This document shows, piece by piece, positions 1 to 63,081 of a stretch of DNA of 63,081 nt. Within the stretch, counting starts at the first letter, position 1. The number at the start of each line of letters is the position of its first letter. The stretch spans positions 1 through 63,081 of the IMG/VR virus record IMGVR_UViG_3300011116_000165, one strand, 5' to 3'. The position numbers and the translations under genes were made by a program. The notes beneath the pieces were generated by a model. It saw nothing but the letters and a program-made list of their open reading frames with translations. It searched no databases and was not told the DNA's origin. This stretch comes from a virus. Its lineage: Duplodnaviria; Caudoviricetes.

Positions 1-127
1 CGTAGCACCAGCAGTTAAAGAGTTTTTGGCGGCTAACCCCAACGCACTTTCAACCACAACACCAACACGAAGCGGCGGGATGTTTGGTAACGTAGCTAAT
101 ATAAGCACGAATCTTTCCCCAGACACC
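1..127. repeat. Terminal overlap, identical to 62955-63081 (circular assembly)
   Basis: Exact 127-bp match at both ends, inside a reading frame that continues across the junction. Confidence 0.97.
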
Positions 128-1984
128 ACCGCAGCTTCTACATCGTCCGCAGCAGAGCCGTCCATAGTACGCGTTGCAGATCAAGCCACTGCACCCGCCG
201 CAGCCCCAAGGGGTGGAATGTTTGGTAACGTAGCTAATATAAGCACGAATCTTGGCGCAGCCCCAGCCGCAACAGGTCTGACGGCAAATGCAGCTAACCA
301 AGCAGCTACGGGTAATACTACGGCTGCAAATGCGCTAAGCAATGCTGGGGTGACTACCGCAGCCGCAGCCCCCGCCAACCAACAAGCGCTGGCCATTCAA
401 GCCGTGCAAAATGGAATAACTGCGGGTAAAAGCCCTGCTGAAATTGCTGCGGAAGTAAATACCCAGTACGGTAAAAACTTTACTGCACAAAATGTTCGGG
501 ATTTTGCGTTTGCTAACGGTTTGGAAGCAGTTACACCAGCGTTAACTACGGATCAATATGTCGCGCAAAACAAAATTCAAGAAGGCCAATTTGGCGGTTT
601 GGGTTCGTTAAACGCCCAACAGCAACAAGCATTAGCACTTGCCGAAGCTAAAAAAGGTATTGCCGCCGGACTTAGCGATGCCGACATTGCCAGAAATGTT
701 GATGCTAAATACGTAAAAGGGTTTACTACCCAAAACGTAACGGACTTTATTAAGGCCAATAAGCTGCGCCCAATAAACCAACCACCAAACTCCACAATTA
801 TTGGGGATGGGACAGGGGTGCTCACGGATACAGGCAAACTCCTACCCGTCTCAACGCTTACAGACGGCACACAAGTCGTAGTTAACCCAACACAAGTCGC
901 AACGACCGGAGTAACTGCCCCAACCGTACTGAACGAAGCCGCCCGAACTGCACTGCCAGTCGGTGTATCGGGCAACCAAACTGCGACGATCAACCCCAAC
1001 GGTACGGTGTCCATGAACACAGGCACACCTAATATGCCTGCTGGTGGCTATACAGGTATACAGAGCTTGCGCAATGCTTACACCAAAGGCGGCGGTAGCT
1101 TGGGTTACGCCCCTGCCGCGCCTAAGACAATGGCTGAGTTCAACCAAAAGTACAACACACTTAGCGGTGGCTCCAAGCAGGCTTATGACTACCTGATGGG
1201 TGGTGAATATTCGCCGACTCCGTACACAAAAACGGGTGAAGTGATGAAGCCTTACTCTGAGGCAGTGCTTGGTATACCGGGAGATGTAAGCAAGAAGCGT
1301 TATTTGTTTGACCCGGCAACTCGGTCGTACAAAACAAACCCTGACTACGTGCCTATAACGTATGACAGCAAGGGCAATAAACTTGTCGGTATATCCAATA
1401 AAGACGTTGCATCCTACGTAAATTCAAACAAAAATGCTGCTACTTCGGACTATCAAAAGTGGATGACTGACAACAATGTTTCCCTTGAGCAGCTTGCAGG
1501 GGCGTTGGGTATTTCTCTTGCAGATGCCAAAAAGCGGTTTGGCACAGGAACAACTACGGATACAACTGCTACGACAGGCGTAGCTTTTGATGCAGGGGGT
1601 AATAGAGTCGATGAACTTGGCAGGATAATCAAAGGCCCAGTTACTATCGCTAGTGGTGGTTTGGCTTCTATGGCTGGCGGCGGTATGTCGGCCCAATACG
1701 ATCTTGGCTCTTACTCCGATGGTGGTCGACTGCTTCGTGGCCCCGGCGATGGTGTGTCTGACTCTATCCCCGCTACGATTGGTAAGGGCAGGCCAGCACG
1801 TTTGGCCGACGGTGAATTCGTAGTACCGGCGCGTATTGTTTCCGAGATCGGCAACGGCTCTACTGAGGCCGGTGCACGTAAGTTGTACGCAATGATGGAC
1901 AGAGTTCAAGCTGCCCGACGTAAGTCAATTGGTAGAGGCAAGGTGGCTAAAAACACCCGTGCCGACAAATATCTTCCCGCATAA
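2..1984 (+). CDS. 3' part of a ~1032-aa internal virion/ejection protein starting at 61840
   Basis: In frame with the 61840 ORF (62980 = position 26; offset 380 codons); C-terminal YSDGG..GPGDGVSDSIPA..LADGEFVV domain. Confidence 0.8.
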   Translation, partial: VAPAVKEFLAANPNALSTTTPTRSGGMFGNVANISTNLSPDTTAASTSSAAEPSIVRVADQATAPAAAPRGGMFGNVANISTNLGAAPAATGLTANAANQAATGNTTAANALSNAGVTTAAAAPANQQALAIQAVQNGITAGKSPAEIAAEVNTQYGKNFTAQNVRDFAFANGLEAVTPALTTDQYVAQNKIQEGQFGGLGSLNAQQQQALALAEAKKGIAAGLSDADIARNVDAKYVKGFTTQNVTDFIKANKLRPINQPPNSTIIGDGTGVLTDTGKLLPVSTLTDGTQVVVNPTQVATTGVTAPTVLNEAARTALPVGVSGNQTATINPNGTVSMNTGTPNMPAGGYTGIQSLRNAYTKGGGSLGYAPAAPKTMAEFNQKYNTLSGGSKQAYDYLMGGEYSPTPYTKTGEVMKPYSEAVLGIPGDVSKKRYLFDPATRSYKTNPDYVPITYDSKGNKLVGISNKDVASYVNSNKNAATSDYQKWMTDNNVSLEQLAGALGISLADAKKRFGTGTTTDTTATTGVAFDAGGNRVDELGRIIKGPVTIASGGLASMAGGGMSAQYDLGSYSDGGRLLRGPGDGVSDSIPATIGKGRPARLADGEFVVPARIVSEIGNGSTEAGARKLYAMMDRVQAARRKSIGRGKVAKNTRADKYLPA

Positions 1985-1995
1985 GGAGCCGACAA

Positions 1996-3024
1996 ATGGC
2001 TGATACCCCAACCCAAGTCACACAAACGCAGTACGGTTTTGCACCGGAGATTGCCCCCTACGCCCAAGATATGTTGGGTCAGGCTGCGGCTTTGACCGAC
2101 ACGTCAATGAATCCGTACATGCAGTACCAAGGAGAGCGCGTTGCTCAGTTCTCTCCACTGCAACAACAGTCATACCAAGGTGCGGCACTTATGCAGGGCG
2201 CTCCTCAGTTGCAAGATGCGACTGCTATGGCTGGACAGGCGGGGCTCGGCGCACTAAATACTGGATACACATACAACCCCTATCAAGCGCAATCGTTCAC
2301 ATCGCCGGGCACTGCTCAGGCGTACATGAACCCGTACATGCAGCAGGTGGCGGATATCCAAAAGCGCGAAGCCCAGCGGCAATCAGGTATCCAAGGCACC
2401 CAGCAGCAAGCCCAAGCAACCCAAGCCGGAGCATTCGGTGGAGGCCGCGATGCCATTATGCGGGCAGAACGAGAGCGCAATCTTGGTACGCAGATGAACG
2501 ATATCCAAGCGCAGGCTTCCAACCAAGCCTATCAACAGGGTATGGGCCAGTTCAATGCAGAACAACAGGCTACACAAAACGCAGCGCAGCTTAATGCCCA
2601 GCAAGGTCAGTTTGGCGCTGGACTTGGGCTACAGGCGCTACAAACAGCCAACACGGCTGCACAAAATCTGGGCAACTTGGGTAATCTCCAATACAACCAG
2701 AACATGGGCATCAATCAGTTGCAGAACCAATACGGTGGTCAGCAGCAGGCCCAAGTGCAACAAGACTTGACAAACAAGTACAACGACTTCCAAAGCTTCC
2801 AGAACTACCCATACAAACAGTTGGGCTTCATGTCTGACATTATTCGTGGCGCACCCCTTACGCAAACGGGCTCTTCTCTGTACACTGCTGCTCCAAGTAC
2901 TGCACAAAATATTGCATCGTTGGGTCTTGGTGCTGCTGGTATTGCCAAGGTTGCAGGTATGGCTCACGGTGGTATGACTCGCTCCGGTGGATTGGGCGCA
3001 CTAGCATTACATTCTTTGGGGTAA
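1996..3024 (+). CDS. Gln-rich putative DNA ejection/pilot protein
   Basis: SD AGGAG; Q/A-rich helical protein with GAFGGGR motif; within the internal-protein cluster. Confidence 0.7.
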   Translation: MADTPTQVTQTQYGFAPEIAPYAQDMLGQAAALTDTSMNPYMQYQGERVAQFSPLQQQSYQGAALMQGAPQLQDATAMAGQAGLGALNTGYTYNPYQAQSFTSPGTAQAYMNPYMQQVADIQKREAQRQSGIQGTQQQAQATQAGAFGGGRDAIMRAERERNLGTQMNDIQAQASNQAYQQGMGQFNAEQQATQNAAQLNAQQGQFGAGLGLQALQTANTAAQNLGNLGNLQYNQNMGINQLQNQYGGQQQAQVQQDLTNKYNDFQSFQNYPYKQLGFMSDIIRGAPLTQTGSSLYTAAPSTAQNIASLGLGAAGIAKVAGMAHGGMTRSGGLGALALHSLG

Positions 3025-3027
3025 CAC

Positions 3028-4614
3028 ATGATTGACCAAGCCTCAGTTTTTGCCGAGCGGTACAAAGGTCGTCCGCAGATTCTTCAAGCCACAGTTTTAG
3101 GGCAGGGCGGTGATCCAAACCTAGACCCCTATACGGCACTGCGTGCTCTCCAGCTAATCAAAGAATCTAACCGGATGGAGATGGCTCGTCAGGCTCAGCA
3201 GCCTACGTCGGCCCCGTCCCTTTTGTCCGATGCAATGGCCCCTGTCCAACCCCCGGCTATGCCGATGGGCGCTCCCGTAGCTCAAGGCCAACCCCCACAA
3301 GGTATGCCCCCACAAAGGCCCATGCCCCAAGGTATGCCCCAAGGCCCAGCGCCTCAAGCTCCTGTTATGCAGGCATCCGGTGGTCTGGCTGGTATGCACG
3401 TCCCTGAAGAACACTACGCAGGTGGTGGAATTCTTGCGTTTGCAGATGAAGGACTTGTAGACTCCGACGCAGAGCCTAGAAGCGCGGATGCTTCTGACTC
3501 AAGCAGGCTGGCTGAGCAGTATCGTTTGTACGGCGAAGGAAAGTTAGACGATGGCGAAGATACAGGGGATGATGGCAGTCCGGCTGACCAAGCTCGTTTT
3601 AACCGTTTGGCTACGAAGAAATTGGAAGCTCTTGCGAAGTACGACCCCAAGGAAATGAGCGCAGCAGACCAAAGACAATTTATTTCTGACTACATTACGC
3701 GGGCAAGACAATCGGCGGGCCCGGATATTTATGCCCCTGCGCAAGCCGATCAATCTGCGAGGGAAGAGGCACGTAAGTCCAATATGGGCCAGATGAGCGG
3801 TTTGGCTTTACTTCAAGCTGCCGGTGCTGTGCTTAAAGGGCGCAATTTAGCTGAGGGTGCTAGTAACGCAGCCCCTGCTTACGCTACTGCTATGAACGAA
3901 GCCATGCGTGCCGATCAAGCTGAGAAACGCTCTATTGAACAAATGAATTTTAGCCTTGCTGATGCACAACGCAAAGAACGCCAAGGGTATCACCGTGACG
4001 CTAATGCAGCGTTGGGAGAAGCGCGTAAGTTCCAAGCGGATGCAAACAAAGCTAAGTTTGATAGAGACAAAGCTTTGGCAGAAATTGCGGTCAGGGGTTC
4101 GGCTGCAAACCGACCACTGCGTTCCGGTGCTGGTGCAGGTGGCGGGACTAAACTGGCTGAGCAGTTGGCTGCGGCAGAAATTGCGTACGAAAAAGACCCA
4201 AGCAAAGAAAACTTGCAGACGGTCAAAGGGTTGCGTGCGGCTGCAAGCCAGATGCGCTCCATGACTTCTACATCCAATATCACTAGCGAGTCTGGGCCGG
4301 TTAAAGCGGGCACTAGCTTGACTACGGGTACTGCTCCAGTACAAGAAAAAGTGGATGCAGCAGTTTCTGCGGCAATGAAAACCTTTGGTAATTTAGATCC
4401 CGCATACCGTAAAGCCAAGCGGACTGGTAATACTACTGAAGCAGCACGTCTTTGGAGCGAAGAAGAAGCACGGCAACGGGCTATATTTAGAAACACTGAG
4501 GGCGTAACGCAGAATCCGCTCCCTGCTCCTATTACAAATACACGAGGAACTACGTCGGCCCCCCGCACTTCTGTTCCTCCTCCCCCTCCCGGCTTTAATT
4601 TAAATACACGTTAA
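3028..4614 (+). CDS. Putative internal virion (ejection) protein
   Basis: 528 aa; Pro/Gln linker, ASGG/YAGGG motifs, coiled-coil; operon context. Confidence 0.65.
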   Translation: MIDQASVFAERYKGRPQILQATVLGQGGDPNLDPYTALRALQLIKESNRMEMARQAQQPTSAPSLLSDAMAPVQPPAMPMGAPVAQGQPPQGMPPQRPMPQGMPQGPAPQAPVMQASGGLAGMHVPEEHYAGGGILAFADEGLVDSDAEPRSADASDSSRLAEQYRLYGEGKLDDGEDTGDDGSPADQARFNRLATKKLEALAKYDPKEMSAADQRQFISDYITRARQSAGPDIYAPAQADQSAREEARKSNMGQMSGLALLQAAGAVLKGRNLAEGASNAAPAYATAMNEAMRADQAEKRSIEQMNFSLADAQRKERQGYHRDANAALGEARKFQADANKAKFDRDKALAEIAVRGSAANRPLRSGAGAGGGTKLAEQLAAAEIAYEKDPSKENLQTVKGLRAAASQMRSMTSTSNITSESGPVKAGTSLTTGTAPVQEKVDAAVSAAMKTFGNLDPAYRKAKRTGNTTEAARLWSEEEARQRAIFRNTEGVTQNPLPAPITNTRGTTSAPRTSVPPPPPGFNLNTR

Positions 4615-4616
4615 AC

Positions 4617-7600
4617 ATGGCGCTCCAAACAGCTACCAATCCCCAGACGGGGGAAAGTGTTGCCTTGGTTAACGGTAATTGGCAGCCAATTGCACAGACA
4701 GCTACGAACCCCCAAACAGGTGAACGTGTTGGACTGATTGGCAACGAGTGGATACCTCTCCCCGGCGCTGCTCCCAAGCCTGTTACGCCGACTGCAAAGC
4801 CTGCGTCTGATGATTTTGACTTTGGTTCTCCAATGGGAACTGGTGCAGAAGAGATCATGGCGCAAGCCAATAAACCAAAAAAAGTTTATACGGGTAGTGT
4901 GTTTGATACGCAGCCGTTTAACCCCCCTGCCAACCCCCCATTTAACCCAGTAGAAGCACAAGCAGTACCCGAGCGCCGGGTTCAAGAAATGCGGGCAACC
5001 CCCAAAAGTGTGTTTGAGCGGTCGGCACTAAAGGCTGCTGGGGACACTACGATTGGTATTTTGCAAGGCATGGTGTCAATACCAAAAAGCATTGTAGATA
5101 ACATCCCGTTCGACAACCCCCTATCGCAGTTCTACAAAGATGCGTATAAAGCCGGGGAAGAATCAAAGTCGGGGTATTTGCGTTCTAAAAATGTAGAGCG
5201 CAGCGCCAACTTAGAAAACATACGTAAAAACCAAGGGGAGTTAGCGGCTACCCGCGCTTCTTTTAACACTATGTTTAGCCCTACGGGCGCGGATATTGTT
5301 GCCCAAGGCGCTGGGTCTTTAGTCCCGCTTATGGGCCTAAGCGTGCTTGATTTTGGCGCTAAGTCAATGACGGCAATGAACGTATTGGCAAATGCTGGCG
5401 ATGCGGCTCAGCAAACTGCGGCAAAGATGGCAGACCTAAGCCCTGAACAGTGGAGCAATAGTGCTGCGTACCAAGCATTACGTGAGAAAGGGCTAGACCA
5501 CAAAGACGCAGTGCGTATGCTCGCACCGTTGTATGCACTGCCTGCCCAAGTTGTTGCCGGTATTACTGGGAAAATTTCTGGGTCTACTGGTTTAGAAAAA
5601 GCTTTGGTCAAAGGGGGAGCAAAAACAGCCCGTGCCCGTGCTGGCCGAGCCGGAGCCGAACTTTTGGGCGAAGAGTTTGAAAGCCTTGCCCCCGAACTTA
5701 CCGGGAATGTCACTCAACGTCTGTTGGACGACAAAGCCTCCTTGCTTGATGGGCTTGGGCAGACTGCGGTAGAAACTCTTTTTGGGACATTGCCCGGAGC
5801 AGGATTAGCGGCGGCGGCGAGTAAGGGACAAGGTAAACAAACAGCCGAAGCACCCGCAACCCCTAGCGCACCCCCCGTTGCGCAAACTGAAGCCCCAGTT
5901 GCGCCTACGCCCCCGGAAACACCCGCACCCCCTAGCGCACCCCCCGTTGCGCCGCCCGCACCACCCGTTGCGCCGCCCGCACCCCCCGTTGCACCACCCA
6001 CTGCCCTCTCTGAAGTTAAAGTAGATGAAGCAGCGGCGGCTAGACGCGACCGTATCAATGCAGCTACTGAGCAGCTTGAGCAAATGGGTATCCCTACGGA
6101 CAACGCTAAAGGGATTGCTACTCGGCAAGTAGACGCTGCACTTACGGCTGAGGCAAAGACTGCCGCAATCAAAATACCGGAAGGCCGTGTAGAAGAAATT
6201 ACACAGGACTTGATTTCTGCTGGGGTAGCACCACAACAAGCAGCTATTGATGCAAAAAACCTAGCACAGGCGGAAGCAGAAGCCGATGCTAAAGCAGAAA
6301 CAGAAGGAGCCCAAGATGTTACAAGACCTAACGCGGAGCCAGATAGAGCAGGCGTTCCAGTGGCTGGAGAAGCCGCCCCCGCTCCAAGCACCACCGGAGA
6401 ACCTACAGCAGTTGAACGAGATGGAGTGGTTCCTGCTGAGCAGAATGTTGGAGAACCTGTTGCAGGAGAAATCGTTAAGCCGACTACAGTAGCAGCGGAA
6501 GAAAAAAGCCGCGAACTGCACGATAAAGCAAGTAGCCTTATTAAAGCAAAAGCAAGCCAAGAAGAAATTAGTGCTGCTATTGAAGAAGCTACAGCCTTTG
6601 ATGCTGAAAACAAAGTTGGACTTTCCGTTCCTCTTGAGTCTGCCGCAAAAGCTGCCCCTACCGAAATTACCACTAAAACAGAAGGAACCCCAAGTGCCAC
6701 TGAAACCATTGAAACCCAGCAAACAGAAACGCAAGGACAAGAAGCACCAGCAGCCGCAGGAGTAGCTCCAGCCAAGCGCGGACGCCCAGCAGTCCAGCAA
6801 ACTCACGTTGTTGCAGCAAACCCAGAGGGTGGGTTTAATCACGTTTCTAGTGGTGAAGTAGTTGCGACCTACGCAAATAAGAAGCAAGCGACTGCGGCAG
6901 TTGATTTGGCCAAGGCACAGGATAAGGGCGATGCCGCGCTTATCGCCAAGAACCAAACTAGGTTAGATGCAGCATTGGCTTCGCAGGGGCGTGGCCGACC
7001 AGCAGGCACTAAGACTGAGGGTGGGACTAAGAGAATTACCGCAACGGTAAAAGCAGACCTTGCAGATTTAGATTCGGCACTTGAAACTTACAACTCCCCT
7101 GATTCGAGCGATAAAAAAGTTAGGGAATCGGCGGAGTACATATACGAAGTTGCCAATGACGTGGGTGAATCCGATGTAGTGCGTAACCACGCGCAACAAA
7201 TGATAGACGATCAGATCGCCGAGGAACATATACCCAGCGGGGCTAAGCCCAGCGCGTCAACGGCAAAGATTAAAGCTGCTTTGGCTGCTACTGGTAAGCG
7301 TGCGCTACCGTCTAAATTCACCAATGCACCAGCAAATACTGATTTTGGTAAAGTAACCAATGCTTCTGAAGCGGTGGGGCTTGTCGTTAAAACAGGCACG
7401 TTGTTCCAAAAGTTTGTTGCCCAGCGTTTGCGGAGTAGCGTAGTCGGCATAAAGTTTGTAGTGTTGGAGAAAGGGGACGCTATCCCCGATGAAATGGATA
7501 ACGCTCGTGGTTTGTTTGAGTACAACCCCGGTACCAACAAACATGTTATCTATGTTCGCGGTGCAAGTTTTGGCGATATGCAGGGCATCAACAATGTCAC

Positions 7601-10600
7601 TGTTTTGCATGAGCTACTACATGCAGCTACGGCTAGGCGAATAGAAGCAGGTTTATCGGGTGGCCCTAAAAACGTCCAACTTACAAAATTCATGGACGAG
7701 ATGCAGACCCTAATGAAAAGGGTCGAAGCTGCGTATGAGTCGGGTGTACGTAGAGGTATTATTTCCGCTGAACTCCAAGACTTGGTTGAAGCCGACGCAG
7801 AAAATACAAAGTACGACGAAAACGATAACCCTAAGTTTGAAATCTTTAACTCGCCGCATGAGTTCCTAGCCTATGGCATGTCCTCAGATGAGTTCCAGCG
7901 TTTCCTTATGCGGATTAAAGGTACTCGTACATCAGAAACTGGGTTCACTAAGTTTGTCACTAGCATCCGCGATTTGTTTGGCGTGAAATCAAGTGAAGCA
8001 ACCGCTTTCACCGACTTGGTAAATATTACTGACGATGTTTTAAACACAACCGCAGGTGTTGCCCCTACGCAAAGGCAAGCGTTCCAACAGAAGAAAAAGT
8101 TTAAACCCCCAGTCTTTGATGAAAAAGAAGACATACGGGCTCGGCGCTCGGCCAAAAAGCTGGCTCGGGATACGAAAATTGCTAAAGCTAAAGTGGCTAC
8201 TTCCCGTGAGGGCAACATTGGTGAAGCTACCGAAGAAATGCAGGGGGCGCGTGATCCTAGCGAGGCCACAAATATACTTGCAAGGTTCTGGACTTGGGCT
8301 GATTACTGGGCAAAAGAACAGTTGGTGAAGCTGCCTACGTTTGATGTATTGGCTAAGCTGGCTGCGGATAAGGGTGTACCGGCTCTGATGCAGGTAGATA
8401 CGCAGCTTGGACAAATGCTGGGCATGTCGCAGAAGTTTTTGGGCGGTGCAAACCAAATGATTGACATGCTAAAGCGTGGGTTTAAAGAAGACTCTAGCCT
8501 TAGCCGCACAAAGTTTGAAGATTTTGTGTACGCAACTACGCTTGCAGAAATTGATCCGTCTGATCCCAATGCAGTAGAGCGCAGTAAAGACCTCGACAAA
8601 GATTACAAAGCGTTGGGTGCAGTAGGTCAGCGTATGTACAAGCAATTGAAGTCGTACTACGAATCAATCATTGAGTTGTACTCTGACCTTTTGGATGCGC
8701 AGATCAACAACATTCAAGGTATGTCCCCGGAGGAGAAGAGCAACCTGATGCTTGTGCTTCGTAAGACATTTGAGGCCAAAGCCCGTATCACTCCTTTCTT
8801 CCCCTTGGTTCGCCGAGGCGATTACTGGCTGGCTATTGGCGAAGGTGCGGAGCGTCAGTTCTACCTGTTTGAAAGTCGTTTTGACCGAAATAACAAGGCA
8901 AAAGAACTTGCTGCTCGCCAAGGCGACAGCTTAGAAGACTTGCTGTTCCAGCAAAAATTTGAACAAGGCAATGACCTCGGCAGCTTGCGTGCGGCATCTA
9001 AAGACTCCAGCGCCATGCTCAAGCAAGTGTTTGAAGCAATCGACAAAATGGAGTTTGGCGGTGCGGACTCTAACGCTGCTAAAGCTAAAGAAGGCTTAAA
9101 GGATGCGGTGTACCAAGTCTACTTAACCACCATGCCAGAGCAAAGTTTCCGTCGGCAGTTTACACATCGTAAGGGCCGTACAGGTTTTAGTACAGACCTT
9201 CAGCAGAACATTGCTACCACTGCATCCAAGCAGGCTATTCAATTGTCTCGGTTGAAGTACGCGCCCGTACTACGTAACGCTTTATCCCAAGCAAAAGACT
9301 CTATCCGTGAGCGTGAGGAGCTATCTCCTTTCGTGCAGGAAGCTGAAAAGCGTATCAATTTGGCCCTGTCTGGTCAGAGCGGTGGGCTTGGCGAAGCTGT
9401 TGCTGGGGTAGCAAACAAGGCCTCATACTTCTGGTACCTGTCCGGTGTATCTTCTGCACTAATCCAGCCTGCCAGTGTGTTTATATCGGGACTCCCAATA
9501 CTTGCAGCGAACCATAACAACGCAGCCGGTGCAGGTCTTGAGCTTGCCAAGATGGCTACACTGGTAAACCAATACAGCGTGTACCGTAAAAACATTGACG
9601 GCACTACATCTCTTGTTGCGCCTAGCCTAGCCAATAATAAATCCCTCCCTGCGGATGAGCGCAAGGCTATAAGTGAGATGGTGTCTCGCGGGGTAACTCA
9701 GTCTACCTATGCCTCTTTGGTGTGGGGCTACAAGAGCATGAGTACTGAAGCAAATGAAGGCGTACGGGGTAAGGGTAAACGGCTAGCTAACTTGATGGTC
9801 GGCGCACTGATGCACAACACGGAGCGTCTAAGCCGGGAGGCGGTGTACTTAGCTTCGTATAGGTTAGGTCGCAAACGTGGGCTTTCTTATGAAGAAGCTG
9901 TACAGCAAGCGGCTGACGATACCAACGAAGCACTTGGTAACTATGACATTACAAACCGCCCACGCTATATGCAACAGGGTTTGGGCAAAGTAGCGTTTCA
10001 GTTCAAGATGTATCCGTTGCAAATGACTTTGCTGCTGCTGACCAACTTCAAGAAAATGCTGCCCTATTTAAATAAAGAAGGCAAAAAAGAAGCGGCGACT
10101 AAATTCTTCGGCATGATGGGTACATCGTTCCTTGCTGGCGGCGCAGCAAACATGGCGCTCTTCAGTCCCATTATGGGACTACTTGGCTGGGCGTGGAACG
10201 CAATGGGTAAAGATGATGATTGGCCAGAAGAACTTAAATCCCTTAGCTTTGAAACTTGGTTTAAGACTGTTTTCTTGCCTGAAAAACTGGGTGATGTTTC
10301 CATTGGTGGAGTACCTTTAAGCGACTTAGTAGAACGTGGCCCATTAAACGCAATCACTGGTTTAGAAATTGCTTCTCGTATTGGCCTTAATGATTTGTGG
10401 GGCCGGGATAGCAAAGAAACTAAAACTTCCAGAGATAGCGCAATTGCATTTATGCTTGATCGTTTTGGCGGGCCGACTGCTAGCCTAGGGCTTTCCTTTG
10501 CCGACGCTTACGATGCTTACGCTATGGGTGACTACCAAAAGATGACGGAGAAGTTGCTTCCCGCTGCCCTGCGCAATCTTGTTGTAACTAACCGCATGGC

Positions 10601-11075
10601 GAACGAAGGCATGAAGACTGCCCGAGGGATGGAGCTTGTAACCAAGGATGACGTGAAGTTGGGTGAGTTGATTGGGCAAGCAATTGGGTTTCAACCTGAC
10701 CTGCTTTCTGCTACCCAAGTAAACAGCTTTAAGTTAACTGGCATTGAGCAGCGCATCCTTAACCAGCGAACAATGATACTGAACAAACTGGACTTCCAAT
10801 ACCGCCAAGACACTGATGCAGCGGATGAGAAGTTTGACAAAATCCTTGAGGATGAAGTCACCAAGTTCAATACAAAGTACCCATCCTATGCTTTAGACCC
10901 AGACGCTATCGTCAGTTCCCTTGAAAAGAAAGCGGAGCAGAGGGCTGGTTCTCGTGCGGGCGTGATAGCGACTGAGAAGAATGTACCCATCATCGAGCAA
11001 GCTACGGATACGATGGAAGCTAGGCTTGACCAAAGGGCTGCGGAGATGAAGGCTCGGCGCGAAAAGGACAAATGA
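4617..11075 (+). CDS. Large polyvalent internal virion protein with zincin-like HExxH domain
   Basis: 2152 aa; VLHELLHA plus downstream HEFLAY; PPVAPPA repeats; RGRP motifs; last late gene. Confidence 0.75.
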   Translation: MALQTATNPQTGESVALVNGNWQPIAQTATNPQTGERVGLIGNEWIPLPGAAPKPVTPTAKPASDDFDFGSPMGTGAEEIMAQANKPKKVYTGSVFDTQPFNPPANPPFNPVEAQAVPERRVQEMRATPKSVFERSALKAAGDTTIGILQGMVSIPKSIVDNIPFDNPLSQFYKDAYKAGEESKSGYLRSKNVERSANLENIRKNQGELAATRASFNTMFSPTGADIVAQGAGSLVPLMGLSVLDFGAKSMTAMNVLANAGDAAQQTAAKMADLSPEQWSNSAAYQALREKGLDHKDAVRMLAPLYALPAQVVAGITGKISGSTGLEKALVKGGAKTARARAGRAGAELLGEEFESLAPELTGNVTQRLLDDKASLLDGLGQTAVETLFGTLPGAGLAAAASKGQGKQTAEAPATPSAPPVAQTEAPVAPTPPETPAPPSAPPVAPPAPPVAPPAPPVAPPTALSEVKVDEAAAARRDRINAATEQLEQMGIPTDNAKGIATRQVDAALTAEAKTAAIKIPEGRVEEITQDLISAGVAPQQAAIDAKNLAQAEAEADAKAETEGAQDVTRPNAEPDRAGVPVAGEAAPAPSTTGEPTAVERDGVVPAEQNVGEPVAGEIVKPTTVAAEEKSRELHDKASSLIKAKASQEEISAAIEEATAFDAENKVGLSVPLESAAKAAPTEITTKTEGTPSATETIETQQTETQGQEAPAAAGVAPAKRGRPAVQQTHVVAANPEGGFNHVSSGEVVATYANKKQATAAVDLAKAQDKGDAALIAKNQTRLDAALASQGRGRPAGTKTEGGTKRITATVKADLADLDSALETYNSPDSSDKKVRESAEYIYEVANDVGESDVVRNHAQQMIDDQIAEEHIPSGAKPSASTAKIKAALAATGKRALPSKFTNAPANTDFGKVTNASEAVGLVVKTGTLFQKFVAQRLRSSVVGIKFVVLEKGDAIPDEMDNARGLFEYNPGTNKHVIYVRGASFGDMQGINNVTVLHELLHAATARRIEAGLSGGPKNVQLTKFMDEMQTLMKRVEAAYESGVRRGIISAELQDLVEADAENTKYDENDNPKFEIFNSPHEFLAYGMSSDEFQRFLMRIKGTRTSETGFTKFVTSIRDLFGVKSSEATAFTDLVNITDDVLNTTAGVAPTQRQAFQQKKKFKPPVFDEKEDIRARRSAKKLARDTKIAKAKVATSREGNIGEATEEMQGARDPSEATNILARFWTWADYWAKEQLVKLPTFDVLAKLAADKGVPALMQVDTQLGQMLGMSQKFLGGANQMIDMLKRGFKEDSSLSRTKFEDFVYATTLAEIDPSDPNAVERSKDLDKDYKALGAVGQRMYKQLKSYYESIIELYSDLLDAQINNIQGMSPEEKSNLMLVLRKTFEAKARITPFFPLVRRGDYWLAIGEGAERQFYLFESRFDRNNKAKELAARQGDSLEDLLFQQKFEQGNDLGSLRAASKDSSAMLKQVFEAIDKMEFGGADSNAAKAKEGLKDAVYQVYLTTMPEQSFRRQFTHRKGRTGFSTDLQQNIATTASKQAIQLSRLKYAPVLRNALSQAKDSIREREELSPFVQEAEKRINLALSGQSGGLGEAVAGVANKASYFWYLSGVSSALIQPASVFISGLPILAANHNNAAGAGLELAKMATLVNQYSVYRKNIDGTTSLVAPSLANNKSLPADERKAISEMVSRGVTQSTYASLVWGYKSMSTEANEGVRGKGKRLANLMVGALMHNTERLSREAVYLASYRLGRKRGLSYEEAVQQAADDTNEALGNYDITNRPRYMQQGLGKVAFQFKMYPLQMTLLLLTNFKKMLPYLNKEGKKEAATKFFGMMGTSFLAGGAANMALFSPIMGLLGWAWNAMGKDDDWPEELKSLSFETWFKTVFLPEKLGDVSIGGVPLSDLVERGPLNAITGLEIASRIGLNDLWGRDSKETKTSRDSAIAFMLDRFGGPTASLGLSFADAYDAYAMGDYQKMTEKLLPAALRNLVVTNRMANEGMKTARGMELVTKDDVKLGELIGQAIGFQPDLLSATQVNSFKLTGIEQRILNQRTMILNKLDFQYRQDTDAADEKFDKILEDEVTKFNTKYPSYALDPDAIVSSLEKKAEQRAGSRAGVIATEKNVPIIEQATDTMEARLDQRAAEMKARREKDK

Positions 11076-11105
11076 AAAAAACCCCCGAGGATTAATCGGG
11101 GGTTG
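11076..11105. terminator. Intrinsic terminator between the convergent arms
   Basis: A-run then AACCCCCGA-ggatta-aTCGGGGGTT hairpin. Confidence 0.8.
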
Positions 11106-11159
11106 AGGGGGCGGGTTGCGCCCAAGGAGAAAGCAACAGACTAACGCACAAAGTCTACC

Positions 11160-11354
11160 TCATGCCCGCCATACCCGCAAGCCTTTAACGCCATCCACTA
11201 CAACTACTTTAGAAATAGTTTTGATTTTTAGGCGAGTACTTATTGCCGCTAACGTGCGACGGGCAGCTTTGTGGTCAATGCAGGGTACAAAAAACGAGTA
11301 CCCTTTCCTAAACTTGGCCCAGTTAATCCGGTACGTCACCGTCTCGATTTTCAT
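11160..11354 (-). CDS. Hypothetical protein
   Basis: ATG at 11354 (MKIETV) overlaps the end of the primase gene. Confidence 0.7.
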   Translation of the reverse strand: MKIETVTYRINWAKFRKGYSFFVPCIDHKAARRTLAAISTRLKIKTISKVVVVDGVKGLRVWRA

Positions 11355-14172
11355 CTTGCTTAATGTAAGTGTCCATTTGCAGGAACTCTGAAGCTGATGC
11401 GTCAAACTTAAGCACCCGAACCGCAGGGGATACAACCCTCATGCCCTTGGACATGCGCTTATTTGTACCCTCAATAAACACCTTGATCTTCTCTAAGTCT
11501 TTTAGTGTGCTGCGGTAGTTGATTTGCTGACGTACACAAAAATCTTTAAAGTGCTTCGCGGAAACGTATAGGTCTTTCGTGTCTGGTTCGTAGCGTATGA
11601 GTAGCTCTCCCTTGGGTTCTAGTAGCGGCAGTGATACCAAGTTGCTGCGGGCATCCACCTCACCGTTGACCACAAGTGCGTTGGCAATATAGGTGTTCAT
11701 AAACTCACCCAGCACCGTAACAGGGGACGATTGCGGAGGCTTAACCTCGTAGCGCATCTCCTCCAACATAACTTTGAGCCACTCGTAGACAGACTTCATA
11801 TCGTAGTCGTGCAGGCCAAGGGACTTGGAGATCAAGCCACCAGCAATATTGCAAGCAGCAACACCCGACCAAAACCTCTCCCGTTGAGTAAACTGAACTT
11901 CTCGGTCAAGCCTAGCTTGGACTTGGCGCATAAGGCTAACGGCCTCTTCCAAATTATTGACAAGCCATTGGGCATAAATCTCCATTGCGTGCCCGTAGTT
12001 TTCCCGTAGTTGATGGTCGAACATTGCCTTGCCCTCTTGCACCTCAATAACATTGTTTGGGCTAATCTTGTATTCCAGCAAACGCATTGACTCACCATCG
12101 GGCGAACTTTTAGATACGCCGAGCTTTTCGTAAAAGCTGGCATTGGAAGAGCATAGGGTGATGCCTTGCCACTTCGTATTATTAATGCGTAGTTCATTGG
12201 TTGAGCCTTTCATCTTGTCCTTGCCCCTACCCTGCGAGATGCTGTACGCAAGGTCTGAGAACTCCATGCCCGACAAGTTGGTGATCTCGTCGATAGTGTT
12301 GGCCAAATTGTTCATCACGCCGAGCCGGTGGATTTTTGCGTTGAACGTATCCTTGAACATGGACGTTAAGTCTTTGGGCATACCCGTCACGCTATTGCAC
12401 ATGAACAGGGCAGTGGACTTACCGGAGCCAGACTCAGGATGAATAAGGTTAATGATTGCCCCCTCCAAACCCGTGAACTTCAGCAGCGGGGAGCCAAAGG
12501 CTGTGAGTGCAGCAAACGCATGGGGCTCCAAACCCTTGCGGCTATACATATTGAACGCTTCTTTCCACTTCTCAAACGTACCCTTAACGTGAATCTTATC
12601 TACTACGTCCTTAGTTGTAGATGACGGGGGGCTATAAAACACACCGTCCTTAGTTATTTCTCTGTCGCCGACAATAAATTTACTGTCTCCTTCAACCCAT
12701 CCAAATTGAGTTCTCATTGTTTCCGCCTTTCTGACGTATTGCAGGTTCTTAACAAAATACACAACGAACCGTGCTAAGTTTTCATATTGCTTGATGTGGG
12801 CTACCACACCTTGCTGCGCTAATTGCTTTCGTAGATCATCCTTGGTTGATATCGACATTGTGGATATGGTGAATTCCCTGATCCCATCGTGCGGTAAGTG
12901 CAATCTGAACAGGGCAACCTCGCCCATCTCAGGGTCACGCATCCGCTTGACTACGTACAGATCATGCTCGTACACCAATGCAGGTTCCGACTCTTCATCG
13001 TCGGCTTCGGGCCGTATATAAATGCCACCGTTCTTACCCCGGAAAAATGGAAAGGGGTACTCGGGTATGCGTGATATCTCCTTGCTCTCCGTATCCTCAA
13101 TAACGTATTCATCACCGTCTACGTCGGCTTCTTCTATTTCCACGCCCAGCATGATTGGGGACTTAATTTTCCCGTGATGCTGACAGCCCTCGCAACCTTG
13201 TGGGTTGAGCTTGGCAAACGTGGTGCAGTGGTGTGGCCCACCTTTCTTCCTAATATCACTAACCTTCTTATCTACTTCTGACGGGTCATACCCTTCGTGC
13301 TTGTTGGACAGCTTGTGTGCTGCTGCGTCCCCATCTATGCAAAAAGCTGCAATGGATAACGCCGAGCGCCACAGTGGCTCATCAATACTCTCCTGATTCT
13401 CAAAACAATGAAGCAGTTGGTTGCACCCATCCTCACCCTTCAGCATGATGGTTTTAAAACGCTTTACCTTGTTCCCCATCAACGCTTCCATCATTGGGCT
13501 GATGCTGCGCGGAATGAAGTCAGGTACCTCGTCTTTGGGCTCTGCCGCACCTAGGAGACTTTTGATCTCGTCGTACGTCATGCGCTGGGTCACGTCATTA
13601 AGGACGGTCACCGGCTGCGGCTGCTCATTCTTGTAATTGAATGTGCCGGGGATGCGCAGGACACGGGATGCCTCAAATACTGAGGAGTCCACAATTAACC
13701 CTTGCTCGACGCACAATTCACGGAGCCTGTCGGCTAACGGTTCCCACTCGCGGCGGGAGATCGTTTTGTCTAGTAGCCAGTACGCATGTACGCCGTATCC
13801 TGAGCTAACTAATAGTGGCCTTGGTAAGCCGACTGCGATGCAGAACTTCTTAAACTCACTGAGTCCAATCTGCTGAGTCAAGTAGCCTTTAATAACGCCC
13901 TTCTCATCCGGCACACCTTTAGTGGGGCCGCAGTCAATGTCCATCCACAATGCGCGGAAGTACGTGGCGTTCTCGTGAGTCCTGTTGTTTAACGGGCCAA
14001 ACTTAGCGCATCCAAAATACGCATCAACTTTGCTCGCTACAAATTCCTCGGCTATCTCATCAACTTCTTCCTTAGTATCTACAAATCGCTGATCGGGGTA
14101 CCGACCCATTCCAAACACACAGTACCGCCCTTCCGTAGGCAGCACGGCGTCCAATAGATCGAATGCGGACAT
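11323..14172 (-). CDS. Primase-helicase (N-terminal primase-like domain, DUF927, P-loop)
   Basis: WMDID, SGYGVHAYW and RVLRIPG primase motifs; Cys/His cluster; Walker A ESGSGKST. Confidence 0.85.
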   Translation of the reverse strand: MSAFDLLDAVLPTEGRYCVFGMGRYPDQRFVDTKEEVDEIAEEFVASKVDAYFGCAKFGPLNNRTHENATYFRALWMDIDCGPTKGVPDEKGVIKGYLTQQIGLSEFKKFCIAVGLPRPLLVSSGYGVHAYWLLDKTISRREWEPLADRLRELCVEQGLIVDSSVFEASRVLRIPGTFNYKNEQPQPVTVLNDVTQRMTYDEIKSLLGAAEPKDEVPDFIPRSISPMMEALMGNKVKRFKTIMLKGEDGCNQLLHCFENQESIDEPLWRSALSIAAFCIDGDAAAHKLSNKHEGYDPSEVDKKVSDIRKKGGPHHCTTFAKLNPQGCEGCQHHGKIKSPIMLGVEIEEADVDGDEYVIEDTESKEISRIPEYPFPFFRGKNGGIYIRPEADDEESEPALVYEHDLYVVKRMRDPEMGEVALFRLHLPHDGIREFTISTMSISTKDDLRKQLAQQGVVAHIKQYENLARFVVYFVKNLQYVRKAETMRTQFGWVEGDSKFIVGDREITKDGVFYSPPSSTTKDVVDKIHVKGTFEKWKEAFNMYSRKGLEPHAFAALTAFGSPLLKFTGLEGAIINLIHPESGSGKSTALFMCNSVTGMPKDLTSMFKDTFNAKIHRLGVMNNLANTIDEITNLSGMEFSDLAYSISQGRGKDKMKGSTNELRINNTKWQGITLCSSNASFYEKLGVSKSSPDGESMRLLEYKISPNNVIEVQEGKAMFDHQLRENYGHAMEIYAQWLVNNLEEAVSLMRQVQARLDREVQFTQRERFWSGVAACNIAGGLISKSLGLHDYDMKSVYEWLKVMLEEMRYEVKPPQSSPVTVLGEFMNTYIANALVVNGEVDARSNLVSLPLLEPKGELLIRYEPDTKDLYVSAKHFKDFCVRQQINYRSTLKDLEKIKVFIEGTNKRMSKGMRVVSPAVRVLKFDASASEFLQMDTYIKQDENRDGDVPD

Positions 14173-14175
14173 TGA

Positions 14176-14412
14176 TTATTTTTTCTTGAGTTCTTCGATG
14201 TATTTGGCTACTTGCGGAGCTAAGCGTGGGTGGGGGCGAGAAGCCCCTTGAAACCAGTTGTAGACCGTCATCCGACTTACGCCAAACGCTTGCGCCAACT
14301 GATTCACGCTTATCCCAGCAGGTATACATACACGACCCAAGGCTACGCCCAGAGACTTAGCATTAGCCGCTTTATTGGCTGACACTAAGCTCAGGCTATA
14401 ACCGTAGCTCAT
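14176..14412 (-). CDS. XRE-family HTH protein
   Basis: ISVNQLAQAFGVSRMTVYNWFQG helix-turn-helix. Confidence 0.85.
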   Translation of the reverse strand: MSYGYSLSLVSANKAANAKSLGVALGRVCIPAGISVNQLAQAFGVSRMTVYNWFQGASRPHPRLAPQVAKYIEELKKK

Positions 14413-14415
14413 GCG

Positions 14416-15306
14416 TTACTCCTCATCACTCCAAGCCTTCACCACGGAGTCAAGGTCTTTCTTGACGGTAGGCTTAGGCTCGGATTTCTTTTCGCGCTTG
14501 GTGGGCTCATCAATAGGCGATTCCAACTTCGGCGCAGCGGCAACGGGTGCAGGTGCTTCCAACTTAGGTGCTCGGCCTGATGTGTCCGCTTGATACGGAG
14601 TCATGATGACCATCTTCTGCACCTCGGGAGTAGCAGCTACCTTGCTGGTAACCGCAAACTGAGCCTTGTTGATGAAGCGCGTCGGCGTGAACATAACCGA
14701 CTGGTTGTCGTTGTCCTCGTTAAAGCTGATCTGCGTAACCACGTAGTCCAAACTCTTGCCGTTGTTCGACAGGTACTTGGTGTAGTTCTCAAACGTATGG
14801 GTGTTGTCCCCTGCGCCATCACCGAACAGCGACTTGGATGCCAAGTTCATCTGATACACAGAACCTTCCAGTGAAGTACCAAAGTCCTCTTCCAACACAA
14901 GCGCAATACGGCGTGAGTAACGGCAGGCCTTAGAGTTGCCCATGCCCGAACCTTTGATGTTCTTATCGCAGCTATCGCAGCGGTCTGCTTGGGGGTTTGC
15001 GGAACCAGCATCGGGTGCACGGCCATCATTGGAGAAGCAATCGGGCGCAGTCGGCTCGGCTTCGGGGCTCCATGTCTTCGTGTAGAAGATACGGCCAACG
15101 TGGGGGGATGCACTAACAATGATGGTGCTAAGGTCACCCTTAACTTTACCCATCTCTTCGCCACCAACTACCTTGCGAAAAATACCGTTCTTTGGAACGA
15201 TGCGTTTAACCCCGGTCTTACCAGCGAGTTGTTTTGTAAGCTCACTGACACCTGCGGTTTGCAGGAAGTCGGGCAAGTCTTGGTTTAGTAAAGCGATATC
15301 ACTCAT
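14416..15306 (-). CDS. Putative ssDNA-binding/replication protein
   Basis: Replication-module position; Cys cluster; acidic tail WSDEE. Confidence 0.5.
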   Translation of the reverse strand: MSDIALLNQDLPDFLQTAGVSELTKQLAGKTGVKRIVPKNGIFRKVVGGEEMGKVKGDLSTIIVSASPHVGRIFYTKTWSPEAEPTAPDCFSNDGRAPDAGSANPQADRCDSCDKNIKGSGMGNSKACRYSRRIALVLEEDFGTSLEGSVYQMNLASKSLFGDGAGDNTHTFENYTKYLSNNGKSLDYVVTQISFNEDNDNQSVMFTPTRFINKAQFAVTSKVAATPEVQKMVIMTPYQADTSGRAPKLEAPAPVAAAPKLESPIDEPTKREKKSEPKPTVKKDLDSVVKAWSDEE

Positions 15307-15307
15307 T

Positions 15308-15730
15308 TCATTTTTCCTTTGAACGTCTAACTACCACGGAATAAGAACTCTCCACGTTGAGACCAGCGGGAAGAAGATCGGGATTCTCAATAAGAAAGTC
15401 CTTCATGTTGGTTTGATGAAGTCGTTTCTCTAACAGGCCAAATGCACCTTGTTCTTCGATGAACGTGTACATTGAATCCCAATCATTCGTCCAGTACCGT
15501 GACTTTACCGAACGGATGATCGTGCCATGTGGGGTGCGTATGCTATCCGCATTCATCTCTTTGCATACGTCGAGCATCTGTGTTTCCAAAACTTCCATCT
15601 GCTCTTTTAAATCGGCGTCGGCTTCCTCAAACTCACGTTTGTTTTCAGCGCGTTTATCTCGTATCTTGATGTAGATTGTGGTGAGCTTGCCCAAATCTAT
15701 GGGGGCAGCTACCTCTTGAACTTCGTCCAT
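15308..15730 (-). CDS. Hypothetical protein (N-terminal coiled-coil)
   Basis: 140 aa; SD AGGAG; directly downstream of a promoter. Confidence 0.7.
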   Translation of the reverse strand: MDEVQEVAAPIDLGKLTTIYIKIRDKRAENKREFEEADADLKEQMEVLETQMLDVCKEMNADSIRTPHGTIIRSVKSRYWTNDWDSMYTFIEEQGAFGLLEKRLHQTNMKDFLIENPDLLPAGLNVESSYSVVVRRSKEK

Positions 15731-15774
15731 CTAATTCTCCTGATTGGTTGTAATCGTGCGACGTGCACGAATTG

Positions 15775-15802
15775 ATTATAACACTGCTTTTTACAGTGTC
15801 AA
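15775..15802 (-). promoter_or_regulatory. Sigma70-type promoter
   Basis: TTGACA-16 nt-TATAAT with extended TG; spacer palindrome ACACTG-N7-CAGTGT. Confidence 0.8.
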
Positions 15803-17184
15803 GCGTCTTCTGAAATTATTTGTTTGTAAAGGTCAATGACCTTTTGGTGGTTGCCAATGTTGCCCCTGAGCATGGAGTACATGCGCGTCTCCACAGGGCT
15901 GCCATTGATGTGCACGACTGTCATGTTGTTGACCTGACCGGGGCGGTCAATCCGTGCGTTGGCTTGCAGGTAGGTTTCTACGCTGGTGCATGGAGCGTAC
16001 CAAATAATTGTGTTGGCCGCAGTTAGTGTTAACCCGTGGGATGCCGCTTTAGGCTGAATAATCAGCACCTTGGGGTCGGGGTTGTCTTGGAACCGTTTAA
16101 CTATGTCGGCGCGGTTGTTAACCGAGACAGCACCATTTATTACGTCACACGTAATGTTGTTCTTGGCTAAGTGCTTCTGAAGTAGCTCAATGGTGTGCGT
16201 GAACGGGACAAAGACCAGCACCTTGTGGCTGGACTCTTCAATGACTTCCTGCACCACTTTCAGTCGGTTGCTCACGTCAAACTCAATGATCTCACCGTTG
16301 TCCGAGTACACCGCACCGCCAGCAATTTGCAACAGCTTATTAATTTGTACCGCAGCATTAACGGCTGTGATCTCTTCGCCAGATGCCTCAATCAACATCT
16401 GCTTCTTAAGTATCCGGTAGTACTTTAATTGCTGTGGCGTCAGTGGCGCGTCTCTGTCTACAAAAGTAACAGGAGGCAGATCAAGGCAGTCGGCTTTCTC
16501 AAACCGGATGGCTGGCTGCAACGCCTTGTGCACGATGTTTTGCGCAGTTGGCTTTGGTATCCAGCGGTACAGACCCATCTTGAGCATCACTGAATCGCGG
16601 AACATACTGAAGAATTGCGGGACTCCAGTGGGGTTCACTAGCTTTGCCAGCCCATACGCATCTGCGGGGGACTGTGCTGCCGGTGTGCCTGTGAGCATCC
16701 ACAAGCCCTTGATAACTTTTGTTAGGTCACGCAGGTCTTTCCATCGGTCAGTCTGCGCATTCTTGTAGGCCGACGCCTCGTCCACCACGATCAGGTCAAA
16801 CCCGCCCGCAATAATTTCTTTCTTGACGATGCCAACGCCATCAAAATTAATGATGACAAAATCTGCGCCCATGTTGATAAGCTGTTTGCGTTTCTGCGCA
16901 GCACCGTATGCCACCGTAACCGTACGATGGATGGCAAACTTAAACAAGTCGTTCTGCCATGCCGACTTCATAATGGACAGGGGGCAGATCACCAGCACTC
17001 GGTTCACCAGCCCACGCTGCATCAAATAGTCTACGGCCCAAATCACTGATGCCGTTTTACCTGTACCCTGCTCGTTAAAGCAAAACGCTTTACGGTTTGT
17101 GGTTAGGAACTCTGATGTTAATTTCTGATGGTCGAATGGGGTAAACCCCGGAGGCCGGGGCCACTCATACTCTGATAGGCTCAT
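15799..17184 (-). CDS. SNF2-family helicase
   Basis: EQGTGKT, VVDEAS, LTGTP, GLTLT and QANARIDRPGQ motifs. Confidence 0.92.
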   Translation of the reverse strand: MSLSEYEWPRPPGFTPFDHQKLTSEFLTTNRKAFCFNEQGTGKTASVIWAVDYLMQRGLVNRVLVICPLSIMKSAWQNDLFKFAIHRTVTVAYGAAQKRKQLINMGADFVIINFDGVGIVKKEIIAGGFDLIVVDEASAYKNAQTDRWKDLRDLTKVIKGLWMLTGTPAAQSPADAYGLAKLVNPTGVPQFFSMFRDSVMLKMGLYRWIPKPTAQNIVHKALQPAIRFEKADCLDLPPVTFVDRDAPLTPQQLKYYRILKKQMLIEASGEEITAVNAAVQINKLLQIAGGAVYSDNGEIIEFDVSNRLKVVQEVIEESSHKVLVFVPFTHTIELLQKHLAKNNITCDVINGAVSVNNRADIVKRFQDNPDPKVLIIQPKAASHGLTLTAANTIIWYAPCTSVETYLQANARIDRPGQVNNMTVVHINGSPVETRMYSMLRGNIGNHQKVIDLYKQIISEDA

Positions 17185-17495
17185 TTTTTCTTACGCTCTT
17201 TGGTACTGACCTCTGATACTACCTTGTGGTTTGACCCACGCTTGAACGAACGGTTGGCGCTTGGGCTTTGCAGCTTTGTACCATCCTTGTTAGTTCCACC
17301 TTTAGATAAAGCCTTGATGTGTGCAACATCTTTTCCTTCGCGCACGTCAGCTTCTCCGTTGTTGTTTGTGTCGGGGTTCTTTTTATCAATTGCTTCTCTC
17401 GCTCGTTGTCGCTCAAGGCGGGACTTGCCCTCACCTCGGGCAAGCTGTTGGTCGTATTCTTTCTTATACGGACGGGGTTTATTTACGTAGGGCAT
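17181..17495 (-). CDS. Small HNH-like protein
   Basis: GKDVAHIKALSKGGTN...SANRS. Confidence 0.6.
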   Translation of the reverse strand: MPYVNKPRPYKKEYDQQLARGEGKSRLERQRAREAIDKKNPDTNNNGEADVREGKDVAHIKALSKGGTNKDGTKLQSPSANRSFKRGSNHKVVSEVSTKERKKK

Positions 17496-17500
17496 GACTA

Positions 17501-17791
17501 TTATCCTTTTTCAATCATGTGGGTACTAAGTTCTTTGTGGTCAAAACCAAAATCCTCGGGCTTTGATTCCCAAAGCGGCTTGCGACCTTCCTTCTCAATC
17601 AGGTTCAACATCTGCCCGACATTGATGCTGATCTCCATTAGCATTTTAGTTTTCTGCTCGGTAAAAATTGCTTGCATCTGCTTAGATACTTCTTCGCGCA
17701 CAATATTTACGGACACCTCATGCACTCGGCGCTTAAGTTCACCTTCAAGGATGAGGGCGGTATCGGTTTCTTCGTTAGTCATTGCACTCAT
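17501..17791 (-). CDS. Hypothetical protein
   Basis: ATG at 17791 after AGGAG; fills the operon gap. Confidence 0.65.
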   Translation of the reverse strand: MSAMTNEETDTALILEGELKRRVHEVSVNIVREEVSKQMQAIFTEQKTKMLMEISINVGQMLNLIEKEGRKPLWESKPEDFGFDHKELSTHMIEKG

Positions 17792-17793
17792 TT

Positions 17794-18456
17794 TTAGCTC
17801 CTGTTGTATTCGCAATCTTTCACTGCACAAAACTTGCACAGTGGGCCTTGGACAGGGTTCCACACCCCATTTTCCTTCGCTGCGTCGATTCGTGCAACAT
17901 CCTCGGTGGGCTTTTGCATATACTTGGGCAGCATCTCAACGTAGTGGTCGGCCCGAACAAACTCTTTACTCACCGTAAAAAGTAGAGCGGACTTCACCCT
18001 CTGGAGAGTCGGGAACTTGGCGAACAGGCCACAAGCTACAAGATCGAGTTGCTTCACGTCCGCATATCTCGCACTCTTGCTTGTCTTGTAGTCCACTGAG
18101 TAGGCCATCGTTTGGGTCGGATTGATAACCACCAAATCGGCTATTCCATGCCACCACACATTCGGCGCATCGAAATCGCAGCTTTCCAAGCTCCTTGTCA
18201 ACCCAAGCCTTACTTCGCATAACTTATCTCCGGGGATAGCCTTCAGTACATCTAAGGTAGCTTGCATATAAGCAAACTGCGGTGGGATTGGCACGTCATC
18301 ACGGATGTATTCTTCTGCTACCGTATGCGCTGTCTTGCCATAAAGCGTTGCCTGTGTATCGGGCTCAACAATATCTCGGACTACCTTGGTGTGGTAGTAC
18401 TTGCGGGGGCATTGCTGAAACGTCTTCAGACTGCTAAATGACCAGACAGTATTCAT
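17794..18456 (-). CDS. PD-(D/E)xK (Cas4/RecB-like) exonuclease
   Basis: SFSSLKTFQQCP, GIAD, DYKT, QLDL and CKFC..C motifs. Confidence 0.88.
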   Translation of the reverse strand: MNTVWSFSSLKTFQQCPRKYYHTKVVRDIVEPDTQATLYGKTAHTVAEEYIRDDVPIPPQFAYMQATLDVLKAIPGDKLCEVRLGLTRSLESCDFDAPNVWWHGIADLVVINPTQTMAYSVDYKTSKSARYADVKQLDLVACGLFAKFPTLQRVKSALLFTVSKEFVRADHYVEMLPKYMQKPTEDVARIDAAKENGVWNPVQGPLCKFCAVKDCEYNRS

Positions 18457-18653
18457 TTTGCTCGTTCCTTCATGTCGTTGATAGCGTGGAGCATCAGCTT
18501 GGTCTGCACTATGGCTTCCAGCGTTTGCTCAGCAGCCTCGTCATACATATTGGCTAGCATAAACAGGTGCGCATCCTTTAGCGCCTTCTCCGCCATCATC
18601 GCGGGAAACGCATAATCAACAATCGCCGTAACTTTTTCCATATCCAGCCTCAC
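18453..18653 (-). CDS. Hypothetical protein
   Basis: Coupled between polymerase and nuclease genes; start uncertain. Confidence 0.6.
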   Translation of the reverse strand: MRLDMEKVTAIVDYAFPAMMAEKALKDAHLFMLANMYDEAAEQTLEAIVQTKLMLHAINDMKERAK

Positions 18654-20433
18654 AATTTAAAGGTAAATCCAACGCCCATTTGGGGCGTAATCTCATGCAC
18701 AACTCTACGTACTCCTTGGCCGTTTCAACTTCGGCTTCGGGAACAACGATAGCAATTGCATCATGCACCGTCATGACCACTCGGTATTTCTTAGCGATCA
18801 TAAGCATCTGCTCACCGATCACAATCCGCGCAAGGGCTTGGCACATGTTCTCAATTACCTTGCCGCCGTAGATTCGGTTCGGTATTATGGCCTTGCCCTT
18901 CTTTGTATCGTAAACGATCTCGGCTTTGCCATCCTGCCCCTCATGCACTCTTAGGTTGGGGTAGCGTAGGTACAAGCCATTGGGTAGCCGTATACCGCCT
19001 GTGCCTTGTACCTCTAGTGCGCCATCCCGTCCAAATGTTGTCTGCTGGTTGCTTAAGATAGCTTTGAGGGCTGAGGCGGCAGACTTCCACAACTCTGTAA
19101 TCCTTGGGTAAGTTCTGCGGTAGGTATCAATGACGTGCTGGGCTGCGTCCAACTCAAACTCGACCCCAAAGTTTTTAAGCTGCGCTTTAAATTTGGCAGC
19201 ACCCATACCGTAACCACACCCAAGAATCGTAGTCTTACCCACAAATCGCTCATCCTTGGTAATGTCGCTCTCTGCTTTGTTGTAGATAGCTGAAGCCATG
19301 ATCTTGTATACGTCATCGCCCCGATCAAACGCAGCTACCAAGTCATCCTGCCCAGCCAACCAAGCCAACGTACGTGCTTCAATCTGCGAGGAGTCTGAGT
19401 CAATCATTACGTACCCATTGGGCGCAACGATGCAGGACTTAAGAATGGACTTGCGCGGCAGGTTCTGAAGGTTCAGCTTATCGTCGCCACCCCAGCGTCC
19501 AGTATGCGCAGCGTAATACCGTAGGGGTACAGGCAGTGCACCGCGGTAAGCAATACCGATAAACCTCTCTGTCCGCGTCTCTTCGATCGTTGACTTGGTT
19601 CCCAACCTAGCAGCCACTAACGCCTGTACTGCGGGGTCACTATGCTCTAGCAACGCCTTAAACTCTTCGTCCGTCTTAGAGAATGCGTAAGTTTGTTTAC
19701 CGTTGGCGGGGCTAACTTTCATCGGGGGCTCTACGCCCATCGCTCTGAGCAAGTCGGCGAACTTGGGGTTGCTCATCAAGTCGTCTTTGTTGTACGTACT
19801 AAGTATGCGCTTTTTGTTATCCTGCACATCAAGCAAATAGGTTTTCAGCTTCCCAACGTCCAGCCGCAGTACAGGCTCCGTAAACATCTTGACCGTCAGA
19901 TCAATGAGTCGCAACTCAGTCGGCGGGAAGTCCGTAGCCATCGCTTGAAAAAGGGCGTATGTGATAGCCACATCGTTCTTGCAGTACTCGCCATACCTTT
20001 GCAGTTGCTCGGGGCTGAAGTCCTTGCGGCGTAGGCCCAACGCATTTTCAACTTCGGTTCCCTTTTCGCCGATACCATAGTGGTTTGCTAGGACTTTAAG
20101 GCTGCCCCCTACTTCAGTACCGTGTAAGGCTCGGCCCATCGACAGAGTATCAAGCCAACCCTTGGGGCTGAGTCCGTATACCCAAGACAAAATTGCACCG
20201 TCAAACGGAGCGTTGTGCGCAAGGGCGAGGGAATTCCCCCAATCAAACTGAGCAAGGAACTGGTGCATGGCAGCAGCATCGCCGCTAAACCAAACTGGCT
20301 CTCCGTCGTTGATCTGCACCGACACGCCGATCGTTTCAAACTGCGAGCTACGAATGTATTCCTCAGTGGTAACTTTTGTTAGGCTGAACTCACGCGAATA
20401 AAAGGTCTCAAAGTCGATCGTGAGGATATTCAC
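18616..20433 (-). CDS. polA: Family A DNA polymerase with 3'-5' exonuclease
   Basis: DFET and HNAPFD exonuclease motifs; motif A DSSQIEAR, motif B KTTILGCGYG, motif C VHD. Confidence 0.95.
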   Translation of the reverse strand: MNILTIDFETFYSREFSLTKVTTEEYIRSSQFETIGVSVQINDGEPVWFSGDAAAMHQFLAQFDWGNSLALAHNAPFDGAILSWVYGLSPKGWLDTLSMGRALHGTEVGGSLKVLANHYGIGEKGTEVENALGLRRKDFSPEQLQRYGEYCKNDVAITYALFQAMATDFPPTELRLIDLTVKMFTEPVLRLDVGKLKTYLLDVQDNKKRILSTYNKDDLMSNPKFADLLRAMGVEPPMKVSPANGKQTYAFSKTDEEFKALLEHSDPAVQALVAARLGTKSTIEETRTERFIGIAYRGALPVPLRYYAAHTGRWGGDDKLNLQNLPRKSILKSCIVAPNGYVMIDSDSSQIEARTLAWLAGQDDLVAAFDRGDDVYKIMASAIYNKAESDITKDERFVGKTTILGCGYGMGAAKFKAQLKNFGVEFELDAAQHVIDTYRRTYPRITELWKSAASALKAILSNQQTTFGRDGALEVQGTGGIRLPNGLYLRYPNLRVHEGQDGKAEIVYDTKKGKAIIPNRIYGGKVIENMCQALARIVIGEQMLMIAKKYRVVMTVHDAIAIVVPEAEVETAKEYVELCMRLRPKWALDLPLNCEAGYGKSYGDC

Positions 20434-20795
20434 TTGAAAAACCCCGACAGTTGGGTTGACACCTTGTTGTTCTCGCTGCTGATATTGACGGAATCCACAA
20501 GGGCGGCGTGTGGGTTAATGCCAGCAATAGCAGTGGCATATCGGCCTGACGCTTTTATCTTTACGGTGTTCTCCATCTCTTCGGTAAGCAACTCCTTGAA
20601 CACCATAGAGTCGAACTCCTTGCGCCGCACTGCCTTCAACGCCTCGTGCAACGCGCCCTTCTCGGGCTCGGTCAGTACCTCACGGAAGTTAGGCTTAAAC
20701 ATAAAATTCCACTTCGGTGCATCCCCAAAAAACTCTTCGGGGTTTGATTCCATCCGTGCTACTAACGTACGCACTCCATCACTAAATTGGCTCAT
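20430..20795 (-). CDS. Hypothetical protein
   Basis: 121 aa, overlaps both neighbours by 4 nt. Confidence 0.7.
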   Translation of the reverse strand: MSQFSDGVRTLVARMESNPEEFFGDAPKWNFMFKPNFREVLTEPEKGALHEALKAVRRKEFDSMVFKELLTEEMENTVKIKASGRYATAIAGINPHAALVDSVNISSENNKVSTQLSGFFK

Positions 20796-21031
20796 TTCGG
20801 TTCCTCCAGTAGTTTCATCATTCCAATTGCGGTGTGCTTGTCCAGCCCTTTGGCTAGGGTCGTTGAATGCCTGCGCTGCAACTCAATCGAATACTCATTC
20901 CTGTATATTGAGTACTTGCCGTACCTAAACTTCATCACATACCACATACCAGCCTTTTCGTACTCAATACCAAACAGTTTGTTAAGCCCCGGTAACAATT
21001 CTTTGAGTAGGTCAGCACGGCTAATTGCCAT
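20792..21031 (-). CDS. Small protein with a copy of the major capsid N-terminus (candidate capsid mimic)
   Basis: MAISRADLLKELLPGLNKLFGIEY vs capsid MAISRAQLLKELLPGLNALFGMEY; alternative GTG start at 21040. Confidence 0.8.
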   Translation of the reverse strand: MAISRADLLKELLPGLNKLFGIEYEKAGMWYVMKFRYGKYSIYRNEYSIELQRRHSTTLAKGLDKHTAIGMMKLLEEPK

Positions 21032-21323
21032 TGCACTCACCTTCTATCCAACCCTTCAAGTCATCTATGTTTGTTTCGTAAATGACCGCAGTTAAACCAC
21101 CGGCTTCTCGGATAGCTTTAAGGTTTTTCTCTTGCAGCGCGGTAGTTGTACCCTTCCCTGCCTTAGCTTCAATAGCCAAAAACTTACCGTTCACGCAGCA
21201 AAGGAAATCGGGGACGCCACTGTTGCCGTAGCCAGTACCAATCGGCATGGCGTAGTAAACGTTGTGGGCTTTGAGGATGGCCTTAATCTTTGCTTTGACC
21301 TTGGCCTCGGGTGTTTGTGCCAT
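21021..21323 (-). CDS. VRR-NUC domain nuclease
   Basis: PE..GVPD..IEAK..LQ motif set. Confidence 0.9.
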   Translation of the reverse strand: MAQTPEAKVKAKIKAILKAHNVYYAMPIGTGYGNSGVPDFLCCVNGKFLAIEAKAGKGTTTALQEKNLKAIREAGGLTAVIYETNIDDLKGWIEGECNGN

Positions 21324-21350
21324 CTCATACTCCAGTTGTTTTCAGCCTCC

Positions 21351-21378
21351 AGTATAACACAGTGTTTTACTCTGTCAA
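21351..21378 (-). promoter_or_regulatory. Sigma70-type promoter of the replication operon
   Basis: TTGACA-16 nt-TATACT with extended TG. Confidence 0.8.
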
Positions 21379-21390
21379 GGGTACAGGCGT

Positions 21391-21413
21391 AAAAAAGCCA
21401 CCCGAAGGTGGCT
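21391..21413 (-). terminator. Intrinsic terminator
   Basis: Minus strand AGCCACC-TTCG-GGTGGCT followed by a T-run. Confidence 0.88.
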
Positions 21414-21440
21414 AGTACTTACCCTAACATTTGTTAGGTA

Positions 21441-21881
21441 TCACTTGAGCATACTGATCTCTCGCGTCAGATACCACTGTGCCTTGCGCAAGTCCTCCAG
21501 CTTGTTGCCTTTGTGGTCGGCGCGGGTCAGATACTTGACTACGTTGCCAAGGTTGTACCCCAGCTTCTTAGCCTCAATGAAGTCGATGGTCTCGATACCA
21601 CCTACCTTGTAATGGGCAGGGTGATTGACGTTATCGGGGGCGTTCACCGTATCGTTACTTGTGATGATTGCCAGCGTCTTCCACTTGTTCGCTGCTACCT
21701 TAGCTGACTTGCGTGGTACACGTGGGATGCCCTTCTTAGCTTTCTTGTCGTACGAAAGGGTTGCGTATACGTTCCTCAACGTAACACCCTCCAACGCCGC
21801 CGCAATATCATTTGGCTTAGCCTTGGGATGCTGCTTAACGTACGCACGGATTTTTGCTGCTGCTGTCTTAGTTTGTTTCAT
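21441..21881 (-). CDS. DUF3310 (SaV/T7 gp1.7-like) protein
   Basis: VNHPAHY..GIETIDFI..GNVVKYLTRA..EDLRKAQWYL. Confidence 0.85.
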   Translation of the reverse strand: MKQTKTAAAKIRAYVKQHPKAKPNDIAAALEGVTLRNVYATLSYDKKAKKGIPRVPRKSAKVAANKWKTLAIITSNDTVNAPDNVNHPAHYKVGGIETIDFIEAKKLGYNLGNVVKYLTRADHKGNKLEDLRKAQWYLTREISMLK

Positions 21882-22083
21882 TTTTAACTCCAGTTTGGTT
21901 AGTAACATACTCAGTAAGAATTTCTCTCATCTTGGCTTGCTTTGTATACGCAAAGTTAGTGTTGAAGTAATCCATCACCTCCTTTGTTAGACGCAGGCTC
22001 GTATTGAAAAGCGCGGGTTTCTTACCCAATCCCCGCCCTTTTCGTTTTTTCTCCGGTTTTAAAAACTCAATCCCTGTTGTCAT
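21868..22083 (-). CDS. BrnA-antitoxin-like ribbon-helix-helix protein
   Basis: KGRG..K..TSLRLTKEVMDYF..QAKMREILTEYV. Confidence 0.55.
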   Translation of the reverse strand: MTTGIEFLKPEKKRKGRGLGKKPALFNTSLRLTKEVMDYFNTNFAYTKQAKMREILTEYVTNQTGVKNETN

Positions 22084-22231
22084 TGGTTTGTTCCTTTCGT
22101 GCTTTCATAAATTGGTCGGCTATCGTAAACGCCTGCTCATGTGGAAAGTTGTCGTTCTTATTTCTAATCAACAACGCTGCCATTACAAACATAGCTGCAA
22201 GGTCTCGTAAATTCTGTTCATGCTCGGTCAT
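22067..22231 (-). CDS. Small hypothetical protein
   Basis: RDLAAMF..AFTIADQFMKAR; resembles 24352-24573. Confidence 0.65.
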   Translation of the reverse strand: MTEHEQNLRDLAAMFVMAALLIRNKNDNFPHEQAFTIADQFMKARKEQTNDNRD

Positions 22232-22478
22232 CGTAGGCTCCAAAAGGCATAGGGCAATTCTCAGGCGGTACAACTACGCACCATACTGCGCTCCACTTGC
22301 CTCGGCCTTTACCCACCTTGGGAATCCATCGGTCAATATAAGCGTCGGGCATCTTCTCTAAGCTACGCCCTGCATTGGTGTAGTTCATATTGAGGTAGTT
22401 GGATACATCTAACAATGTTAGGCCATCGTGGTACTGTTGCAATAGCATCCTAATTCGATGCTGCGGGGGTGTGTTCAT
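22218..22478 (-). CDS. Hypothetical protein, possible winged HTH
   Basis: DGLTLLDVSNYL..YIDRW..WCVV. Confidence 0.6.
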   Translation of the reverse strand: MNTPPQHRIRMLLQQYHDGLTLLDVSNYLNMNYTNAGRSLEKMPDAYIDRWIPKVGKGRGKWSAVWCVVVPPENCPMPFGAYDDRA

Positions 22479-22720
22479 GTGTTTTTCTCCTTTAGTTTGG
22501 TTTCAATGGCTTTATAAAAAACACCCCAGCCATCGTTCTGCCATTGCTCGTACGCTTGTTGTTGCTCTTCATCCGTCAACCCAACCCAAGGGCGCTCAGG
22601 CCACTGCGCTACCACATCAGCACGCACCCGCAGGGCAAAGTTATATATCTCAGGTGTCATCTGCTTGATGCCAGCCTCCGCGCCAATCCTGTCCAGCTTT
22701 GGTATTAGTCGTTCACCCAT
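22475..22720 (-). CDS. Small hypothetical protein
   Basis: Start MGERL after AGGAG; PWVGLTDEE..LKEKNT module. Confidence 0.7.
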   Translation of the reverse strand: MGERLIPKLDRIGAEAGIKQMTPEIYNFALRVRADVVAQWPERPWVGLTDEEQQQAYEQWQNDGWGVFYKAIETKLKEKNT

Positions 22721-22943
22721 TGTTTTTCTCCTTGAGAATTGACTCTGCACTGGTTGCAGCTTGCTTCGCTGCCGAATCCCAAAAATCAATCATGGCGTGG
22801 TGTTTGATACGCCATGCAAACACGCGCAGTTCAGGTGTTAACTCAACCCGCGCTTCCTTTGCAATTGCTTCTAGCTTTAGCTTCTCTTCTTCCATAGTTT
22901 TGTATACGTCGTAGCGTTTGTATAAATGTTCTTTGCTATCCAT
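22713..22943 (-). CDS. Small hypothetical protein
   Basis: Start MDSKE after AGGAG; ends LKEKNNG. Confidence 0.65.
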   Translation of the reverse strand: MDSKEHLYKRYDVYKTMEEEKLKLEAIAKEARVELTPELRVFAWRIKHHAMIDFWDSAAKQAATSAESILKEKNNG

Positions 22944-23208
22944 TATTCTTCTCCTTGTCTGCTTTCTCCTTGTCTTTGCGCTCCAGTGCAATCATGTAAT
23001 CCAGTGAATCTTGAATCGACTTTTGGTTTCTTACTGACAGATTTTTCAAATCTTCAAACGTGATATGTGGTTTTTTCTGGGTGTCGCATAACTCTGCCAT
23101 GTACGCAAAGTAATCCCTACGCGCTACCGTTTCTATATACCATATTAGCGTTTGTAGCTCGTTTGTATTTGGCACACCAAGTAGTTCAATCATTTCAGTG
23201 TTAGTCAT
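22936..23208 (-). CDS. Small hypothetical protein
   Basis: Coupled ORF; ends KEKNNG. Confidence 0.65.
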   Translation of the reverse strand: MTNTEMIELLGVPNTNELQTLIWYIETVARRDYFAYMAELCDTQKKPHITFEDLKNLSVRNQKSIQDSLDYMIALERKDKEKADKEKNNG

Positions 23209-23471
23209 ACGTTCTTATCCTTAAATTTAGTCAGCAGGTCACGGGCAAAACCAATAGGCGTGGGTCTTTTGAAGGGTTCCCTTGACCAGTATGTTTTAGT
23301 AATCTCCTCGTCCGTCAGGTCTACCCAAGGGCGCTGTGCTGCTTTCTTTCCGTCATAGAAACCGCTTTGGTATGCAATCGTCAACGCATCGTCGTGGTCT
23401 TGGTATACCTGCGTATCGTCATCGTCCAGCTTGTCCCGCGCTGCTGCGCGTTTGCTTTCGTAGCCTGTCAT
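23205..23471 (-). CDS. Small hypothetical protein
   Basis: ATGA coupling; PWVDLTDEE module. Confidence 0.7.
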   Translation of the reverse strand: MTGYESKRAAARDKLDDDDTQVYQDHDDALTIAYQSGFYDGKKAAQRPWVDLTDEEITKTYWSREPFKRPTPIGFARDLLTKFKDKNV

Positions 23472-23680
23472 GCTCTACCTCTTGTGTAAACGATCTGCCT
23501 AAAATTTTCAATCCAAAAAGCAGCGGGTTTATTTTGCAGCAGGGGGTTGTCCTCTACTGGGCGCAGTTCCTCTATCGACTTCATAATGGCTTCACGCTCA
23601 TGCGCTGCTACCAATTCGGCAAAGCGTTCCAGCCAATAGTCGCGTTGACCCGCTTGCTTTGCTAGTTCAATGTAGTTCAT
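23468..23680 (-). CDS. Small hypothetical protein
   Basis: ATGA coupling; FAELVAAHEREA module. Confidence 0.7.
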   Translation of the reverse strand: MNYIELAKQAGQRDYWLERFAELVAAHEREAIMKSIEELRPVEDNPLLQNKPAAFWIENFRQIVYTRGRA

Positions 23681-23871
23681 GCTTCACCTCTTGCTCTGAT
23701 TTTTTCAACAATGAAATCGGCTATTTCATCTGGGGGTACAAACAAATCCTCAACTACTTTGGCGCACTCCTCACGCTCATGCGCGGCTACCAATGCGGCA
23801 AAGTGTTCTATGTCACCATGCAAGTTCAGCCCATTGGTTTCAATCAGTTTAATAATTTCATCTTGTGTCAT
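23677..23871 (-). CDS. Small hypothetical protein
   Basis: ATGA coupling; FAALVAAHEREECA..IRARG. Confidence 0.7.
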   Translation of the reverse strand: MTQDEIIKLIETNGLNLHGDIEHFAALVAAHEREECAKVVEDLFVPPDEIADFIVEKIRARGEA

Positions 23872-24191
23872 ACCTTGCCCCTTGCTCTGTCCATAACTCT
23901 TTCCATCGCGTCTGAGTAGCTCATGCCTAACGCTTTGTTTATAAGCGCCAATGACTCATCAATGATTTCATCATGCACTCCCGCTTCTACTTCCCTGAGA
24001 ACAGTTAGCGTCATCTTTGCATCCTCTAACGCTTCAATGTCTGCGCTGTTAACTTTCCACATCAACTCAATGTCTTCTTCAATTGTGTCAACGTAGGGCT
24101 TAATTGGCTTCAAAGGTTTTATCCGATCAAACATCTTCTTGCCTAGTTCGTAAAACTCTTTGTCTTTGCCTGTGTTGTTATCTATAGTCAT
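23868..24191 (-). CDS. Hypothetical protein
   Basis: Likely start MTIDNN overlapping the upstream TGA. Confidence 0.65.
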   Translation of the reverse strand: MTIDNNTGKDKEFYELGKKMFDRIKPLKPIKPYVDTIEEDIELMWKVNSADIEALEDAKMTLTVLREVEAGVHDEIIDESLALINKALGMSYSDAMERVMDRARGKV

Positions 24192-24355
24192 TTCAGCACC
24201 ACCGCAACAAGAATTGACGCCCCCACTACAAAGATCACCCACACGATCAAGCCCTTGACCTGCTGCACAAACTGCGCGTAGTCGCTAGGCTCGGGCTCGT
24301 CGTACTCCCAATCCTTTTGCTTGCGCTCCATGTATTGTTTGTCTGCTTCGTTCAT
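24188..24355 (-). CDS. 55-aa protein with C-terminal TM helix (not in the ORF track)
   Basis: MNEADKQYME..GLIVWVIFVVGASILVAVVLK; ATGA overlaps at both ends; SD AGGAG. Confidence 0.7.
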   Translation of the reverse strand: MNEADKQYMERKQKDWEYDEPEPSDYAQFVQQVKGLIVWVIFVVGASILVAVVLK

Positions 24356-24573
24356 TTGGCACGCTCCTTTAGCATTGCGTCTGCAAATTCATAGGACAAT
24401 TTAGCTACACGCTCAAAACTACCTGTTTCCACAATCTGGTAAATTTCTTGCATTGCAAGCCCAGCAAAGTGGTCGCGCATGGTCATGTCTCGGGCGTAGC
24501 CGCCTTCCTTGACTTGCCAGTCAGCGTACTGTTTGGCGTATGCGCCTTCCATAACTATCGGTTGGTCTTTCAT
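24352..24573 (-). CDS. Small phage protein
   Basis: MTMRDHFAGLAMQ..SYEFADAMLKER motif. Confidence 0.75.
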   Translation of the reverse strand: MKDQPIVMEGAYAKQYADWQVKEGGYARDMTMRDHFAGLAMQEIYQIVETGSFERVAKLSYEFADAMLKERAK

Positions 24574-24869
24574 TTGATTTTTCCTTCAAGCATTTCGTTT
24601 ACTAACTCGTGGCACAGTTCCTTGAACCTTGGCGTGTATGTCGTCTTGGTGTTTTCGTACCGCGCAATTTCCTCACCGTCTTTGAAGTACACCAGCACTG
24701 CCTTATCGCTCACATAACCGTTGTAGGTTTGGAAATCAGGTATGTAATGGTCAAACGATTGCAGTATTAACTTGCGGTTTTTGTTTATCTCGCTTCTGTC
24801 TAGGTTTCCACCAACTATTTCTCTGTCGATGGCTCGGCCCATAGCTTCATGCAGTTCTTCGCGGGTCAT
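24570..24869 (-). CDS. Hypothetical protein
   Basis: Start MTREEL after AGGAG. Confidence 0.65.
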   Translation of the reverse strand: MTREELHEAMGRAIDREIVGGNLDRSEINKNRKLILQSFDHYIPDFQTYNGYVSDKAVLVYFKDGEEIARYENTKTTYTPRFKELCHELVNEMLEGKIK

Positions 24870-24880
24870 TGCTTGTACTC

Positions 24881-25036
24881 CTAGTGAAGCCAAAGATAAA
24901 AACCATGCAGGATGCCAATCGGAAATAGGATGGCACCAGCCACCAAGAATCCCCACAAGCCCTGTGCAAAGCAAGTGAATACGTGCGTAAGCCAAGCGGC
25001 AAGGCAAGCAAATCCAAATAGTGCTGACCAGTTCAT
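24881..25036 (-). CDS. 51-aa hydrophobic membrane protein (not in the ORF track)
   Basis: MNWSALFGFACLAAWLTHVFTCFAQGLWGFLVAGAILFPIGILHGFYLWLH; SD GGAG. Confidence 0.7.
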   Translation of the reverse strand: MNWSALFGFACLAAWLTHVFTCFAQGLWGFLVAGAILFPIGILHGFYLWLH

Positions 25037-25242
25037 TATTTTTTCTCCTCTGATTTAAAGCTGTCCATACGTGAGTTAAGGCGTAGGATGCGAGCCTTGT
25101 TGTAGTTGACTATGCTCTGCGCATACTCCACTGCGGTCTCGGCTTGTAGCTGTTCGATGTGCGCGTCGGCTAGCTCGGCGGCAATCATTTCCAAGGGCGT
25201 AGGGTTACGCATTTGGGTCTTTATAAACTCAATGAATTTCAT
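25036..25242 (-). CDS. Small coiled-coil hypothetical protein
   Basis: SD AAGGAG adjacent to a palindrome copy. Confidence 0.7.
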   Translation of the reverse strand: MKFIEFIKTQMRNPTPLEMIAAELADAHIEQLQAETAVEYAQSIVNYNKARILRLNSRMDSFKSEEKK

Positions 25243-25264
25243 GTGCTTCTCCTTCTAACAATTG

Positions 25265-26101
25265 TTAAGTCTCGTCTACCAATAACACAAACACCTCGTC
25301 ACTAACACGGCAGCCCATATCAGTGATGTACTGTTCGTTCTCTACTAACTTCAACATGCCCAACTTCATTCGCATGACTTGAGGGAACGTATTATCGTCA
25401 TACAAACTAATCTCGTCTCCAATTTTTACTAAGTATTTACCCGCGTCTTTAATTACCAATGCTGTCTTAGCCGCAGCGAATTCACTCTGCACTCGCTCAA
25501 TGGTCAGCATCTCTACCTCCATCTCTTGCTTCTTCTCTAGGTGCATAAGAAGTTTCTGTCGCTCCATAGTCGGCATACCAGCTTGCACGTGCTGCATGAA
25601 TAGGTGGAAGCCCTCACCCAAGATAAACTTATGCGCCGCGTCGAATACGGCGTGCTCATGCTTAGTCTTCTCTCGCTCCTTATTCCATACGCCCCTAGTC
25701 ACAACCCGCTCGGCTTCGTCCCTAGCTTTCTTTAGTCGCTCGGTCTGATTCATCTTGCCGAACATCTTCTTCGCCATGACCACGGCCTTGTCTGCATCCA
25801 TAGTCGTGTACGAACCCTTCCTTGACCTCGCGCCAGCAATGCGGTCGTTATGTATTTCTACTGCTGTACCGCTACGTGTGTGGGTAGTGCCAAAACTGCC
25901 TAGCCTCTCACCATCTAGGGATACAACAAAACTTATGGCAACTGCACCGCCCATACTGCTCGACTGTGCTACCTCAAACTTCCACAGTGGGTACAGTGTG
26001 GCGAGTCGTTGGACTACTGGGGCCAGCGCACTGTGCACTTTCTCCACATTGCCGTACTTATCCTTGTCTACGATTACGTTGGGTAATGTAAAAATACTCA
26101 T
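25265..26101 (-). CDS. Hypothetical protein
   Basis: 278 aa; SD AGGAG overlaps a palindrome copy. Confidence 0.8.
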   Translation of the reverse strand: MSIFTLPNVIVDKDKYGNVEKVHSALAPVVQRLATLYPLWKFEVAQSSSMGGAVAISFVVSLDGERLGSFGTTHTRSGTAVEIHNDRIAGARSRKGSYTTMDADKAVVMAKKMFGKMNQTERLKKARDEAERVVTRGVWNKEREKTKHEHAVFDAAHKFILGEGFHLFMQHVQAGMPTMERQKLLMHLEKKQEMEVEMLTIERVQSEFAAAKTALVIKDAGKYLVKIGDEISLYDDNTFPQVMRMKLGMLKLVENEQYITDMGCRVSDEVFVLLVDET

Positions 26102-26127
26102 TGACTACTCCTAACAATTGTTACTAA

Positions 26128-26976
26128 TCACCACTCGAACTTGCCCAAGATTGCATCAACCTTAGACTTCAACTTCTCACGCGCTAACGGGCTATCCTTC
26201 ACCTCTTCGATGCTCTCACCAATTAACGCTAGCTCTACTTGCCTACGTGCTTCCTCCAGCTTGGGGTCGTTGGTCACGTTCAGCTTAGTCAGCAACTCAC
26301 ACAACTCCAATGGGTTGCTCAGTAGTGAGTCGTGATACCGCTTCTTATCCTCGCCGGTATCCTCCAGCTTCTTAGACGTATCGACTAACAACTTGTGCAG
26401 TCGCTCCCACGGCATACGCATCGCCTCGGCTAGCTTGCTCTCGCTCTGCTGCTCAAACTCCAGACGCATCTCATCTAAGTCCTGCGTGGGTATGTCCAAG
26501 CGAAAGTCTCCCGCCTCGGGCACAGGCTTGACCGAACGACGGAACCCAAACTTCTGCTTCACCTGCTCAAGGTCGGGGTAGTCCTCTGCCTTGTACAGCC
26601 CTTGCAACGCAGTCGGTGCTTCGGATACTAGGCGCGGATACTCATCAAAAAAGTTATCGCACAGGGACTGGAACGTACGCTCGTACCCATTCATGGTCTG
26701 CTTGTACTCCATGAACAACGCAGTCGGCAACATGCGCTCACCCTTGTCAGCCCACGGTAATGTGTGCTGGTTGTGATACAGGCGAACCCGCGCCGCGAAC
26801 TTCTCAATGTCTGCTCGTAGGCTCGTACCCGCAAACAGATTCTTCTTAGTCTGCGAGGCTCCATGCACTGCCCCTGCGTCCGTATTCACTTTGTTGGTGA
26901 TCTCCCGATCAATCTTTGATGCGGGCCATACGCTGATGTTTAACTCCACTAACACTGCTGATGAACTGATACTCAT
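26128..26976 (-). CDS. Hypothetical protein (possibly DUF3150-like)
   Basis: 282 aa; AVLVELNISVW..TLPW..YP..F pattern; family recalled, unverified. Confidence 0.55.
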   Translation of the reverse strand: MSISSSAVLVELNISVWPASKIDREITNKVNTDAGAVHGASQTKKNLFAGTSLRADIEKFAARVRLYHNQHTLPWADKGERMLPTALFMEYKQTMNGYERTFQSLCDNFFDEYPRLVSEAPTALQGLYKAEDYPDLEQVKQKFGFRRSVKPVPEAGDFRLDIPTQDLDEMRLEFEQQSESKLAEAMRMPWERLHKLLVDTSKKLEDTGEDKKRYHDSLLSNPLELCELLTKLNVTNDPKLEEARRQVELALIGESIEEVKDSPLAREKLKSKVDAILGKFEW

Positions 26977-26979
26977 GAT

Positions 26980-27225
26980 TTACTCCTTGGTTGGTTTGCC
27001 TGCTAACTTAGCCATTCGATATAGGCTCTCACTGATGACCTTCATACCTATCTGCCGTTCGTTGTCGTACACATGATGTGTGTAGTCCACCCCACCTTCT
27101 GCTCGTTGCTCTTTCGGAATCCACTTGTGCTCATACACCTCGGCCTTCTCTAATATGTCCATTAATGCTATGGCATCCTTATTGGGGAGCACATACGACT
27201 GATACCCTAATTCAACTACTACCAT
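26980..27225 (-). CDS. Hypothetical protein
   Basis: Start MVVVEL after AGGAG overlapping a palindrome copy. Confidence 0.7.
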   Translation of the reverse strand: MVVVELGYQSYVLPNKDAIALMDILEKAEVYEHKWIPKEQRAEGGVDYTHHVYDNERQIGMKVISESLYRMAKLAGKPTKE

Positions 27226-27259
27226 TTCTGAACTCCTAACATTTGTTAGATACCACCGA

Positions 27260-28456
27260 TTAATCTTTGACGTGAATCGTCTTGCCGTTTGGAGCAATGT
27301 CATCGTTACCCCCTACGATTGCCCACAGTACAGGCGCAGTCCACTCACTACCCCAGTCGTTACCCACGTACCCATCGGTTAGCATAATGACGCACTCGGG
27401 CTCGATACGCTTCTCTTTCAGATACGCAGATACGCATGACGGACTCGTACCACCACCGCCTCGTGGCTTCGTGGAACTAACAATGTCGCCCACCATGCTC
27501 TCGGTGTACTCCTCGTGTGCTGCCACATGGCTGTCCCAATAGATTAGGTCTACTTGGCTAGGATTAACTTCCTCAGCAATACCCTTGACCTCACCAAGGA
27601 ACCCCGACAACTCGGCCTGACCGATCGAACCGGACGTGTCAATGGCAATCACTAGGTGACCTACTTTCTCACCGATCATGCTTGGCATATACGTGCCTGT
27701 GGATAGGAACCTACGGTTAACCCTGCGCCATGACGACGTATCCTTTGCGCGGCATGTGGCTTTCACAAACTCACGCAACGCTTCGCGCCAATCAATCTTG
27801 GGCTCAAGTAAGTCCAGCACATCACGGTCTAGCCCACCTGCACCAGTTCCCGCAACTTTCTGCTGCGCCATGACTCCCTGACGAATCGCTTGGTCAATGT
27901 CACGCTCAAGCTCACGCTTAGCCTCGGCACTCAACTCCTGCGCACCATCCCAATCATGCTCATCGAACCCACCGCCACCACCACCGCCGTTCTTCTCTTG
28001 CTCTTCCTTCAGTAGGTCGAACACTTGCTTGGCATTGAGGCCACGATACTTCTCGTCAACCAAGCCCATCGGCAAGCCCTTCATCTTGCCATCCTTGTAG
28101 CGTGGCATGGCAATGACCGACTCGGTAGGATCAAGGTCTTTGAGCTTAAGGTTAATCACGTAGTCACAAGACTGATTGGCTAGGCTGTGATCTTCATCAT
28201 GCAGCTTCTTCCACGTAGTCAGGTGACGAAATGCCTTGTGCAGATTCTCATGTAGCACCACGAAATTCAACTCGGGGTCTTTCAACTCCTTGACGAACTC
28301 GCGTCCATAAGTCTCGTCGCGTCCATTGGTACACGCCGTGGGGATATCGTCCGACACTCGTGTCTTGCCCACCATCATGATGCCCGACCAAAGCGCAAAC
28401 TTCGGGTTACGCATCAAGCTAATCTTGGCCTTCTGTACTCTGCGTTCTTCTAACAT
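27260..28456 (-). CDS. DUF2201-type metallopeptidase-vWA protein
   Basis: PTACTNG; HENLH (HExxH); vWA MIDAS DTSGS, GGGT and LTDG. Confidence 0.88.
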   Translation of the reverse strand: MLEERRVQKAKISLMRNPKFALWSGIMMVGKTRVSDDIPTACTNGRDETYGREFVKELKDPELNFVVLHENLHKAFRHLTTWKKLHDEDHSLANQSCDYVINLKLKDLDPTESVIAMPRYKDGKMKGLPMGLVDEKYRGLNAKQVFDLLKEEQEKNGGGGGGGFDEHDWDGAQELSAEAKRELERDIDQAIRQGVMAQQKVAGTGAGGLDRDVLDLLEPKIDWREALREFVKATCRAKDTSSWRRVNRRFLSTGTYMPSMIGEKVGHLVIAIDTSGSIGQAELSGFLGEVKGIAEEVNPSQVDLIYWDSHVAAHEEYTESMVGDIVSSTKPRGGGGTSPSCVSAYLKEKRIEPECVIMLTDGYVGNDWGSEWTAPVLWAIVGGNDDIAPNGKTIHVKD

Positions 28457-28474
28457 TTGTTAGGTCTCCTTGTA

Positions 28475-28972
28475 TTAAAGTTTTGCTCTCGTATAAACTG
28501 GGTCGGCAAACAAAGCATTCCCTCGCAGCCCCTTCTTCCACCGGCTGCCAAGCAGCCCATACTTCCATCCTTTGTGTCTAGCCCAATCAGCAAGGCTCAT
28601 AGTCAACCCCTCATGTGTAATGAATACGTTAGTAACTCTATTGTTGGCTTGTTCCGTTCGGTTAGCCCACCTAACATTGTTAGGTTCGTAGTTGCCGTTG
28701 TTGTCGATGCGGTCAAGCGTTGCCCCTTTGGGTCGTTCACCAATCGCGGATACAAAAACGGCATAGTCTTCCGCCCACTCTGCACACATGGTTATGCCCC
28801 TACCACCGTAGCGGTGATAGTTTGGGGTGTTTGGGTTGAAGCATCGGTCTTTGATTCCCCTCCATAGTTTGTACATCGGACTGCTTTTGCCTTGCCTAGC
28901 ATCCACTGCGCCACCGTGCTTTGTGCGCTTACGGTTTGCGTCGGCTACGCCTTGGTTGTATTTACGTTCCAT
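28475..28972 (-). CDS. Free-standing HNH homing endonuclease
   Basis: WRGIKDRC..YGGRGI..LDRIDNNGNYEPNNVRWA. Confidence 0.88.
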   Translation of the reverse strand: MERKYNQGVADANRKRTKHGGAVDARQGKSSPMYKLWRGIKDRCFNPNTPNYHRYGGRGITMCAEWAEDYAVFVSAIGERPKGATLDRIDNNGNYEPNNVRWANRTEQANNRVTNVFITHEGLTMSLADWARHKGWKYGLLGSRWKKGLRGNALFADPVYTRAKL

Positions 28973-29039
28973 GATTTACTCCGGTTATAAGTGGGACTCA
29001 CCACCATGTAATGAGTATACCACACATCAAGACTAAGTC

Positions 29040-30104
29040 TTATAATAAATCTTGGTTTAACGCGACCCACTCAGAGAATGCCTTGCAGCTAAACGCAATG
29101 CTCTGCTTGCTCTGCGTCTTGCTCAAGTTGATAGCGAACACCGCTTGCCACTCGGCATCGAACCGCTTGAGGTACTCCATGAATGGTGTGATCGTCACCT
29201 TGTCGATACGTGCGATAGCACCGAACACCACGATGGCACACGCCCCTGAACTCGTAGGCACAGGCGTATTCTTTGGGTCACGGATAGTCGCCTCCCACGT
29301 AGGTAGCTGGTCGGCAAACTCTATGTATGCTTGCATATCTCTAGCACCACTCTCGCCAATAGCACCGGTCAACGCAGCGATCACGGCATCGGGGTCATTG
29401 TCCTTGCGGGTCTTAACAATGTTAGATGCAGTCTCCAGCGAACGTGGGGATACGAACGCATTCTGAGTCTTGCGCGGGTTAAAGATATAGGGGTTGTCGC
29501 CCTGCCCACCGTCGGTGTAGCTTGCCAATACTTGCGGGAACCGATTCACCCATGCAATCACCTCGGGCGATACATCCTTCTCGATGGCCCAATTAATCCA
29601 TTCCTCGGAAGTCGGCTTAGCCACCGTGATCTCAACGATACGGTTGCGGGTGTGGGCCTTGAGCGTGTCTCCCACTCCGTCAGTAGACAGATTACCAGTC
29701 AGGAACACCACCGTCCGATTGTCCAGCGATACATCACCCAAGCGTGGATTCTTCTTCTCTAGGCACGGGTGCAGCATATTCTTCACAGGGTCAGCGCCCT
29801 TGCTGAACTCGTCGAACATCATCACCAGTGGCTTGCCATTGTGAATCTTGAACCGTGCGTTGGGATAATACTTTGTGGTACGTGTCTCGTGGTCGATCAC
29901 AGGCATTGCGACATCACCTAAATCCATATTGGGTACGTCGATATACGCATGGTCGTATCCAAGGCGCTCGGCGATCTGCTCCAGCATCGAACTCTTGCCA
30001 ATGCCCGGCTCTCCACGTAGCATGAACCTCGTCTCGGGGTTGGTCACGATTAGGTTGACCGCTTGCTTGAGGGTAACGGTCTTGCCAAAGTTAATTTCAG
30101 CCAT
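29040..30104 (-). CDS. MoxR-like AAA+ ATPase
   Basis: GEPGIGKS, MMFDE, TGN and SPRS motifs. Confidence 0.9.
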   Translation of the reverse strand: MAEINFGKTVTLKQAVNLIVTNPETRFMLRGEPGIGKSSMLEQIAERLGYDHAYIDVPNMDLGDVAMPVIDHETRTTKYYPNARFKIHNGKPLVMMFDEFSKGADPVKNMLHPCLEKKNPRLGDVSLDNRTVVFLTGNLSTDGVGDTLKAHTRNRIVEITVAKPTSEEWINWAIEKDVSPEVIAWVNRFPQVLASYTDGGQGDNPYIFNPRKTQNAFVSPRSLETASNIVKTRKDNDPDAVIAALTGAIGESGARDMQAYIEFADQLPTWEATIRDPKNTPVPTSSGACAIVVFGAIARIDKVTITPFMEYLKRFDAEWQAVFAINLSKTQSKQSIAFSCKAFSEWVALNQDLL

Positions 30105-30221
30105 GATAAAGTCCTTCTGATTACGCTAATAAATCTAACAAATGTTAGGTGGGGATTACTCTGCATTTATTTAGAGCCTACACCTACTTGACTACGAACA
30201 GAATTATCCGTGCCAATATAC

Positions 30222-30250
30222 ATTATACCACAAAGTAATAGATATGTCAA
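30222..30250 (-). promoter_or_regulatory. Consensus sigma70 early promoter
   Basis: TTGACA-17 nt-TATAAT with extended TG. Confidence 0.9.
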
Positions 30251-30271
30251 GTATTTCGACACACCATTTGC

Positions 30272-31345
30272 CTACACAAACTTGAACCAATCCGCGTAGT
30301 TTGTACTCGCTACTTTGCCCACAGGCATCCTCACCTGCTCTAACACCTCCTCTTTGAATACCCGCAGCACGAACTCGTCGGCCAGCTTCTCCGCACTTGA
30401 CCGGCTTATCCGAAAGAACTCAGCCTTCGTTGCTATGTGCGTCTGCTGCGCAACTAACAATGTTAGGGCCGCACGATAGAAATTCTCGCCCTTCACCTCG
30501 TCCGGCTGGTCGTTGCGCATCAGGGCCAGCACCTCCAGCTTGTCGGCTTTCTCCCTCGCGTTCTGCATGTCGCGCTCCTTCTCGGCTCCCCATGTTCTCA
30601 GGTGCGTGAACAATGCCTTGCGTGGCTCAGTTGTATCCACCGTAGGAGTACCACCAAACACGTGCACGGTCTGCCCGAACATGTTCACCACTGTTTCCAT
30701 GTGTACTACCACTTCTGTCTTAGCCACAAACGGTGTCTCGGCAGTCGGCTTGTTCCACCGCTGGTTGGCATACCTCACATCAAAGTCGATGTGCTCGGTC
30801 AGGATTGAAGTCATGCCCTTGTAGTACTTGAGAAACTCAGTGTACGGCGCTCTAACAATGTTAGCTTTCGCTTTGCTCAGTCTCCACTCCAGCGCACCCT
30901 CGGCCTGCACCACCGTCCACACTGGTATGAGTCCACTCTTGTCGCGCTTTATTCTGAACTCGTTCGCACCCAGCACGTACTTGTCCTTGCCATCCCTTAG
31001 CTGCACCACCGTCTTGCCCTTGCTTGTGTACACGTGGATATCGCTCAGCAACTCCACCACAAACTCGCGCACATACGCCGTGTTGTATCTGCCCACACTA
31101 ATCTGTACCTCATCGTTGGGGTGATACGTCACCACCGTCCCATTCTCACCGCTGTAGCAGCAGCATTCATACAAAACTACGCCGTCGGCAATCCTCTCGC
31201 GGATGTACAGGTGCTTATCGCTTCGTTTGGCTAGCGGCCTCGTCTTATTCTTGTCGCCTCGGATAGGCGTGGTCATGTCGTGTCGCTTTTTAGCTTCCTC
31301 ATACGTGCGTATGTACGGTACTCTATGGGTTGAATTGAATGTCAT
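30272..31345 (-). CDS. Early hypothetical protein
   Basis: 357 aa; SD GGAG. Confidence 0.8.
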   Translation of the reverse strand: MTFNSTHRVPYIRTYEEAKKRHDMTTPIRGDKNKTRPLAKRSDKHLYIRERIADGVVLYECCCYSGENGTVVTYHPNDEVQISVGRYNTAYVREFVVELLSDIHVYTSKGKTVVQLRDGKDKYVLGANEFRIKRDKSGLIPVWTVVQAEGALEWRLSKAKANIVRAPYTEFLKYYKGMTSILTEHIDFDVRYANQRWNKPTAETPFVAKTEVVVHMETVVNMFGQTVHVFGGTPTVDTTEPRKALFTHLRTWGAEKERDMQNAREKADKLEVLALMRNDQPDEVKGENFYRAALTLLVAQQTHIATKAEFFRISRSSAEKLADEFVLRVFKEEVLEQVRMPVGKVASTNYADWFKFV

Positions 31346-31349
31346 GTCG

Positions 31350-31523
31350 TTACTCCATTGTTTCGGCAGCAGTGCGCAGCCGGTATGCTTTGATACGCTT
31401 GTTGCTCATGTACTTCATCATGTACCGCTCTTTCGCAGCCTCGGCATTCTTGGCCTCGATTACCTCGGTGTCCCACACACCGTAGCGGTTGCTCCATCCT
31501 GTTACGCAGTATCTAGCTAACAT
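31350..31523 (-). CDS. 57-aa early protein (not in the ORF track)
   Basis: AAAGGAACCTAACAA-ATG, same leader as 32203; MLARYCVTGW..AAETME. Confidence 0.7.
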   Translation of the reverse strand: MLARYCVTGWSNRYGVWDTEVIEAKNAEAAKERYMMKYMSNKRIKAYRLRTAAETME

Positions 31524-31776
31524 TTGTTAGGTTCCTTTCGTTTATTTCGTTTGTATGGTTCACCATCATGGCTACCAGCTTATCGGTTAACTTAGCCATG
31601 TGTATCAGCACCGACTGGTCATCACTTTGCGCAACTATCGCCCACACCCTGCCTCGTTGCTTGGCTATATCTGTGAAGTCGTACCACTTGCGCTCGACCA
31701 CGATAAAGTTACCGCTAAACCCGCGCAGTAGCATGTACTTCTTCTTGCGCCGTGGCTTGGTCACCCTCTGCTCCAT
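31513..31776 (-). CDS. Early hypothetical protein
   Basis: Tiles the operon. Confidence 0.6.
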   Translation of the reverse strand: MEQRVTKPRRKKKYMLLRGFSGNFIVVERKWYDFTDIAKQRGRVWAIVAQSDDQSVLIHMAKLTDKLVAMMVNHTNEINERNLTNVS

Positions 31777-31964
31777 AGCTTCTCGTACACCTGCGCCTCG
31801 TCACGTAGCGGGTGCAGCGTGGCATCGTCAAGGCTCATCAGTCTGCGCATCTCCACGATTGTCGCGTGGGCCATGTCAGGCTCACCCTTGGCTAGTTTGT
31901 CGTCGGCATCGTCCAACAATGTTAGAAATCTTTGGTATTCACTCGGTCGGATACTTGGTCTCAT
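31761..31964 (-). CDS. Early hypothetical protein
   Basis: ATGA coupling; SD AAGGAG. Confidence 0.65.
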   Translation of the reverse strand: MRPSIRPSEYQRFLTLLDDADDKLAKGEPDMAHATIVEMRRLMSLDDATLHPLRDEAQVYEKLWSRG

Positions 31965-32203
31965 GCTCGCTGCTCCTTCGGATTAGTTTGTTTGAGCGTT
32001 GTGTATGCGCTCGTATTGGTTACAAACTGATAGGCTCCCTTGGTGTACTCTTGGATAATGCACCACGATGTGCGCTCTTGCCTCGCGGCTTCCTCCCCGC
32101 AGAACAAGCACACCGACTTGATGCGAGCACGTTCGGGCGGCTCGATATCGTCACCGCATACTCTGCACGTGGTATTTATGTACCCCAAATTGATTTCTAA
32201 CAT
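31961..32203 (-). CDS. Small Zn-finger protein
   Basis: CRVC..CLFC; ATG lies inside a palindrome copy. Confidence 0.7.
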   Translation of the reverse strand: MLEINLGYINTTCRVCGDDIEPPERARIKSVCLFCGEEAARQERTSWCIIQEYTKGAYQFVTNTSAYTTLKQTNPKEQRA

Positions 32204-32220
32204 TTGTTAGGTTCCTTTGC

Positions 32221-32650
32221 TATGTTACGTTTTGCAGGGCAGAAAAAGGATTTCCCCTACCCAGTCTATATTATACCACAAAATTATATATAAGTCAAGT
32301 TTTTAGCTGAAGTGAAAGTTACGTAACAATAGGCAGAAATGGGCTATGTTACGTGTTACAAAACGGGAATGTAACAACCTAAGTCGTTGATTCTTAACTT
32401 GAAAAAGGGGAAAATCAGGTTAAAGTTAAAAAGTAATAAAGTTATATGTATGTATATGAAGCCTGCCAAAAAATGGGTGTGGTACGAATTGCGCTTGCTG
32501 CCTTCTTCAACCTCTGCGCAAGTCGTCCATATATGCCCAAAAACATTGTAACTTATAACATAGCTTATAAATCAACGACTTACGAGAAACGTAACGTAAC
32601 AAAGCCCTAAAAAGCGTAACATTGGGCTAATGTTATATAACATTTGTTAG
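32221..32650. other. Putative replication origin
   Basis: AT-rich non-coding; about 10 GTTAC/GTAAC repeats; inverted IHF-consensus sites at 32380 and 32570. Confidence 0.5.
32270..32298 (-). promoter_or_regulatory. Sigma70 early promoter
   Basis: TTGACT-17 nt-TATAAT with extended TG. Confidence 0.88.
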
Positions 32651-32656
32651 TTTAAT

Positions 32657-32759
32657 CCTACCGCCGCACAGAGAACTGGTGCAGCCCAAACATTCGCCGA
32701 TGCCTCTTTTGTAACAAAGCCTAGCCCTACTGCCGCACAGGGAACTGGTGCAGCCCAAA
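32657..32759. repeat. 34-bp direct repeat pair
   Basis: CCTACYGCCGCACAGRGAACTGGTGCAGCCCAAA at 32657 and 32726. Confidence 0.9.
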
Positions 32760-32809
32760 AAATTTGGGCGAAAAAAAACCCAACAAATAACATTGTTAGG
32801 TGTAGACGC

Positions 32810-32833
32810 AAAAAAGCCCGCATAAAGCGGGCT
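32810..32833 (-). terminator. Intrinsic terminator
   Basis: Minus strand AGCCCGC-TTTAT-GCGGGCT followed by a T-run. Confidence 0.8.
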
Positions 32834-32852
32834 CAGGGTAAGAGCGTAGGGA

Positions 32853-33032
32853 TTAGGAAAAACGCAAGCCAGTGCTTGGGTCAATCAAACCGTCAATGCC
32901 TAGCCTAGTAACGGCTTCACCAACTTCACCGATAGATTTAATAAGTTCGGGCAGGGTTATCAATCCCGAGGCATACATTTGGATTTGCGTCATGGTGTGG
33001 TTATGTAGGTGTTGAATTTGATTTTGCGTCAT
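32853..33032 (-). CDS. 59-aa early protein (not in the ORF track)
   Basis: GGAG SD; MTQNQIQHLH..DPSTGLRFS; followed by a terminator. Confidence 0.6.
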   Translation of the reverse strand: MTQNQIQHLHNHTMTQIQMYASGLITLPELIKSIGEVGEAVTRLGIDGLIDPSTGLRFS

Positions 33033-33101
33033 GGTCTTTTCTCCGAGGGTTGAAATCTAACAATTGTTAGGGATGGGGGAGGGTTTCCCCTCCCCTCCCG
33101 A

Positions 33102-33599
33102 TTAGCCTAGCGTGCTCACGTCTCCGCCCATGCCCTCGTAAACGTCCATCAAGTTAGCTTTGAACATCGAAGCGTTACAGTCTTGGCCCTCTTCCTCTGA
33201 TTTCAGAATACGGTTTATCATGGTTTTCAGTTCCGCCATTGTCTTACTGTCTACGTCCGTCCCGCCGGTAACGCGACCCTTCGGTACGTATCCAGAGGCC
33301 TCTTTCACACGTTGCCAATAAACGTCAATGGTAGGCTTACCGAAACCGGCCTCAGTCATGGCGTCCACAAAAGCGGCGCGCTCTGCCTTGATGCCCTTTT
33401 TGTCTTTGCCCACTAGCTCATACCATGCGGTAACGTTAGTACCGCTAGTGTCGCTGACGTTGTACGTCATGCAAAGGGCATCAGCATACCCTTGGATTAC
33501 CGCGCCCGTACCCTTAGCGGCGGTTACTAACTTGCGCCGCGCCGCAGCGACAATGCCGGTGTCAATAGCGGGGGCGGTGGTGGTGATTACGTTCGTCAT
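33102..33599 (-). CDS. First early-arm gene, hypothetical
   Basis: 165 aa; SD GAGG; downstream hairpin at 33074-33095. Confidence 0.8.
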   Translation of the reverse strand: MTNVITTTAPAIDTGIVAAARRKLVTAAKGTGAVIQGYADALCMTYNVSDTSGTNVTAWYELVGKDKKGIKAERAAFVDAMTEAGFGKPTIDVYWQRVKEASGYVPKGRVTGGTDVDSKTMAELKTMINRILKSEEEGQDCNASMFKANLMDVYEGMGGDVSTLG

Positions 33600-33669
33600 A
33601 CTCTAACCTCTTCTAATAAACCCTAGTGCTCCTAGGAGAGATACCGCATTGTGTGTCGGTATGCTATAT

Positions 33670-33697
33670 ATTATACATATCGTGGTACATAATGCAA
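33670..33697 (-). promoter_or_regulatory. Leftward early promoter
   Basis: TTGCAT-16 nt-TATAAT. Confidence 0.7.
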
Positions 33698-33983
33698 GCC
33701 CATAAATAAAATAATTAAATGGGGTCTATGGGCTAACAATTGTTAGATTTCGCCGACACCGATACCCCACCCACCCAAATTAGAGCAAGGGACTCCTGCC
33801 GCCAACTACACACTGTTCCGCTCACCCGATTAGCAAAATTAAACTTTCCCCGCCAAACGGCGGCTCAATAAACTTCCCCTAACTTACCCCCCTCCCCCTT
33901 ATCTTTTCTGTACCACAGTGATATCAAGTCCTTCCCAGAAACACCCCCCGGGTCTAAAAATCTAGGCCAGTCCAAAAAAATTT

Positions 33984-34012
33984 TTGCAAAAATTTAGAAA
34001 CGGTGTTACATT
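33984..34012 (+). promoter_or_regulatory. Rightward late-arm promoter
   Basis: TTGCAA-17 nt-TACATT with extended TG. Confidence 0.55.
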
Positions 34013-34073
34013 CGGCCCACTCCCCCAATTCAATTTGGTGCCGAAAGGAACGCGAGCTTTGCTCGAGTAACTA

Positions 34074-34673
34074 ATGATCGAACTACAGCCAACGGCAGAA
34101 CACAAACTGCCCTTTGATTTGTCAGATGAACAGCCCCTTACCCACAAGGACGGCTTAGCTATTGCTGTCAATACGGTAAATCTGATCGAGCAACTTGGCG
34201 GCAGTATTGACTACAGCAACGAAGACCTGCACAAAGCTGCGGAGTTAATCAATGGCGTTGATAAGCCAGAGAAGCCAAAACAAATAACCGTGTCTTCCAA
34301 AGCTAAGGCTACGGCAGTATTGGTACGAGAGTTTGACTTCCAAGCTTTTGTCGATGCCCAGCAAGCCCGCAACTACATCACATCCAAGCTCGTGCAGATA
34401 TCAGACTGCGGAGACACGAAACTAGAACTCAAGGCGTTAGAGTTACTAGGAAAACACAGCGACGTTGGGCTTTTTACCGAGCGCAGCGAGATTACTGTGC
34501 ACCACACAACGTCCCAATCGCTGGAGAATTCCATCAAAGACAGGATCAAACGCCTGATGAATGCCGAGGTGGTGGACATAACCCCGCTAGATGATCTGGA
34601 TGCGCAGCTAGGCCCAGCAGAAGAAACACGTACGGTAGACGTACCGGAAAACGTAGAAACTTCCGATGAGTGA
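34074..34673 (+). CDS. terS: Putative terminase small subunit
   Basis: Immediately upstream of terL; LKALELLGK..GLF motif. Confidence 0.65.
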   Translation: MIELQPTAEHKLPFDLSDEQPLTHKDGLAIAVNTVNLIEQLGGSIDYSNEDLHKAAELINGVDKPEKPKQITVSSKAKATAVLVREFDFQAFVDAQQARNYITSKLVQISDCGDTKLELKALELLGKHSDVGLFTERSEITVHHTTSQSLENSIKDRIKRLMNAEVVDITPLDDLDAQLGPAEETRTVDVPENVETSDE

Positions 34674-36189
34674 TATCAGTTTGAAGGACATTGAAGCAGT
34701 GCTCAACTCGGGCAAGCTGTCCGATACTGATCTGCGGGTGCTGGAGGCCCAGCTAATTAAGTTAGAAAGGCTCAAAGATCGTGAACTCTGCCAAACAAAA
34801 TTCATCAAATTCACCGAAAAAGTCTGGCCTACCTTCATTTCCGGTGCGCACCATAAGAGGATGGCAGATGCGTTTGAGCGTGTGGCAAATGGGACTTGCA
34901 AGCGCCTCATTATTAATATGCCTCCCCGTCATACTAAGTCTGAATTTGCTTCTTATCTGCTCCCAGCTTGGTTCTTGGGGCGTTTTCCTCATAAGAAGGT
35001 TATTCAAGCGTCTAATACAGGCGAATTAGCAGTAGGTTTCGGTCGAAAGGTGCGAAATTTGGTCGATTCCGAGGTATATCACGAGATTTTCCCCGGTTTG
35101 GCGCTCCAAGCAGACTCAAAAGCAGCCGGAAGATGGAACACCAGCAAGGGCGGTGACTACTTTGCTATCGGTGTGGGTGGTACGGTGACCGGTAAGGGTG
35201 CTGACGTACTCATTATTGATGATCCACACTCGGAGCAAGAGGCTGCGATGGCTTCAAGCAACCCAGAAATCTACGATAAGGTGTACGAGTGGTATACATC
35301 TGGGCCGCGCCAGCGTCTCCAGCCCGGTGGGGCTATTATTATTGTTATGACTCGCTGGGCTCAGCGGGATTTGACCGGTCAGGTGATTAAAGCATCGGCT
35401 GCTCGCAGTAGCGAGGAGTGGGAGGTCATTGAGTTTCCGGCTATTTTGCCCAGTGGCAACCCATTGTGGCCCCAGTTTTGGAGCAAAGAAGAATTAGAAG
35501 CCTTGCGCACGGAGTTGCCCAATTCAAAATGGCAGGCCCAGTACCAGCAGAACCCCGTGGGCAACGAGTCAGCCATCGTCAAGCGAGACTGGTGGAAGTG
35601 GTGGGAGAAAGAAACTCCGCCAAAGTGTGACTACATTCTCCAGACGTGGGACACGGCGTTTGAGAAAAACAACCGGGCCGACTACTCGGCTGGGACGACG
35701 TGGGGCATATTCAACCACGAGGAAGACAACAACCTGCCCAATATTATCTTGCTCAATACGTACCGCAAGCGGGTGGAGTGGACTGACCTGAAGAGGGACG
35801 TGCTCCAAGAGTACAACGACTTTGAGCCGGACGGTGTGTTAATTGAGAAAAAAGCCACGGGTGCGCCATTAATTATGGAGCTTAGGGCGATGGGTATACC
35901 AGCGCAGGGGTACACGCCCAGCAAGGGCCAAGACAAAATTGCCCGCTTAAATGCGGTATCGGACATAATCGCCAGTGGAAAAGTGTGGGTTCCGCAGACA
36001 CGTTGGGCGGAAGAATTAGTAGATGAAATTGCTGCATTTCCATCAGGCGAGCATGACGACTTGGTGGACGCAACGACATTAGCACTCATGCGGTTTAGGC
36101 AGGGTGGGTTCCTTCGCTTACCGAGCGATGAGCCTGAAGAGATCAAATGGTTTAAAGGCCACAGGGCTGGCCGCTTTTACACAGTTTAA
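34666..36189 (+). CDS. terL: Terminase large subunit
   Basis: MPPRHTKS, LIIDDP, MTRW; nuclease WDTA and HDDLVDA. Confidence 0.96.
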   Translation: MSDISLKDIEAVLNSGKLSDTDLRVLEAQLIKLERLKDRELCQTKFIKFTEKVWPTFISGAHHKRMADAFERVANGTCKRLIINMPPRHTKSEFASYLLPAWFLGRFPHKKVIQASNTGELAVGFGRKVRNLVDSEVYHEIFPGLALQADSKAAGRWNTSKGGDYFAIGVGGTVTGKGADVLIIDDPHSEQEAAMASSNPEIYDKVYEWYTSGPRQRLQPGGAIIIVMTRWAQRDLTGQVIKASAARSSEEWEVIEFPAILPSGNPLWPQFWSKEELEALRTELPNSKWQAQYQQNPVGNESAIVKRDWWKWWEKETPPKCDYILQTWDTAFEKNNRADYSAGTTWGIFNHEEDNNLPNIILLNTYRKRVEWTDLKRDVLQEYNDFEPDGVLIEKKATGAPLIMELRAMGIPAQGYTPSKGQDKIARLNAVSDIIASGKVWVPQTRWAEELVDEIAAFPSGEHDDLVDATTLALMRFRQGGFLRLPSDEPEEIKWFKGHRAGRFYTV

Positions 36190-36200
36190 GGAAACATATT

Positions 36201-38708
36201 ATGGCTACAAGTTCGATGGACAAAGCTCTGTACACCTCCCCTATGGGTCTGGGTGCACTTGCAGATATGGAAGACGAGGCCAATCCAGCGTTGGAGATTG
36301 AGGTTGAAGACCCAGAGTCCATGACCATTGGCATGGGTGACATTGAGATTGAGCTAACCCCTGACGAAGAAAGCGACAAAGACTTTGATGCCAATCTTGC
36401 CGACTACGTAAGTGACGCGGAGCTTGCCACGCTGGGGACAGATTTAATTGAGGACTTTGACAAGGACATCAATGACCGCAAGGATTGGATAAAAACATAC
36501 GTTGATGGCATAAAGCTGTTGGGGCTGAAGTACGAGGAGCGCACGGAGCCGTGGAGCGGTGCCTGTGGTGTGTTCCATCCGATGCTCACGGAGTCCGTGG
36601 TCAGATTCCAGAGCGAGGGAATAATGGAGACGTTCCCGGCGGCGGGGCCAGTCAAGACGCAGATCATAGGTAAAGATACGCCTGAGAAAGAAGATGCTGC
36701 GCAGCGTGTCAGCGAGGACATGAACTATCAGTTGACCGACGTGATGCAGGAGTACCGGCCAGAGCATGAGAAGCTGTTGTGGTCGCTGCCGCTGGCAGGC
36801 TCTGCGTTCAAGAAGGTGTACTACGACCCGAGCATTGCGCGTCAGACGGCGATGTTTATTCCGGCTGAAGATATCGTGGTGCCGTATGGGGCGTCCAGTA
36901 TCGAGCGCTCGCCACGTGTGACCCACGTGATGCGTAAAACTGAGAACGAGGTCATCAAGCTACAAGAAGCTGGGTTCTACAGCGACGTGGACTTGGGCGA
37001 GCCGTCGTATGAGTTGGACGATATTGAGAAGCAAAAAGCTGAAGAGACTGGCATGAATGCCACGCAGGACGATCGGTTCCGCATACTTGAGATGCACGTT
37101 GACTTGGACTTGCCGGGCTACGAGCACAAAGACAAGAAGGGCGAGCCTACGGGCATAGCACTGCCATATGTTGTGACTATCGAGAAGGGGTCAAATAAGA
37201 TTTTGGCTATCCGCCGTAATTGGTACGAGGGCGATGAGTTGCACACCAAGCGCCAGCACTTTGTGCACTACCAGTACATTCCGGGCTTTGGGTTCTATGG
37301 CTATGGCCTGATCCACTTAATTGGTGGCTACGCCAAGAGCGCGACTATGCTGATCCGTCAGTTGGTGGACGCTGGTACGCTGAGTAATTTGCCCGGTGGT
37401 CTGAAGTCCCGTGGCCTGCGTATCAAGGGTGATGACACTCCGATCCAGCCCGGTGAGTTCCGGGACGTGGACGTGCCCAGTGGCTCCATCCGTGACAATA
37501 TCTTACCGCTACCTTACAAGGAGCCAAGCCAAGTTCTGTTTGCTCTGTTCCAGAACATCGTGCAGGAGGGCCGTCAGTTTGCCTCAGCCGGTGACATGAG
37601 TGTCAGCGACATGTCCAGCCAAGCTCCGGTGGGTACAACTTTGGCTCTGCTTGAGCGCCAGTTGAAGGTGATGGGCGCAGTCCAAGCGCGTCTGCACTAC
37701 TCCATGAAGCAGGAGTTCCAGCTTCTCAAAGTAATCATCGCCGACTACACACCAGAAGAGTATGACTACGAGCCGGAGGAAGGGTCGCGCAAGGCCAAGA
37801 AGTCTGACTACGACATGGTGACCGTCATCCCGGTGAGTGATCCGAACGCATCGACAATGGCGCAGAAGGTTGTGCAGTATCAGGCTGTGCTCCAGTTGGC
37901 TCAGTCCGCGCCCCAGTTGTACAACATGCCCCTGCTGCATCGCCAGATGATTGAGGTGCTGGGCATAAAGAATGCGTCCAAGTTGGTGCCTGTGGAGGAC
38001 GACGAGACCCCGACCGACCCAGTGCAGGAGAACCAGAACGTGCTGACGACCAAGCCGGTCAAGGCGTTCATTGAGCAGGATCATCAGGCGCATATTGCGG
38101 TGCACACTTCGATGCTCCAGAACCCCAAGATCATGAGCATGATCCAGCAGACTCCGCAGGGGCAGGCACTTATTGCCGCTATGCAGGCTCATATTAATGA
38201 GCACTTGGCGTTCGCGTACCGCAAAGAAGTTGAGGGTACCGTGGGCCTGCTCCTACCAACGGAAGAGCAGGAAAAGAACATGAGCCCGGAGGTCGCTGCA
38301 CAAGTTGCACAATTGGCTGCACAAGCATCCATGCGTATGGCCCAGCAGGCGCAGGCACAAGCTGCACAACAACAGGCACAGCAGCAAGCGCAAGACCCGA
38401 TCATCCAGATGCAGCAGCAAGAGTTGCAGTTAAAGATGCAGGAGTTCCAACTTAAAGCTCAAAAGCAGAAGATCGAAGCAGCGGCCAAAGCCGACCAGCT
38501 ACGGATAGAAGAGTCCCGTATCGCTGCCCAGAAAGAAATCGCTGCCATGCAGGTGGGTGCCACCGCTGCCGCTGCACGAGACAAACTTCAGAAGCAACAG
38601 CTTATGGAGGGTGCCAAACTTGGCGTTGATATCGCCAAAAACCGCGCTCAGATGGCCGTGCAAGCGGCACAAAGAGCATCCCAAAGTAAGCCGACTAGAA
38701 AGGAATGA
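36201..38708 (+). CDS. Portal protein
   Basis: 835 aa after terL; GSAFKKVYYD and GFYGYG; Q-rich coiled-coil C-terminus. Confidence 0.88.
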   Translation: MATSSMDKALYTSPMGLGALADMEDEANPALEIEVEDPESMTIGMGDIEIELTPDEESDKDFDANLADYVSDAELATLGTDLIEDFDKDINDRKDWIKTYVDGIKLLGLKYEERTEPWSGACGVFHPMLTESVVRFQSEGIMETFPAAGPVKTQIIGKDTPEKEDAAQRVSEDMNYQLTDVMQEYRPEHEKLLWSLPLAGSAFKKVYYDPSIARQTAMFIPAEDIVVPYGASSIERSPRVTHVMRKTENEVIKLQEAGFYSDVDLGEPSYELDDIEKQKAEETGMNATQDDRFRILEMHVDLDLPGYEHKDKKGEPTGIALPYVVTIEKGSNKILAIRRNWYEGDELHTKRQHFVHYQYIPGFGFYGYGLIHLIGGYAKSATMLIRQLVDAGTLSNLPGGLKSRGLRIKGDDTPIQPGEFRDVDVPSGSIRDNILPLPYKEPSQVLFALFQNIVQEGRQFASAGDMSVSDMSSQAPVGTTLALLERQLKVMGAVQARLHYSMKQEFQLLKVIIADYTPEEYDYEPEEGSRKAKKSDYDMVTVIPVSDPNASTMAQKVVQYQAVLQLAQSAPQLYNMPLLHRQMIEVLGIKNASKLVPVEDDETPTDPVQENQNVLTTKPVKAFIEQDHQAHIAVHTSMLQNPKIMSMIQQTPQGQALIAAMQAHINEHLAFAYRKEVEGTVGLLLPTEEQEKNMSPEVAAQVAQLAAQASMRMAQQAQAQAAQQQAQQQAQDPIIQMQQQELQLKMQEFQLKAQKQKIEAAAKADQLRIEESRIAAQKEIAAMQVGATAAAARDKLQKQQLMEGAKLGVDIAKNRAQMAVQAAQRASQSKPTRKE

Positions 38709-38908
38709 TATTGAACGATTACAAAGTATTGGCCTATATAGCCAAGGAAATGGGCAGGCTCCGTTCGGAGCAAGAAGCCTTTGTAACCAGTGGTAGAGCG
38801 GGGGACTTCTCCGACTACCGCCACATCTGCGGGGTAATCCGAGGTCTAAACCTTGCAGAAGACATCATTAATGAACTCGTGCAAAAAATGGAGAAGTCTG
38901 ATGACTGA
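38705..38908 (+). CDS. Small head-module protein
   Basis: Y..ICGVIRGL motif; overlaps the portal stop. Confidence 0.7.
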   Translation: MILNDYKVLAYIAKEMGRLRSEQEAFVTSGRAGDFSDYRHICGVIRGLNLAEDIINELVQKMEKSDD

Positions 38909-39311
38909 ATTTGATACCGCTGCTGTAGACCTATCTGGCATTTTGAATAAACCTGCCGAAGAAAAAGCCAAGCAGTTGCCTGAACCTAAGACGTTCCACA
39001 TGCTCGCTGTAGTGCCCGAAGCTATGGAAGAGTATGCCGAGAGCGAACTGGGGATTCTTAAATCCGCGCAGTCTATGCACTACGAAGAAGTGCTGACTCC
39101 CGTGCTGTTTGTGGTCAAACTTGGCCCAGATTGTTACAAAGACGCAACACGGTTCCCCAGTGGGCCGTCGTGCAAGGAAGGTGATTTCATCATCGTCCGA
39201 CCCAATTCAGGCACCCGTCTGAAGATTCATGGCCGTGAATTCCGCATCATTAATGATGATTCGGTTGAAGCTGTTGTGGAAGACCCGCGTGGCATCACCC
39301 GCGCTGCTTAA
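38901..39311 (+). CDS. groES: GroES-like co-chaperonin
   Basis: VVKLGPDCY..CKEGDFI..GTRLKIHGREFRIINDDSVEAVV. Confidence 0.85.
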   Translation: MTEFDTAAVDLSGILNKPAEEKAKQLPEPKTFHMLAVVPEAMEEYAESELGILKSAQSMHYEEVLTPVLFVVKLGPDCYKDATRFPSGPSCKEGDFIIVRPNSGTRLKIHGREFRIINDDSVEAVVEDPRGITRAA

Positions 39312-39321
39312 GGAGTAAATC

Positions 39322-40302
39322 ATGGCAGATGGATATAAGTTCCCTCACGAGCTTGAGGAAGAAAATAAGGGTAAACCCGAAGATGACGAAGGGTTTGAGA
39401 TAGAAATTGAGGACGATACCCCGGCTCCTGACCGAGGTCGTAAGGCTGATCCCAAGCCTCCAGAAGACCCAACGGATGACGAATTATCGTCCTACGATGA
39501 GAAAGTACAGGCACGGATTAAGAAATTTACCCGTGGTTACCACGACGAACGTAGGGCTAAGGAAGAGGCTTTGCGGGAGCGGGAAGCGGCTGAAAACCTA
39601 ACAAAACAGCTTTGGCAGCAGAATCGCGCCCTCCAGCAACAGGTCGAATTAGGGTCTCGCGCCTATATTGAGCAGTCAAAAACCTCTGCCGAGATGGAAT
39701 TTGACAAGGCCAAGAAGGAATATAAAGAGGCTTATGAGTCCGGCGACTCCGACGCGGTGGTGGAAGCACAGGCAAAAATAGCTCGTGCCACACTAAATAT
39801 GGACAAAGTTAGTAATTTTAGGCCTATACAAACGGACGAAAATGAAGTACAAACGCCACAACGTAATACAAATCAGGTTCCTGTTACCCAGCGAGATGCA
39901 AGTTGGCAGCAGGAAAATACATGGTTTGGCACCGACGAAGAGATGACTGCTGCGGCTCTTGGGTTACACCAAAAGCTCGTCAAACAACGTGGTGCTAACT
40001 TTGTAGGCACAAATGAGTATTACAAACAAGTGGACGCTACAATGCGTAAACGATTCTCCGATTACTTTGAAGGTGACGGAAGCTATGAAGATGATGCGAC
40101 TTCTAAACAGGCATCAGAACCGGCAGAGGAAGAAACTCCCCGCCGTGCAACAAAACCGTCTACGGTAGTAGCTCCTGCTGCACGTAGTACACCGCCTAAT
40201 CGTATTCGATTGAAGGCATCCGAAGCAGCGATCGCTCGCCGTCTTGGGGTTCCCTTGGAAGAATATGCTAAACAGGTTGCTCAACTGAAGAGAGGTAATT
40301 GA
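39322..40302 (+). CDS. Putative scaffolding protein
   Basis: Acidic coiled-coil; C-terminal AIARRLGVPLEEYAK; upstream of capsid. Confidence 0.7.
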   Translation: MADGYKFPHELEEENKGKPEDDEGFEIEIEDDTPAPDRGRKADPKPPEDPTDDELSSYDEKVQARIKKFTRGYHDERRAKEEALREREAAENLTKQLWQQNRALQQQVELGSRAYIEQSKTSAEMEFDKAKKEYKEAYESGDSDAVVEAQAKIARATLNMDKVSNFRPIQTDENEVQTPQRNTNQVPVTQRDASWQQENTWFGTDEEMTAAALGLHQKLVKQRGANFVGTNEYYKQVDATMRKRFSDYFEGDGSYEDDATSKQASEPAEEETPRRATKPSTVVAPAARSTPPNRIRLKASEAAIARRLGVPLEEYAKQVAQLKRGN

Positions 40303-40304
40303 TT

Positions 40305-40778
40305 ATGGAACAAGCTCAAACAGCCGTTAAGGCGCAAAACCGATTGGCTCGTGAATTGGACACCCGCGAGGTGTTCGCTCGCCCAGCAATGTGGCGTCCT
40401 CCCGAGACTTTGCCTATGCCGGATGATCGTCCGGGATGGTCGCATCGGTATGTGCGTACTAGCACTCTTGGTGCTGCTGATCCAAGCAATATTTCTTCTA
40501 AGTTACGTGAAGGATACGAACCCTGTAAAGGGGAAGACTATCCCGAGCTAATGATGCACGCTTCTACCGAAGGTCGCTTTAAAGGCAACATTGAGGTAGG
40601 TGGACTGTTGCTTTGCCGTATTCCGAGTGAGTTTATGAAACAAAGGTCTGCATACTACGACGACATAAACAAGGCTCAAACTGAATCGGTGGACAACAAT
40701 TTTCTTCGTGAGAATGATCCTCGGATGCCTCTCTTCTCAGAGAAGCGGTCTAAGGTCACTTTCGGTTCTGGTACTTAA
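40305..40778 (+). CDS. Head-module hypothetical protein
   Basis: REGYEP..VGGLLLC motif; operon context. Confidence 0.7.
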   Translation: MEQAQTAVKAQNRLARELDTREVFARPAMWRPPETLPMPDDRPGWSHRYVRTSTLGAADPSNISSKLREGYEPCKGEDYPELMMHASTEGRFKGNIEVGGLLLCRIPSEFMKQRSAYYDDINKAQTESVDNNFLRENDPRMPLFSEKRSKVTFGSGT

Positions 40779-40792
40779 TATAGGAGTCTTTT

Positions 40793-41617
40793 ATGGCTTA
40801 TCCGGTTATTGATGCCCCTTACGGGCTAAAGCCGATCAACCTGATCGGCGGTCAGGTATTTGCGGGTTCTACTCGTGAATATCCGATCACTAACGGTTAC
40901 AGCACAGCAATTTTCTACGGCGATTACGTAGGTTTGTCTCGTGGTGAAATCGTGCGCTTGTCTGTGTCTACCGGCACGGCTGGCAATCAAACAGGTGTCT
41001 TTTTGGGATGCCGTTATACAAACCCTGTTACTAAACAGTTGACTTTCTCGCAATACTGGCCCGCATCCACTGCGTCCGGTGATGCAGTAGCCATTGTTAG
41101 TGATGACCCTGATGCGGTCTTTAAAGCAGTGGTTTGCTCGTCTGGAACAACTGTTGCTTCTGGTGCCCGTGCAATGATTGGTCAAAACTTGGCCATGATT
41201 AACAACACAGGCAGTACTGCAACTGGTGACTCCAAGAACGCAGCGTTAGCCCCTAGCGATACGCCCGCCACCACTTCGTCCTTGCCCGTTCGCGTGCTTG
41301 GCTTGGTGCCTGACACGGCTGTTTCGCTTGGAACTGTGACCTATACCAGCATCTCTACCGCTACTGTAACTTGCTCGGCTCTGCCGTTCGCGTTGCCTGT
41401 TGGTACTGACGTTGGTTCGCTGGATTCAAACGGTCAATACGTTTCTTCCGGTTCGTTCGTTGATACCGCTGCTGCTGCCGGTGCTACATCGTTTATTTTG
41501 AATCAGGCTCCTGTTGCTACATTGAACACAACTATTGTGTTGATGCAGTACCCAGAGATTCTGGTCAAGATTAACTTTGGTCAGCATCAGTACTATGCTG
41601 GCACCAGCATTGCTTAA
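40793..41617 (+). CDS. Minor capsid/decoration protein
   Basis: APYGLKP..IFYGD..GVFLGC..DDPD; directly before the capsid gene. Confidence 0.65.
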   Translation: MAYPVIDAPYGLKPINLIGGQVFAGSTREYPITNGYSTAIFYGDYVGLSRGEIVRLSVSTGTAGNQTGVFLGCRYTNPVTKQLTFSQYWPASTASGDAVAIVSDDPDAVFKAVVCSSGTTVASGARAMIGQNLAMINNTGSTATGDSKNAALAPSDTPATTSSLPVRVLGLVPDTAVSLGTVTYTSISTATVTCSALPFALPVGTDVGSLDSNGQYVSSGSFVDTAAAAGATSFILNQAPVATLNTTIVLMQYPEILVKINFGQHQYYAGTSIA

Positions 41618-41630
41618 GGAGTAACTTAAA

Positions 41631-42542
41631 ATGGCTATTTCACGCGCACAGCTACTTAAAGAGTTGCTCCCCGGACTCAATGCCTTGTTTGGTATGGAGT
41701 ATTCCCGCTACGGCGAAGAGCACAAGGAAATCTACGAGACTGAAACCTCTGAGCGTTCCTTTGAAGAAGAGACAAAACTGTCTGGTTTCTCTGCTGCACC
41801 TGTTAAGAACGAGGGCTCTGCCATCGCTTACGACAATGCACAGGAAGCATGGACAACTCGTTACAACCACGAAACCATTGCCCTTGGCTTCTCAATCACC
41901 GAAGAGGCGATTGAAGATAACCTGTACGACAGCTTGTCTGCTCGTTACACCAAGTCTTTGGCTCGTGCTATGGCATACACCAAGCAGGTTAAAGCTGCTG
42001 CTGTTATCAACAACGGTTTCTCGGCGGCTTATGTCGGCGGTGACGGTGTTGCTCTATTCAGCACTGCCCACCCCCTGATTTCTGGTGGTGTTAATAGCAA
42101 CCGTCCGTCTACTGCCGCTGACCTGAACGAGACTTCCTTGGAAGCCGCCGTTATCCAGATCGCTGCTTGGACAGACGAGCGTGGTCTTCTGATCGCTGCT
42201 AAGCCCAAGAAGTTGATTGTTCCTCCTGCCCTGCAATTCGTTGCTACCCGTCTGTTGGAAACCAGCCTCCGCGTTGGTACTACCGACAACGATATCAATG
42301 CGTTGAAGAACAACGGTTCGATCCCAGAAGGCTACACCATTAATCACTACCTGACCGACACAAACGGCTGGTATCTGACTACTGATGTGCCTAACGGTCT
42401 GAAGCACTTTGTCCGCTCTCCTCTGGAGAACAAGATGGACGGTGACTTCGATACCGGCAACGTCCGCTACAAGGCCCGCGAGCGTTATTCGTTCGGCTGG
42501 TCTGACCCACTGGGAATCTTCGGATCGCCCGGTTCGTCCTAA
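41631..42542 (+). CDS. Major capsid protein (Mu gpT-like)
   Basis: MAISRAQLLKELLPGL..RYKARERYSFGWSD; strong SD, codon bias, downstream terminator. Confidence 0.92.
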   Translation: MAISRAQLLKELLPGLNALFGMEYSRYGEEHKEIYETETSERSFEEETKLSGFSAAPVKNEGSAIAYDNAQEAWTTRYNHETIALGFSITEEAIEDNLYDSLSARYTKSLARAMAYTKQVKAAAVINNGFSAAYVGGDGVALFSTAHPLISGGVNSNRPSTAADLNETSLEAAVIQIAAWTDERGLLIAAKPKKLIVPPALQFVATRLLETSLRVGTTDNDINALKNNGSIPEGYTINHYLTDTNGWYLTTDVPNGLKHFVRSPLENKMDGDFDTGNVRYKARERYSFGWSDPLGIFGSPGSS

Positions 42543-42565
42543 GCTAGGGTTTACCCCCTGCTGAG

Positions 42566-42590
42566 AGGGCTCCTTCGGGAGCCCTTTTTC
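42566..42590 (+). terminator. Intrinsic terminator after capsid
   Basis: AGGGCTCC-TTCG-GGAGCCCT-TTTT. Confidence 0.92.
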
Positions 42591-42695
42591 TTGTATGCTT
42601 AAACCGTTGGTGGCTGTTCGGCGGGTTAGCGCCGCCGTGGGAGTTCCTTTCAAATCAGCCTACACTGCTTTATGTGAGCAACCACCAACAATTTC

Positions 42696-42724
42696 TTGCA
42701 CACCCTTTAAAACCGTGATATATT
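42696..42724 (+). promoter_or_regulatory. Sigma70-type promoter
   Basis: TTGCAC-17 nt-TATATT with extended TG. Confidence 0.6.
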
Positions 42725-42730
42725 GGCCCC

Positions 42731-42805
42731 AATCCGGGGTTTTCCGGTGCATCAAACAGTCCCGGCTGACGACATACAGATTGATGCACTTTACTTGTAT
42801 GTAAG
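42731..42805 (+). ncRNA. Structured double-pseudoknot RNA, possibly the Mu-gpT-DE motif
   Basis: CCGGG/CCCGG, GTGCATCAA/TTGATGCAC and ACATACAG/TTGTATGT interleaved; downstream of a gpT-like capsid gene. Confidence 0.55.
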
Positions 42806-42815
42806 GACACATATC

Positions 42816-43295
42816 ATGGGATTCGCAACTCACCTTGGCCCTTGGCTGCTTGGCACTGTTAAAAACACAACCGGCACCACTGCTGGCACCGTCCGTAATA
42901 CTGGCACTGCAATTGTTTGCCAGAGCGCCGCAGTAACTTCTGCTGATGCCGCTACCTCTTCGGCATTTACTATCCCCGCCGGGTCGCTGGTTACGGCAAT
43001 CCAGCTTTTGCAATCAACCACTTTTACGGGTACATCTGGTGTAATCACCATCTACTTAAACGGTACTGCTGTAGCTACTTGCGCAGCTATTACTGGTGGT
43101 ACGGCTGGCGTAATTACATTCACTGGTACAGCAGGCCAAATGGCTACATGGGCAAACATTGGCTCTACTGATGGAATTATCACGTACACAATGGCAAGCA
43201 GCGGCTCGTTGTCTGCTGGTGCAGGTACTTTGATAATGGCCTACGCTGTACGCGATTCCAGCGGCAACCAATATCCTCCCGCTAGCCAGCAATAA
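42816..43295 (+). CDS. Putative virion structural protein
   Basis: Start MGFATHLGPW after AAGGA; Thr/Ala/Gly-rich; CTTCGG hairpin follows at 43303-43320. Confidence 0.7.
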   Translation: MGFATHLGPWLLGTVKNTTGTTAGTVRNTGTAIVCQSAAVTSADAATSSAFTIPAGSLVTAIQLLQSTTFTGTSGVITIYLNGTAVATCAAITGGTAGVITFTGTAGQMATWANIGSTDGIITYTMASSGSLSAGAGTLIMAYAVRDSSGNQYPPASQQ

Positions 43296-43338
43296 TTAAT
43301 CTCAGGGGCTTCGGCCCCTGCTTTATAGGAGATTGATT

Positions 43339-43617
43339 ATGATGCAAACAGACGTTAAATCAGGCGCAGCGGCGGCTGGTGCGACTACCACTATTTTTGC
43401 TGGCCCAGCCCGCATTAAGGGTATCTCGATTAGCTATTCAACAGGCGCGACTGTTGTACTAAATGACGGGACAAGCGGCACTGCTATGTTTTCTTTTACT
43501 GCGCCAGCGGCTGCGGGTTCTATCTACATGGTATTTCCCGGCGAAGGCATTAAATGCAGTACTAACATCTCCGCAGTGGTTTCAGCAACTACAACGGCAG
43601 TAGTGTTTTATGGCTAA
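43339..43617 (+). CDS. Small beta-rich structural protein
   Basis: SD AGGAG; QTDVKS..PGEGI. Confidence 0.7.
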   Translation: MMQTDVKSGAAAAGATTTIFAGPARIKGISISYSTGATVVLNDGTSGTAMFSFTAPAAAGSIYMVFPGEGIKCSTNISAVVSATTTAVVFYG

Positions 43618-43855
43618 GTCACCAGCATGGACTCGCAAAGAAGGCAAGAACCCCAATGGTGGCCTGAACGCCAAGGGGCGGGCCTCCGCCAAAAAGCAAG
43701 GGATGAATTTGAAACCTCCCCAGCCGGAAGGCGGCAGCAGGCGCGACTCTTTCTGTGCAAGGATGACTGGGATGAAGAAAAAACTTACCAGCGAGAAGAC
43801 GGCCAAAGACCCGAATTCGCGTATAAACAAGAGCCTCAAGGCTTGGAACTGCTGA
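43610..43855 (+). CDS. Small basic protein (DUF6321-like)
   Basis: EGKNPNGGLNAKGR..RRDSFCARM..WNC. Confidence 0.7.
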   Translation: MAKSPAWTRKEGKNPNGGLNAKGRASAKKQGMNLKPPQPEGGSRRDSFCARMTGMKKKLTSEKTAKDPNSRINKSLKAWNC

Positions 43856-43863
43856 GGTGATGT

Positions 43864-44415
43864 ATGGCTACAAGATGGGATAACTTACCCGGACTCAATG
43901 ATGATGTCATTGAACGTGCCAGAGAAGACTTGGCCAAAGCTAAAAAAGGTCGTGACGTAGATTCGTCTAACCTTAAAGGTGGAGCTAAAGAGTCTGTTCG
44001 TGAAGCTGGTACTCGTGCCCGTAATCGCAATTTAGGCCGTATGGGCGCTGCGCAAGCCGCGTTTTCTGCTGGGTATGAAGCGGGTCGAGAGCTTGATGAG
44101 CGCACTGGTTTGGGTAAAAAGATGGTTGACAAGTCTGGCATAGGCGACCTTGTAGATAAAGCGGTCAACATGCGGGACAAGGTTAAGCTTTCCAAAGAAG
44201 CACAGAGACGTGTGGGTGAGGGCGAAACAAAGTCTGAAGATACCGATATGGGCAAATATGAGCCTCGCCGTACTGAAGGTGATTTTGGCGCATACAAACG
44301 TGGTGGGGCCGTTAAAAAGATGGCTTCCGGTGGCATGACTTCTAAGGTCTCCAGTGCCTCTAAACGGGCTGACGGAATTGCTCAGCGCGGTAGAACTAAA
44401 GGGCGGTATCTGTAA
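43864..44415 (+). CDS. Basic protein with C-terminal SASxRADG tag
   Basis: YKRGG..MASGG..SASKRADGIAQRGRTKG. Confidence 0.75.
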   Translation: MATRWDNLPGLNDDVIERAREDLAKAKKGRDVDSSNLKGGAKESVREAGTRARNRNLGRMGAAQAAFSAGYEAGRELDERTGLGKKMVDKSGIGDLVDKAVNMRDKVKLSKEAQRRVGEGETKSEDTDMGKYEPRRTEGDFGAYKRGGAVKKMASGGMTSKVSSASKRADGIAQRGRTKGRYL

Positions 44416-44663
44416 TGGAACTCCCGGTCTGGAATGTCTTTTTATCTTTCCTGTCAGCAGCGTTGCTGTTATGGGTAAAGGTATCCCATGATGAAGTCAA
44501 GAGACTAGGTATCCTCCTGAGTAAAACTCGGGAAGAGAACGCCGAAAAGTTTGTGACCAAGAACGATATGCACGCTGATATTAATCGGGTATTGGCCCGA
44601 CTTGATCGGATGGACGAGAAGCTTGATGCCTTTATGAAGGAGCAGCGTAGTGCCCTCGGTTAG
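44415..44663 (+). CDS. N-terminal TM plus coiled-coil protein
   Basis: WNVFLSFLSAALLLWV; TAATG coupling. Confidence 0.7.
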   Translation: MELPVWNVFLSFLSAALLLWVKVSHDEVKRLGILLSKTREENAEKFVTKNDMHADINRVLARLDRMDEKLDAFMKEQRSALG

Positions 44664-45075
44664 CAAAAAGCAGCACAACTTTATGGCTGCGGTAGCAAAC
44701 AACCCCAGTTTTGCAAGCAAGGCTGGCGTACCCCAATCTGTCGGTGCCGATTTTGAAGCGGCGGATAAAGGCTTGAAGTTTGGTAAAGGATCGTCTAAGA
44801 CCCGTGCTGATCTTCAGAAAGTTAACAACCCAAAGACTTTGCACGGCAAAGCATCTATCATGAAAAAAGGTGGTACTACTATGGCTACAAAGAAAATGAA
44901 CCCATTTGCTAAATTTGAGGCGTCTGCCAAAGACAAAGCAATGGACAAAAAGGCAATGGGTATGAAGAAAATGGCTTCTGGTGGCTCTGCCTCTTCCCGC
45001 GCTGACGGTGTTGCTACAAAAGGCAAGACCAAGGGTACATTTGTGAAGATGAACAAGGGCGGCATGTCCTGCTAA
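44650..45075 (+). CDS. Lys-rich protein with SASxRADG tag
   Basis: GTG start after AGGAG; SASSRADGVATKGKTKG. Confidence 0.75.
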   Translation: MPSVSKKQHNFMAAVANNPSFASKAGVPQSVGADFEAADKGLKFGKGSSKTRADLQKVNNPKTLHGKASIMKKGGTTMATKKMNPFAKFEASAKDKAMDKKAMGMKKMASGGSASSRADGVATKGKTKGTFVKMNKGGMSC

Positions 45076-45084
45076 GGATCAATC

Positions 45085-45297
45085 ATGGCTGATTACAAGT
45101 ACCCCAAAGATGTTCCTGTGGACGAGCCGGTTAGCAAAAAACCTGCCCCTAAGCCAAAACCAAAGCCAAAAATGCCTATCTACAAGGACAGTGTTCCTGT
45201 GGATGAGCCGGTGGCAGCAATGGCTAAAGGTGGGTCTGCTTCCAGCCGTGCTGATGGCATTGCTCAACGGGGTAAAACCCGTGGAAAGATGTGCTAA
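45085..45297 (+). CDS. Small Pro/Lys protein with SASxRADG tag
   Basis: Duplicated VPVDEPV; MAKGGSASSRADGIAQRGKTRG. Confidence 0.75.
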   Translation: MADYKYPKDVPVDEPVSKKPAPKPKPKPKMPIYKDSVPVDEPVAAMAKGGSASSRADGIAQRGKTRGKMC

Positions 45298-45300
45298 GCC

Positions 45301-45576
45301 ATGATGGCCTCACGCGGTATGGGCGATATCCTCCCATCCAAAATGCCAAAGGGCAAGAAAACTGCCCGACGGGATAACACTGACTTCACTCAGTACGCTG
45401 AGGGCGGAAAGGTTAATGCTGCTGGCAATTACACAAAACCAAGCCTTCGCAAGAAGATTGTGTCCCAAGTAAAAGCCGCAGCTACCCAAGGCACGGGCGC
45501 AGGAAAATGGAGCGCGAGAAAAGCGCAGCTTGTAGCCAAGAAGTACAAGGCTTCTGGTGGGGGGTACAGAGATTGA
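45301..45576 (+). CDS. DUF5872-like N-terminal half
   Basis: YTKPSLR..WSARKAQL..YKASGGGY. Confidence 0.7.
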   Translation: MMASRGMGDILPSKMPKGKKTARRDNTDFTQYAEGGKVNAAGNYTKPSLRKKIVSQVKAAATQGTGAGKWSARKAQLVAKKYKASGGGYRD

Positions 45577-45806
45577 AAGCTCCGCAGCAATCGCTTAAAG
45601 ATTGGGGTGACCAGAAATGGCGCACTAAATCTGGCAAACCGTCTAGCAAGACGGGAGAGCGATATCTGCCGGAAAAAGCCATAAAATCTTTGAGCCCTGC
45701 TGAGTATGCAGCTACTACCAAAGCCAAACGGGCAGGTAAAGCAGCAGGAAAACAGTTTGTGGCGCAGCCTAAGACAATTGCAAAGAAAACAGCAGGGTTT
45801 AGATAA
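45573..45806 (+). CDS. DUF5872-like C-terminal half
   Basis: TTG start in a TTGA overlap; QQSLKDW..ERYLP..GKQFV. Confidence 0.65.
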   Translation: MKAPQQSLKDWGDQKWRTKSGKPSSKTGERYLPEKAIKSLSPAEYAATTKAKRAGKAAGKQFVAQPKTIAKKTAGFR

Positions 45807-46729
45807 TGGCATACACCTCCGGCTCCACTACGTTTAACCTTGATCTAGTCGAGCTAGTTGAGGAAGCGTTTGAACGCGCTGGTGGTGAACTGCGCACGGG
45901 TTATGACATGCGCACTGCGCGGCGTAGCCTCAACATTATGTTTGCCGACTGGGCCAATCGTGGTTTGAACATGTGGACGATGGAGACGGGCACCATTAAC
46001 TTGGTGCAGGGTCAAAACACCTATCCACTCCCCGAGGACACGGTAGATTTGCTGGAGCATGTGATTCGCACACAGGCCAATAGCACTACCAACCAAGCTG
46101 ACTTGACTATCACCCAAATTAGTGTATCCACGTACGCTACGATCCCCAACAAGCTCACCCAAGCACGTCCAATTCAAGTGTGGTTCCAACGCTATAACGG
46201 CCAGAACTCGCCGACTGGCTTGACTTTGAACGGCGCAATCAGCGCCACGGACACCACGATTGTTCTCAACTCTACTGTTGGCCTGCCCTCTACTGGGTTC
46301 ATAAAAGTTGACAACGAGTATATTAACTACGTGTATATATCAGGGAATACCCTATATAGCTGCTTCCGTGGGCAACAAAACACCACTGCGGCCAGCCACA
46401 CTACGGGCACTGCCGCATACTGGGCGCAAATACCCGCTGTCACCGTTTGGCCAACACCAGATGGAGCGCAGCCCTATCAATTTGTCTACTGGCGACTGCG
46501 CCGCACCCAAGATGCTGGTGGCGGTGTCAACGTGATGGACGTACCGTTTCGCTTTATCCCCTGCATGGCGGCTGGATTGGCCTACTACATGGCGTTAAAA
46601 GTAGCTGGAGGTGCTGAGCGCCTGCCTGTACTGAAGCAGCAATATGATGATTCTTGGGAGCTAGCCGCTACGGAAGACCGTGAAAAGGCAGCTATTCGAT
46701 TTGTTCCAAGACAACAATTTATAAGCTAA
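45806..46729 (+). CDS. Putative head-tail connector/tail protein
   Basis: 307 aa; EEAFER..WANRG..PFRFIP; position in the late arm. Confidence 0.55.
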   Translation: MAYTSGSTTFNLDLVELVEEAFERAGGELRTGYDMRTARRSLNIMFADWANRGLNMWTMETGTINLVQGQNTYPLPEDTVDLLEHVIRTQANSTTNQADLTITQISVSTYATIPNKLTQARPIQVWFQRYNGQNSPTGLTLNGAISATDTTIVLNSTVGLPSTGFIKVDNEYINYVYISGNTLYSCFRGQQNTTAASHTTGTAAYWAQIPAVTVWPTPDGAQPYQFVYWRLRRTQDAGGGVNVMDVPFRFIPCMAAGLAYYMALKVAGGAERLPVLKQQYDDSWELAATEDREKAAIRFVPRQQFIS

Positions 46730-46739
46730 CGGGCCTAAA

Positions 46740-47129
46740 ATGGGTAATCGTTTCGCTTCCGGTAAAAATAGTATCGCTATATGCGATAGGTGTGGCTTTC
46801 AGTTCAAATTAACTGTACTACGCAAAGAAGTTATTAAGACGAAGACGTACAATTTGCTTGTCTGTGATGAGTGCTGGGATCCTGACCAGCCCCAGTTGCA
46901 GTTAGGTATGTACCCAGTAGATGATCCGCAAGCTGTACGCAACCCACGTAGGGATGGTTCATACGTAACAGCAGGGTTGAATGCAAGTGGTAACCTGACT
47001 GGGGGTTCTAGGGATGTTCAGTGGGGTTGGGCACCGGTAGGCGGAGCCAGCCAATTTGACGCAGTTCTTACACCAAATTACTTGGTAGGAACAACAAGTG
47101 TTGGTACAGTATCGGTAACAGTTTCTTAG
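46740..47129 (+). CDS. Zn-finger hypothetical protein
   Basis: CDRC..CDEC. Confidence 0.7.
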   Translation: MGNRFASGKNSIAICDRCGFQFKLTVLRKEVIKTKTYNLLVCDECWDPDQPQLQLGMYPVDDPQAVRNPRRDGSYVTAGLNASGNLTGGSRDVQWGWAPVGGASQFDAVLTPNYLVGTTSVGTVSVTVS

Positions 47130-47138
47130 GAGCTAAAC

Positions 47139-47339
47139 ATGGCAAAAGCAGAATCAATGGCATCGGACAAAAAGCAGGACGTTGCCCTCCTCAAAAAGGC
47201 ATTTAAACAGCACGACAGCCAAGAGCACAAAGGTGGCAAAGGTACATCGTTGAAGCTAAAAAAAGGTGGCCCGACTACGGATGACCGTATGCGTATGGGT
47301 CGCAACTTGTCTCGTGCAGCTAACCAAAAGACGGGGTAA
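47139..47339 (+). CDS. Small basic protein
   Basis: SD AGGAG; LKKGG. Confidence 0.65.
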   Translation: MAKAESMASDKKQDVALLKKAFKQHDSQEHKGGKGTSLKLKKGGPTTDDRMRMGRNLSRAANQKTG

Positions 47340-47343
47340 TACT

Positions 47344-47610
47344 ATGGCTACTTATAGCAAAAAAATAATGGGTAAAGAAATTGGCGCTGCTAGCGTTTAC
47401 GCACCTCCGCACAAGATGGACGGTAAAGCGCTGAAGATTTCTGGTAACCCCGGTAAAGATTCTGAACTTAGTAGCATGTCTACTATGCGCATGAGCGTCG
47501 GCGCTATCAGCAAGTCTGCCGGTGACGAGCAAACCAAAACCAGCGGCATCAAAATCCGTGGTACTGGCGCAGCTACCAAAGGTTTGTACGCAAGAGGCCC
47601 AATGGCATGA
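47344..47610 (+). CDS. Small basic protein
   Basis: C-terminal RGTGAATKG. Confidence 0.65.
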   Translation: MATYSKKIMGKEIGAASVYAPPHKMDGKALKISGNPGKDSELSSMSTMRMSVGAISKSAGDEQTKTSGIKIRGTGAATKGLYARGPMA

Positions 47611-48275
47611 ACTACGCTGCGCTTGTAGTTGCGATTTCCGATTACACGGAGAACACCTTTCAAACGGTGGATGTAAACCTGTTCATTACACAGGCAGAGC
47701 AGCGCATCTACAATTCAGTGCAGTTCCCCTCGTTGCGTAAAAACGTGACGGGGACGTTGACGGCTAGTAATAAATACCTAGCTTGCCCAGATGATTTCCT
47801 TGCGCCATATTCTTTGGCTATTTTCCCGGTCGGTGGTGGGGATTACACATACTTGTTAAACAAAGATGTGAACTTCATGCGTGAAGCATACCCAAACCCA
47901 ACTTCTACAGGGACGCCTAAATACTACGGTTTGTTTGGCCCCGCAGTTTCTGGCAGCACCATCAGTAACGAGTTGACGTTCATCCTCGGCCCGACACCGG
48001 ATACAACCTATTCCGCTGAGTTGCACTACTACTATTACCCTGAGTCCATCACCACCGCTTCTAGTGGACAAACTTGGCTGGGCGACAACTTTGATTCCGT
48101 ACTGCTGTACGGTTCTTTGGTTGAGGCTTACACCTACATGAAGGGTGAGCAGGACATGATGGGCCTATACAACCAAAAGTACATGGAAGCCCTTGCACTT
48201 GCCAAACGTCTGGGCGATGGCATGGAGCGCCAAGACGCATACCGTAATGGTCAATATAGGCAGGCGGTCACATGA
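47607..48275 (+). CDS. Putative adaptor/tail tubular protein
   Basis: FITQAEQRI..GTPKYY..LGPTPD..LLYGSL. Confidence 0.65.
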   Translation: MNYAALVVAISDYTENTFQTVDVNLFITQAEQRIYNSVQFPSLRKNVTGTLTASNKYLACPDDFLAPYSLAIFPVGGGDYTYLLNKDVNFMREAYPNPTSTGTPKYYGLFGPAVSGSTISNELTFILGPTPDTTYSAELHYYYYPESITTASSGQTWLGDNFDSVLLYGSLVEAYTYMKGEQDMMGLYNQKYMEALALAKRLGDGMERQDAYRNGQYRQAVT

Positions 48276-48688
48276 GCATAGTTCAAACCCAGACCACCAG
48301 CTTCAAAAAGGAGTTGTACCAAGGCGTTCACGATCTATCTACGGACACGATCTACATTGCCTTGTACACGGCTGCGGCTGATTTGAACGCAGCAACTACG
48401 GTGTACTCCAGCACCAATGAAGTGTCTGCTACGGGCTACACGGCTGGCGGTCAAGTAATGACTGGGGTTTCCATCAACACGGACGGCTACACGGCCTACG
48501 TTAACTGGGCCAACGTGTCTTGGACTTCTGCTTTGACGGCCCGGTGCGCGTTAATTTATAACGTGACCCAAGGTAATAAATCGGTAGCTGTGCTGGACTT
48601 TGGTTCTGACAAAACGTCAACCACCACGTTTACAATTACGATGCCGTCAAATACCTCAACCACCGCACTTATTAGGAGTTCAAATTGA
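48272..48688 (+). CDS. Virion structural protein (paralog of 49317-49793)
   Basis: TSF..EL..H..DT..ALY..GYTAGG..FT.TMPSN. Confidence 0.7.
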   Translation: MSIVQTQTTSFKKELYQGVHDLSTDTIYIALYTAAADLNAATTVYSSTNEVSATGYTAGGQVMTGVSINTDGYTAYVNWANVSWTSALTARCALIYNVTQGNKSVAVLDFGSDKTSTTTFTITMPSNTSTTALIRSSN

Positions 48689-48876
48689 TCGTTACTACTA
48701 CCAAAGGCGATATGGACGATTCCTTGCTTGTCAAACAAGAAGGCTCCATAGATAATGAGAACGAACTTACAGTGTGGACTGAATACTGGCTGGACGGGGA
48801 GCTTGTCCATCGCTCCGCGCACGTTACTTTGAAACAAATGCCCGTTTTTGCGGGTGGCGATACTGCTTCTTTCTAA
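48685..48876 (+). CDS. Small hypothetical protein
   Basis: TTG start after AGGAG; EYWLDGELVHRS. Confidence 0.6.
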   Translation: MIVTTTKGDMDDSLLVKQEGSIDNENELTVWTEYWLDGELVHRSAHVTLKQMPVFAGGDTASF

Positions 48877-48886
48877 GGATGGTTAA

Positions 48887-49324
48887 GTGAAAACTACGCA
48901 CAAATGCTCTGTTTGCAAGGAAGAAAAATCCTTGTCGGAGTTTCCTATGCGTAAAACACACCGTCCGGGGAAGCCTGTATCGCAGTGTACGGCTTGCCGC
49001 GTAGCGTATAACAAAGCATATAGAGCAAAAAACAAAGAAAAAGTTCTTGAAATTGAACGCAAGAGCAAGTTAAAAATGACCTACGGCATTACTGTAGGCC
49101 AGTATGATGCGTTGTTAGATAGGCAAGATGGAAAGTGTGCTATTTGTGCGGCTAAAAAACCGGGCGGTAGGACTAAAATGTTTTTTATCGACCACTGTCA
49201 TAGCACAGGTAAAGTACGCGGTTTACTTTGTATGCGGTGTAATACTGGACTGGGTTTGTTTTTGGACAATCCAAAATTTCTTTTAAACGCAATTTCTTAT
49301 CTTAAGGAGAACTCAGGTGAGTAA
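48887..49324 (+). CDS. Endonuclease VII-like (probable homing) endonuclease
   Basis: CAIC..IDHCHSTGKVRGLLCMRCN; N-terminal CxxC pairs. Confidence 0.88.
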   Translation: MKTTHKCSVCKEEKSLSEFPMRKTHRPGKPVSQCTACRVAYNKAYRAKNKEKVLEIERKSKLKMTYGITVGQYDALLDRQDGKCAICAAKKPGGRTKMFFIDHCHSTGKVRGLLCMRCNTGLGLFLDNPKFLLNAISYLKENSGE

Positions 49325-49793
49325 TACCCAATCAATGTGCACTTCGTTCCTTGGTGAACTGATGACTGCAACCCACAATTTTGGCGCTTCACCAGTGCGT
49401 GCAGCAGCCACTGCTGACACGTTTAAAGCTGCGTTATATTTAGCATCTGCAACGCTTAACGCCTCCACCACGGTGTACTCTGCTACCGGTGAAGTATCTG
49501 GTACAGGCTATACAGCGGGCGGCGTAACAATTACAAATGCAACTGCTCCAACTTCAACCAATGCGTCTGCAACGGCAGGCGTTGGTTATTGGACTCCCTC
49601 TGCGTCTATTGTGTACACAACCGTTACGTTGACAACTTCGTTTGACACGGTGTTTATCTATAACTCTACGCAGTCAAACAAGGCCGTTAGCGTTCACACG
49701 TTTACTGCTCAGACCATTACTGCTGGCACGTTTACACTGACCATGCCATCCAACACCACGACAACAGCGTTGTTGCGTTTGGCTACAACCTAA
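49317..49793 (+). CDS. Virion structural protein (paralog of 48272-48688)
   Basis: GTG start after AGGAG; same motif set. Confidence 0.7.
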   Translation: MSNTQSMCTSFLGELMTATHNFGASPVRAAATADTFKAALYLASATLNASTTVYSATGEVSGTGYTAGGVTITNATAPTSTNASATAGVGYWTPSASIVYTTVTLTTSFDTVFIYNSTQSNKAVSVHTFTAQTITAGTFTLTMPSNTTTTALLRLATT

Positions 49794-49824
49794 TAGCGGG
49801 GCGCGGCTAGTAGCCGTGTAGGCC

Positions 49825-50967
49825 ATGTTCGGATTTTCCCCGTTCGCCGGAGCCCCATTTGGAGATACGGGGAGTACTACCTCCGCCCCTACTTCGGGGT
49901 GGGGAGCAGGAGCGTGGGGAGATGGGCCTTGGGGCATTTCGGATATATCTCTTGCGCTTACGGGTGTACAGGCATCAGGACAGGTCGGCACAGAAACAAG
50001 TGGAATTAGCCTCGCACTTAGCGGGGTATCCGCCACAGGAAGCACTGGAACAGTAACAGCATCACAGGCTATATCTGTCGCGCTTACTGGGGTATCCGCT
50101 TCTGGTAATGCTGGAACAGTAACCACTTCAGCCACGGCCTCACAAGCATTAACTGGGGTACAAGCAACTGGAAGCGCTGGAACGGTCACCACTTCTGCCG
50201 CAGTTTCACAGGCTTTAACAGGCGTAGCGGCTTCTGGTGTTTTGGGGATAGTAGAGTTAGGTGGAGTTTCTTTAGCTTTAACAGGCGTATCAGCCACGGG
50301 TAGTGCAGGAACAGTAACCGCATCAATAGTCGTATCACAAGCATTAACCGGGGTACAAGCAACCGGCAGCGCCGGGACAGTAACCACTTCAGCCACGGCT
50401 TCACAGGCATTAACTGGCGTTAGTGCAGCAGGATTAGTTGAGTCGGTAACTGCTTCAGCATCTCTTTCCATAGCTTTAACAGGGGTTCAAGCCGCCGGGT
50501 CAGTTGGATCGGTTACCACATCGTTTGTTATATCCCAAGCGTTAACTGGAGTACAGGCTCAAGGTGACAATGGCACAGTAGGCACTACAGCGGAAGCATC
50601 CCAAACCTTAACCGGGGTGCAGGCTGCTGGCTCTATAGGCACAGTAGGTACAAGTAGAATATTTGAAGTTGCGCTGACGGGTGTATCTGCCTCCGGCGCG
50701 GTGGGGGATGTCTCCAGAGAAATTGCAGTTTCTCTAACGGGAGTTTTGGCATCCGCCCTTGCAGGAACGGCAGGAACAAGTCAAAATGTTGTTCGTGCGC
50801 TTACCGGTGTGCAGGCTAACGGGCAAGTTAATGATGTCTACCCGCCGTGGACAATAATTGATGATAGCCAAAACCCGGATTGGCAAGCCATATCCAACGC
50901 ACAAACTGCTGCTTGGCAAGTCATATCTGATGCACAAACTGCTAGTTGGCAACTAATTAACACATAG
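49825..50967 (+). CDS. Repeat-rich tail/fiber protein
   Basis: Tandem ~19-22-aa ALTGVxAxGxxGTV repeats; GWGAGAWG. Confidence 0.7.
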   Translation: MFGFSPFAGAPFGDTGSTTSAPTSGWGAGAWGDGPWGISDISLALTGVQASGQVGTETSGISLALSGVSATGSTGTVTASQAISVALTGVSASGNAGTVTTSATASQALTGVQATGSAGTVTTSAAVSQALTGVAASGVLGIVELGGVSLALTGVSATGSAGTVTASIVVSQALTGVQATGSAGTVTTSATASQALTGVSAAGLVESVTASASLSIALTGVQAAGSVGSVTTSFVISQALTGVQAQGDNGTVGTTAEASQTLTGVQAAGSIGTVGTSRIFEVALTGVSASGAVGDVSREIAVSLTGVLASALAGTAGTSQNVVRALTGVQANGQVNDVYPPWTIIDDSQNPDWQAISNAQTAAWQVISDAQTASWQLINT

Positions 50968-50975
50968 GTATATGT

Positions 50976-51326
50976 ATGGCACTCATAATTGCTGACCGGG
51001 TACAAGAAACCACCACAGTCACCGGGACAGGTACTGCTACGCTTTTGGGTGCAGTTACTGGATTTCAGAGTTTCTCCGCCGTCGGGGATGGGAATTCAAC
51101 GTATTACACAATTGCAGGGCAAAGCGGATCAGAGTGGGAGGTTGGAATTGGGACGTACACTGCATCCGGCACCACACTAGCGCGTACCACAGTAATAGCG
51201 TCCAGTAATTCTGGTTCACTTGTTACTTTTTCCGCAGGTACTAAGAACGTATTTTGTACATTACCGGCAGAACGGGCAACTACATTTGGCAGATCATTAA
51301 TTTCATCCATTGTCTTTGGATACTAA
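50976..51326 (+). CDS. Tail-associated protein
   Basis: ADRVQETT..WEVGIGTY..FSAGTKNVF. Confidence 0.65.
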   Translation: MALIIADRVQETTTVTGTGTATLLGAVTGFQSFSAVGDGNSTYYTIAGQSGSEWEVGIGTYTASGTTLARTTVIASSNSGSLVTFSAGTKNVFCTLPAERATTFGRSLISSIVFGY

Positions 51327-51335
51327 GGAAACAGC

Positions 51336-51707
51336 ATGGCAAATCCTAATTTAATTAACGCAAGCTCAATTTACGGCAGTACGTCCTATTTGATTCCAAG
51401 CACAACATCGGCGACAACATGGACTGCTCTTACTCCTGCCGCGGGCACGGTAAATAAAATTGATAATATTGTTGCTTCAAATGTAACAGCCTCAACTGCA
51501 ACTGTAACCGTATCAATTAATAGTGCTGCTGCCGGGGGCGGCACTGCATACCGCCTTATTTACCAATTACCGGTTCCTATTAATGCCGCTGTTGTTATTG
51601 TTGATAAAAGCACGGCATTTTATTTAGGCGAAGCGCAATCTATTGTTGTAACAGTAGGAACTGCTTCTGCTATTGAACTCACCGCTTCCTACGAGGCGCT
51701 TACCTAA
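51336..51707 (+). CDS. Tail-associated protein
   Basis: MANPNL..YLGE..SYE. Confidence 0.6.
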   Translation: MANPNLINASSIYGSTSYLIPSTTSATTWTALTPAAGTVNKIDNIVASNVTASTATVTVSINSAAAGGGTAYRLIYQLPVPINAAVVIVDKSTAFYLGEAQSIVVTVGTASAIELTASYEALT

Positions 51708-52690
51708 TGTCCACGCAGTACAAGGGTTCTGTTCTTTCATCAACAGAACAACCCACTTCAAGTTCCGTTGCTCAAGGAATTTGGAATACCAGCGATGCAA
51801 TGCAAGCACAAAAGGCGGGAACATGGCCCCTGATGAGTATTCCCGTTGAGTATTTAGTTCTAGCAGGTGGTGGAGCGGGCGCAGCAGGTAACTCAGGAAA
51901 CGTTGGTAATGGTGGAGGCGGTGCGGGTGGTTTACTAACCAGTACTGCAAGTTTTATTCCAGCTACTGCTTATACCTTCACTGTAGGAGCAGGCGCAACA
52001 GGAACTGTTGCAGGTCTTGGAAATGTTGCATCAAACGGATTAAATTCAGTAATTTCTGGCACAGGAATTACCACAATAACCGCACTTGGTGGCGGCAGCG
52101 CAATGGGATATAGGGCAACCGCTGCATCTTCTAATTCTGGAGGTTCTGGCGGTGGTGGTTCATACAACACTGTTACGGCAGGAACAGGAACTGCTGGCCC
52201 TCCACGACAAGGCTATGATGGAGGTGCTGGTGTTGCTGCTGGAACTTATGCTGGCGGTGGAGGCGGCGGTGCTGGCGGAGCTGGAGCAGCAGGCTCTGTT
52301 AGTGGTAATGGTGGAATAGGTGTACAAAGTTCTATTACTGGAACAGCTATATATTATGGCGGCGGCGGTGGCGGCGGCGCATTAAGTGGAACAGCACCTA
52401 CCGGTGGTTCTGGTGGCGGTGGCGCAGGCGGTCTTGCGGCAGCAGGTGTAGCGGGTACTGCTAACTTAGGTGGCGGCGGGGGCGGCGCAGCTAATGTTCT
52501 TTCAACAGGTGCAAATGGTGGTTCTGGTGTAATTATTATTGCGTACCCAGACACTTACCCAAGTGCTTCAGCGGCAAGCGCAGGACTTACTATTAATGGA
52601 AGTGCAGGCAATACAACCCCAGATACAGCATCTAGGTCGGGTTATAAAATATACAAAATTACCGCTGGTACTGGCACTATCACATGGTGA
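51707..52690 (+). CDS. Glycine-rich tail appendage protein 1
   Basis: YLVLAGGG..GGSGVIII. Confidence 0.75.
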   Translation: MSTQYKGSVLSSTEQPTSSSVAQGIWNTSDAMQAQKAGTWPLMSIPVEYLVLAGGGAGAAGNSGNVGNGGGGAGGLLTSTASFIPATAYTFTVGAGATGTVAGLGNVASNGLNSVISGTGITTITALGGGSAMGYRATAASSNSGGSGGGGSYNTVTAGTGTAGPPRQGYDGGAGVAAGTYAGGGGGGAGGAGAAGSVSGNGGIGVQSSITGTAIYYGGGGGGGALSGTAPTGGSGGGGAGGLAAAGVAGTANLGGGGGGAANVLSTGANGGSGVIIIAYPDTYPSASAASAGLTINGSAGNTTPDTASRSGYKIYKITAGTGTITW

Positions 52691-52696
52691 ACAATA

Positions 52697-53656
52697 ATGT
52701 CTATTAGATACAAAGGCTCTATTCTTTCATCTACAGCGCAAACTACTAGCTCTAGTAGTGCTAAAGGTATTTGGAAAAGATCTACTATCTTGCAAGCGTT
52801 AAAAGCAAGTGCATGGCCTTTGTTTTCAACTTCAGTTTCCGTTGATTACTTGGTTGTTGCTGGTGGCGGCAGTGGGGGTAGAGAAGGTTTTAACACTGGT
52901 ACAGGTGGCGGTGGTGGCGCTGGCGGCTTGTTGACCAATACTGTTACGTTAAATCAGGGAACAGCCTACACAATTACCGTCGGGCCGGGTGGAACAGCGC
53001 CTGCTGGAGCAAGTGTTGGAAATAATGGCACAGCTTCTTCAATTGCCGGGACTGGTCTTACGACTATCTCAGCTACCGGAGGCGGGGGTGGCGGTGGTGG
53101 AGCGTCAGTTGCTACCGTTGGTAACGGCGGTTCTGGTGGTGGTGGTGGTAGCGCATCACAAGCTGGCGGCACAGGAACTGCTGGCCCCCCGCGCCAAGGC
53201 TATAACGGAGGTACTGCTACAGCTAATTTGGGCGGCTCAACTGCTGCCGCTGGTGGAGGTGGTTCAAGCGCTGTTGGTACAAACGGAGCATCAGGCGCAG
53301 GTGGTGCGGGCGGCGCTGGTACTGCATCTAGCTTATCTGGTTCCTCAGTAACTTACGCTGGAGGCGGGGGTGGCTCTGCTTACACCACAGCAGGCGCAGG
53401 TGGTGCTGGCGGCGGTGGTGCTGGTGGTAAATACAACACATCTGTTGGTGTAGCGGGAACAGCAAATACTGGCGGTGGAGGCGGGGGTGGCTCTAATGGG
53501 ACAAATCCAAGTCCCGGCGCTGGCGGTTCGGGTGTTGTAATTCTCAGGGTTTTGCTTGCTGTTACGGCAACAGGCACAACTGGATCGCCTACTGTTACTA
53601 CTGATGCGACTTATCGGTATTATAAATTTACTGGTAGCGGAACAATAACATTCTAA
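52697..53656 (+). CDS. Glycine-rich tail appendage protein 2 (paralog)
   Basis: Shares N-terminus, YLVVAGGG, GPPRQGY and GGSGVVI with 51707. Confidence 0.75.
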   Translation: MSIRYKGSILSSTAQTTSSSSAKGIWKRSTILQALKASAWPLFSTSVSVDYLVVAGGGSGGREGFNTGTGGGGGAGGLLTNTVTLNQGTAYTITVGPGGTAPAGASVGNNGTASSIAGTGLTTISATGGGGGGGGASVATVGNGGSGGGGGSASQAGGTGTAGPPRQGYNGGTATANLGGSTAAAGGGGSSAVGTNGASGAGGAGGAGTASSLSGSSVTYAGGGGGSAYTTAGAGGAGGGGAGGKYNTSVGVAGTANTGGGGGGGSNGTNPSPGAGGSGVVILRVLLAVTATGTTGSPTVTTDATYRYYKFTGSGTITF

Positions 53657-53658
53657 TC

Positions 53659-54021
53659 ATGGCACATTTTGCAAAACTTGGTGAAAATAATGTAGTGCTT
53701 GAAGTGCATTGCATCCATAACAACGAGTTATTGGTAGATGGCGTAGAGTCAGAAGCCAAAGGAATTGAGTTCTTAGTTACTTGGAGCGGCGGCTATCCGT
53801 TGTGGAAGCAGACCTCCTATAATGCTACCACCCGGAAAAACTATGCGGGTATTGGCTACACCTATGACTCAGACAGGGATGCTTTTATCCCGCCAACACC
53901 GTACCCTAGCTGGCTGCTTGACGAGCAAACCTGCCAGTGGAAACCCCCCACAGATTTCCCAAATGATGGTAAGATTTACCAGTGGGATGAATCGACAACA
54001 TCTTGGAAAGAGATCCTATGA
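53659..54021 (+). CDS. Tail-associated hypothetical protein
   Basis: MAHFA..WKQTSYN..RKNYAGIG..DAFIPP..Y.WDE. Confidence 0.7.
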   Translation: MAHFAKLGENNVVLEVHCIHNNELLVDGVESEAKGIEFLVTWSGGYPLWKQTSYNATTRKNYAGIGYTYDSDRDAFIPPTPYPSWLLDEQTCQWKPPTDFPNDGKIYQWDESTTSWKEIL

Positions 54022-55193
54022 CAGTCAATTATACAACCAACCTTGCGCTTGCCCAACCAGTAACTGGAACAGAATCCGGAACATGGGGCGATGATGTAAA
54101 CAACGGGTTGACATCTTATTTGGATAATGCCATTGCGGGTACGGTGACGCTTACCAATGACGGCGCAGTCACTCTTTCTAATACCCAAGGCACAAGCTCT
54201 GCTACCAACATTGTCTCCAGCTTGACTGGCGCGGGTACAGTTTCAGCGCAGTTTGCCATTATTAAAGTAACCGGCACGCTGACTACTGCAAAGGTACTGA
54301 CAGCCCCCTCAACCAGTAAAACATTTATTGTGGTTAATGCCGCTACCGGCAGCACCGTAACTATCAAGGCATCCGGACAGTCTGGTGTGTCCGTAGCAGT
54401 GGGCGAGTCTGCTACTGTGTACTTCAACGGCACAGACTACGTTAAGAGCGCAACCACTACGGCTGGCTCCGGAACGGTTACTTCAGTTGGCTGGACAGGC
54501 GGCATTGTTTCGGTTGCAACGGCTACCACCACCCCGGCGTTTACAATTGCAGGAACATCTGGCGGCGTCCCTTACTTTAATAGCGGAACTACTTGGGCAA
54601 CATCGGCTGCATTAGCGGCAAGTGCGCTGGTAATCGGCGGCGGGGCTGGCGCAGCACCTGCCACAACAACTACCGGCACTGGCGTGGTGACTGCTTTGGG
54701 CGTGGCAGTTGGTTCTGCGGGTGCGTTTACTACTAACAATGCCGCCAATACTTTCACTGCCCTGCAAACCTTTTCCGGCTCAACCAGTGTGCTGGCAGTA
54801 GCGATGGCAAATGCAGGTGAGGTAGCGACAGTTTCTGCCACGGCGGCTACCGGCACGATTAACTATGACGTGACCACCCAAAGTGTCCTGTATTACACGA
54901 CAAGCGCATCTGCCAACTGGACGGTTAACTTTCGTGGCTCGTCTGGCACCAGCCTTAATACTTTGATGGCAGTGGGCCAAAGCGTTACGGTAGCGTTTTT
55001 GGTCACCCAAGGCGCTACGGCCTACTACAACAACGTTGTAAACATTGACGGTACAGCAGTAACTCCTAAGTACCAAGGCGGCACCGCATGGGCTGCTGGC
55101 AATGCGTCGGGTATTGACTCTTACGTCTATACCATCATAAAGACAGCCAGTGCTACTTTCACTGTCTTGGCCTCACAGACCCAGTTCAAGTAA
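54018..55193 (+). CDS. Tail fiber protein
   Basis: N-terminal GTESGTWG anchor; Thr/Ala/Gly-rich. Confidence 0.7.
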   Translation: MTVNYTTNLALAQPVTGTESGTWGDDVNNGLTSYLDNAIAGTVTLTNDGAVTLSNTQGTSSATNIVSSLTGAGTVSAQFAIIKVTGTLTTAKVLTAPSTSKTFIVVNAATGSTVTIKASGQSGVSVAVGESATVYFNGTDYVKSATTTAGSGTVTSVGWTGGIVSVATATTTPAFTIAGTSGGVPYFNSGTTWATSAALAASALVIGGGAGAAPATTTTGTGVVTALGVAVGSAGAFTTNNAANTFTALQTFSGSTSVLAVAMANAGEVATVSATAATGTINYDVTTQSVLYYTTSASANWTVNFRGSSGTSLNTLMAVGQSVTVAFLVTQGATAYYNNVVNIDGTAVTPKYQGGTAWAAGNASGIDSYVYTIIKTASATFTVLASQTQFK

Positions 55194-55202
55194 GGTTTAG
55201 CC

Positions 55203-57215
55203 ATGCCAGTAATTAAAACTAAAGGCGCCGCATCCTCCCAAGGCTTTGGCGAGTTTGCTAAATCTGCTGCTGTTACCAATTACATTGAGGATGTGTTTTC
55301 AACGTACCTCTACACAGGCAACGGCACTACACAGACCATCACGAATGGCATTGACTTGTCTACTTATGGTGGGTTGGTTTGGACAAAAAGCCGATCGGCA
55401 GTAAAAGACAATGGAATGTGGGACACAGTTCGAGGTGCAGGAACTGGAAGTGGGTCACCAAATAATAAAACCATTAGTTCTAACGGCTTAAACCTTAGTG
55501 CTTTTTATTCGACTGATTATTTATCTGCATTCAATACAAACGGATTCAATGTAACTTATGGCGATGCCACTTACAGTGTGGCAAACCAAAGTGGAACTAC
55601 TTACGCTGGGTGGTCATTTAGGAAGCAACCTAAATTTTTTGACATTCAAACCTGGACTGGTAACGGAACAGCAGGCAAAACAATTTCTCATAATTTAGGT
55701 TCAGTGCCTGGATGCATTATGGTGCTTTGCACTACTGCTAACTACTCTTGGTTTGTATACCACAGAAATGCAAATGCTGGTGGAAACACAACATCATTGA
55801 TGCTTAATAGTACATCTGCGGCCGCAGATGATGGTAATGCTGGTATTCAAAATTTAACATCTACAACATTTGCTCTTGGTAGTGCGGGAGCAACTTCTAC
55901 CAGACTTAATGATTCAGGGCAAACATACATCGCTTATATCTTTGCTCACAACGCTGGCGGGTTTGGCCTTACTGGTACAGACAATGTAATTACTTGTGGA
56001 AGTTTTACTACTGACGCAAGCGGCAGTGTGACAGTTAATCTTGGTTATGAGCCGCAATGGTTGTTAGTTAAAAATACTCAGCTAACTGAAAATTGGGTTG
56101 AGTTGGATAATATGAGAGGTTGGTCTTTTGCTTCTCAACAAAGGTTGTTTCCCAACTTAACAAATGCTGAACAATCGTTAGCAGGAAATTATGGAACGCC
56201 TACGGCAACGGGATTTAACTTTGTAAACGGATTAGGGAATAGTAACACCTACATCTACATTGCCATACGCCGTGGGCCAATGAAAACGCCTACAACAAGT
56301 ACAAGTGTTTTTGGGCTTTCTGCTAGAACTGGAACTGGTGCAAACGCAACAGTAACCGGCGGTCAAACAGATGATTTGTTTATAAGTAAAAATAGAGCCT
56401 CTGGACCTGGAACTTTGTTTGCATCAAGATTAAGTGGAACTGTATATTTAACATCTAGTACAACAACAGGAGAAAATCCAACTGGAACAAATGTACTTCA
56501 AGCAAGCCCTTGGGACATTATGGATGGCGTTAAAGTTGGAACAACATCTAATCAAACAAATGCAAATGGACAAACATTTATAAATTATTTAGTTAAAAGA
56601 GCACCTAATTTTTTTGATGTTGTTTGTTATACGGGTACGGGAAGTGCTACTACTCAAACCCATAATTTAAATGTTGCACCTGAGTTAATAATTGTTAAAA
56701 GACGCAATTTGGCTAGCAATTGGATTGTTGGAGCAACTACAATTGGTTACTCAAATAAATTATATTTTAATTTAACAGACGCAAGCGCGGCAGATTCAAC
56801 TGCATGGAATTCAACGAATCCAACTTCAAGTGTTTTTAGTCTTGGAACAAATACTGAATGCAATGCAGGAGCCTCTACTTACATTGCCTATTTGTTTGCC
56901 TCTTGTCCAGGTGTTTCTTCTGTCGGTACTTATACAGGAAATGGAACAACGCAAACTATTAATTGTGGATTTACTAGCGGCTCTAGGTTTGTAATGATTA
57001 AGCAAACCAATTCAACTGGCGGGTGGTATTTTTACGATACAGCCCGTGGAATGACAACATTGACAGACCCTTATTTGTTTTTTGATAGCACGGCGGGTGA
57101 TGCTGCAACACTTGGCTCTGTAACAACCGTAACAACTGGTTTTGCGCTTGACGCTACGATTTTGGCTGCAATTAATACAAATGCCGCAACTTACATTTAC
57201 ATGGCAATAGCATAA
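55203..57215 (+). CDS. Tail fiber/receptor-binding protein
   Basis: Repeated YTGNG / FFD..HNL..P / Y.AY.FA units. Confidence 0.7.
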   Translation: MPVIKTKGAASSQGFGEFAKSAAVTNYIEDVFSTYLYTGNGTTQTITNGIDLSTYGGLVWTKSRSAVKDNGMWDTVRGAGTGSGSPNNKTISSNGLNLSAFYSTDYLSAFNTNGFNVTYGDATYSVANQSGTTYAGWSFRKQPKFFDIQTWTGNGTAGKTISHNLGSVPGCIMVLCTTANYSWFVYHRNANAGGNTTSLMLNSTSAAADDGNAGIQNLTSTTFALGSAGATSTRLNDSGQTYIAYIFAHNAGGFGLTGTDNVITCGSFTTDASGSVTVNLGYEPQWLLVKNTQLTENWVELDNMRGWSFASQQRLFPNLTNAEQSLAGNYGTPTATGFNFVNGLGNSNTYIYIAIRRGPMKTPTTSTSVFGLSARTGTGANATVTGGQTDDLFISKNRASGPGTLFASRLSGTVYLTSSTTTGENPTGTNVLQASPWDIMDGVKVGTTSNQTNANGQTFINYLVKRAPNFFDVVCYTGTGSATTQTHNLNVAPELIIVKRRNLASNWIVGATTIGYSNKLYFNLTDASAADSTAWNSTNPTSSVFSLGTNTECNAGASTYIAYLFASCPGVSSVGTYTGNGTTQTINCGFTSGSRFVMIKQTNSTGGWYFYDTARGMTTLTDPYLFFDSTAGDAATLGSVTTVTTGFALDATILAAINTNAATYIYMAIA

Positions 57216-57224
57216 GGACACATC

Positions 57225-57671
57225 ATGGAAATCCGAATCAGAGAAACCGGCGCAGTGATGTTTGAGAGCGAGTTCCGCTCCTACCTGCAAGCCAACAATG
57301 GCCCGTCTTACGACACACTGACCCAAGAGGTGGCAGAGGCTTTAAGCGTGGATGTGGTGCTGGAAGGCCCGCAAGCCAGCCCCACGCGCTACCAAGTGGC
57401 CTACCGTGATGGCGTTGAGAAAATTGGCGGCGCTTGGCATACCAAATACAGCGTTGCAGATATGGACGCAGACGCTATTGCCGCCAAAGATGCAGAACAA
57501 GCAAAAGCCATGCGTGAGCAGCGTAATACCAAACTTTCTGACAGCGATTGGACGCAGTTGGCAGACAGTACGGCAGACAAAACGGCATGGGCAACCTACC
57601 GCCAAGCACTGCGTGATATATCAGCACAGTCAAGTTTCCCTTGGGACATTACTTGGCCTGACGCGCCCTAA
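57225..57671 (+). CDS. Tail fiber assembly chaperone
   Basis: R..RN..L..SDWTQ..WATYRQALRDI..WP. Confidence 0.85.
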   Translation: MEIRIRETGAVMFESEFRSYLQANNGPSYDTLTQEVAEALSVDVVLEGPQASPTRYQVAYRDGVEKIGGAWHTKYSVADMDADAIAAKDAEQAKAMREQRNTKLSDSDWTQLADSTADKTAWATYRQALRDISAQSSFPWDITWPDAP

Positions 57672-57681
57672 CAGGTGATTT

Positions 57682-58155
57682 GTGATCGACCCGATCACCG
57701 CTTTCGCCACAGCCCAAGCGGCGGTAAAAGGCGTCCAAGCCGCGATTAAGTTAGGCAAGGATATCCACGCCATCACTGGCGAGGCAATGAAATTTTTTGA
57801 GGCCAAGGATGTTGTCCAGAGGGCAGCGTCCAAGCCAAAGACAGGGTTTGCAGGGTCGGACACGGCGCAGGCGTTTGAGATAGTCATGCAAGCCAAGCGG
57901 CTGGATGACGCTGAGAAGGAGTTAAACCAGTGGTTGGTGCTTAATGGTCATGCAGATGTTTGGCAACAGTTGTTGATTACAAGAAATAACTTGATACAGC
58001 AGCGCAAGAAAGAAGAAATCTTGGCAGAGCAGCACGCTGCGGCTAAGAAAAAGGAGATGGACGAGTTTATTAACTGGCTCCTTGGCGGTGCAATAGCTAT
58101 TTTGGTACTTGGTTTTGTCTTTTGGTGGTTAACAATTTTGCTGGAGAAACACTGA
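57682..58155 (+). CDS. C-terminal TM protein
   Basis: MIDPITA..; hydrophobic C-terminus; precedes the holin. Confidence 0.65.
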   Translation: MIDPITAFATAQAAVKGVQAAIKLGKDIHAITGEAMKFFEAKDVVQRAASKPKTGFAGSDTAQAFEIVMQAKRLDDAEKELNQWLVLNGHADVWQQLLITRNNLIQQRKKEEILAEQHAAAKKKEMDEFINWLLGGAIAILVLGFVFWWLTILLEKH

Positions 58156-58667
58156 TGATCCCCATAGTCGCATCTTTGCTTGGGACACTTGCCGAAAACG
58201 GTCTTGGCCTCCTGTCCTCTGCCCTCCAAGCCAAGGGCAAAGAAGTTGTTGAGAACACCTTTGGCATCAAAATCCCGGACTCTCCTACCCCCGAAGACGT
58301 TGCCAAACTGCGCCAGCTTCAGTATGACCACGAAGAGCGCCTGATTGAACTGGGCATCCAAAAAGCCCAAATGGAACTGGATACGCTAAAAGTTTTTGCT
58401 CAAGCAGTTCAAAACGAGGACAACAACGTATCTGATCGCTGGAAAGCAGACATGGGGTCTGATTCTTGGCTGTCTAAAAACATCCGACCTTTAAGCCTTG
58501 TAGCCATTTTTACGGGTTATTTTTTGTTTGCCATGATGTCAGCGTTTGGTTTAAACGCCAATCAAAGCTACGTCACCCTGCTTGGAAACTGGGGTATGCT
58601 CATCATGGGCGCTTATTTTGGTGGCAGAACCATTGAGAAACTGGCAGACATAAGGGGTGGAAAATGA
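58155..58667 (+). CDS. Holin (GTA 3TM-like)
   Basis: DSWLSKNIRP, TM helices, YFGGRT.EK. Confidence 0.75.
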   Translation: MIPIVASLLGTLAENGLGLLSSALQAKGKEVVENTFGIKIPDSPTPEDVAKLRQLQYDHEERLIELGIQKAQMELDTLKVFAQAVQNEDNNVSDRWKADMGSDSWLSKNIRPLSLVAIFTGYFLFAMMSAFGLNANQSYVTLLGNWGMLIMGAYFGGRTIEKLADIRGGK

Positions 58668-59002
58668 GCCTATCGCAAGAACAAGCGGCATTTTTACTGG
58701 ATATGTGCAAACTAATTCAGTACGCCACGGAGCAGGGCTTCGTGGTCACCGGAGGGGAACTGGCCCGCACGCCGGAGCAACAAGCCATTTACTTCAAGAC
58801 CGGGCGGTCTAAAACGATGGACTCCATCCACCTGAAGCGCTGCGCCATTGACTTGAATTTCTTCAAGGATGGGAAGATAATATGGGACAAGGGGATTTTG
58901 GCCCCGCTAGGCGTGTATTGGGAAAGCCTGCACCCAAAAAACCGTTGGGGCGGCAATTTCAAATCGTTGGTTGATTGCCCGCATTTTGAAAGAAACGTGT
59001 AA
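58664..59002 (+). CDS. Peptidase M15 endolysin
   Basis: RTPEQQ, SIH..AID, WGG.F and DCPHFE. Confidence 0.88.
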   Translation: MSLSQEQAAFLLDMCKLIQYATEQGFVVTGGELARTPEQQAIYFKTGRSKTMDSIHLKRCAIDLNFFKDGKIIWDKGILAPLGVYWESLHPKNRWGGNFKSLVDCPHFERNV

Positions 59003-61134
59003 TGCCGTTACAAAAACTTGTCCTCAAGCCGGGGGTTAACCGGGAAAACACTCGGTACACCAACGAGAACGGCTGGTATGAGTCCGACAAGATTCGGTTT
59101 CGCCAAGGTACGCCTGAGAAAATTGGCGGCTGGGCGCGTATTTCTGGCAATACATTTATTGGCATTTGCCGTTCCCTTTGGAATTGGGTAACGCTGGCAG
59201 GGCAAAACCTAATGGGTGTTGGAACTACGTCCAAATTCTATATTGAAAATGGCGGGGCTTATTACGACATTACCCCAATCCGCGCAGAACATACGCTGAC
59301 CAATCCATTTGCCACTGATACGGCTACCAACTCCGGTGGCTATACAACAGTAACTGTAACAGATGGTGCAGATGGATTTACTGATGGGGCTTATGTAACC
59401 TTTTATGGTGGCACTGCGGTTGGCGGGGTCACAGTACTTGGGGAATATGCGCTCACTCTTTTAACTGGTTCTACTTACACAATCCGTGTTTCGGGAACTG
59501 CATCTTCCTCCACAACAGGTGGTGGCACTGTCTACGCCGTGTACCAGATTAACCCGGGCGGTGCTACTTATGTACCGTCTGTTGGGTGGGGCGCTGGCGC
59601 TTGGGGTGGAGGGTACTGGGGGCTTGGAACCGTTACTCCTACCGCAGTAGAACCCATCCGTATTTGGAACCAAAATAACTTTGGGCAAAACCTTTTGTAT
59701 GGCGTAGGTGGCGGGCCTTTGTATTATTGGGATGCCAATATTGGGTACTCAAACTCAACAGTAACAATGACAATTGCCACACCTTGTGTGGTTTCATGCA
59801 ATTTAGGGCTTGTTGATCTCACTCCCATTACACTGGCTACCACTGGAGCTTTGCCAACGGGCTTACTGCCCGGAACAACATATTACGTTCGGTATGTCAG
59901 TAGCACATCATTTAATCTGTCGGCTACGCCTACTGGCGCTTTGATTAATACAACCGGTACGCAGTCTGGCGTACAAAGTATTTCCCCTCGCGGTGTTTTG
60001 GTTTCTACTCTGCCCGGTGCTGACGCTTACGTTCCTCTGTACCAAAATGTATTTACAGTATCTGATGCAAGCCGGTTTGTGTTGGTGTTTGGAACCAATG
60101 ATTACGGCAGCACGGTGCTTGACCCCATGCTTATTCGGTGGTCGGATCAGGAGTCTTTGACAACTTGGTATCCGGCAATTACCAACCAAGCAGGCAGCGT
60201 CCGGCTATCCCACGGCTCTAAAATCGTAGCTGTTTTGCAAAGCCGACAAGAGATTTTGGTGTGGACAGACTCCACGCTTTACTCTCTGCAATACCTTGGC
60301 CCGCCGTATGTTTGGGGCAACCAGCTTCTTGCGGACAACGTGTCCCTTATTAGCCAGAACGCCCCTGTTATTGCTTCCGGTGTAACTTACTGGATGGGAG
60401 TGGACAAGTTCTACAAATACGACGGTCGCGTGCAAACGCTTAACTGCGATCTGCGCCAGTATGTTTACGGGGATATCAACCTCACCCAGTCGGTACAAGT
60501 GTTTGGTAGTACCAACGAGGGATTTAACGAGGCTTGGTGGTTCTACTGTTCGGCAGAAAGTAATGTGATCGACAAGTACGTCATCTACAACTACGTTGAA
60601 AACGCTTGGTACTACGGCACTATGGGCCGCACGGCATGGATTGATACCGGCCTGCGTAATAACCCTGTGGCGGCAACCTACTCCTATAACCTTGTAAATC
60701 ACGAGTCTGGCGTGGATGACAACACCAACGGAACCCCAGCAGCAATTACCGCCACAATCACCAGCGCCCAGTTTGATATTGGTGACGGCAATAACTTTGC
60801 CTTTGTCTGGAGGATGCTGCCTGACTTAACGTTCCGTGGCTCCACGGCAGGAACAACCCCTGCGCTGACCATGCAGCTTCTGCCGTTACAAAACTCTGGC
60901 TCAGGGTACAACGATCCCAAATCAGTCGGCGGTACAAGCACAGACGCATCTCAGGCAGTTACAGCTACGCAGACATACCCAATTGACTTGGACACCTACA
61001 ACGGGCAGATTTACATCCGTATCCGTGGACGGCAGATGGCTATGCGTATTACGTCCAACCAGATTGGCACCCAGTGGCAGCTTGGCAGCCCCCGTATTGA
61101 TATCCGTCCTGACGGTCGTCGGGGTAGCGCATGA
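59002..61134 (+). CDS. Tail nozzle/DNA-stabilization protein (P22 gp10-like)
   Basis: 710 aa beta-rich; PGVNRE..RF, IRWSDQE, FYKYDG. Confidence 0.7.
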   Translation: MPLQKLVLKPGVNRENTRYTNENGWYESDKIRFRQGTPEKIGGWARISGNTFIGICRSLWNWVTLAGQNLMGVGTTSKFYIENGGAYYDITPIRAEHTLTNPFATDTATNSGGYTTVTVTDGADGFTDGAYVTFYGGTAVGGVTVLGEYALTLLTGSTYTIRVSGTASSSTTGGGTVYAVYQINPGGATYVPSVGWGAGAWGGGYWGLGTVTPTAVEPIRIWNQNNFGQNLLYGVGGGPLYYWDANIGYSNSTVTMTIATPCVVSCNLGLVDLTPITLATTGALPTGLLPGTTYYVRYVSSTSFNLSATPTGALINTTGTQSGVQSISPRGVLVSTLPGADAYVPLYQNVFTVSDASRFVLVFGTNDYGSTVLDPMLIRWSDQESLTTWYPAITNQAGSVRLSHGSKIVAVLQSRQEILVWTDSTLYSLQYLGPPYVWGNQLLADNVSLISQNAPVIASGVTYWMGVDKFYKYDGRVQTLNCDLRQYVYGDINLTQSVQVFGSTNEGFNEAWWFYCSAESNVIDKYVIYNYVENAWYYGTMGRTAWIDTGLRNNPVAATYSYNLVNHESGVDDNTNGTPAAITATITSAQFDIGDGNNFAFVWRMLPDLTFRGSTAGTTPALTMQLLPLQNSGSGYNDPKSVGGTSTDASQAVTATQTYPIDLDTYNGQIYIRIRGRQMAMRITSNQIGTQWQLGSPRIDIRPDGRRGSA

Positions 61135-61805
61135 CCTATATAGTAACTTCGGAGTACGTCCTCAATCAGGCAGTTGCCCCACGATTACCTGCGGCTACGC
61201 CTGAGTATGATGTTAACTACATAAACCAGCTTAACAACGTCTTGCGGCTGTACTTCAACCAATTGGACAACATACTGGGGCAGATGAAAACAGCGACGGA
61301 TGGAACTTTTAAGATTGATGGCTCAGGGGTCAGGTTCCCTTATGGGGCATTTTCCAGCGATCAATCCCAGTCTACGACTGCCAATACCGCCGCCCTGCTG
61401 ACGTTAAACACCACGGATTTTTCTAATGGTGTAAGTATTGCAAGCTCCAAAATCACGGTAGCCAAAGCCGGTATATACAACTTGCAGTTCAGCGTGCAGG
61501 TTCAAAATCTGGATAACGCTCCGCAAGACCTTTTTATCTGGTTAAAGCAAAACGGCACAGACATTGTTGGCTCTACCGGAAAAGTAGGAATGCCTGCCCG
61601 TAAAAGCGCGGGTGTTCCGACTCATGACATTAAAGGCTGGAACTATTTTCTGTCTATGGCAGCAAATGACTACGTTGAGATTTACTGGTCGCCCACAATT
61701 GCTACCGTAACTATCGAGTACTACGCTGCATCCGGCACCCCAACCAAACCATCTACGCAATCCGTCGTAGCCACAATGACGTTTGTCTCAGCGCTGGCAA
61801 CATGA
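61131..61805 (+). CDS. Virion protein with C1q-like C-terminal domain
   Basis: LRLYFNQLD; GAFS..GIYNLQFSVQ..WLKQNG. Confidence 0.55.
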   Translation: MTYIVTSEYVLNQAVAPRLPAATPEYDVNYINQLNNVLRLYFNQLDNILGQMKTATDGTFKIDGSGVRFPYGAFSSDQSQSTTANTAALLTLNTTDFSNGVSIASSKITVAKAGIYNLQFSVQVQNLDNAPQDLFIWLKQNGTDIVGSTGKVGMPARKSAGVPTHDIKGWNYFLSMAANDYVEIYWSPTIATVTIEYYAASGTPTKPSTQSVVATMTFVSALAT

Positions 61806-61839
61806 TAATATCGACCAACCCCCATTTTGAGAGGCAAAT

Positions 61840-63081
61840 ATGAGCCTACACGCACTGGCCAACCACATGGCTGAAAAGGGCCGAGGCCCAGATACTATGC
61901 TTATCCACATGGCCCCTAGCGAAGTGCGCGGGCTTCAGGCTTTGGCACAGGCTCATGGCGGGTCACTGACTGTTAATCCCGAAACGGGACTACCCGAAGC
62001 TGGGTTTTTGGACAAATTACTTCCTGCAATTATTGGCGCGGGTATCAGTTATTTTTCGGGCGGTACGATTGACCCTATGACTGCCGCTGCTATGGTCGGC
62101 GGCGTTGAAACTGCGCGCACTGGCGATATTGGAAAAGGTATTTCTGCCGGTCTGGGCGCTTATGGTGGCGCTGGTATAACTGCTGGGTTTATGGGAGCTG
62201 GAGCAAGTGGCGTAGCCGCAGAACAACTTGCTGCTGGACAACTTAGCGCTGGACAGTTTGCAGCGGAGCAAGCGGCGGCTTCTGCACATGGGGCGTACCT
62301 ACCAGCGGCTGAAGCAACGCAGGGCGCTTTCTTGCCTTCCTCTGCTGCCACCGCTTACACCGCAAACCCATCCAATGCTGATTTACTGAGCAAAGGATTT
62401 GATACCGCAACAAGTAGCGGTAAGGCGATGAAAGATTTTGCTCTTGCAAACTGGAAACCAATGGCTGCTGCTGCGCTGCCTGTACTAGCTGACATAGGTG
62501 AAACTACTCAAATGCCGGGTATGAACCAAGTTCCGGGCAAAGTACGTCGGTATTCCTACGATCCCTATGGCCAAAGTTACACACCTGCGGGCACTTACGA
62601 AGCCCCCGGCACCGCAGCAAATGGCGGCTTAATGGGTATGGCTAACGGCGGCATGGCTCGGTATGCGCGTGGGGATTTGGTTCAAGACACCACTTTCCAA
62701 CCTGCGATAAACGATCAAGCTGCTGCCAAGGCCGCTGCTATGGCTCCTGTTATCCCCGTTGCCCCTGCCACCACTGCGGCTCCCGCATTTACAACCCAGC
62801 AAATCCAAGATGCAATTGCGGCGTCTCGCCAGCAAGGGTTTAACAATGACCAGATTCTCCAAGGCGCTCAAGCAAAATTTGGTGTGGATGTCAGTCAGTA
62901 TTTAAGCCCTGCTCCAGCACCAGCCGCAAACAACGGTAATGGATTATTGTCTAGCGTAGCACCAGCAGTTAAAGAGTTTTTGGCGGCTAACCCCAACGCA
63001 CTTTCAACCACAACACCAACACGAAGCGGCGGGATGTTTGGTAACGTAGCTAATATAAGCACGAATCTTTCCCCAGACACC
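61840..63081 (+). CDS. 5' part of a ~1032-aa internal virion protein (continues at 128-1984)
   Basis: GAGG SD; MSLHALANHMAEKGRGPDTMLIHM..NPETGLPEA; open to the contig end; missing from the ORF track. Confidence 0.85.
   Translation, partial: MSLHALANHMAEKGRGPDTMLIHMAPSEVRGLQALAQAHGGSLTVNPETGLPEAGFLDKLLPAIIGAGISYFSGGTIDPMTAAAMVGGVETARTGDIGKGISAGLGAYGGAGITAGFMGAGASGVAAEQLAAGQLSAGQFAAEQAAASAHGAYLPAAEATQGAFLPSSAATAYTANPSNADLLSKGFDTATSSGKAMKDFALANWKPMAAAALPVLADIGETTQMPGMNQVPGKVRRYSYDPYGQSYTPAGTYEAPGTAANGGLMGMANGGMARYARGDLVQDTTFQPAINDQAAAKAAAMAPVIPVAPATTAAPAFTTQQIQDAIAASRQQGFNNDQILQGAQAKFGVDVSQYLSPAPAPAANNGNGLLSSVAPAVKEFLAANPNALSTTTPTRSGGMFGNVANISTNLSPDT
62955..63081. repeat. Terminal overlap, identical to 1-127
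   Basis: Exact match. Confidence 0.97.

What the first reader, a model, noticed from the sequence alone, without database searches (positions are those of the whole stretch)
20792..21031. Replication-arm mini-protein carries a selected copy of the phage's own capsid N-terminus (candidate decoy/mimic)
Seen: this 79-aa ORF begins MAISRADLLKELLPGLNKLFGIEY (20960-21031), and the major capsid protein at 41631 begins MAISRAQLLKELLPGLNALFGMEY, so 21 of 24 residues are identical. Of those 21 residues, 13 use different codons, including Ser AGC vs TCA. This points to protein-level selection, not a recent DNA duplication or misassembly. The rest of the ORF is unrelated to capsid. It lies on the opposite strand, second in the operon driven from 21351-21378, so it is probably expressed before the capsid. 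Established: capsid proteins trigger some abortive-infection sensors (CapRel, Lit/Gol). Inference: it could be (a) a decoy that occupies a capsid sensor before late expression, (b) a dominant-negative inhibitor of head assembly in co-infecting relatives, or (c) a capsid-addressing tag that loads the C-terminal domain into heads. I know of no description of such a gene.
Basis: partly seen in the sequence, partly recalled or inferred. Interest (0 to 1): 0.9.

Follow-up and report, generated by a model that had tools for sequence, protein, structure and literature searches.

The report
Capsid N-arm copy tags small phage protein
A small protein encoded beside the DNA polymerase of an uncultured aquatic phage starts with a selectively maintained copy of the first 24 residues of the phage's own capsid protein, and related phages put the same tag on several unrelated small proteins, which suggests a portable signal for docking onto the head-assembly machinery.

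Summary
The 79-aa ORF 20792..21031(-) and the HK97-fold capsid protein (41631..42542) share 21 of their first 24 residues. Thirteen of those 21 use different codons, and synonymous sites are saturated (pS 0.80, pN 0.16).

The gene belongs to a large family: 249 metagenomic proteins and 80 IMG/VR loci. It always sits in the slot endonuclease -> X -> DNA polymerase A. The conserved part is a C-terminal beta3-alpha core. The capsid-like helix is modular: near-identical, diverged or absent among orthologues, while the cognate capsid N-arm stays invariant.

At least three other small-protein families with different bodies carry the same tag. Two of them occupy the same slot. In relatives, replication-arm proteins also carry copies of the conserved C-terminal motif of the candidate scaffolding protein, which I infer to be the N-arm's partner.

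Best reading (about 0.35): a docking tag that binds the scaffold and prohead, like the T4 capsid-targeting sequence. Binding, packaging and expression are untested, and the one complex prediction gave no answer.

This scan noted the same phenomenon earlier on another genome (e1-5939698).

The parts
21351..21378 (-). sigma70-type promoter (TTGACA, 16 nt, TATACT with TG extension) driving endonuclease, mini-protein, 121-aa protein and DNA polymerase A
   Evidence: 11 of 12 matches; sequence
21396..21413 (-). intrinsic-terminator-like hairpin ending the upstream unit
21021..21323 (-). 100-aa endonuclease (phrog_93), first gene of the operon; its last 11 bases overlap the mini-protein start
   Evidence: conserved upstream neighbour in 79 of 80 loci
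20792..21031 (-). 79-aa mini-protein: N-terminal helix (residues 5-25) plus beta3-alpha core (strands 29-36, 39-48, 53-63; helix 65-76)
20960..21031 (-). codons 1-24, the copy of the capsid N-arm (21 of 24 residues identical, synonymous sites saturated)
20430..20795 (-). 121-aa protein of unknown function, start overlaps the mini-protein stop (ATGA); in some relatives its homologue ends in a scaffold-like motif
18616..20433 (-). DNA polymerase A with 3'-5' exonuclease domain, last gene of the coupled set
41631..42542 (+). major capsid protein, HK97 fold; residues 5-29 form the N-arm helix (41631..41702 = the 24 residues copied)
39322..40302 (+). candidate scaffolding protein (326 aa: acidic N-terminus, long helical middle, conserved basic C-terminal motif)
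   Evidence: role inferred from gene order and sequence character
40189..40299 (+). residues 290-326 of the candidate scaffold, its best conserved stretch and the proposed partner of the N-arm
   Evidence: partnership inferred by analogy (PMC5644958)
38853..39311 (+). GroES-like co-chaperonin gene in the head module
   Evidence: phrog_3188, E 1.1e-6; annotated as GroES in three cultured relatives

Best explanation
The first 24-26 residues of the mini-protein are a portable copy of the capsid protein's N-arm helix. I propose that this copy docks the protein onto whatever the capsid N-arm docks onto during head assembly. The most likely partner is the conserved C-terminal motif of the scaffolding protein (39322..40302). 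Scaffold would then carry the small protein into proheads, much as the T4 capsid-targeting sequence loads diverse internal proteins.

The beta3-alpha core would be the payload. Its own activity is unknown.

Shown here:
- the mimicry;
- its maintenance by selection;
- its modularity (present, diverged or absent on one conserved core);
- its presence on unrelated small proteins of the same genome arm;
- copies of the scaffold's C-terminal motif on neighbouring replication-arm proteins in relatives.

Inferred, not shown:
- that the 326-aa protein is the scaffold;
- that its C-terminus binds the N-arm;
- that the mini-protein binds it;
- that the mini-protein ends up in the head.
For: 1. The copy is real, old and selected: 21 of 24 residues, pS 0.80 vs pN 0.16.

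2. It corresponds to the N-arm helix of an HK97-fold capsid protein. The model has H5-29 before the E-loop strands and spine helix, and 218 PDB matches at E <= 0.001, led by phage capsids. The mini-protein model has H5-25 at lower confidence (pLDDT about 70) than its core (86-96).

3. The residues kept across the family are mostly leucines and Phe20: P14, L16 and F20 are invariant, and R5, L12, L13 and L19 are at least 90% conserved. The copies differ systematically from the capsid at positions 7 and 18. Position 7 is D in 66 and Q in 34 of 108 copies, against Q in 76 of 76 capsids. Position 18 is K in 81 of 108, against A in 74 of 76.

4. One tag sits on different bodies:
- fam4 (3 cluster representatives) lies in the same endonuclease-to-polymerase slot (L178);
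- fam5 (107 aa, a cluster of 7 members on contigs up to 34 kb) lies in the same slot in more distant phages;
- fam2 (8 representatives, 7 loci) lies two genes beyond the polymerase;
- an earlier scan note describes a further case on another genome.

5. The C-terminal motif is the best conserved part of 69 homologues of the candidate scaffold. An HMM of it, run against 41,048 ORFs of all loci held, also hits:
- inserts in DUF3310 proteins in 8 loci (best E 1e-7);
- C-termini of the 121-aa-protein homologues (L026 2e-7, L069 9e-7);
- a 61-aa ORF (L046);
- the N-termini of fam5 members L235-L237 (2.5e-4; hhalign E 2.1e-5).
Some fam5 members carry the N-arm-like tag and others the scaffold-like tag at the same place.

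6. In L069 one protein carries both, in tandem: a copy of the diverged mini-protein helix (11 of 20, E 1e-5) and then the scaffold-like motif. A fusion of this kind hints that the two motifs interact.

7. In the window's genome the only scaffold-like motif is the one in the candidate scaffold itself.

8. In phage 80alpha the scaffold's C-terminal helix-and-hook binds the capsid N-arm helix (PMC5644958, passages).

9. The gene evolves faster than its neighbours: 44-86% identity against 61-93% for the polymerase and 88-98% for the capsid. The tag state also changes often on the polymerase tree. That fits a variable payload locus.
Against: - No binding, packaging or expression datum exists.
- The gene lies in a replication operon behind a host-type promoter, not among late genes.
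- In 31 of 80 loci the N-terminus retains 9 or fewer of 24 identities, and some have no helix at all (L077, L078; also P0134, P0126). The capsid N-arm in two such genomes (G002, G003) is unchanged. The tag is therefore dispensable for the core's function.
- Among orthologues the tag segment is no more constrained than the core (pN/pS 0.36 vs 0.31).
- None of the three cultured relatives searched (HTVC023P, Pag-Yong1, DSL-LC04) has a second copy of the motif, so the system is optional.
- The scaffold role of the 326-aa protein rests only on position and sequence character. It has no Pfam hit, and its one PHROG match (phrog_28737) is to a family of unknown function.
- The scaffold-like motif resembles generic helix-turn-helix patterns, and the weakest hits (E about 1e-4) could be that.
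- The capsid set used for positions 7 and 18 was retrieved with patterns taken from the motif itself, so its invariance is partly by selection.
Confidence: 0.35

Rival explanations
1. Assembly modulator: the N-arm copy competes with capsid subunits for scaffold, or caps capsid subunits. This would delay or tune head assembly, or interfere with co-infecting relatives. The protein itself would not be packaged.
For: The mimicry evidence is the same as for the best reading. The gene lies behind a host-type promoter in the replication operon, so the protein may be present before or along with the capsid protein. fam3 proteins are little more than the tag plus a short acidic tail. SaPI1 CpmB is a known competitor at this interface in 80alpha (PMC5644958: title, abstract listing and figure legends).
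Against: The N-arm is the same in every relative examined: 6 of 6 cognate capsids, and 19-22 of 24 residues in three cultured phages. An inhibitor would therefore hit the phage's own assembly as well. Tags on larger, enzyme-like proteins such as DUF3310 are hard to read as regulators. It is not established that fam3 ORFs are complete, because no genomic context was obtained.
Confidence: 0.15
2. Immune decoy: the copy occupies a host sensor that recognises the capsid N-arm and blocks abortive infection.
For: Capsid proteins are triggers of several bacterial sensors (Avs7 and Dsr1 in PMC13581612, abstract and passages; CapRel and Lit are recalled, not read here). The N-arm is the most invariant part of this capsid family, so it would make a good target. 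The locus is variable and mosaic.
Against: No sensor, host or defence gene is known for these uncultured phages. A near-identical copy of a trigger should activate rather than block. The decoy reading does not explain the copies of the scaffold motif on neighbouring proteins.
Confidence: 0.1
3. The helix and the scaffold-like motif are a co-opted interaction pair. They would hold replication-arm proteins together (mini-protein, DUF3310 protein, 121-aa protein), with no link to heads.
For: Both motifs occur on proteins of the same operon region in relatives, and once in tandem in a single protein (L069).
Against: In the window's genome the only scaffold-like motif is in the head module. The DUF3310 inserts mostly occur in loci whose mini-protein tag is diverged: 7 of 8 such loci have 7 or fewer of 24 identities. 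The tag stays close to the capsid sequence rather than drifting with a private partner.
Confidence: 0.1
4. Shared N-terminal signal for a process other than assembly, such as processing by a protease, chaperonin (GroEL/GroES) recognition, or turnover. The recalled precedent is the host Prp cleavage motif shared by L27 and by the 80alpha scaffold and capsid proteins.
For: The motif starts at residue 2-4 in nearly every carrier. The phage encodes a GroES-like protein in the head module.
Against: No protease gene was recognised among the ten head-module proteins scanned. A 24-residue amphipathic helix is long for a cleavage signal. This reading does not explain the scaffold-motif copies. The Prp precedent is recalled from memory and was not read here.
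Confidence: 0.1
5. No capsid-related function: the helix is simply the first element of a small alpha-beta3-alpha domain, and the likeness is a relic of an old recombination.
For: The model has alpha-beta-beta-beta-alpha topology, with weak matches to dsRNA-binding domains (Foldseek E about 0.1). The tag is lost or diverged in many orthologues.
Against: Synonymous sites are saturated yet 21 of 24 residues are kept. The same peptide sits on at least three other bodies. The core occurs on its own without the helix (L078, P0134). Helix confidence is lower than that of the core.
Confidence: 0.1

Closest known systems
T4 capsid-targeting sequence (CTS) on internal proteins IPI-III
   Same: A short conserved N-terminal peptide is shared by otherwise diverse small proteins. 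In T4 it directs them to the scaffolding core of the prohead (PMC3012670, passage). Here too the bodies are diverse and fast-evolving.
   Different: Here the tag is a copy of the capsid protein's own N-arm. No prohead protease or cleavage is evident. The genes lie in the replication arm behind a host-type promoter. Packaging is not shown.
SaPI1 CpmB and the 80alpha scaffolding protein
   Same: Both concern competition or mimicry at the docking interface between the scaffold C-terminus and the capsid N-arm (PMC5644958, passages).
   Different: CpmB copies the scaffold side and is encoded by a satellite, to resize capsids. The window's protein copies the capsid side and is encoded by the phage itself. 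Scaffold-side copies do occur in relatives, but on replication-arm proteins.
Encapsulin cargo-loading peptides and the HK97 protease C-terminal targeting tail (recalled, not read here)
   Same: Short terminal peptides load cargo into HK97-fold shells.
   Different: Those peptides bind the shell and are not copies of a shell segment. They are usually C-terminal.
Earlier scan finding e1-5939698 (another freshwater phage genome)
   Same: A selectively maintained copy of the capsid's first 24 residues sits on a non-structural protein of the early arm.
   Different: The carrier protein and the slot differ (after a MoxR/vWA pair), and there the tag is an optional 31-codon extension. I did not re-examine that genome.

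Membership tests
T4-type capsid-targeting sequence system | One short N-terminal peptide shared by unrelated proteins of one phage group | tested here: met
   The same 24-residue motif heads the mini family, fam2, fam4 and fam5.
T4-type capsid-targeting sequence system | Tagged proteins are found inside proheads or virions | not testable with these tools
   No virion proteome exists. None of the three cultured relatives searched has the gene.
T4-type capsid-targeting sequence system | Tag removed by the prohead protease at a consensus site | tested here: inconclusive
   No protease family was hit among ten head-module proteins. Absence from a family scan does not prove absence.
T4-type capsid-targeting sequence system | Tag binds the scaffolding core | not testable with these tools
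   The only attempt gave no verdict (see Tried and rejected).
Scaffold-mimicking size-redirection proteins (CpmB type) | Carries a copy of the scaffold's capsid-binding C-terminus | tested here: not met
   The window's mini-protein copies the capsid N-arm. The scaffold-motif HMM hits only the scaffold in this genome.
HK97-fold major capsid protein (for 41631..42542) | HK97 fold with N-arm, E-loop and spine helix; capsid family profile match | tested here: met
   Pfam Phage_capsid_4 9.5e-16 and Mu-like_gpT 3.6e-9. Model with H5-29 and H99-128. 218 PDB matches at E <= 0.001, led by phage capsids.
dsRNA-binding domain (alpha-beta3-alpha) | Fold match to solved dsRBDs | tested here: inconclusive
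   The topology is alike, but Foldseek gives E 0.09-0.5 and TM 0.2-0.3.
YegP/UPF0339-like or WGR-like small beta3-alpha domains (family labels for the entries are partly recalled) | Fold match of the core, residues 27-79 | tested here: inconclusive
   VIA-align best Z is 4.5 (rmsd 2.5, 47 aligned). 3bid Z 4.3, 2k7i 3.5, WGR domains 3.4-3.8. All are below the level the tool calls meaningful.

The most novel reading that the evidence does not exclude
Phages of this abundant aquatic group (relatives of HTVC023P-type pelagiphages) use both halves of the capsid N-arm / scaffold C-terminus docking interface as interchangeable address labels. The labels are grafted onto diverse early-arm proteins. 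This would be a natural two-sided cargo-loading code that packs variable effector proteins into heads for delivery with the DNA.
Probability: 0.25. Interest if true: 0.85.

Novelty: new variant of a known kind. Interest (0 to 1): 0.68.

Why it matters
If the tag is a docking label, it would be a second natural cargo-loading system for tailed-phage heads, unrelated to the T4 one. It would be built by copying a piece of the shell protein itself, and mirrored in relatives by copies of the scaffold's tail.

It would also:
- pinpoint, by comparative genomics alone, the likely scaffold-capsid interface of a capsid family with no solved structure;
- offer a 24-residue peptide for loading foreign proteins into such capsids.

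Even if the function is different, a capsid segment maintained by selection on non-structural proteins is unusual.

Tried and rejected
- Complex prediction of scaffold residues 190-326 with the mini-protein (collected): no answer (score 0.00, controls not run). It counts neither for nor against binding.
- Expression: the run search listed no holder on record as RNA. Four runs labelled RNA-Seq were judged 'probably DNA' once laid and are contigs only. They give no evidence on expression. They do show that a relative about 90% alike is abundant there.
- Cultured-phage collection: no DNA match. The only protein match at E <= 10 was a chance-level hit.
- Pfam: no family for the mini-protein. PHROGs: only a marginal 17-residue hit.
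- PDB by sequence: nothing meaningful for the mini profile (best E 0.11) or for the capsid.
- Fold searches of the mini model: no match with E <= 0.001 in PDB or BFVD, and best VIA Z 4.5.
- ESM Atlas on the core: best score 0.77, below the level of a lead.
- Three giant proteins that hit the core in the profile search (P0142, P0151, P0162) are Big_13 or HTH repeat proteins. I treat those hits as spurious.
- fam3 context: three tries failed. Searches were flooded by capsid genes: 76 of the 80 loci hold a complete ~301-324-aa ORF at the match and 4 are cut by the contig end (checked). The 80 loci are largely the same contigs, with no match beyond query residue 48, and were not checked. One search failed because the alignment was not conserved enough. 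I therefore do not claim that fam3 ORFs are complete or say where they lie.
- Context of the P0196-type protein was not found. The P0213 type was not found in IMG/VR but was found in metagenome contigs.
- The careful polymerase tree did not finish within the time limit, so the quick tree is used.
- L026 against L054 gave no significant helix match, so the tandem-motif claim rests on L069 alone.
- Strict complementarity between a capsid-like tag on the mini-protein and a scaffold-like insert elsewhere was considered and dropped. Only 8 of 80 loci have the DUF3310 insert, and several loci with diverged tags lack it.
- Literature: searches found no description of a capsid N-arm copy on non-structural proteins.
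Full report
**1. The observation**

The ORF at 20792..21031(-) encodes 79 residues from the ATG at 21031. The mechanical list starts it at GTG 21040. Its first 24 residues match those of the capsid protein at 41631..42542 in 21 positions. Thirteen of the 21 identical residues use different codons, and 50 of 72 bases agree.

BLASTP aligns only this stretch: 22 of 28 identical, E 2e-12 for the pair. By Nei-Gojobori counting, synonymous sites are saturated (13.2 differences on 16.5 sites) while non-synonymous change is small (8.8 on 55.5). The copy is therefore old and held at the protein level.

The genome is a complete 63-kb virus record with terminal repeats. It contains exactly two matches to the family profile: this gene and the capsid N-terminus.

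**2. Setting in the window**

A near-consensus sigma70-type promoter at 21378..21351(-) follows a terminator at 21413..21396(-). Behind it lie four genes with overlapping stops and starts:
- a 100-aa endonuclease (phrog_93);
- the mini-protein;
- a 121-aa protein of unknown function;
- DNA polymerase A.

A DUF3310 protein lies just upstream of the terminator.

The other arm holds terminase, portal, a GroES-like protein, a 326-aa protein, a 159-aa protein, a 274-aa protein and the capsid protein.

The capsid protein matches Pfam Phage_capsid_4 and Mu-like gpT. Its closest cultured relatives are Planktothrix phage Pag-Yong1 and MinM2 (71%), Pelagibacter phages HTVC023P and HTVC027P (63-65%), DSL-LC04, and Roseobacter phages CRP-901 and CRP-902. 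An AlphaFold model of moderate quality (pLDDT 66) has a helix at 5-29 ahead of the E-loop strands and the spine helix. It matches 218 PDB chains at E <= 0.001, led by phage capsids. The copied segment is thus the N-arm helix of an HK97-fold capsid protein.

**3. The family**

The word-indexed search found 249 proteins of 43-139 aa. The best 120 are 56-97% identical to the query. Of these 120, 108 carry the capsid-like motif.

IMG/VR holds 86 confirmed stretches, and 80 loci were kept. The endonuclease homologue is the upstream neighbour in 79 of 80 loci; the remaining locus is cut by its contig end. Polymerase A follows in 73 of 80; the other 7 end first. In between there may or may not be a homologue of the 121-aa protein.

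The gene evolves faster than its neighbours. Identity to the window is 44-86%, against 61-93% for the polymerase and 66-96% for the endonuclease.

The AlphaFold model (pLDDT 82) has a helix at 5-25 (pLDDT about 70) and a well-defined three-stranded sheet plus helix at 29-76 (pLDDT 86-96). Fold searches give only weak, generic matches.

**4. The tag is modular**

The family's invariant and near-invariant positions lie mostly in the core. In the helix they are R5, L12, L13, P14, L16, L19 and F20.

Across the 80 loci, the N-terminus shares:
- 17-21 of 24 residues with the capsid N-arm in 19 loci;
- 11-16 of 24 in 30 loci;
- 9 or fewer in 31 loci.

The last group includes a different helix type, and two loci with no helix at all (L077, L078).

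Six records hold both genes. Their capsid proteins are 88-98% identical to the window's and have the same N-arm, with one M/L change. Their mini-protein tags share 19, 15, 14, 11, 7 and 6 of 24 residues with it. The tag therefore does not track the capsid, which does not vary.

On a quick polymerase tree of 49 sequences, the capsid-like state is scattered through the deep clades. At least 15 state changes are needed, and the 'high' state is no more clustered than in shuffles. Near-identical polymerases can sit beside very different tags. The window's nearest relative (L001, polymerase 92%) has an almost identical core, but 15 of 24 in the tag. This points to frequent exchange of the 5' module.

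The copies also differ systematically from the capsid. Position 7 is D in 66 of 108 copies, against Q in 76 of 76 capsids. Position 18 is K in 81 of 108, against A in 74 of 76. One caveat applies: the capsid set was retrieved with motif-derived patterns. So the copies form their own lineage and are not continually re-copied from the capsid gene.

**5. The same tag on other bodies**

A profile search of 1.84 billion representatives gave 189 hits at E <= 0.001. Many are capsid N-terminal fragments or chimeric contigs. The list also contains small proteins with the tag and unrelated remainders.

- fam4 has 3 representatives. In L178 the gene lies directly after the endonuclease and before the polymerase, which is the same slot. 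In L180 the same body has a different N-terminal helix.
- fam5 is 107 aa, with a cluster of 7 equal-length members on contigs up to 34 kb. The gene lies directly before the polymerase and after the endonuclease, in phages whose polymerase is only 43-52% identical.
- fam2 has 8 representatives and 7 loci. It is a 66-aa protein two genes beyond the polymerase, in phages with 47% polymerase identity.
- fam3 (9 representatives, tag plus a short acidic tail) and a further 107-aa type (P0196) have no context.
I did not re-examine it.

Three cultured relatives have the motif only in their capsid genes.

**6. The other side of the interface**

The 326-aa protein has an acidic N-terminus, a long helical middle and a basic C-terminal motif. 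In 69 homologues that motif is the best conserved part of a protein otherwise 32-60% identical. I take it to be the scaffolding protein, from gene order and sequence character only.

In 80alpha the scaffold's C-terminal helix-and-hook binds the capsid N-arm helix (PMC5644958, passages).

I ran an HMM of the C-terminal motif against 41,048 ORFs from all loci held. It hits the scaffolds and also:
- inserts in DUF3310 proteins of 8 mini-protein loci (best domain E 1e-7);
- the extreme C-termini of homologues of the 121-aa protein (L026 2e-7, L069 9e-7, L039 4e-3);
- a 61-aa ORF after the polymerase (L046, 4e-4);
- the N-termini of fam5 members L235-L237 (2.5e-4).

hhalign places the fam5 N-terminus on scaffold profile columns 291-313 (E 2.1e-5, probability 77%). 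Other fam5 members carry the capsid-like tag at the same place.

In L069 the 121-aa-protein homologue ends with a copy of the diverged mini-protein helix (11 of 20, E 1e-5), followed by the scaffold-like motif.

The weaker hits may owe something to generic helix-turn-helix character. The strong ones share flanking residues with the scaffold tail.

In the window's genome the only such motif is in the 326-aa protein itself.

**7. Interpretation**

What is shown:
- a capsid N-arm copy maintained by selection;
- modular, and exchanged among lineages;
- attached to several unrelated small proteins of the replication arm;
- in relatives, joined by copies of the candidate scaffold's tail on neighbouring proteins.

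The simplest common reading is that these peptides plug their carriers into the capsid-scaffold docking interface. In T4, diverse internal proteins share only a conserved targeting sequence that loads them onto the scaffolding core (PMC3012670, passage). I therefore favour a docking or loading tag, with confidence about 0.35.

An assembly modulator, an immune decoy, a private interaction pair within the replication module, another N-terminal signal, and a functionless relic all remain possible. None was excluded by a test.

The location behind a host-type promoter is not decisive. A related pelagiphage relies on host RNA polymerase throughout infection (PMC12753301, passage).

**8. Limits**

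- No expression, binding or virion datum was obtained.
- Counts over loci are not de-duplicated.
- The tree is the quick version.
- Supplementary files of papers were not available.

Noticed in passing
L051:8570-9091, L067, L060, L057, L038, L071, L073, L022 (DUF3310 homologues): An insert of about 33 residues closely resembling the scaffold's C-terminal motif sits between the N-terminal HTH and the DUF3310 domain. The window's own DUF3310 protein (21441..21908) lacks it.
   Followed up: partly
L017 (protein P0070, 100 aa): The in-frame upstream region of the mini-protein gene holds a second, degenerate copy of the N-arm-like motif in tandem with the first. It could be a longer product or a relic of a duplication.
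   Followed up: no
P0258 (108 aa, metagenomic): The capsid N-terminus (about 35 residues) is joined to a homologue of the C-terminal half of the window's 159-aa head-module protein (40299..40778). This may be a chimeric assembly or a real rearrangement.
   Followed up: no
window 38853-39311: A GroES-like co-chaperonin gene lies between the portal and the candidate scaffold. It is conserved and annotated as GroES in HTVC023P, Pag-Yong1 and DSL-LC04.
   Followed up: partly
window 40793-41617: The protein just upstream of the capsid gene is 274 aa, Thr/Ser/Ala/Gly-rich in its second half. The equivalent genes of three cultured relatives encode about 190-200 aa. It may be a decoration or fibre-like extension.
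   Followed up: no
window 21000-21037: Contigs of a relative about 90% alike in four aquatic runs carry several small indels exactly over the first codons of the mini-protein gene. This fits the tag being the exchangeable part.
   Followed up: no
window 43864-47610: An earlier first-reader note (e1-6269018) reports a shared C-terminal tag on small basic late proteins of this genome, read as a possible head-loading signal. I did not examine it. If real, the phage would have two kinds of candidate tag.
   Followed up: no
window 17495-17794: In the fam2 phages the tagged 66-aa gene lies between homologues of window ORFs 17794..18456 and 17181..17495. I did not check the window's own short interval there for a tag-less counterpart.
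   Followed up: no

Follow-up and report, generated by a model that had tools for sequence, protein, structure and literature searches.

Eighteen copies of a short palindrome, CTAACA-W1/2-TGTTAG, lie in the early-gene arm of the phage studied here, and we propose, with about even confidence, that these are sites for one symmetric, phage-encoded protein on double-stranded DNA, the best candidate being a dimer of p165, which would throttle or silence the 12-kb early region. The window, i.e. the whole stretch analysed (63,081 nt), is the complete 63-kb record of an uncultured phage.

Exact copies of the palindrome, counted over the whole window in both spacings, number 12. The 14-bp form CTAACAWWTGTTAG has eight matches (starts 21424, 27236, 28450, 30135, 31517, 32197, 33057 and 33733), against an expectation of 0.01 from 100 dinucleotide shuffles, and the 13-bp form CTAACAWTGTTAG has four (starts 22409, 28671, 30454 and 30852; expectation in shuffles 0.00). 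A relaxed scan, with spacers of 0–7 and no more than one of the 12 arm positions mismatched, yielded 18 sites, all inside 21424–33746 and always with a spacer of 1 or 2, and zero sites in the remaining ~50 kb of the window, including the late arm. Most of the CTAACA half-sites (19 of 25) fall in the same 12.3 kb. The palindrome cluster and its early-arm confinement, both described in a preceding sequence-only reading, are thus real and far above the shuffle expectation (~0). That reading had counted 17 copies; its 11 14-bp sites were recovered, but the scan found seven 13-bp sites (the four exact ones and 29413, 31913 and 32787) rather than six.

The palindromic sites carry no strand assignment and are given here in roughly descending order; p165, the promoters and the closing terminator all lie on the minus strand. 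The first site (33733..33746, 14 bp, exact) is located ~40 bp upstream of the -35 element of the candidate first early promoter (33670..33697; TTGCAT, 16 nt, TATAAT), which was read by eye and is not among the promoter-scan listings. The arm's first gene, p165 (33102..33599), follows, and a second exact 14-bp site (33057..33070) lies 32 nt past its stop, with the following ATG 24 nt away. A conserved non-coding region (32210–32850) holds two copies with one mismatch each: a 13-bp site (32787..32799) among terminator hairpins (between or inside them) and a 14-bp site (32637..32650). Three exact 14-bp sites contain an ATG and give ML starts, namely those of the zinc-ribbon gene 31961–32203 (32197..32210, ~55 nt past the 32298 promoter), of ORF 31350–31523 (31517..31530) and of the DUF2201 gene (ORF 27260–28456; 28450..28463). 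At three others the 3' arm overlaps the SD (27236..27249, 14 bp, exact; 26111..26124, 14 bp, one mismatch, preceding 25265–26101) or adjoins it (25255..25268, 14 bp, one mismatch, preceding 25036–25242). The 5' leader of the ATPase gene contains an exact 14-bp site (30135..30148), downstream of the 30250 promoter.

Six 13-bp sites are placed within genes: 31913..31925 (one mismatch; ORF 31761–31964), 30852..30864 and 30454..30466 (both exact; ORF 30272–31345), 29413..29425 (one mismatch; ATPase gene), 28671..28683 (exact; HNH endonuclease gene 28475–28972) and 22409..22421 (exact; 22218–22478). The last site (21424..21437, 14 bp, exact) lies past the stop of 21441–21908, directly before a terminator-like hairpin with a T run (21396..21413) that closes the site-bearing region, and a sigma-70-like promoter (21351..21378, 11/12) then opens the site-free replication module. 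Two further sigma-70-like promoters, both with TG, were found by the promoter scan at 32270..32298 (11/12) and 30222..30250 (12/12). None of the 18 sites overlaps the hexamers of any of these four promoters, while six overlap or adjoin a start codon or SD and two more lie in 5' leaders. The start-codon and SD placements agree with the sequence-only reading. Its statement that five of six 13-bp copies are in coding sequences stands as to their mostly intragenic position; the actual count is six of seven, the exception being the copy at 32787.

The site is under selection at the nucleotide level, and in its spacing. Seven intragenic sites (≤1 mismatch) are present in 10,779 nt of early coding sequence; in synonymous-codon shuffles, a control proposed beforehand, the mean was 0.42 and the maximum 4, and seven was reached in none of 2000. 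The site at 29413 arises through codon choice in the ASNIV peptide of the ATPase: 24 aligned rows (20 from the 13-bp class, 3 mixed and 1 mostly 14-bp) use TCT AAC ATT GTT A, which makes a 13-bp site, and in 11 rows from the 14- or 15-bp class this peptide is spelled with different codons. The shuffles and this codon choice both back the earlier suggestion that the site itself is selected.

Over a hundred relatives were compared. The CTAACA-type motif is present in 52 of 80 DUF2201-anchored loci, with 3–22 copies each, so the element is conserved in related phages, and in six complete genomes it is restricted to one 8–12 kb segment (in-segment share for G001–G005: 17/18, 18/19, 16/17, 9/9 and 5/5). 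Distant relatives carry other palindromes, one uniform kind per genome, with the half-sites CTGACA, TTAACA, GTAAC, CTAACT, AATGTC, GTGTCA (13-bp arms), TCTACA and CTCACA; the element of L072 has 13-bp arms and variable loops. The early-arm sites show concerted evolution across relatives.

Spacing is 13, 14 or 15 bp, usually with one class per genome, and has switched several times, via 1-bp indels at orthologous intergenic sites. L043, for example, has a 13-bp orthologue of the DUF2201-start site (28450 in the window), and L044 a 14-bp one. Intragenic sites cannot follow such a switch, which largely explains the two classes seen in the window; its mixture of 14-bp intergenic and 13-bp intragenic copies probably reflects a lineage that is midway through such a change or that tolerates it. 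The two spacing classes of the sequence-only reading are therefore present, but more plausibly record an evolutionary transition than two functional kinds of site. This account of frozen intragenic sites does not hold everywhere, since the gene boundaries of L149 carry sites of every spacing and three of the 13-bp sites in L142 are extragenic.

The palindromes co-occur with p165. Among 34 TerL-anchored loci, a repeated palindrome was found in all 25 that are p165-positive (24 of the TAAC type; L180 has CTCACA ten times), and of the nine p165-negative loci seven are without palindromes, one has one and one has six. The negative loci retain homologous arms (e.g. L110: ATPase 82%, DUF2201 75%). 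On the TerL tree, the link is represented by only three well-supported independent pairs, of which 2.5 point in the same direction and 0 in the opposite one (sign-test p 0.25), and L118 and L066 have 6 and 5 good sites without p165. The p165 tree does not separate the spacing classes more cleanly than those of other genes: 5 class changes occur among its 35 labelled rows, compared with 5–10 for the others. The gene is also closely framed by sites: in 46 of 53 loci the nearest one is no more than 161 nt upstream of its start, and in 47 of 53 no more than 124 nt downstream of its stop.

The p165 protein is helical, has no known fold and is predicted to form a homodimer, with a score of 0.44 versus 0.00 for the best control; of solved homodimers 20 of 30 attain this mark, of single chains 1 of 23. 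The dimer runs showed at least 74% contact agreement and a partner pLDDT of at least 77. Searches for a DNA-binding family gave only a weak Pfam HMG_box match (2/22 members, E 0.003) and a single weak HTH_37 hit (1/22 members, E 0.11); a PDB profile search gave no hits, Foldseek returned nothing at E 0.001 or better, and the best VIA Z, 6.4, fell inside the helical background. The eight aligned CTAACA representatives retain the signature helix of the family, W-x-R-V-K/R, and in the four with changed half-sites it is altered. The lineages involved in this covariation are the most divergent ones, in which change would be expected in any case.

Variation among the copies bears on whether the element is read as DNA or RNA. 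The core TAAC/GTTA is nearly invariant. Among 177 single-mismatch variants no G·U tolerance was seen (4 of G·U type versus 7 of the mirror, A·C type), the flanks showed no complementarity past position 1, and, away from start codons, the centre favoured neither strand (deep intragenic 13-bp sites: T 73 / A 69; intergenic 13-bp: A 46 / T 31; intergenic 14-bp: TT 39 / AA 22 / AT 18). Taken together, these three observations point to a symmetric, sequence-specific reader, which probably acts on DNA. The single dimeric binder of the sequence-only reading is upheld to the extent that the sites behave like targets of one such reader rather than like a generic hairpin.

The foremost alternative, possible though clearly less probable, is that an mRNA hairpin, CUAAC-loop-GUUAG, is bound by p165 or another phage protein and acts through translation repression (where the hairpin includes the AUG or SD), N/boxB-like action or cleavage. 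The six window sites at a start codon (three) or SD (three) are equally compatible with mRNA-level control, and the two in 5' leaders would suit it too; across relatives the start codon lies inside 39 of 267 13-bp and 48 of 179 14-bp sites. The element of each lineage, including that of L072, can fold into a stem with a 3–5 nt loop, loop size as a specificity feature is compatible with uniform spacing, and the arrangement, with p165 first and then a site and terminators, is like that of lambda N and nut. However, 16 of the 18 window hairpins are very weak (-3.9 kcal/mol or weaker), and with G·U pairs not preferred and flank covariation absent, the element does not behave as a stable or compensated RNA hairpin of the MS2 coat or lambda N–boxB type. 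Neither translational control nor antitermination requires codon-selected sites deep inside genes. The first site precedes the candidate first promoter (a DNA-level hint, this promoter being read by eye), and in about half of the relatives the nearest upstream site is 96–161 nt before the p165 start. Promoter overlap was seen, among the relatives inspected, only in L061 (two sites between -35 and -10) and L049 (two on a -35), and the embedded sites of L061 would be outside that promoter's transcript. The RNA-hairpin option raised by the sequence-only reading is weakened accordingly.

If the reader acts on DNA, the p165 product may be that reader, ahead of the three proteins named earlier as candidate binders (XRE, RHH and the 22218 protein). 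It is improbable that the reader is instead the RHH protein (21868–22083, p71), the XRE protein (14176–14412) or the zinc-ribbon protein (31961–32203), with p165 merely sharing an exchangeable arm type. RHH tetramers are able to set half-site spacing, and p71, located where the site-bearing region ends, is indeed RHH-like in sequence (BrnA_antitoxin in 3/17 members, best E 3e-7). Its proposed role as reader was not borne out: p71 is near-identical between L043 (13-bp class) and L055 (14-bp), and likewise among L061 (15-bp), L042 (14-bp) and the site-less L053, and its strand residues vary between phages sharing CTAAC. The XRE and zinc-ribbon proteins are conserved in all six complete genomes, but the XRE recognition helix is near-invariant across CTAACA, GTGTCA and TTAACA genomes despite their differing palindromes, and the zinc ribbon is present in the site-less L022, L067 and L110. 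The 22218 protein is likewise not supported, having turned up in only 3 of 80 related loci. No gene cluster specific to one spacing class was found in the related loci.

Slightly less probable again is that the palindromes are recombination or cassette-boundary signals that promote shuffling of the small and variable early genes, no regulatory reader being involved. These genes are highly mosaic, many window ORFs having homologues in 0–5 of 80 loci, and placement at gene boundaries exceeds expectation (deep-intragenic share of 55%, 30% and 22% for the three spacing classes versus 78% of the span); recombination has also been inferred between the Cluster O repeats in their published description (PMC4351075). 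Against this, codon-selected sites lie within conserved core genes, sites disappear without p165 while the arm remains mosaic, and short-homology exchange needs no strict spacing uniformity. The recombination option of the sequence-only reading is thereby weakened. Neither a recombinase or HUH/Y1 enzyme nor a REP/RAYT-type Y1/HUH transposase family, as flanked by cognate palindromes elsewhere, was found in the scanned ORFs (PHROGs, Pfam).

A host DNA-binding factor, with motif differences following hosts, is very unlikely. By our reading the sites look like -35-like hexamers (xTxACA) on both strands, but spacing varies between sister phages, sites are missing altogether from close relatives whose arms are homologous, and a phage gene tracks site presence. 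Least likely is pairing of every copy between self-complementary transcripts or with a small or antisense RNA, which would account for uniform spacing through mutual complementarity without a protein and would suit the two copies in the conserved non-coding region, but AA/AA-type centres would mismatch, the duplexes would be just 13–14 bp and AU-rich, no known RNA family was found and the p165 link is left unexplained.

Under the preferred reading, in which p165 is the reader on DNA, host RNA polymerase would transcribe p165 before the other early genes. The protein would build up and occupy the 18 sites around its own gene, in 5' leaders, at gene starts and in gene interiors, and occupied sites would throttle or silence the 12-kb region in a self-limiting manner, as a Cro-like or stoperator-like roadblock. 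We infer that coating of the early region in this way would shut off early genes; the replication module, starting directly past the last site and terminator, is site-free. Half-site sequence and spacing would co-evolve with the reader, and after a spacing switch intergenic sites would adjust by 1-bp indels, which intragenic ones could not.

Several known systems share parts of this arrangement. Lambda Cro is an early dimer with an HTH fold that acts on palindromic operators flanking its own gene and lowers early transcription in lytic growth; its six operators all lie over promoters. The early gene p165 likewise encodes a predicted dimer with sites on both sides of its own gene. Unlike with Cro, the sites number 18 and in the window avoid promoter hexamers, and for p165 the searches gave a single weak HTH_37 hit (1/22 members) but no PDB profile or fold match. 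The OB sites of KorB (RK2) and ParB-parS are palindromes of 13–16 bp in about a dozen copies, some intragenic, from which a loaded dimer silences at a distance. Multiple short palindromes, some inside genes, are common to both, but the present ones occupy a phage early arm rather than a plasmid or chromosome, and no ParB/Srx-domain protein was found by Pfam at E 0.01 or better in 35 ORFs (early and replication arm, four late-arm) or by PHROGs in 80 ORFs. Start-associated sequences of Cluster K mycobacteriophages are repeated, asymmetric 13-bp elements, always start-proximal, at a subset of genes. Here, in contrast to those elements (PMC3203893), many copies are deep intragenic or far from starts.

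In the stoperator type of control the likeness lies in many short sites along transcription units (here 18 in 12.3 kb, and 3–22 per related locus). Stoperators occur in many 13–14-bp copies dispersed over transcription units, frequently in small gaps between genes, and a phage protein bound there halts elongation. Found in temperate phages, they are asymmetric, point in the direction of transcription and are recognised by a monomer, and site and reader co-evolve between lineages. Unlike these Cluster A sites and their L5 gp71-type immunity repressor (PMC9283540, PMC6550527), the present ones are palindromic, unoriented (with a centre unbiased away from start codons) and limited to the early arm. 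Among the ORFs scanned with PHROGs and Pfam, neither an integrase nor a CI-type repressor was found.

The nearest precedent is a 17-bp palindrome, TGTTCGG-NNN-CCGAACA, of Cluster O mycobacteriophages; its published description suggests a dimeric binder and gives the function as unknown (PMC4351075). It differs in sequence, host and phage type and is spread genome-wide (Corndog has 34 copies of a Cluster O-type repeat throughout its genome), in contrast to the 18 early-arm sites described here, and its description reports neither a candidate reader nor switches in spacing nor relatives devoid of sites (PMC4351075). Both elements nevertheless combine invariant inverted arms with a short A/T-rich centre in tens of copies, and in both the copies are intergenic, at 5' ends and intragenic, concentrated in a single leftward operon and without clear orientation (PMC4351075).

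The palindrome CTAACA-W1/2-TGTTAG is really present in the window and its occurrence is strongly non-random. Exact matches number eight for the 14-bp form and four for the 13-bp form (dinucleotide-shuffle expectation of 0.01 and 0.00, respectively). When up to one arm mismatch was allowed, 18 sites were recovered, all within 21424-33746 and none in the rest of the window, so the confinement to the early arm described in the sequence-only reading holds at this threshold. The 11 copies of 14 bp counted there were found again, while the 13-bp copies proved to be seven rather than six. Also in agreement with that reading, three sites contain the ATG of proteins starting with ML, three overlap or abut an SD, and the 13-bp copies lie mostly in genes (six of seven are CDS-internal). 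A synonymous-codon shuffle of 25 early CDSs (10,779 nt, 2000 shuffles) gave a mean of 0.42 and a maximum of 4 intragenic sites; the observed number, 7, was reached in none of the shuffles, which upholds the earlier suggestion that the site itself is selected.

The window is an entire IMG/VR virus record (63,081 bp, rated 100% complete). Its 127-bp direct terminal repeat (1-127 and 62955-63081), equal in length to that of the related complete genome G002, looks like an assembler overlap, and therefore the physical ends and the first-injected end are not readable from the record. Minus-strand genes running from 33.6 kb to 11.3 kb encode early and replication functions, and plus-strand genes from 34.1 kb onward encode terminase, portal and structural proteins. 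A promoter scan revealed strong leftward sigma-70-like promoters at 32298, 30250 and 21378 (all minus strand), and a candidate fourth, TTGCAT-16-TATAAT (33697-33670, minus strand), was read by eye. The last site (21437-21424) is directly followed by a terminator (21413-21396, minus strand) and then by the 21378 promoter, which opens the site-free replication module; the site-bearing stretch is thus a bounded early region. Among the ORFs scanned against PHROGs and Pfam, no phage RNA polymerase, sigma factor, integrase or CI-type repressor was found, and N4-type hairpin promoters were dropped because the first two of these were lacking. Rfam gave no matches at the gathering threshold and no tRNAs were found.

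Several other features of this genome deserve mention. Two paired genes, for a MoxR-like AAA ATPase (29040-30104, minus strand) and a DUF2201 metallopeptidase/VWA protein (27260-28456, minus strand), make up the early arm's conserved core. Between them lies an HNH endonuclease gene (28475-28972, minus strand), which contains one exact 13-bp site and is probably a mobile insertion, since only 4 of 80 related loci have it. A conserved non-coding block (32210-32850, minus orientation), which separates the first operon from the 32298 promoter, comprises three terminator-like hairpins, an AT-rich stretch, two copies of the 25-nt element CACCAGTTCYCTGTGCGGCGGTAGG and eight GTAACA/TGTTAC half-site-like motifs (within 32228-32716). 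Its layout is repeated in loci L046, L015, L018 and L061, with clusters in the complete genomes G001 (10121-10560) and G002 (13122-13448); the block has no Rfam match and may serve as a regulatory hub or as an iteron-bearing origin of replication. On the plus strand, a 2152-aa protein (4617-11075), whose gene adjoins that of a putative DNA-ejection protein, matches in its C-terminal third PHROG families that carry the annotation of DarB-like antirestriction or of large virion proteins.

No near-identity DNA match to the window was found in the cultured-phage collection. The closest cultured relatives are distant: the DNA polymerase shares 37% identity with those of Rhizobium RHph_TM3_14A and Pseudomonas KPP25-like phages, and the best cultured matches of the ATPase/DUF2201 pair are N4-like phages (about 31%, the value also found for the DUF2201 protein). 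Nothing relevant was found among the KPP25 papers listed. Uncultured relatives are numerous (269 and 598 confirmed with different anchor genes, of which 160 were read). In a first sample, for which 80 IMG/VR loci were fetched with the DUF2201 protein as anchor, the 13/14-bp motif was present in 52, in 3-22 copies, and the 15-bp form in five more, so that conservation in related phages is confirmed; the five other complete genomes likewise have the motif in only one 8-12 kb segment. More distant loci each have a different palindrome, uniform within the genome: CTGACA-WW-TGTCAG, TTAACA-NN-TGTTAA, GTAAC-N4-GTTAC, CTAACT-type, AAATAATGTC-N-GACATTATTT, GGACAAAGTGTCA-N3-TGACACTTTGTCC, GTCTACATATGTAGAC or CCCTTTACT-AA-GTAAAGGG. 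Much longer or different palindromes occupy the equivalent places in the distant relatives L072 (4014-13437; 29 bp, two 13-bp arms around a 3-nt centre that varies), L057 (4412-11611; 21 bp) and L180 (arm, 861-8449; CCTCACA-W-TGTGAGG). The motif is a conserved, co-evolving recognition site across a large uncultured phage clade.

A repeated palindrome is lacking in five loci (L022, L052, L053, L067 and L068). One of these, L053, has a half-site left as a relic where the DUF2201 gene starts, and the sequence CAATGAAC was noted in it. An oriented motif, GCCGAG, considered in L022 was rejected as an Ala-Glu codon pair (frame 0 in 10 of 14 cases). Repeats of other kinds were seen at the start of a gene in L067 (5292-5365) and L068 (12-bp coding tandem repeat GCAACGACAGGA), and in a non-coding part of L058 (5076-5640), where seven copies of a ~19-bp unit, TGCCTATTTTTTAAGCAAC, form two clusters.

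Among 81 loci, including the window, 27 belong to the 13-bp class, 27 to the 14-bp class (five of them from the TTAACA group) and five to the 15-bp class, six are mixed and 16 are other; most genomes are uniform in spacing. The ATPase peptide ASNIV is coded TCT AAC ATT GTT A, i.e. as a 13-bp site, in 24 rows (20 of the 13-bp class, three mixed and one mostly 14-bp), and by other codons in eleven rows, which are of the 14- or 15-bp class. Selection therefore acts on the nucleotide site and on its spacing alike. In a tree of concatenated ATPase, DUF2201 and p282 proteins the 13-bp class is the most widely distributed and other classes arise at least six times. Comparison of L043 with L044 and of L074 with L029, two sister pairs, revealed four orthologous intergenic sites whose centres differ by a single base. 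An intragenic site cannot accept an indel. In the window, all six scored 13-bp sites lie deep in genes (the seventh, at 31913, is outside this stricter pattern) and the 14-bp sites are mostly at gene boundaries; likewise, in L035, 10 of 11 13-bp sites are deep and all five 14-bp sites are at boundaries. Exceptions are L149, with all three spacings together at boundaries, and L142, with three 13-bp sites outside genes. The two spacing classes are mostly explained by an evolutionary switch held back by reading frames.

Recognition was assessed on 544-636 unique sites, depending on the definition. The core TAAC/GTTA is near-constant, the outermost pair is variable and the centre is A/T-rich. Variants preserving an RNA pair through G·U number four, versus seven of their mirror images; complementarity of the flanks beyond the first flanking pair does not exceed the shuffled expectation, and away from start codons there is no consistent strand bias of the centre (intergenic 13-bp: A 46, T 31; intergenic 14-bp: TT 39, AA 22, AT 18; deep intragenic 13-bp: T 73, A 69). 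RNA hairpins in the window are weak (16 of 18 at -3.9 kcal/mol or weaker), and gene interiors are depleted of sites (deep-intragenic share of 55%, 30% and 22% in the three classes vs 78% of the span). Taken together, these statistics fit a symmetric, sequence-specific reader better than a generic structure. Control at the mRNA level, by which the sites would act in the transcript, is a less likely alternative, with which the overlap of sites with AUG and SD is compatible. The placement of sites relative to promoters leans towards reading at the DNA level: the first site precedes the candidate first promoter, in L061 a single change in a promoter spacer conserved in relatives places two sites between -35 and -10, and in L049 two sites overlap a -35.

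The specific candidate reader suggested by these comparisons is p165, the product of the first gene of the early arm (33102-33599, minus strand). An iterative profile search recovered it, at E-values no worse than 1e-35, in 27 rows (26 loci and the window); xTAAC-type palindromes are present in every one of these, the TTAACA, GTAAC and CTAACT lineages among them. In an independent, TerL-anchored sample of 34 loci with at least 3 kb of arm, p165 was accompanied by at least four TAAC-type palindromes in 24 loci and, in a divergent form (L180), by 10 copies of its own palindrome in one. Where p165 was absent, there were no palindromes in seven loci, one site in one and six sites in one (L118). 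Such p165-negative arms are otherwise homologous (in L110, identity is 82% for the ATPase, 75% for DUF2201 and 77% for p282). The first gene is unrelated to p165, and similar in size, in L022, L066 and L057. A common alternative first gene occurs in L118, L120 and L066, which keep 6, 1 and 5 sites, and another in L022, L135 and L182, which keep none; this is the pattern that reader loss followed by site decay would give. Furthermore, sites flank p165: of 53 loci, 46 have the nearest upstream site no more than 161 nt from its start and 47 have the nearest downstream site no more than 124 nt from its stop.

The signature helix of p165, W-x-R-V-K/R, is intact in all eight aligned CTAACA representatives and changed in all four with altered half-sites (SDVL, SRAK, SRVL, RQIK). 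The p165 profile gave no significant match to the first genes of L057 (E 0.5) and L072 (E 0.095), the latter encoding WSRVCK at the helix position. The AlphaFold model (mean pLDDT 79.7) is all-helical with a helical hairpin at the end, and no known fold or family matched it (no PDB hit with Foldseek at E 0.001 or better; best VIA-wide Z 6.4). A homodimer is predicted: the score was 0.44 vs 0.00 for the best control, with contact agreement between runs of at least 74% and partner pLDDT of at least 77. Of 30 solved homodimers, 20 attain this score, and of 23 single chains, one does. On the TerL tree there are only three well-supported independent p165/palindrome pairs (2.5 concordant, 0 opposite; sign-test p 0.25), and the p165 tree still has five spacing changes among 35 labelled rows.

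The binders named in the sequence-only reading are unlikely. The XRE protein (14176), conserved in all six complete genomes, has an almost invariant recognition helix whatever the palindrome, and near-identical copies of the RHH-like protein p71 (21868-22083, minus strand) occur in phages of differing spacing classes and in a site-less one. The latter protein (71 aa) begins with a basic, AT-hook-like arm (N-terminal KRKGRGLGKKP), and 3 of 17 family members match BrnA_antitoxin. Beyond these, a zinc-ribbon protein (31961-32203, minus strand) is widespread and has its start codon in a site, yet it is present in site-less phages as well (46 of 80 related loci in all). This 80-aa protein (CxxC-x15-CxxC) resembles the TraR/DksA type by eye, has no Pfam match and has metagenomic homologues only. 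Protein p357 is missing from site-bearing G002, and profiles of p282, p278 and p357 gave no informative PDB match. Spacing class changes 5-10 times on every gene tree, a result that singles out none of the genes as the spacing determinant, and no spacing-class-specific gene cluster was found in the loci. The wHTH-like protein (22218) is present in only 3 of 80 related loci.

We give roughly even chances to a scheme in which p165 is the first product made and its dimer binds the palindromes on DNA, where it would limit or shut off transcription of the early region, its own gene included. This would amount to a Cro-like logic exerted through many dispersed, stoperator-like sites. A more far-reaching proposal, which we advance tentatively and with rather less confidence, is that p165 is the founding member of a hitherto undescribed family of immediate-early proteins in phages, with a helical fold that is also new; its dimer would read 10-25 arm palindromes, codon-embedded ones included, and silence the arm in a phage without sign of lysogeny. 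Reader and sites would then form an exchangeable module, lost several times (with subsequent decay of the sites) and repeatedly changed in half-site and spacing (13, 14 and 15 bp), with frame-locked intragenic sites as dated relics; if so, these phages offer a natural series for the evolution of DNA-recognition geometry. The relatives serve as natural experiments: some lineages have altered half-sites, others lack sites altogether, and spacing has switched repeatedly among three classes, all of which points to p165. Should p165 bind the sites, it would represent a new DNA-binding (or RNA-binding) family, bring stoperator-like control logic to an apparently lytic phage and provide synthetic regulation with a tractable pair of reader and site whose spacing can be tuned; should it not, the sites would be a strongly selected signal without a reader.

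A search of the available literature for the motif returned nothing specific, only unrelated primer matches. Cluster A phages, which are temperate, have stoperators that are asymmetric and oriented and are read by a monomer. The sites of the window are palindromic, their candidate reader is predicted to dimerise, and no integrase or CI-type repressor was found among the ORFs scanned. The system was therefore not classed with stoperators, although its working would be similar (PMC9283540). Scattered multi-copy phage palindromes have a precedent in the Cluster O mycobacteriophages, whose 17-bp palindrome was described without a functional explanation; with the same anatomy and a similar distribution, it is the closest described phenomenon to the sites of the window (PMC4351075).
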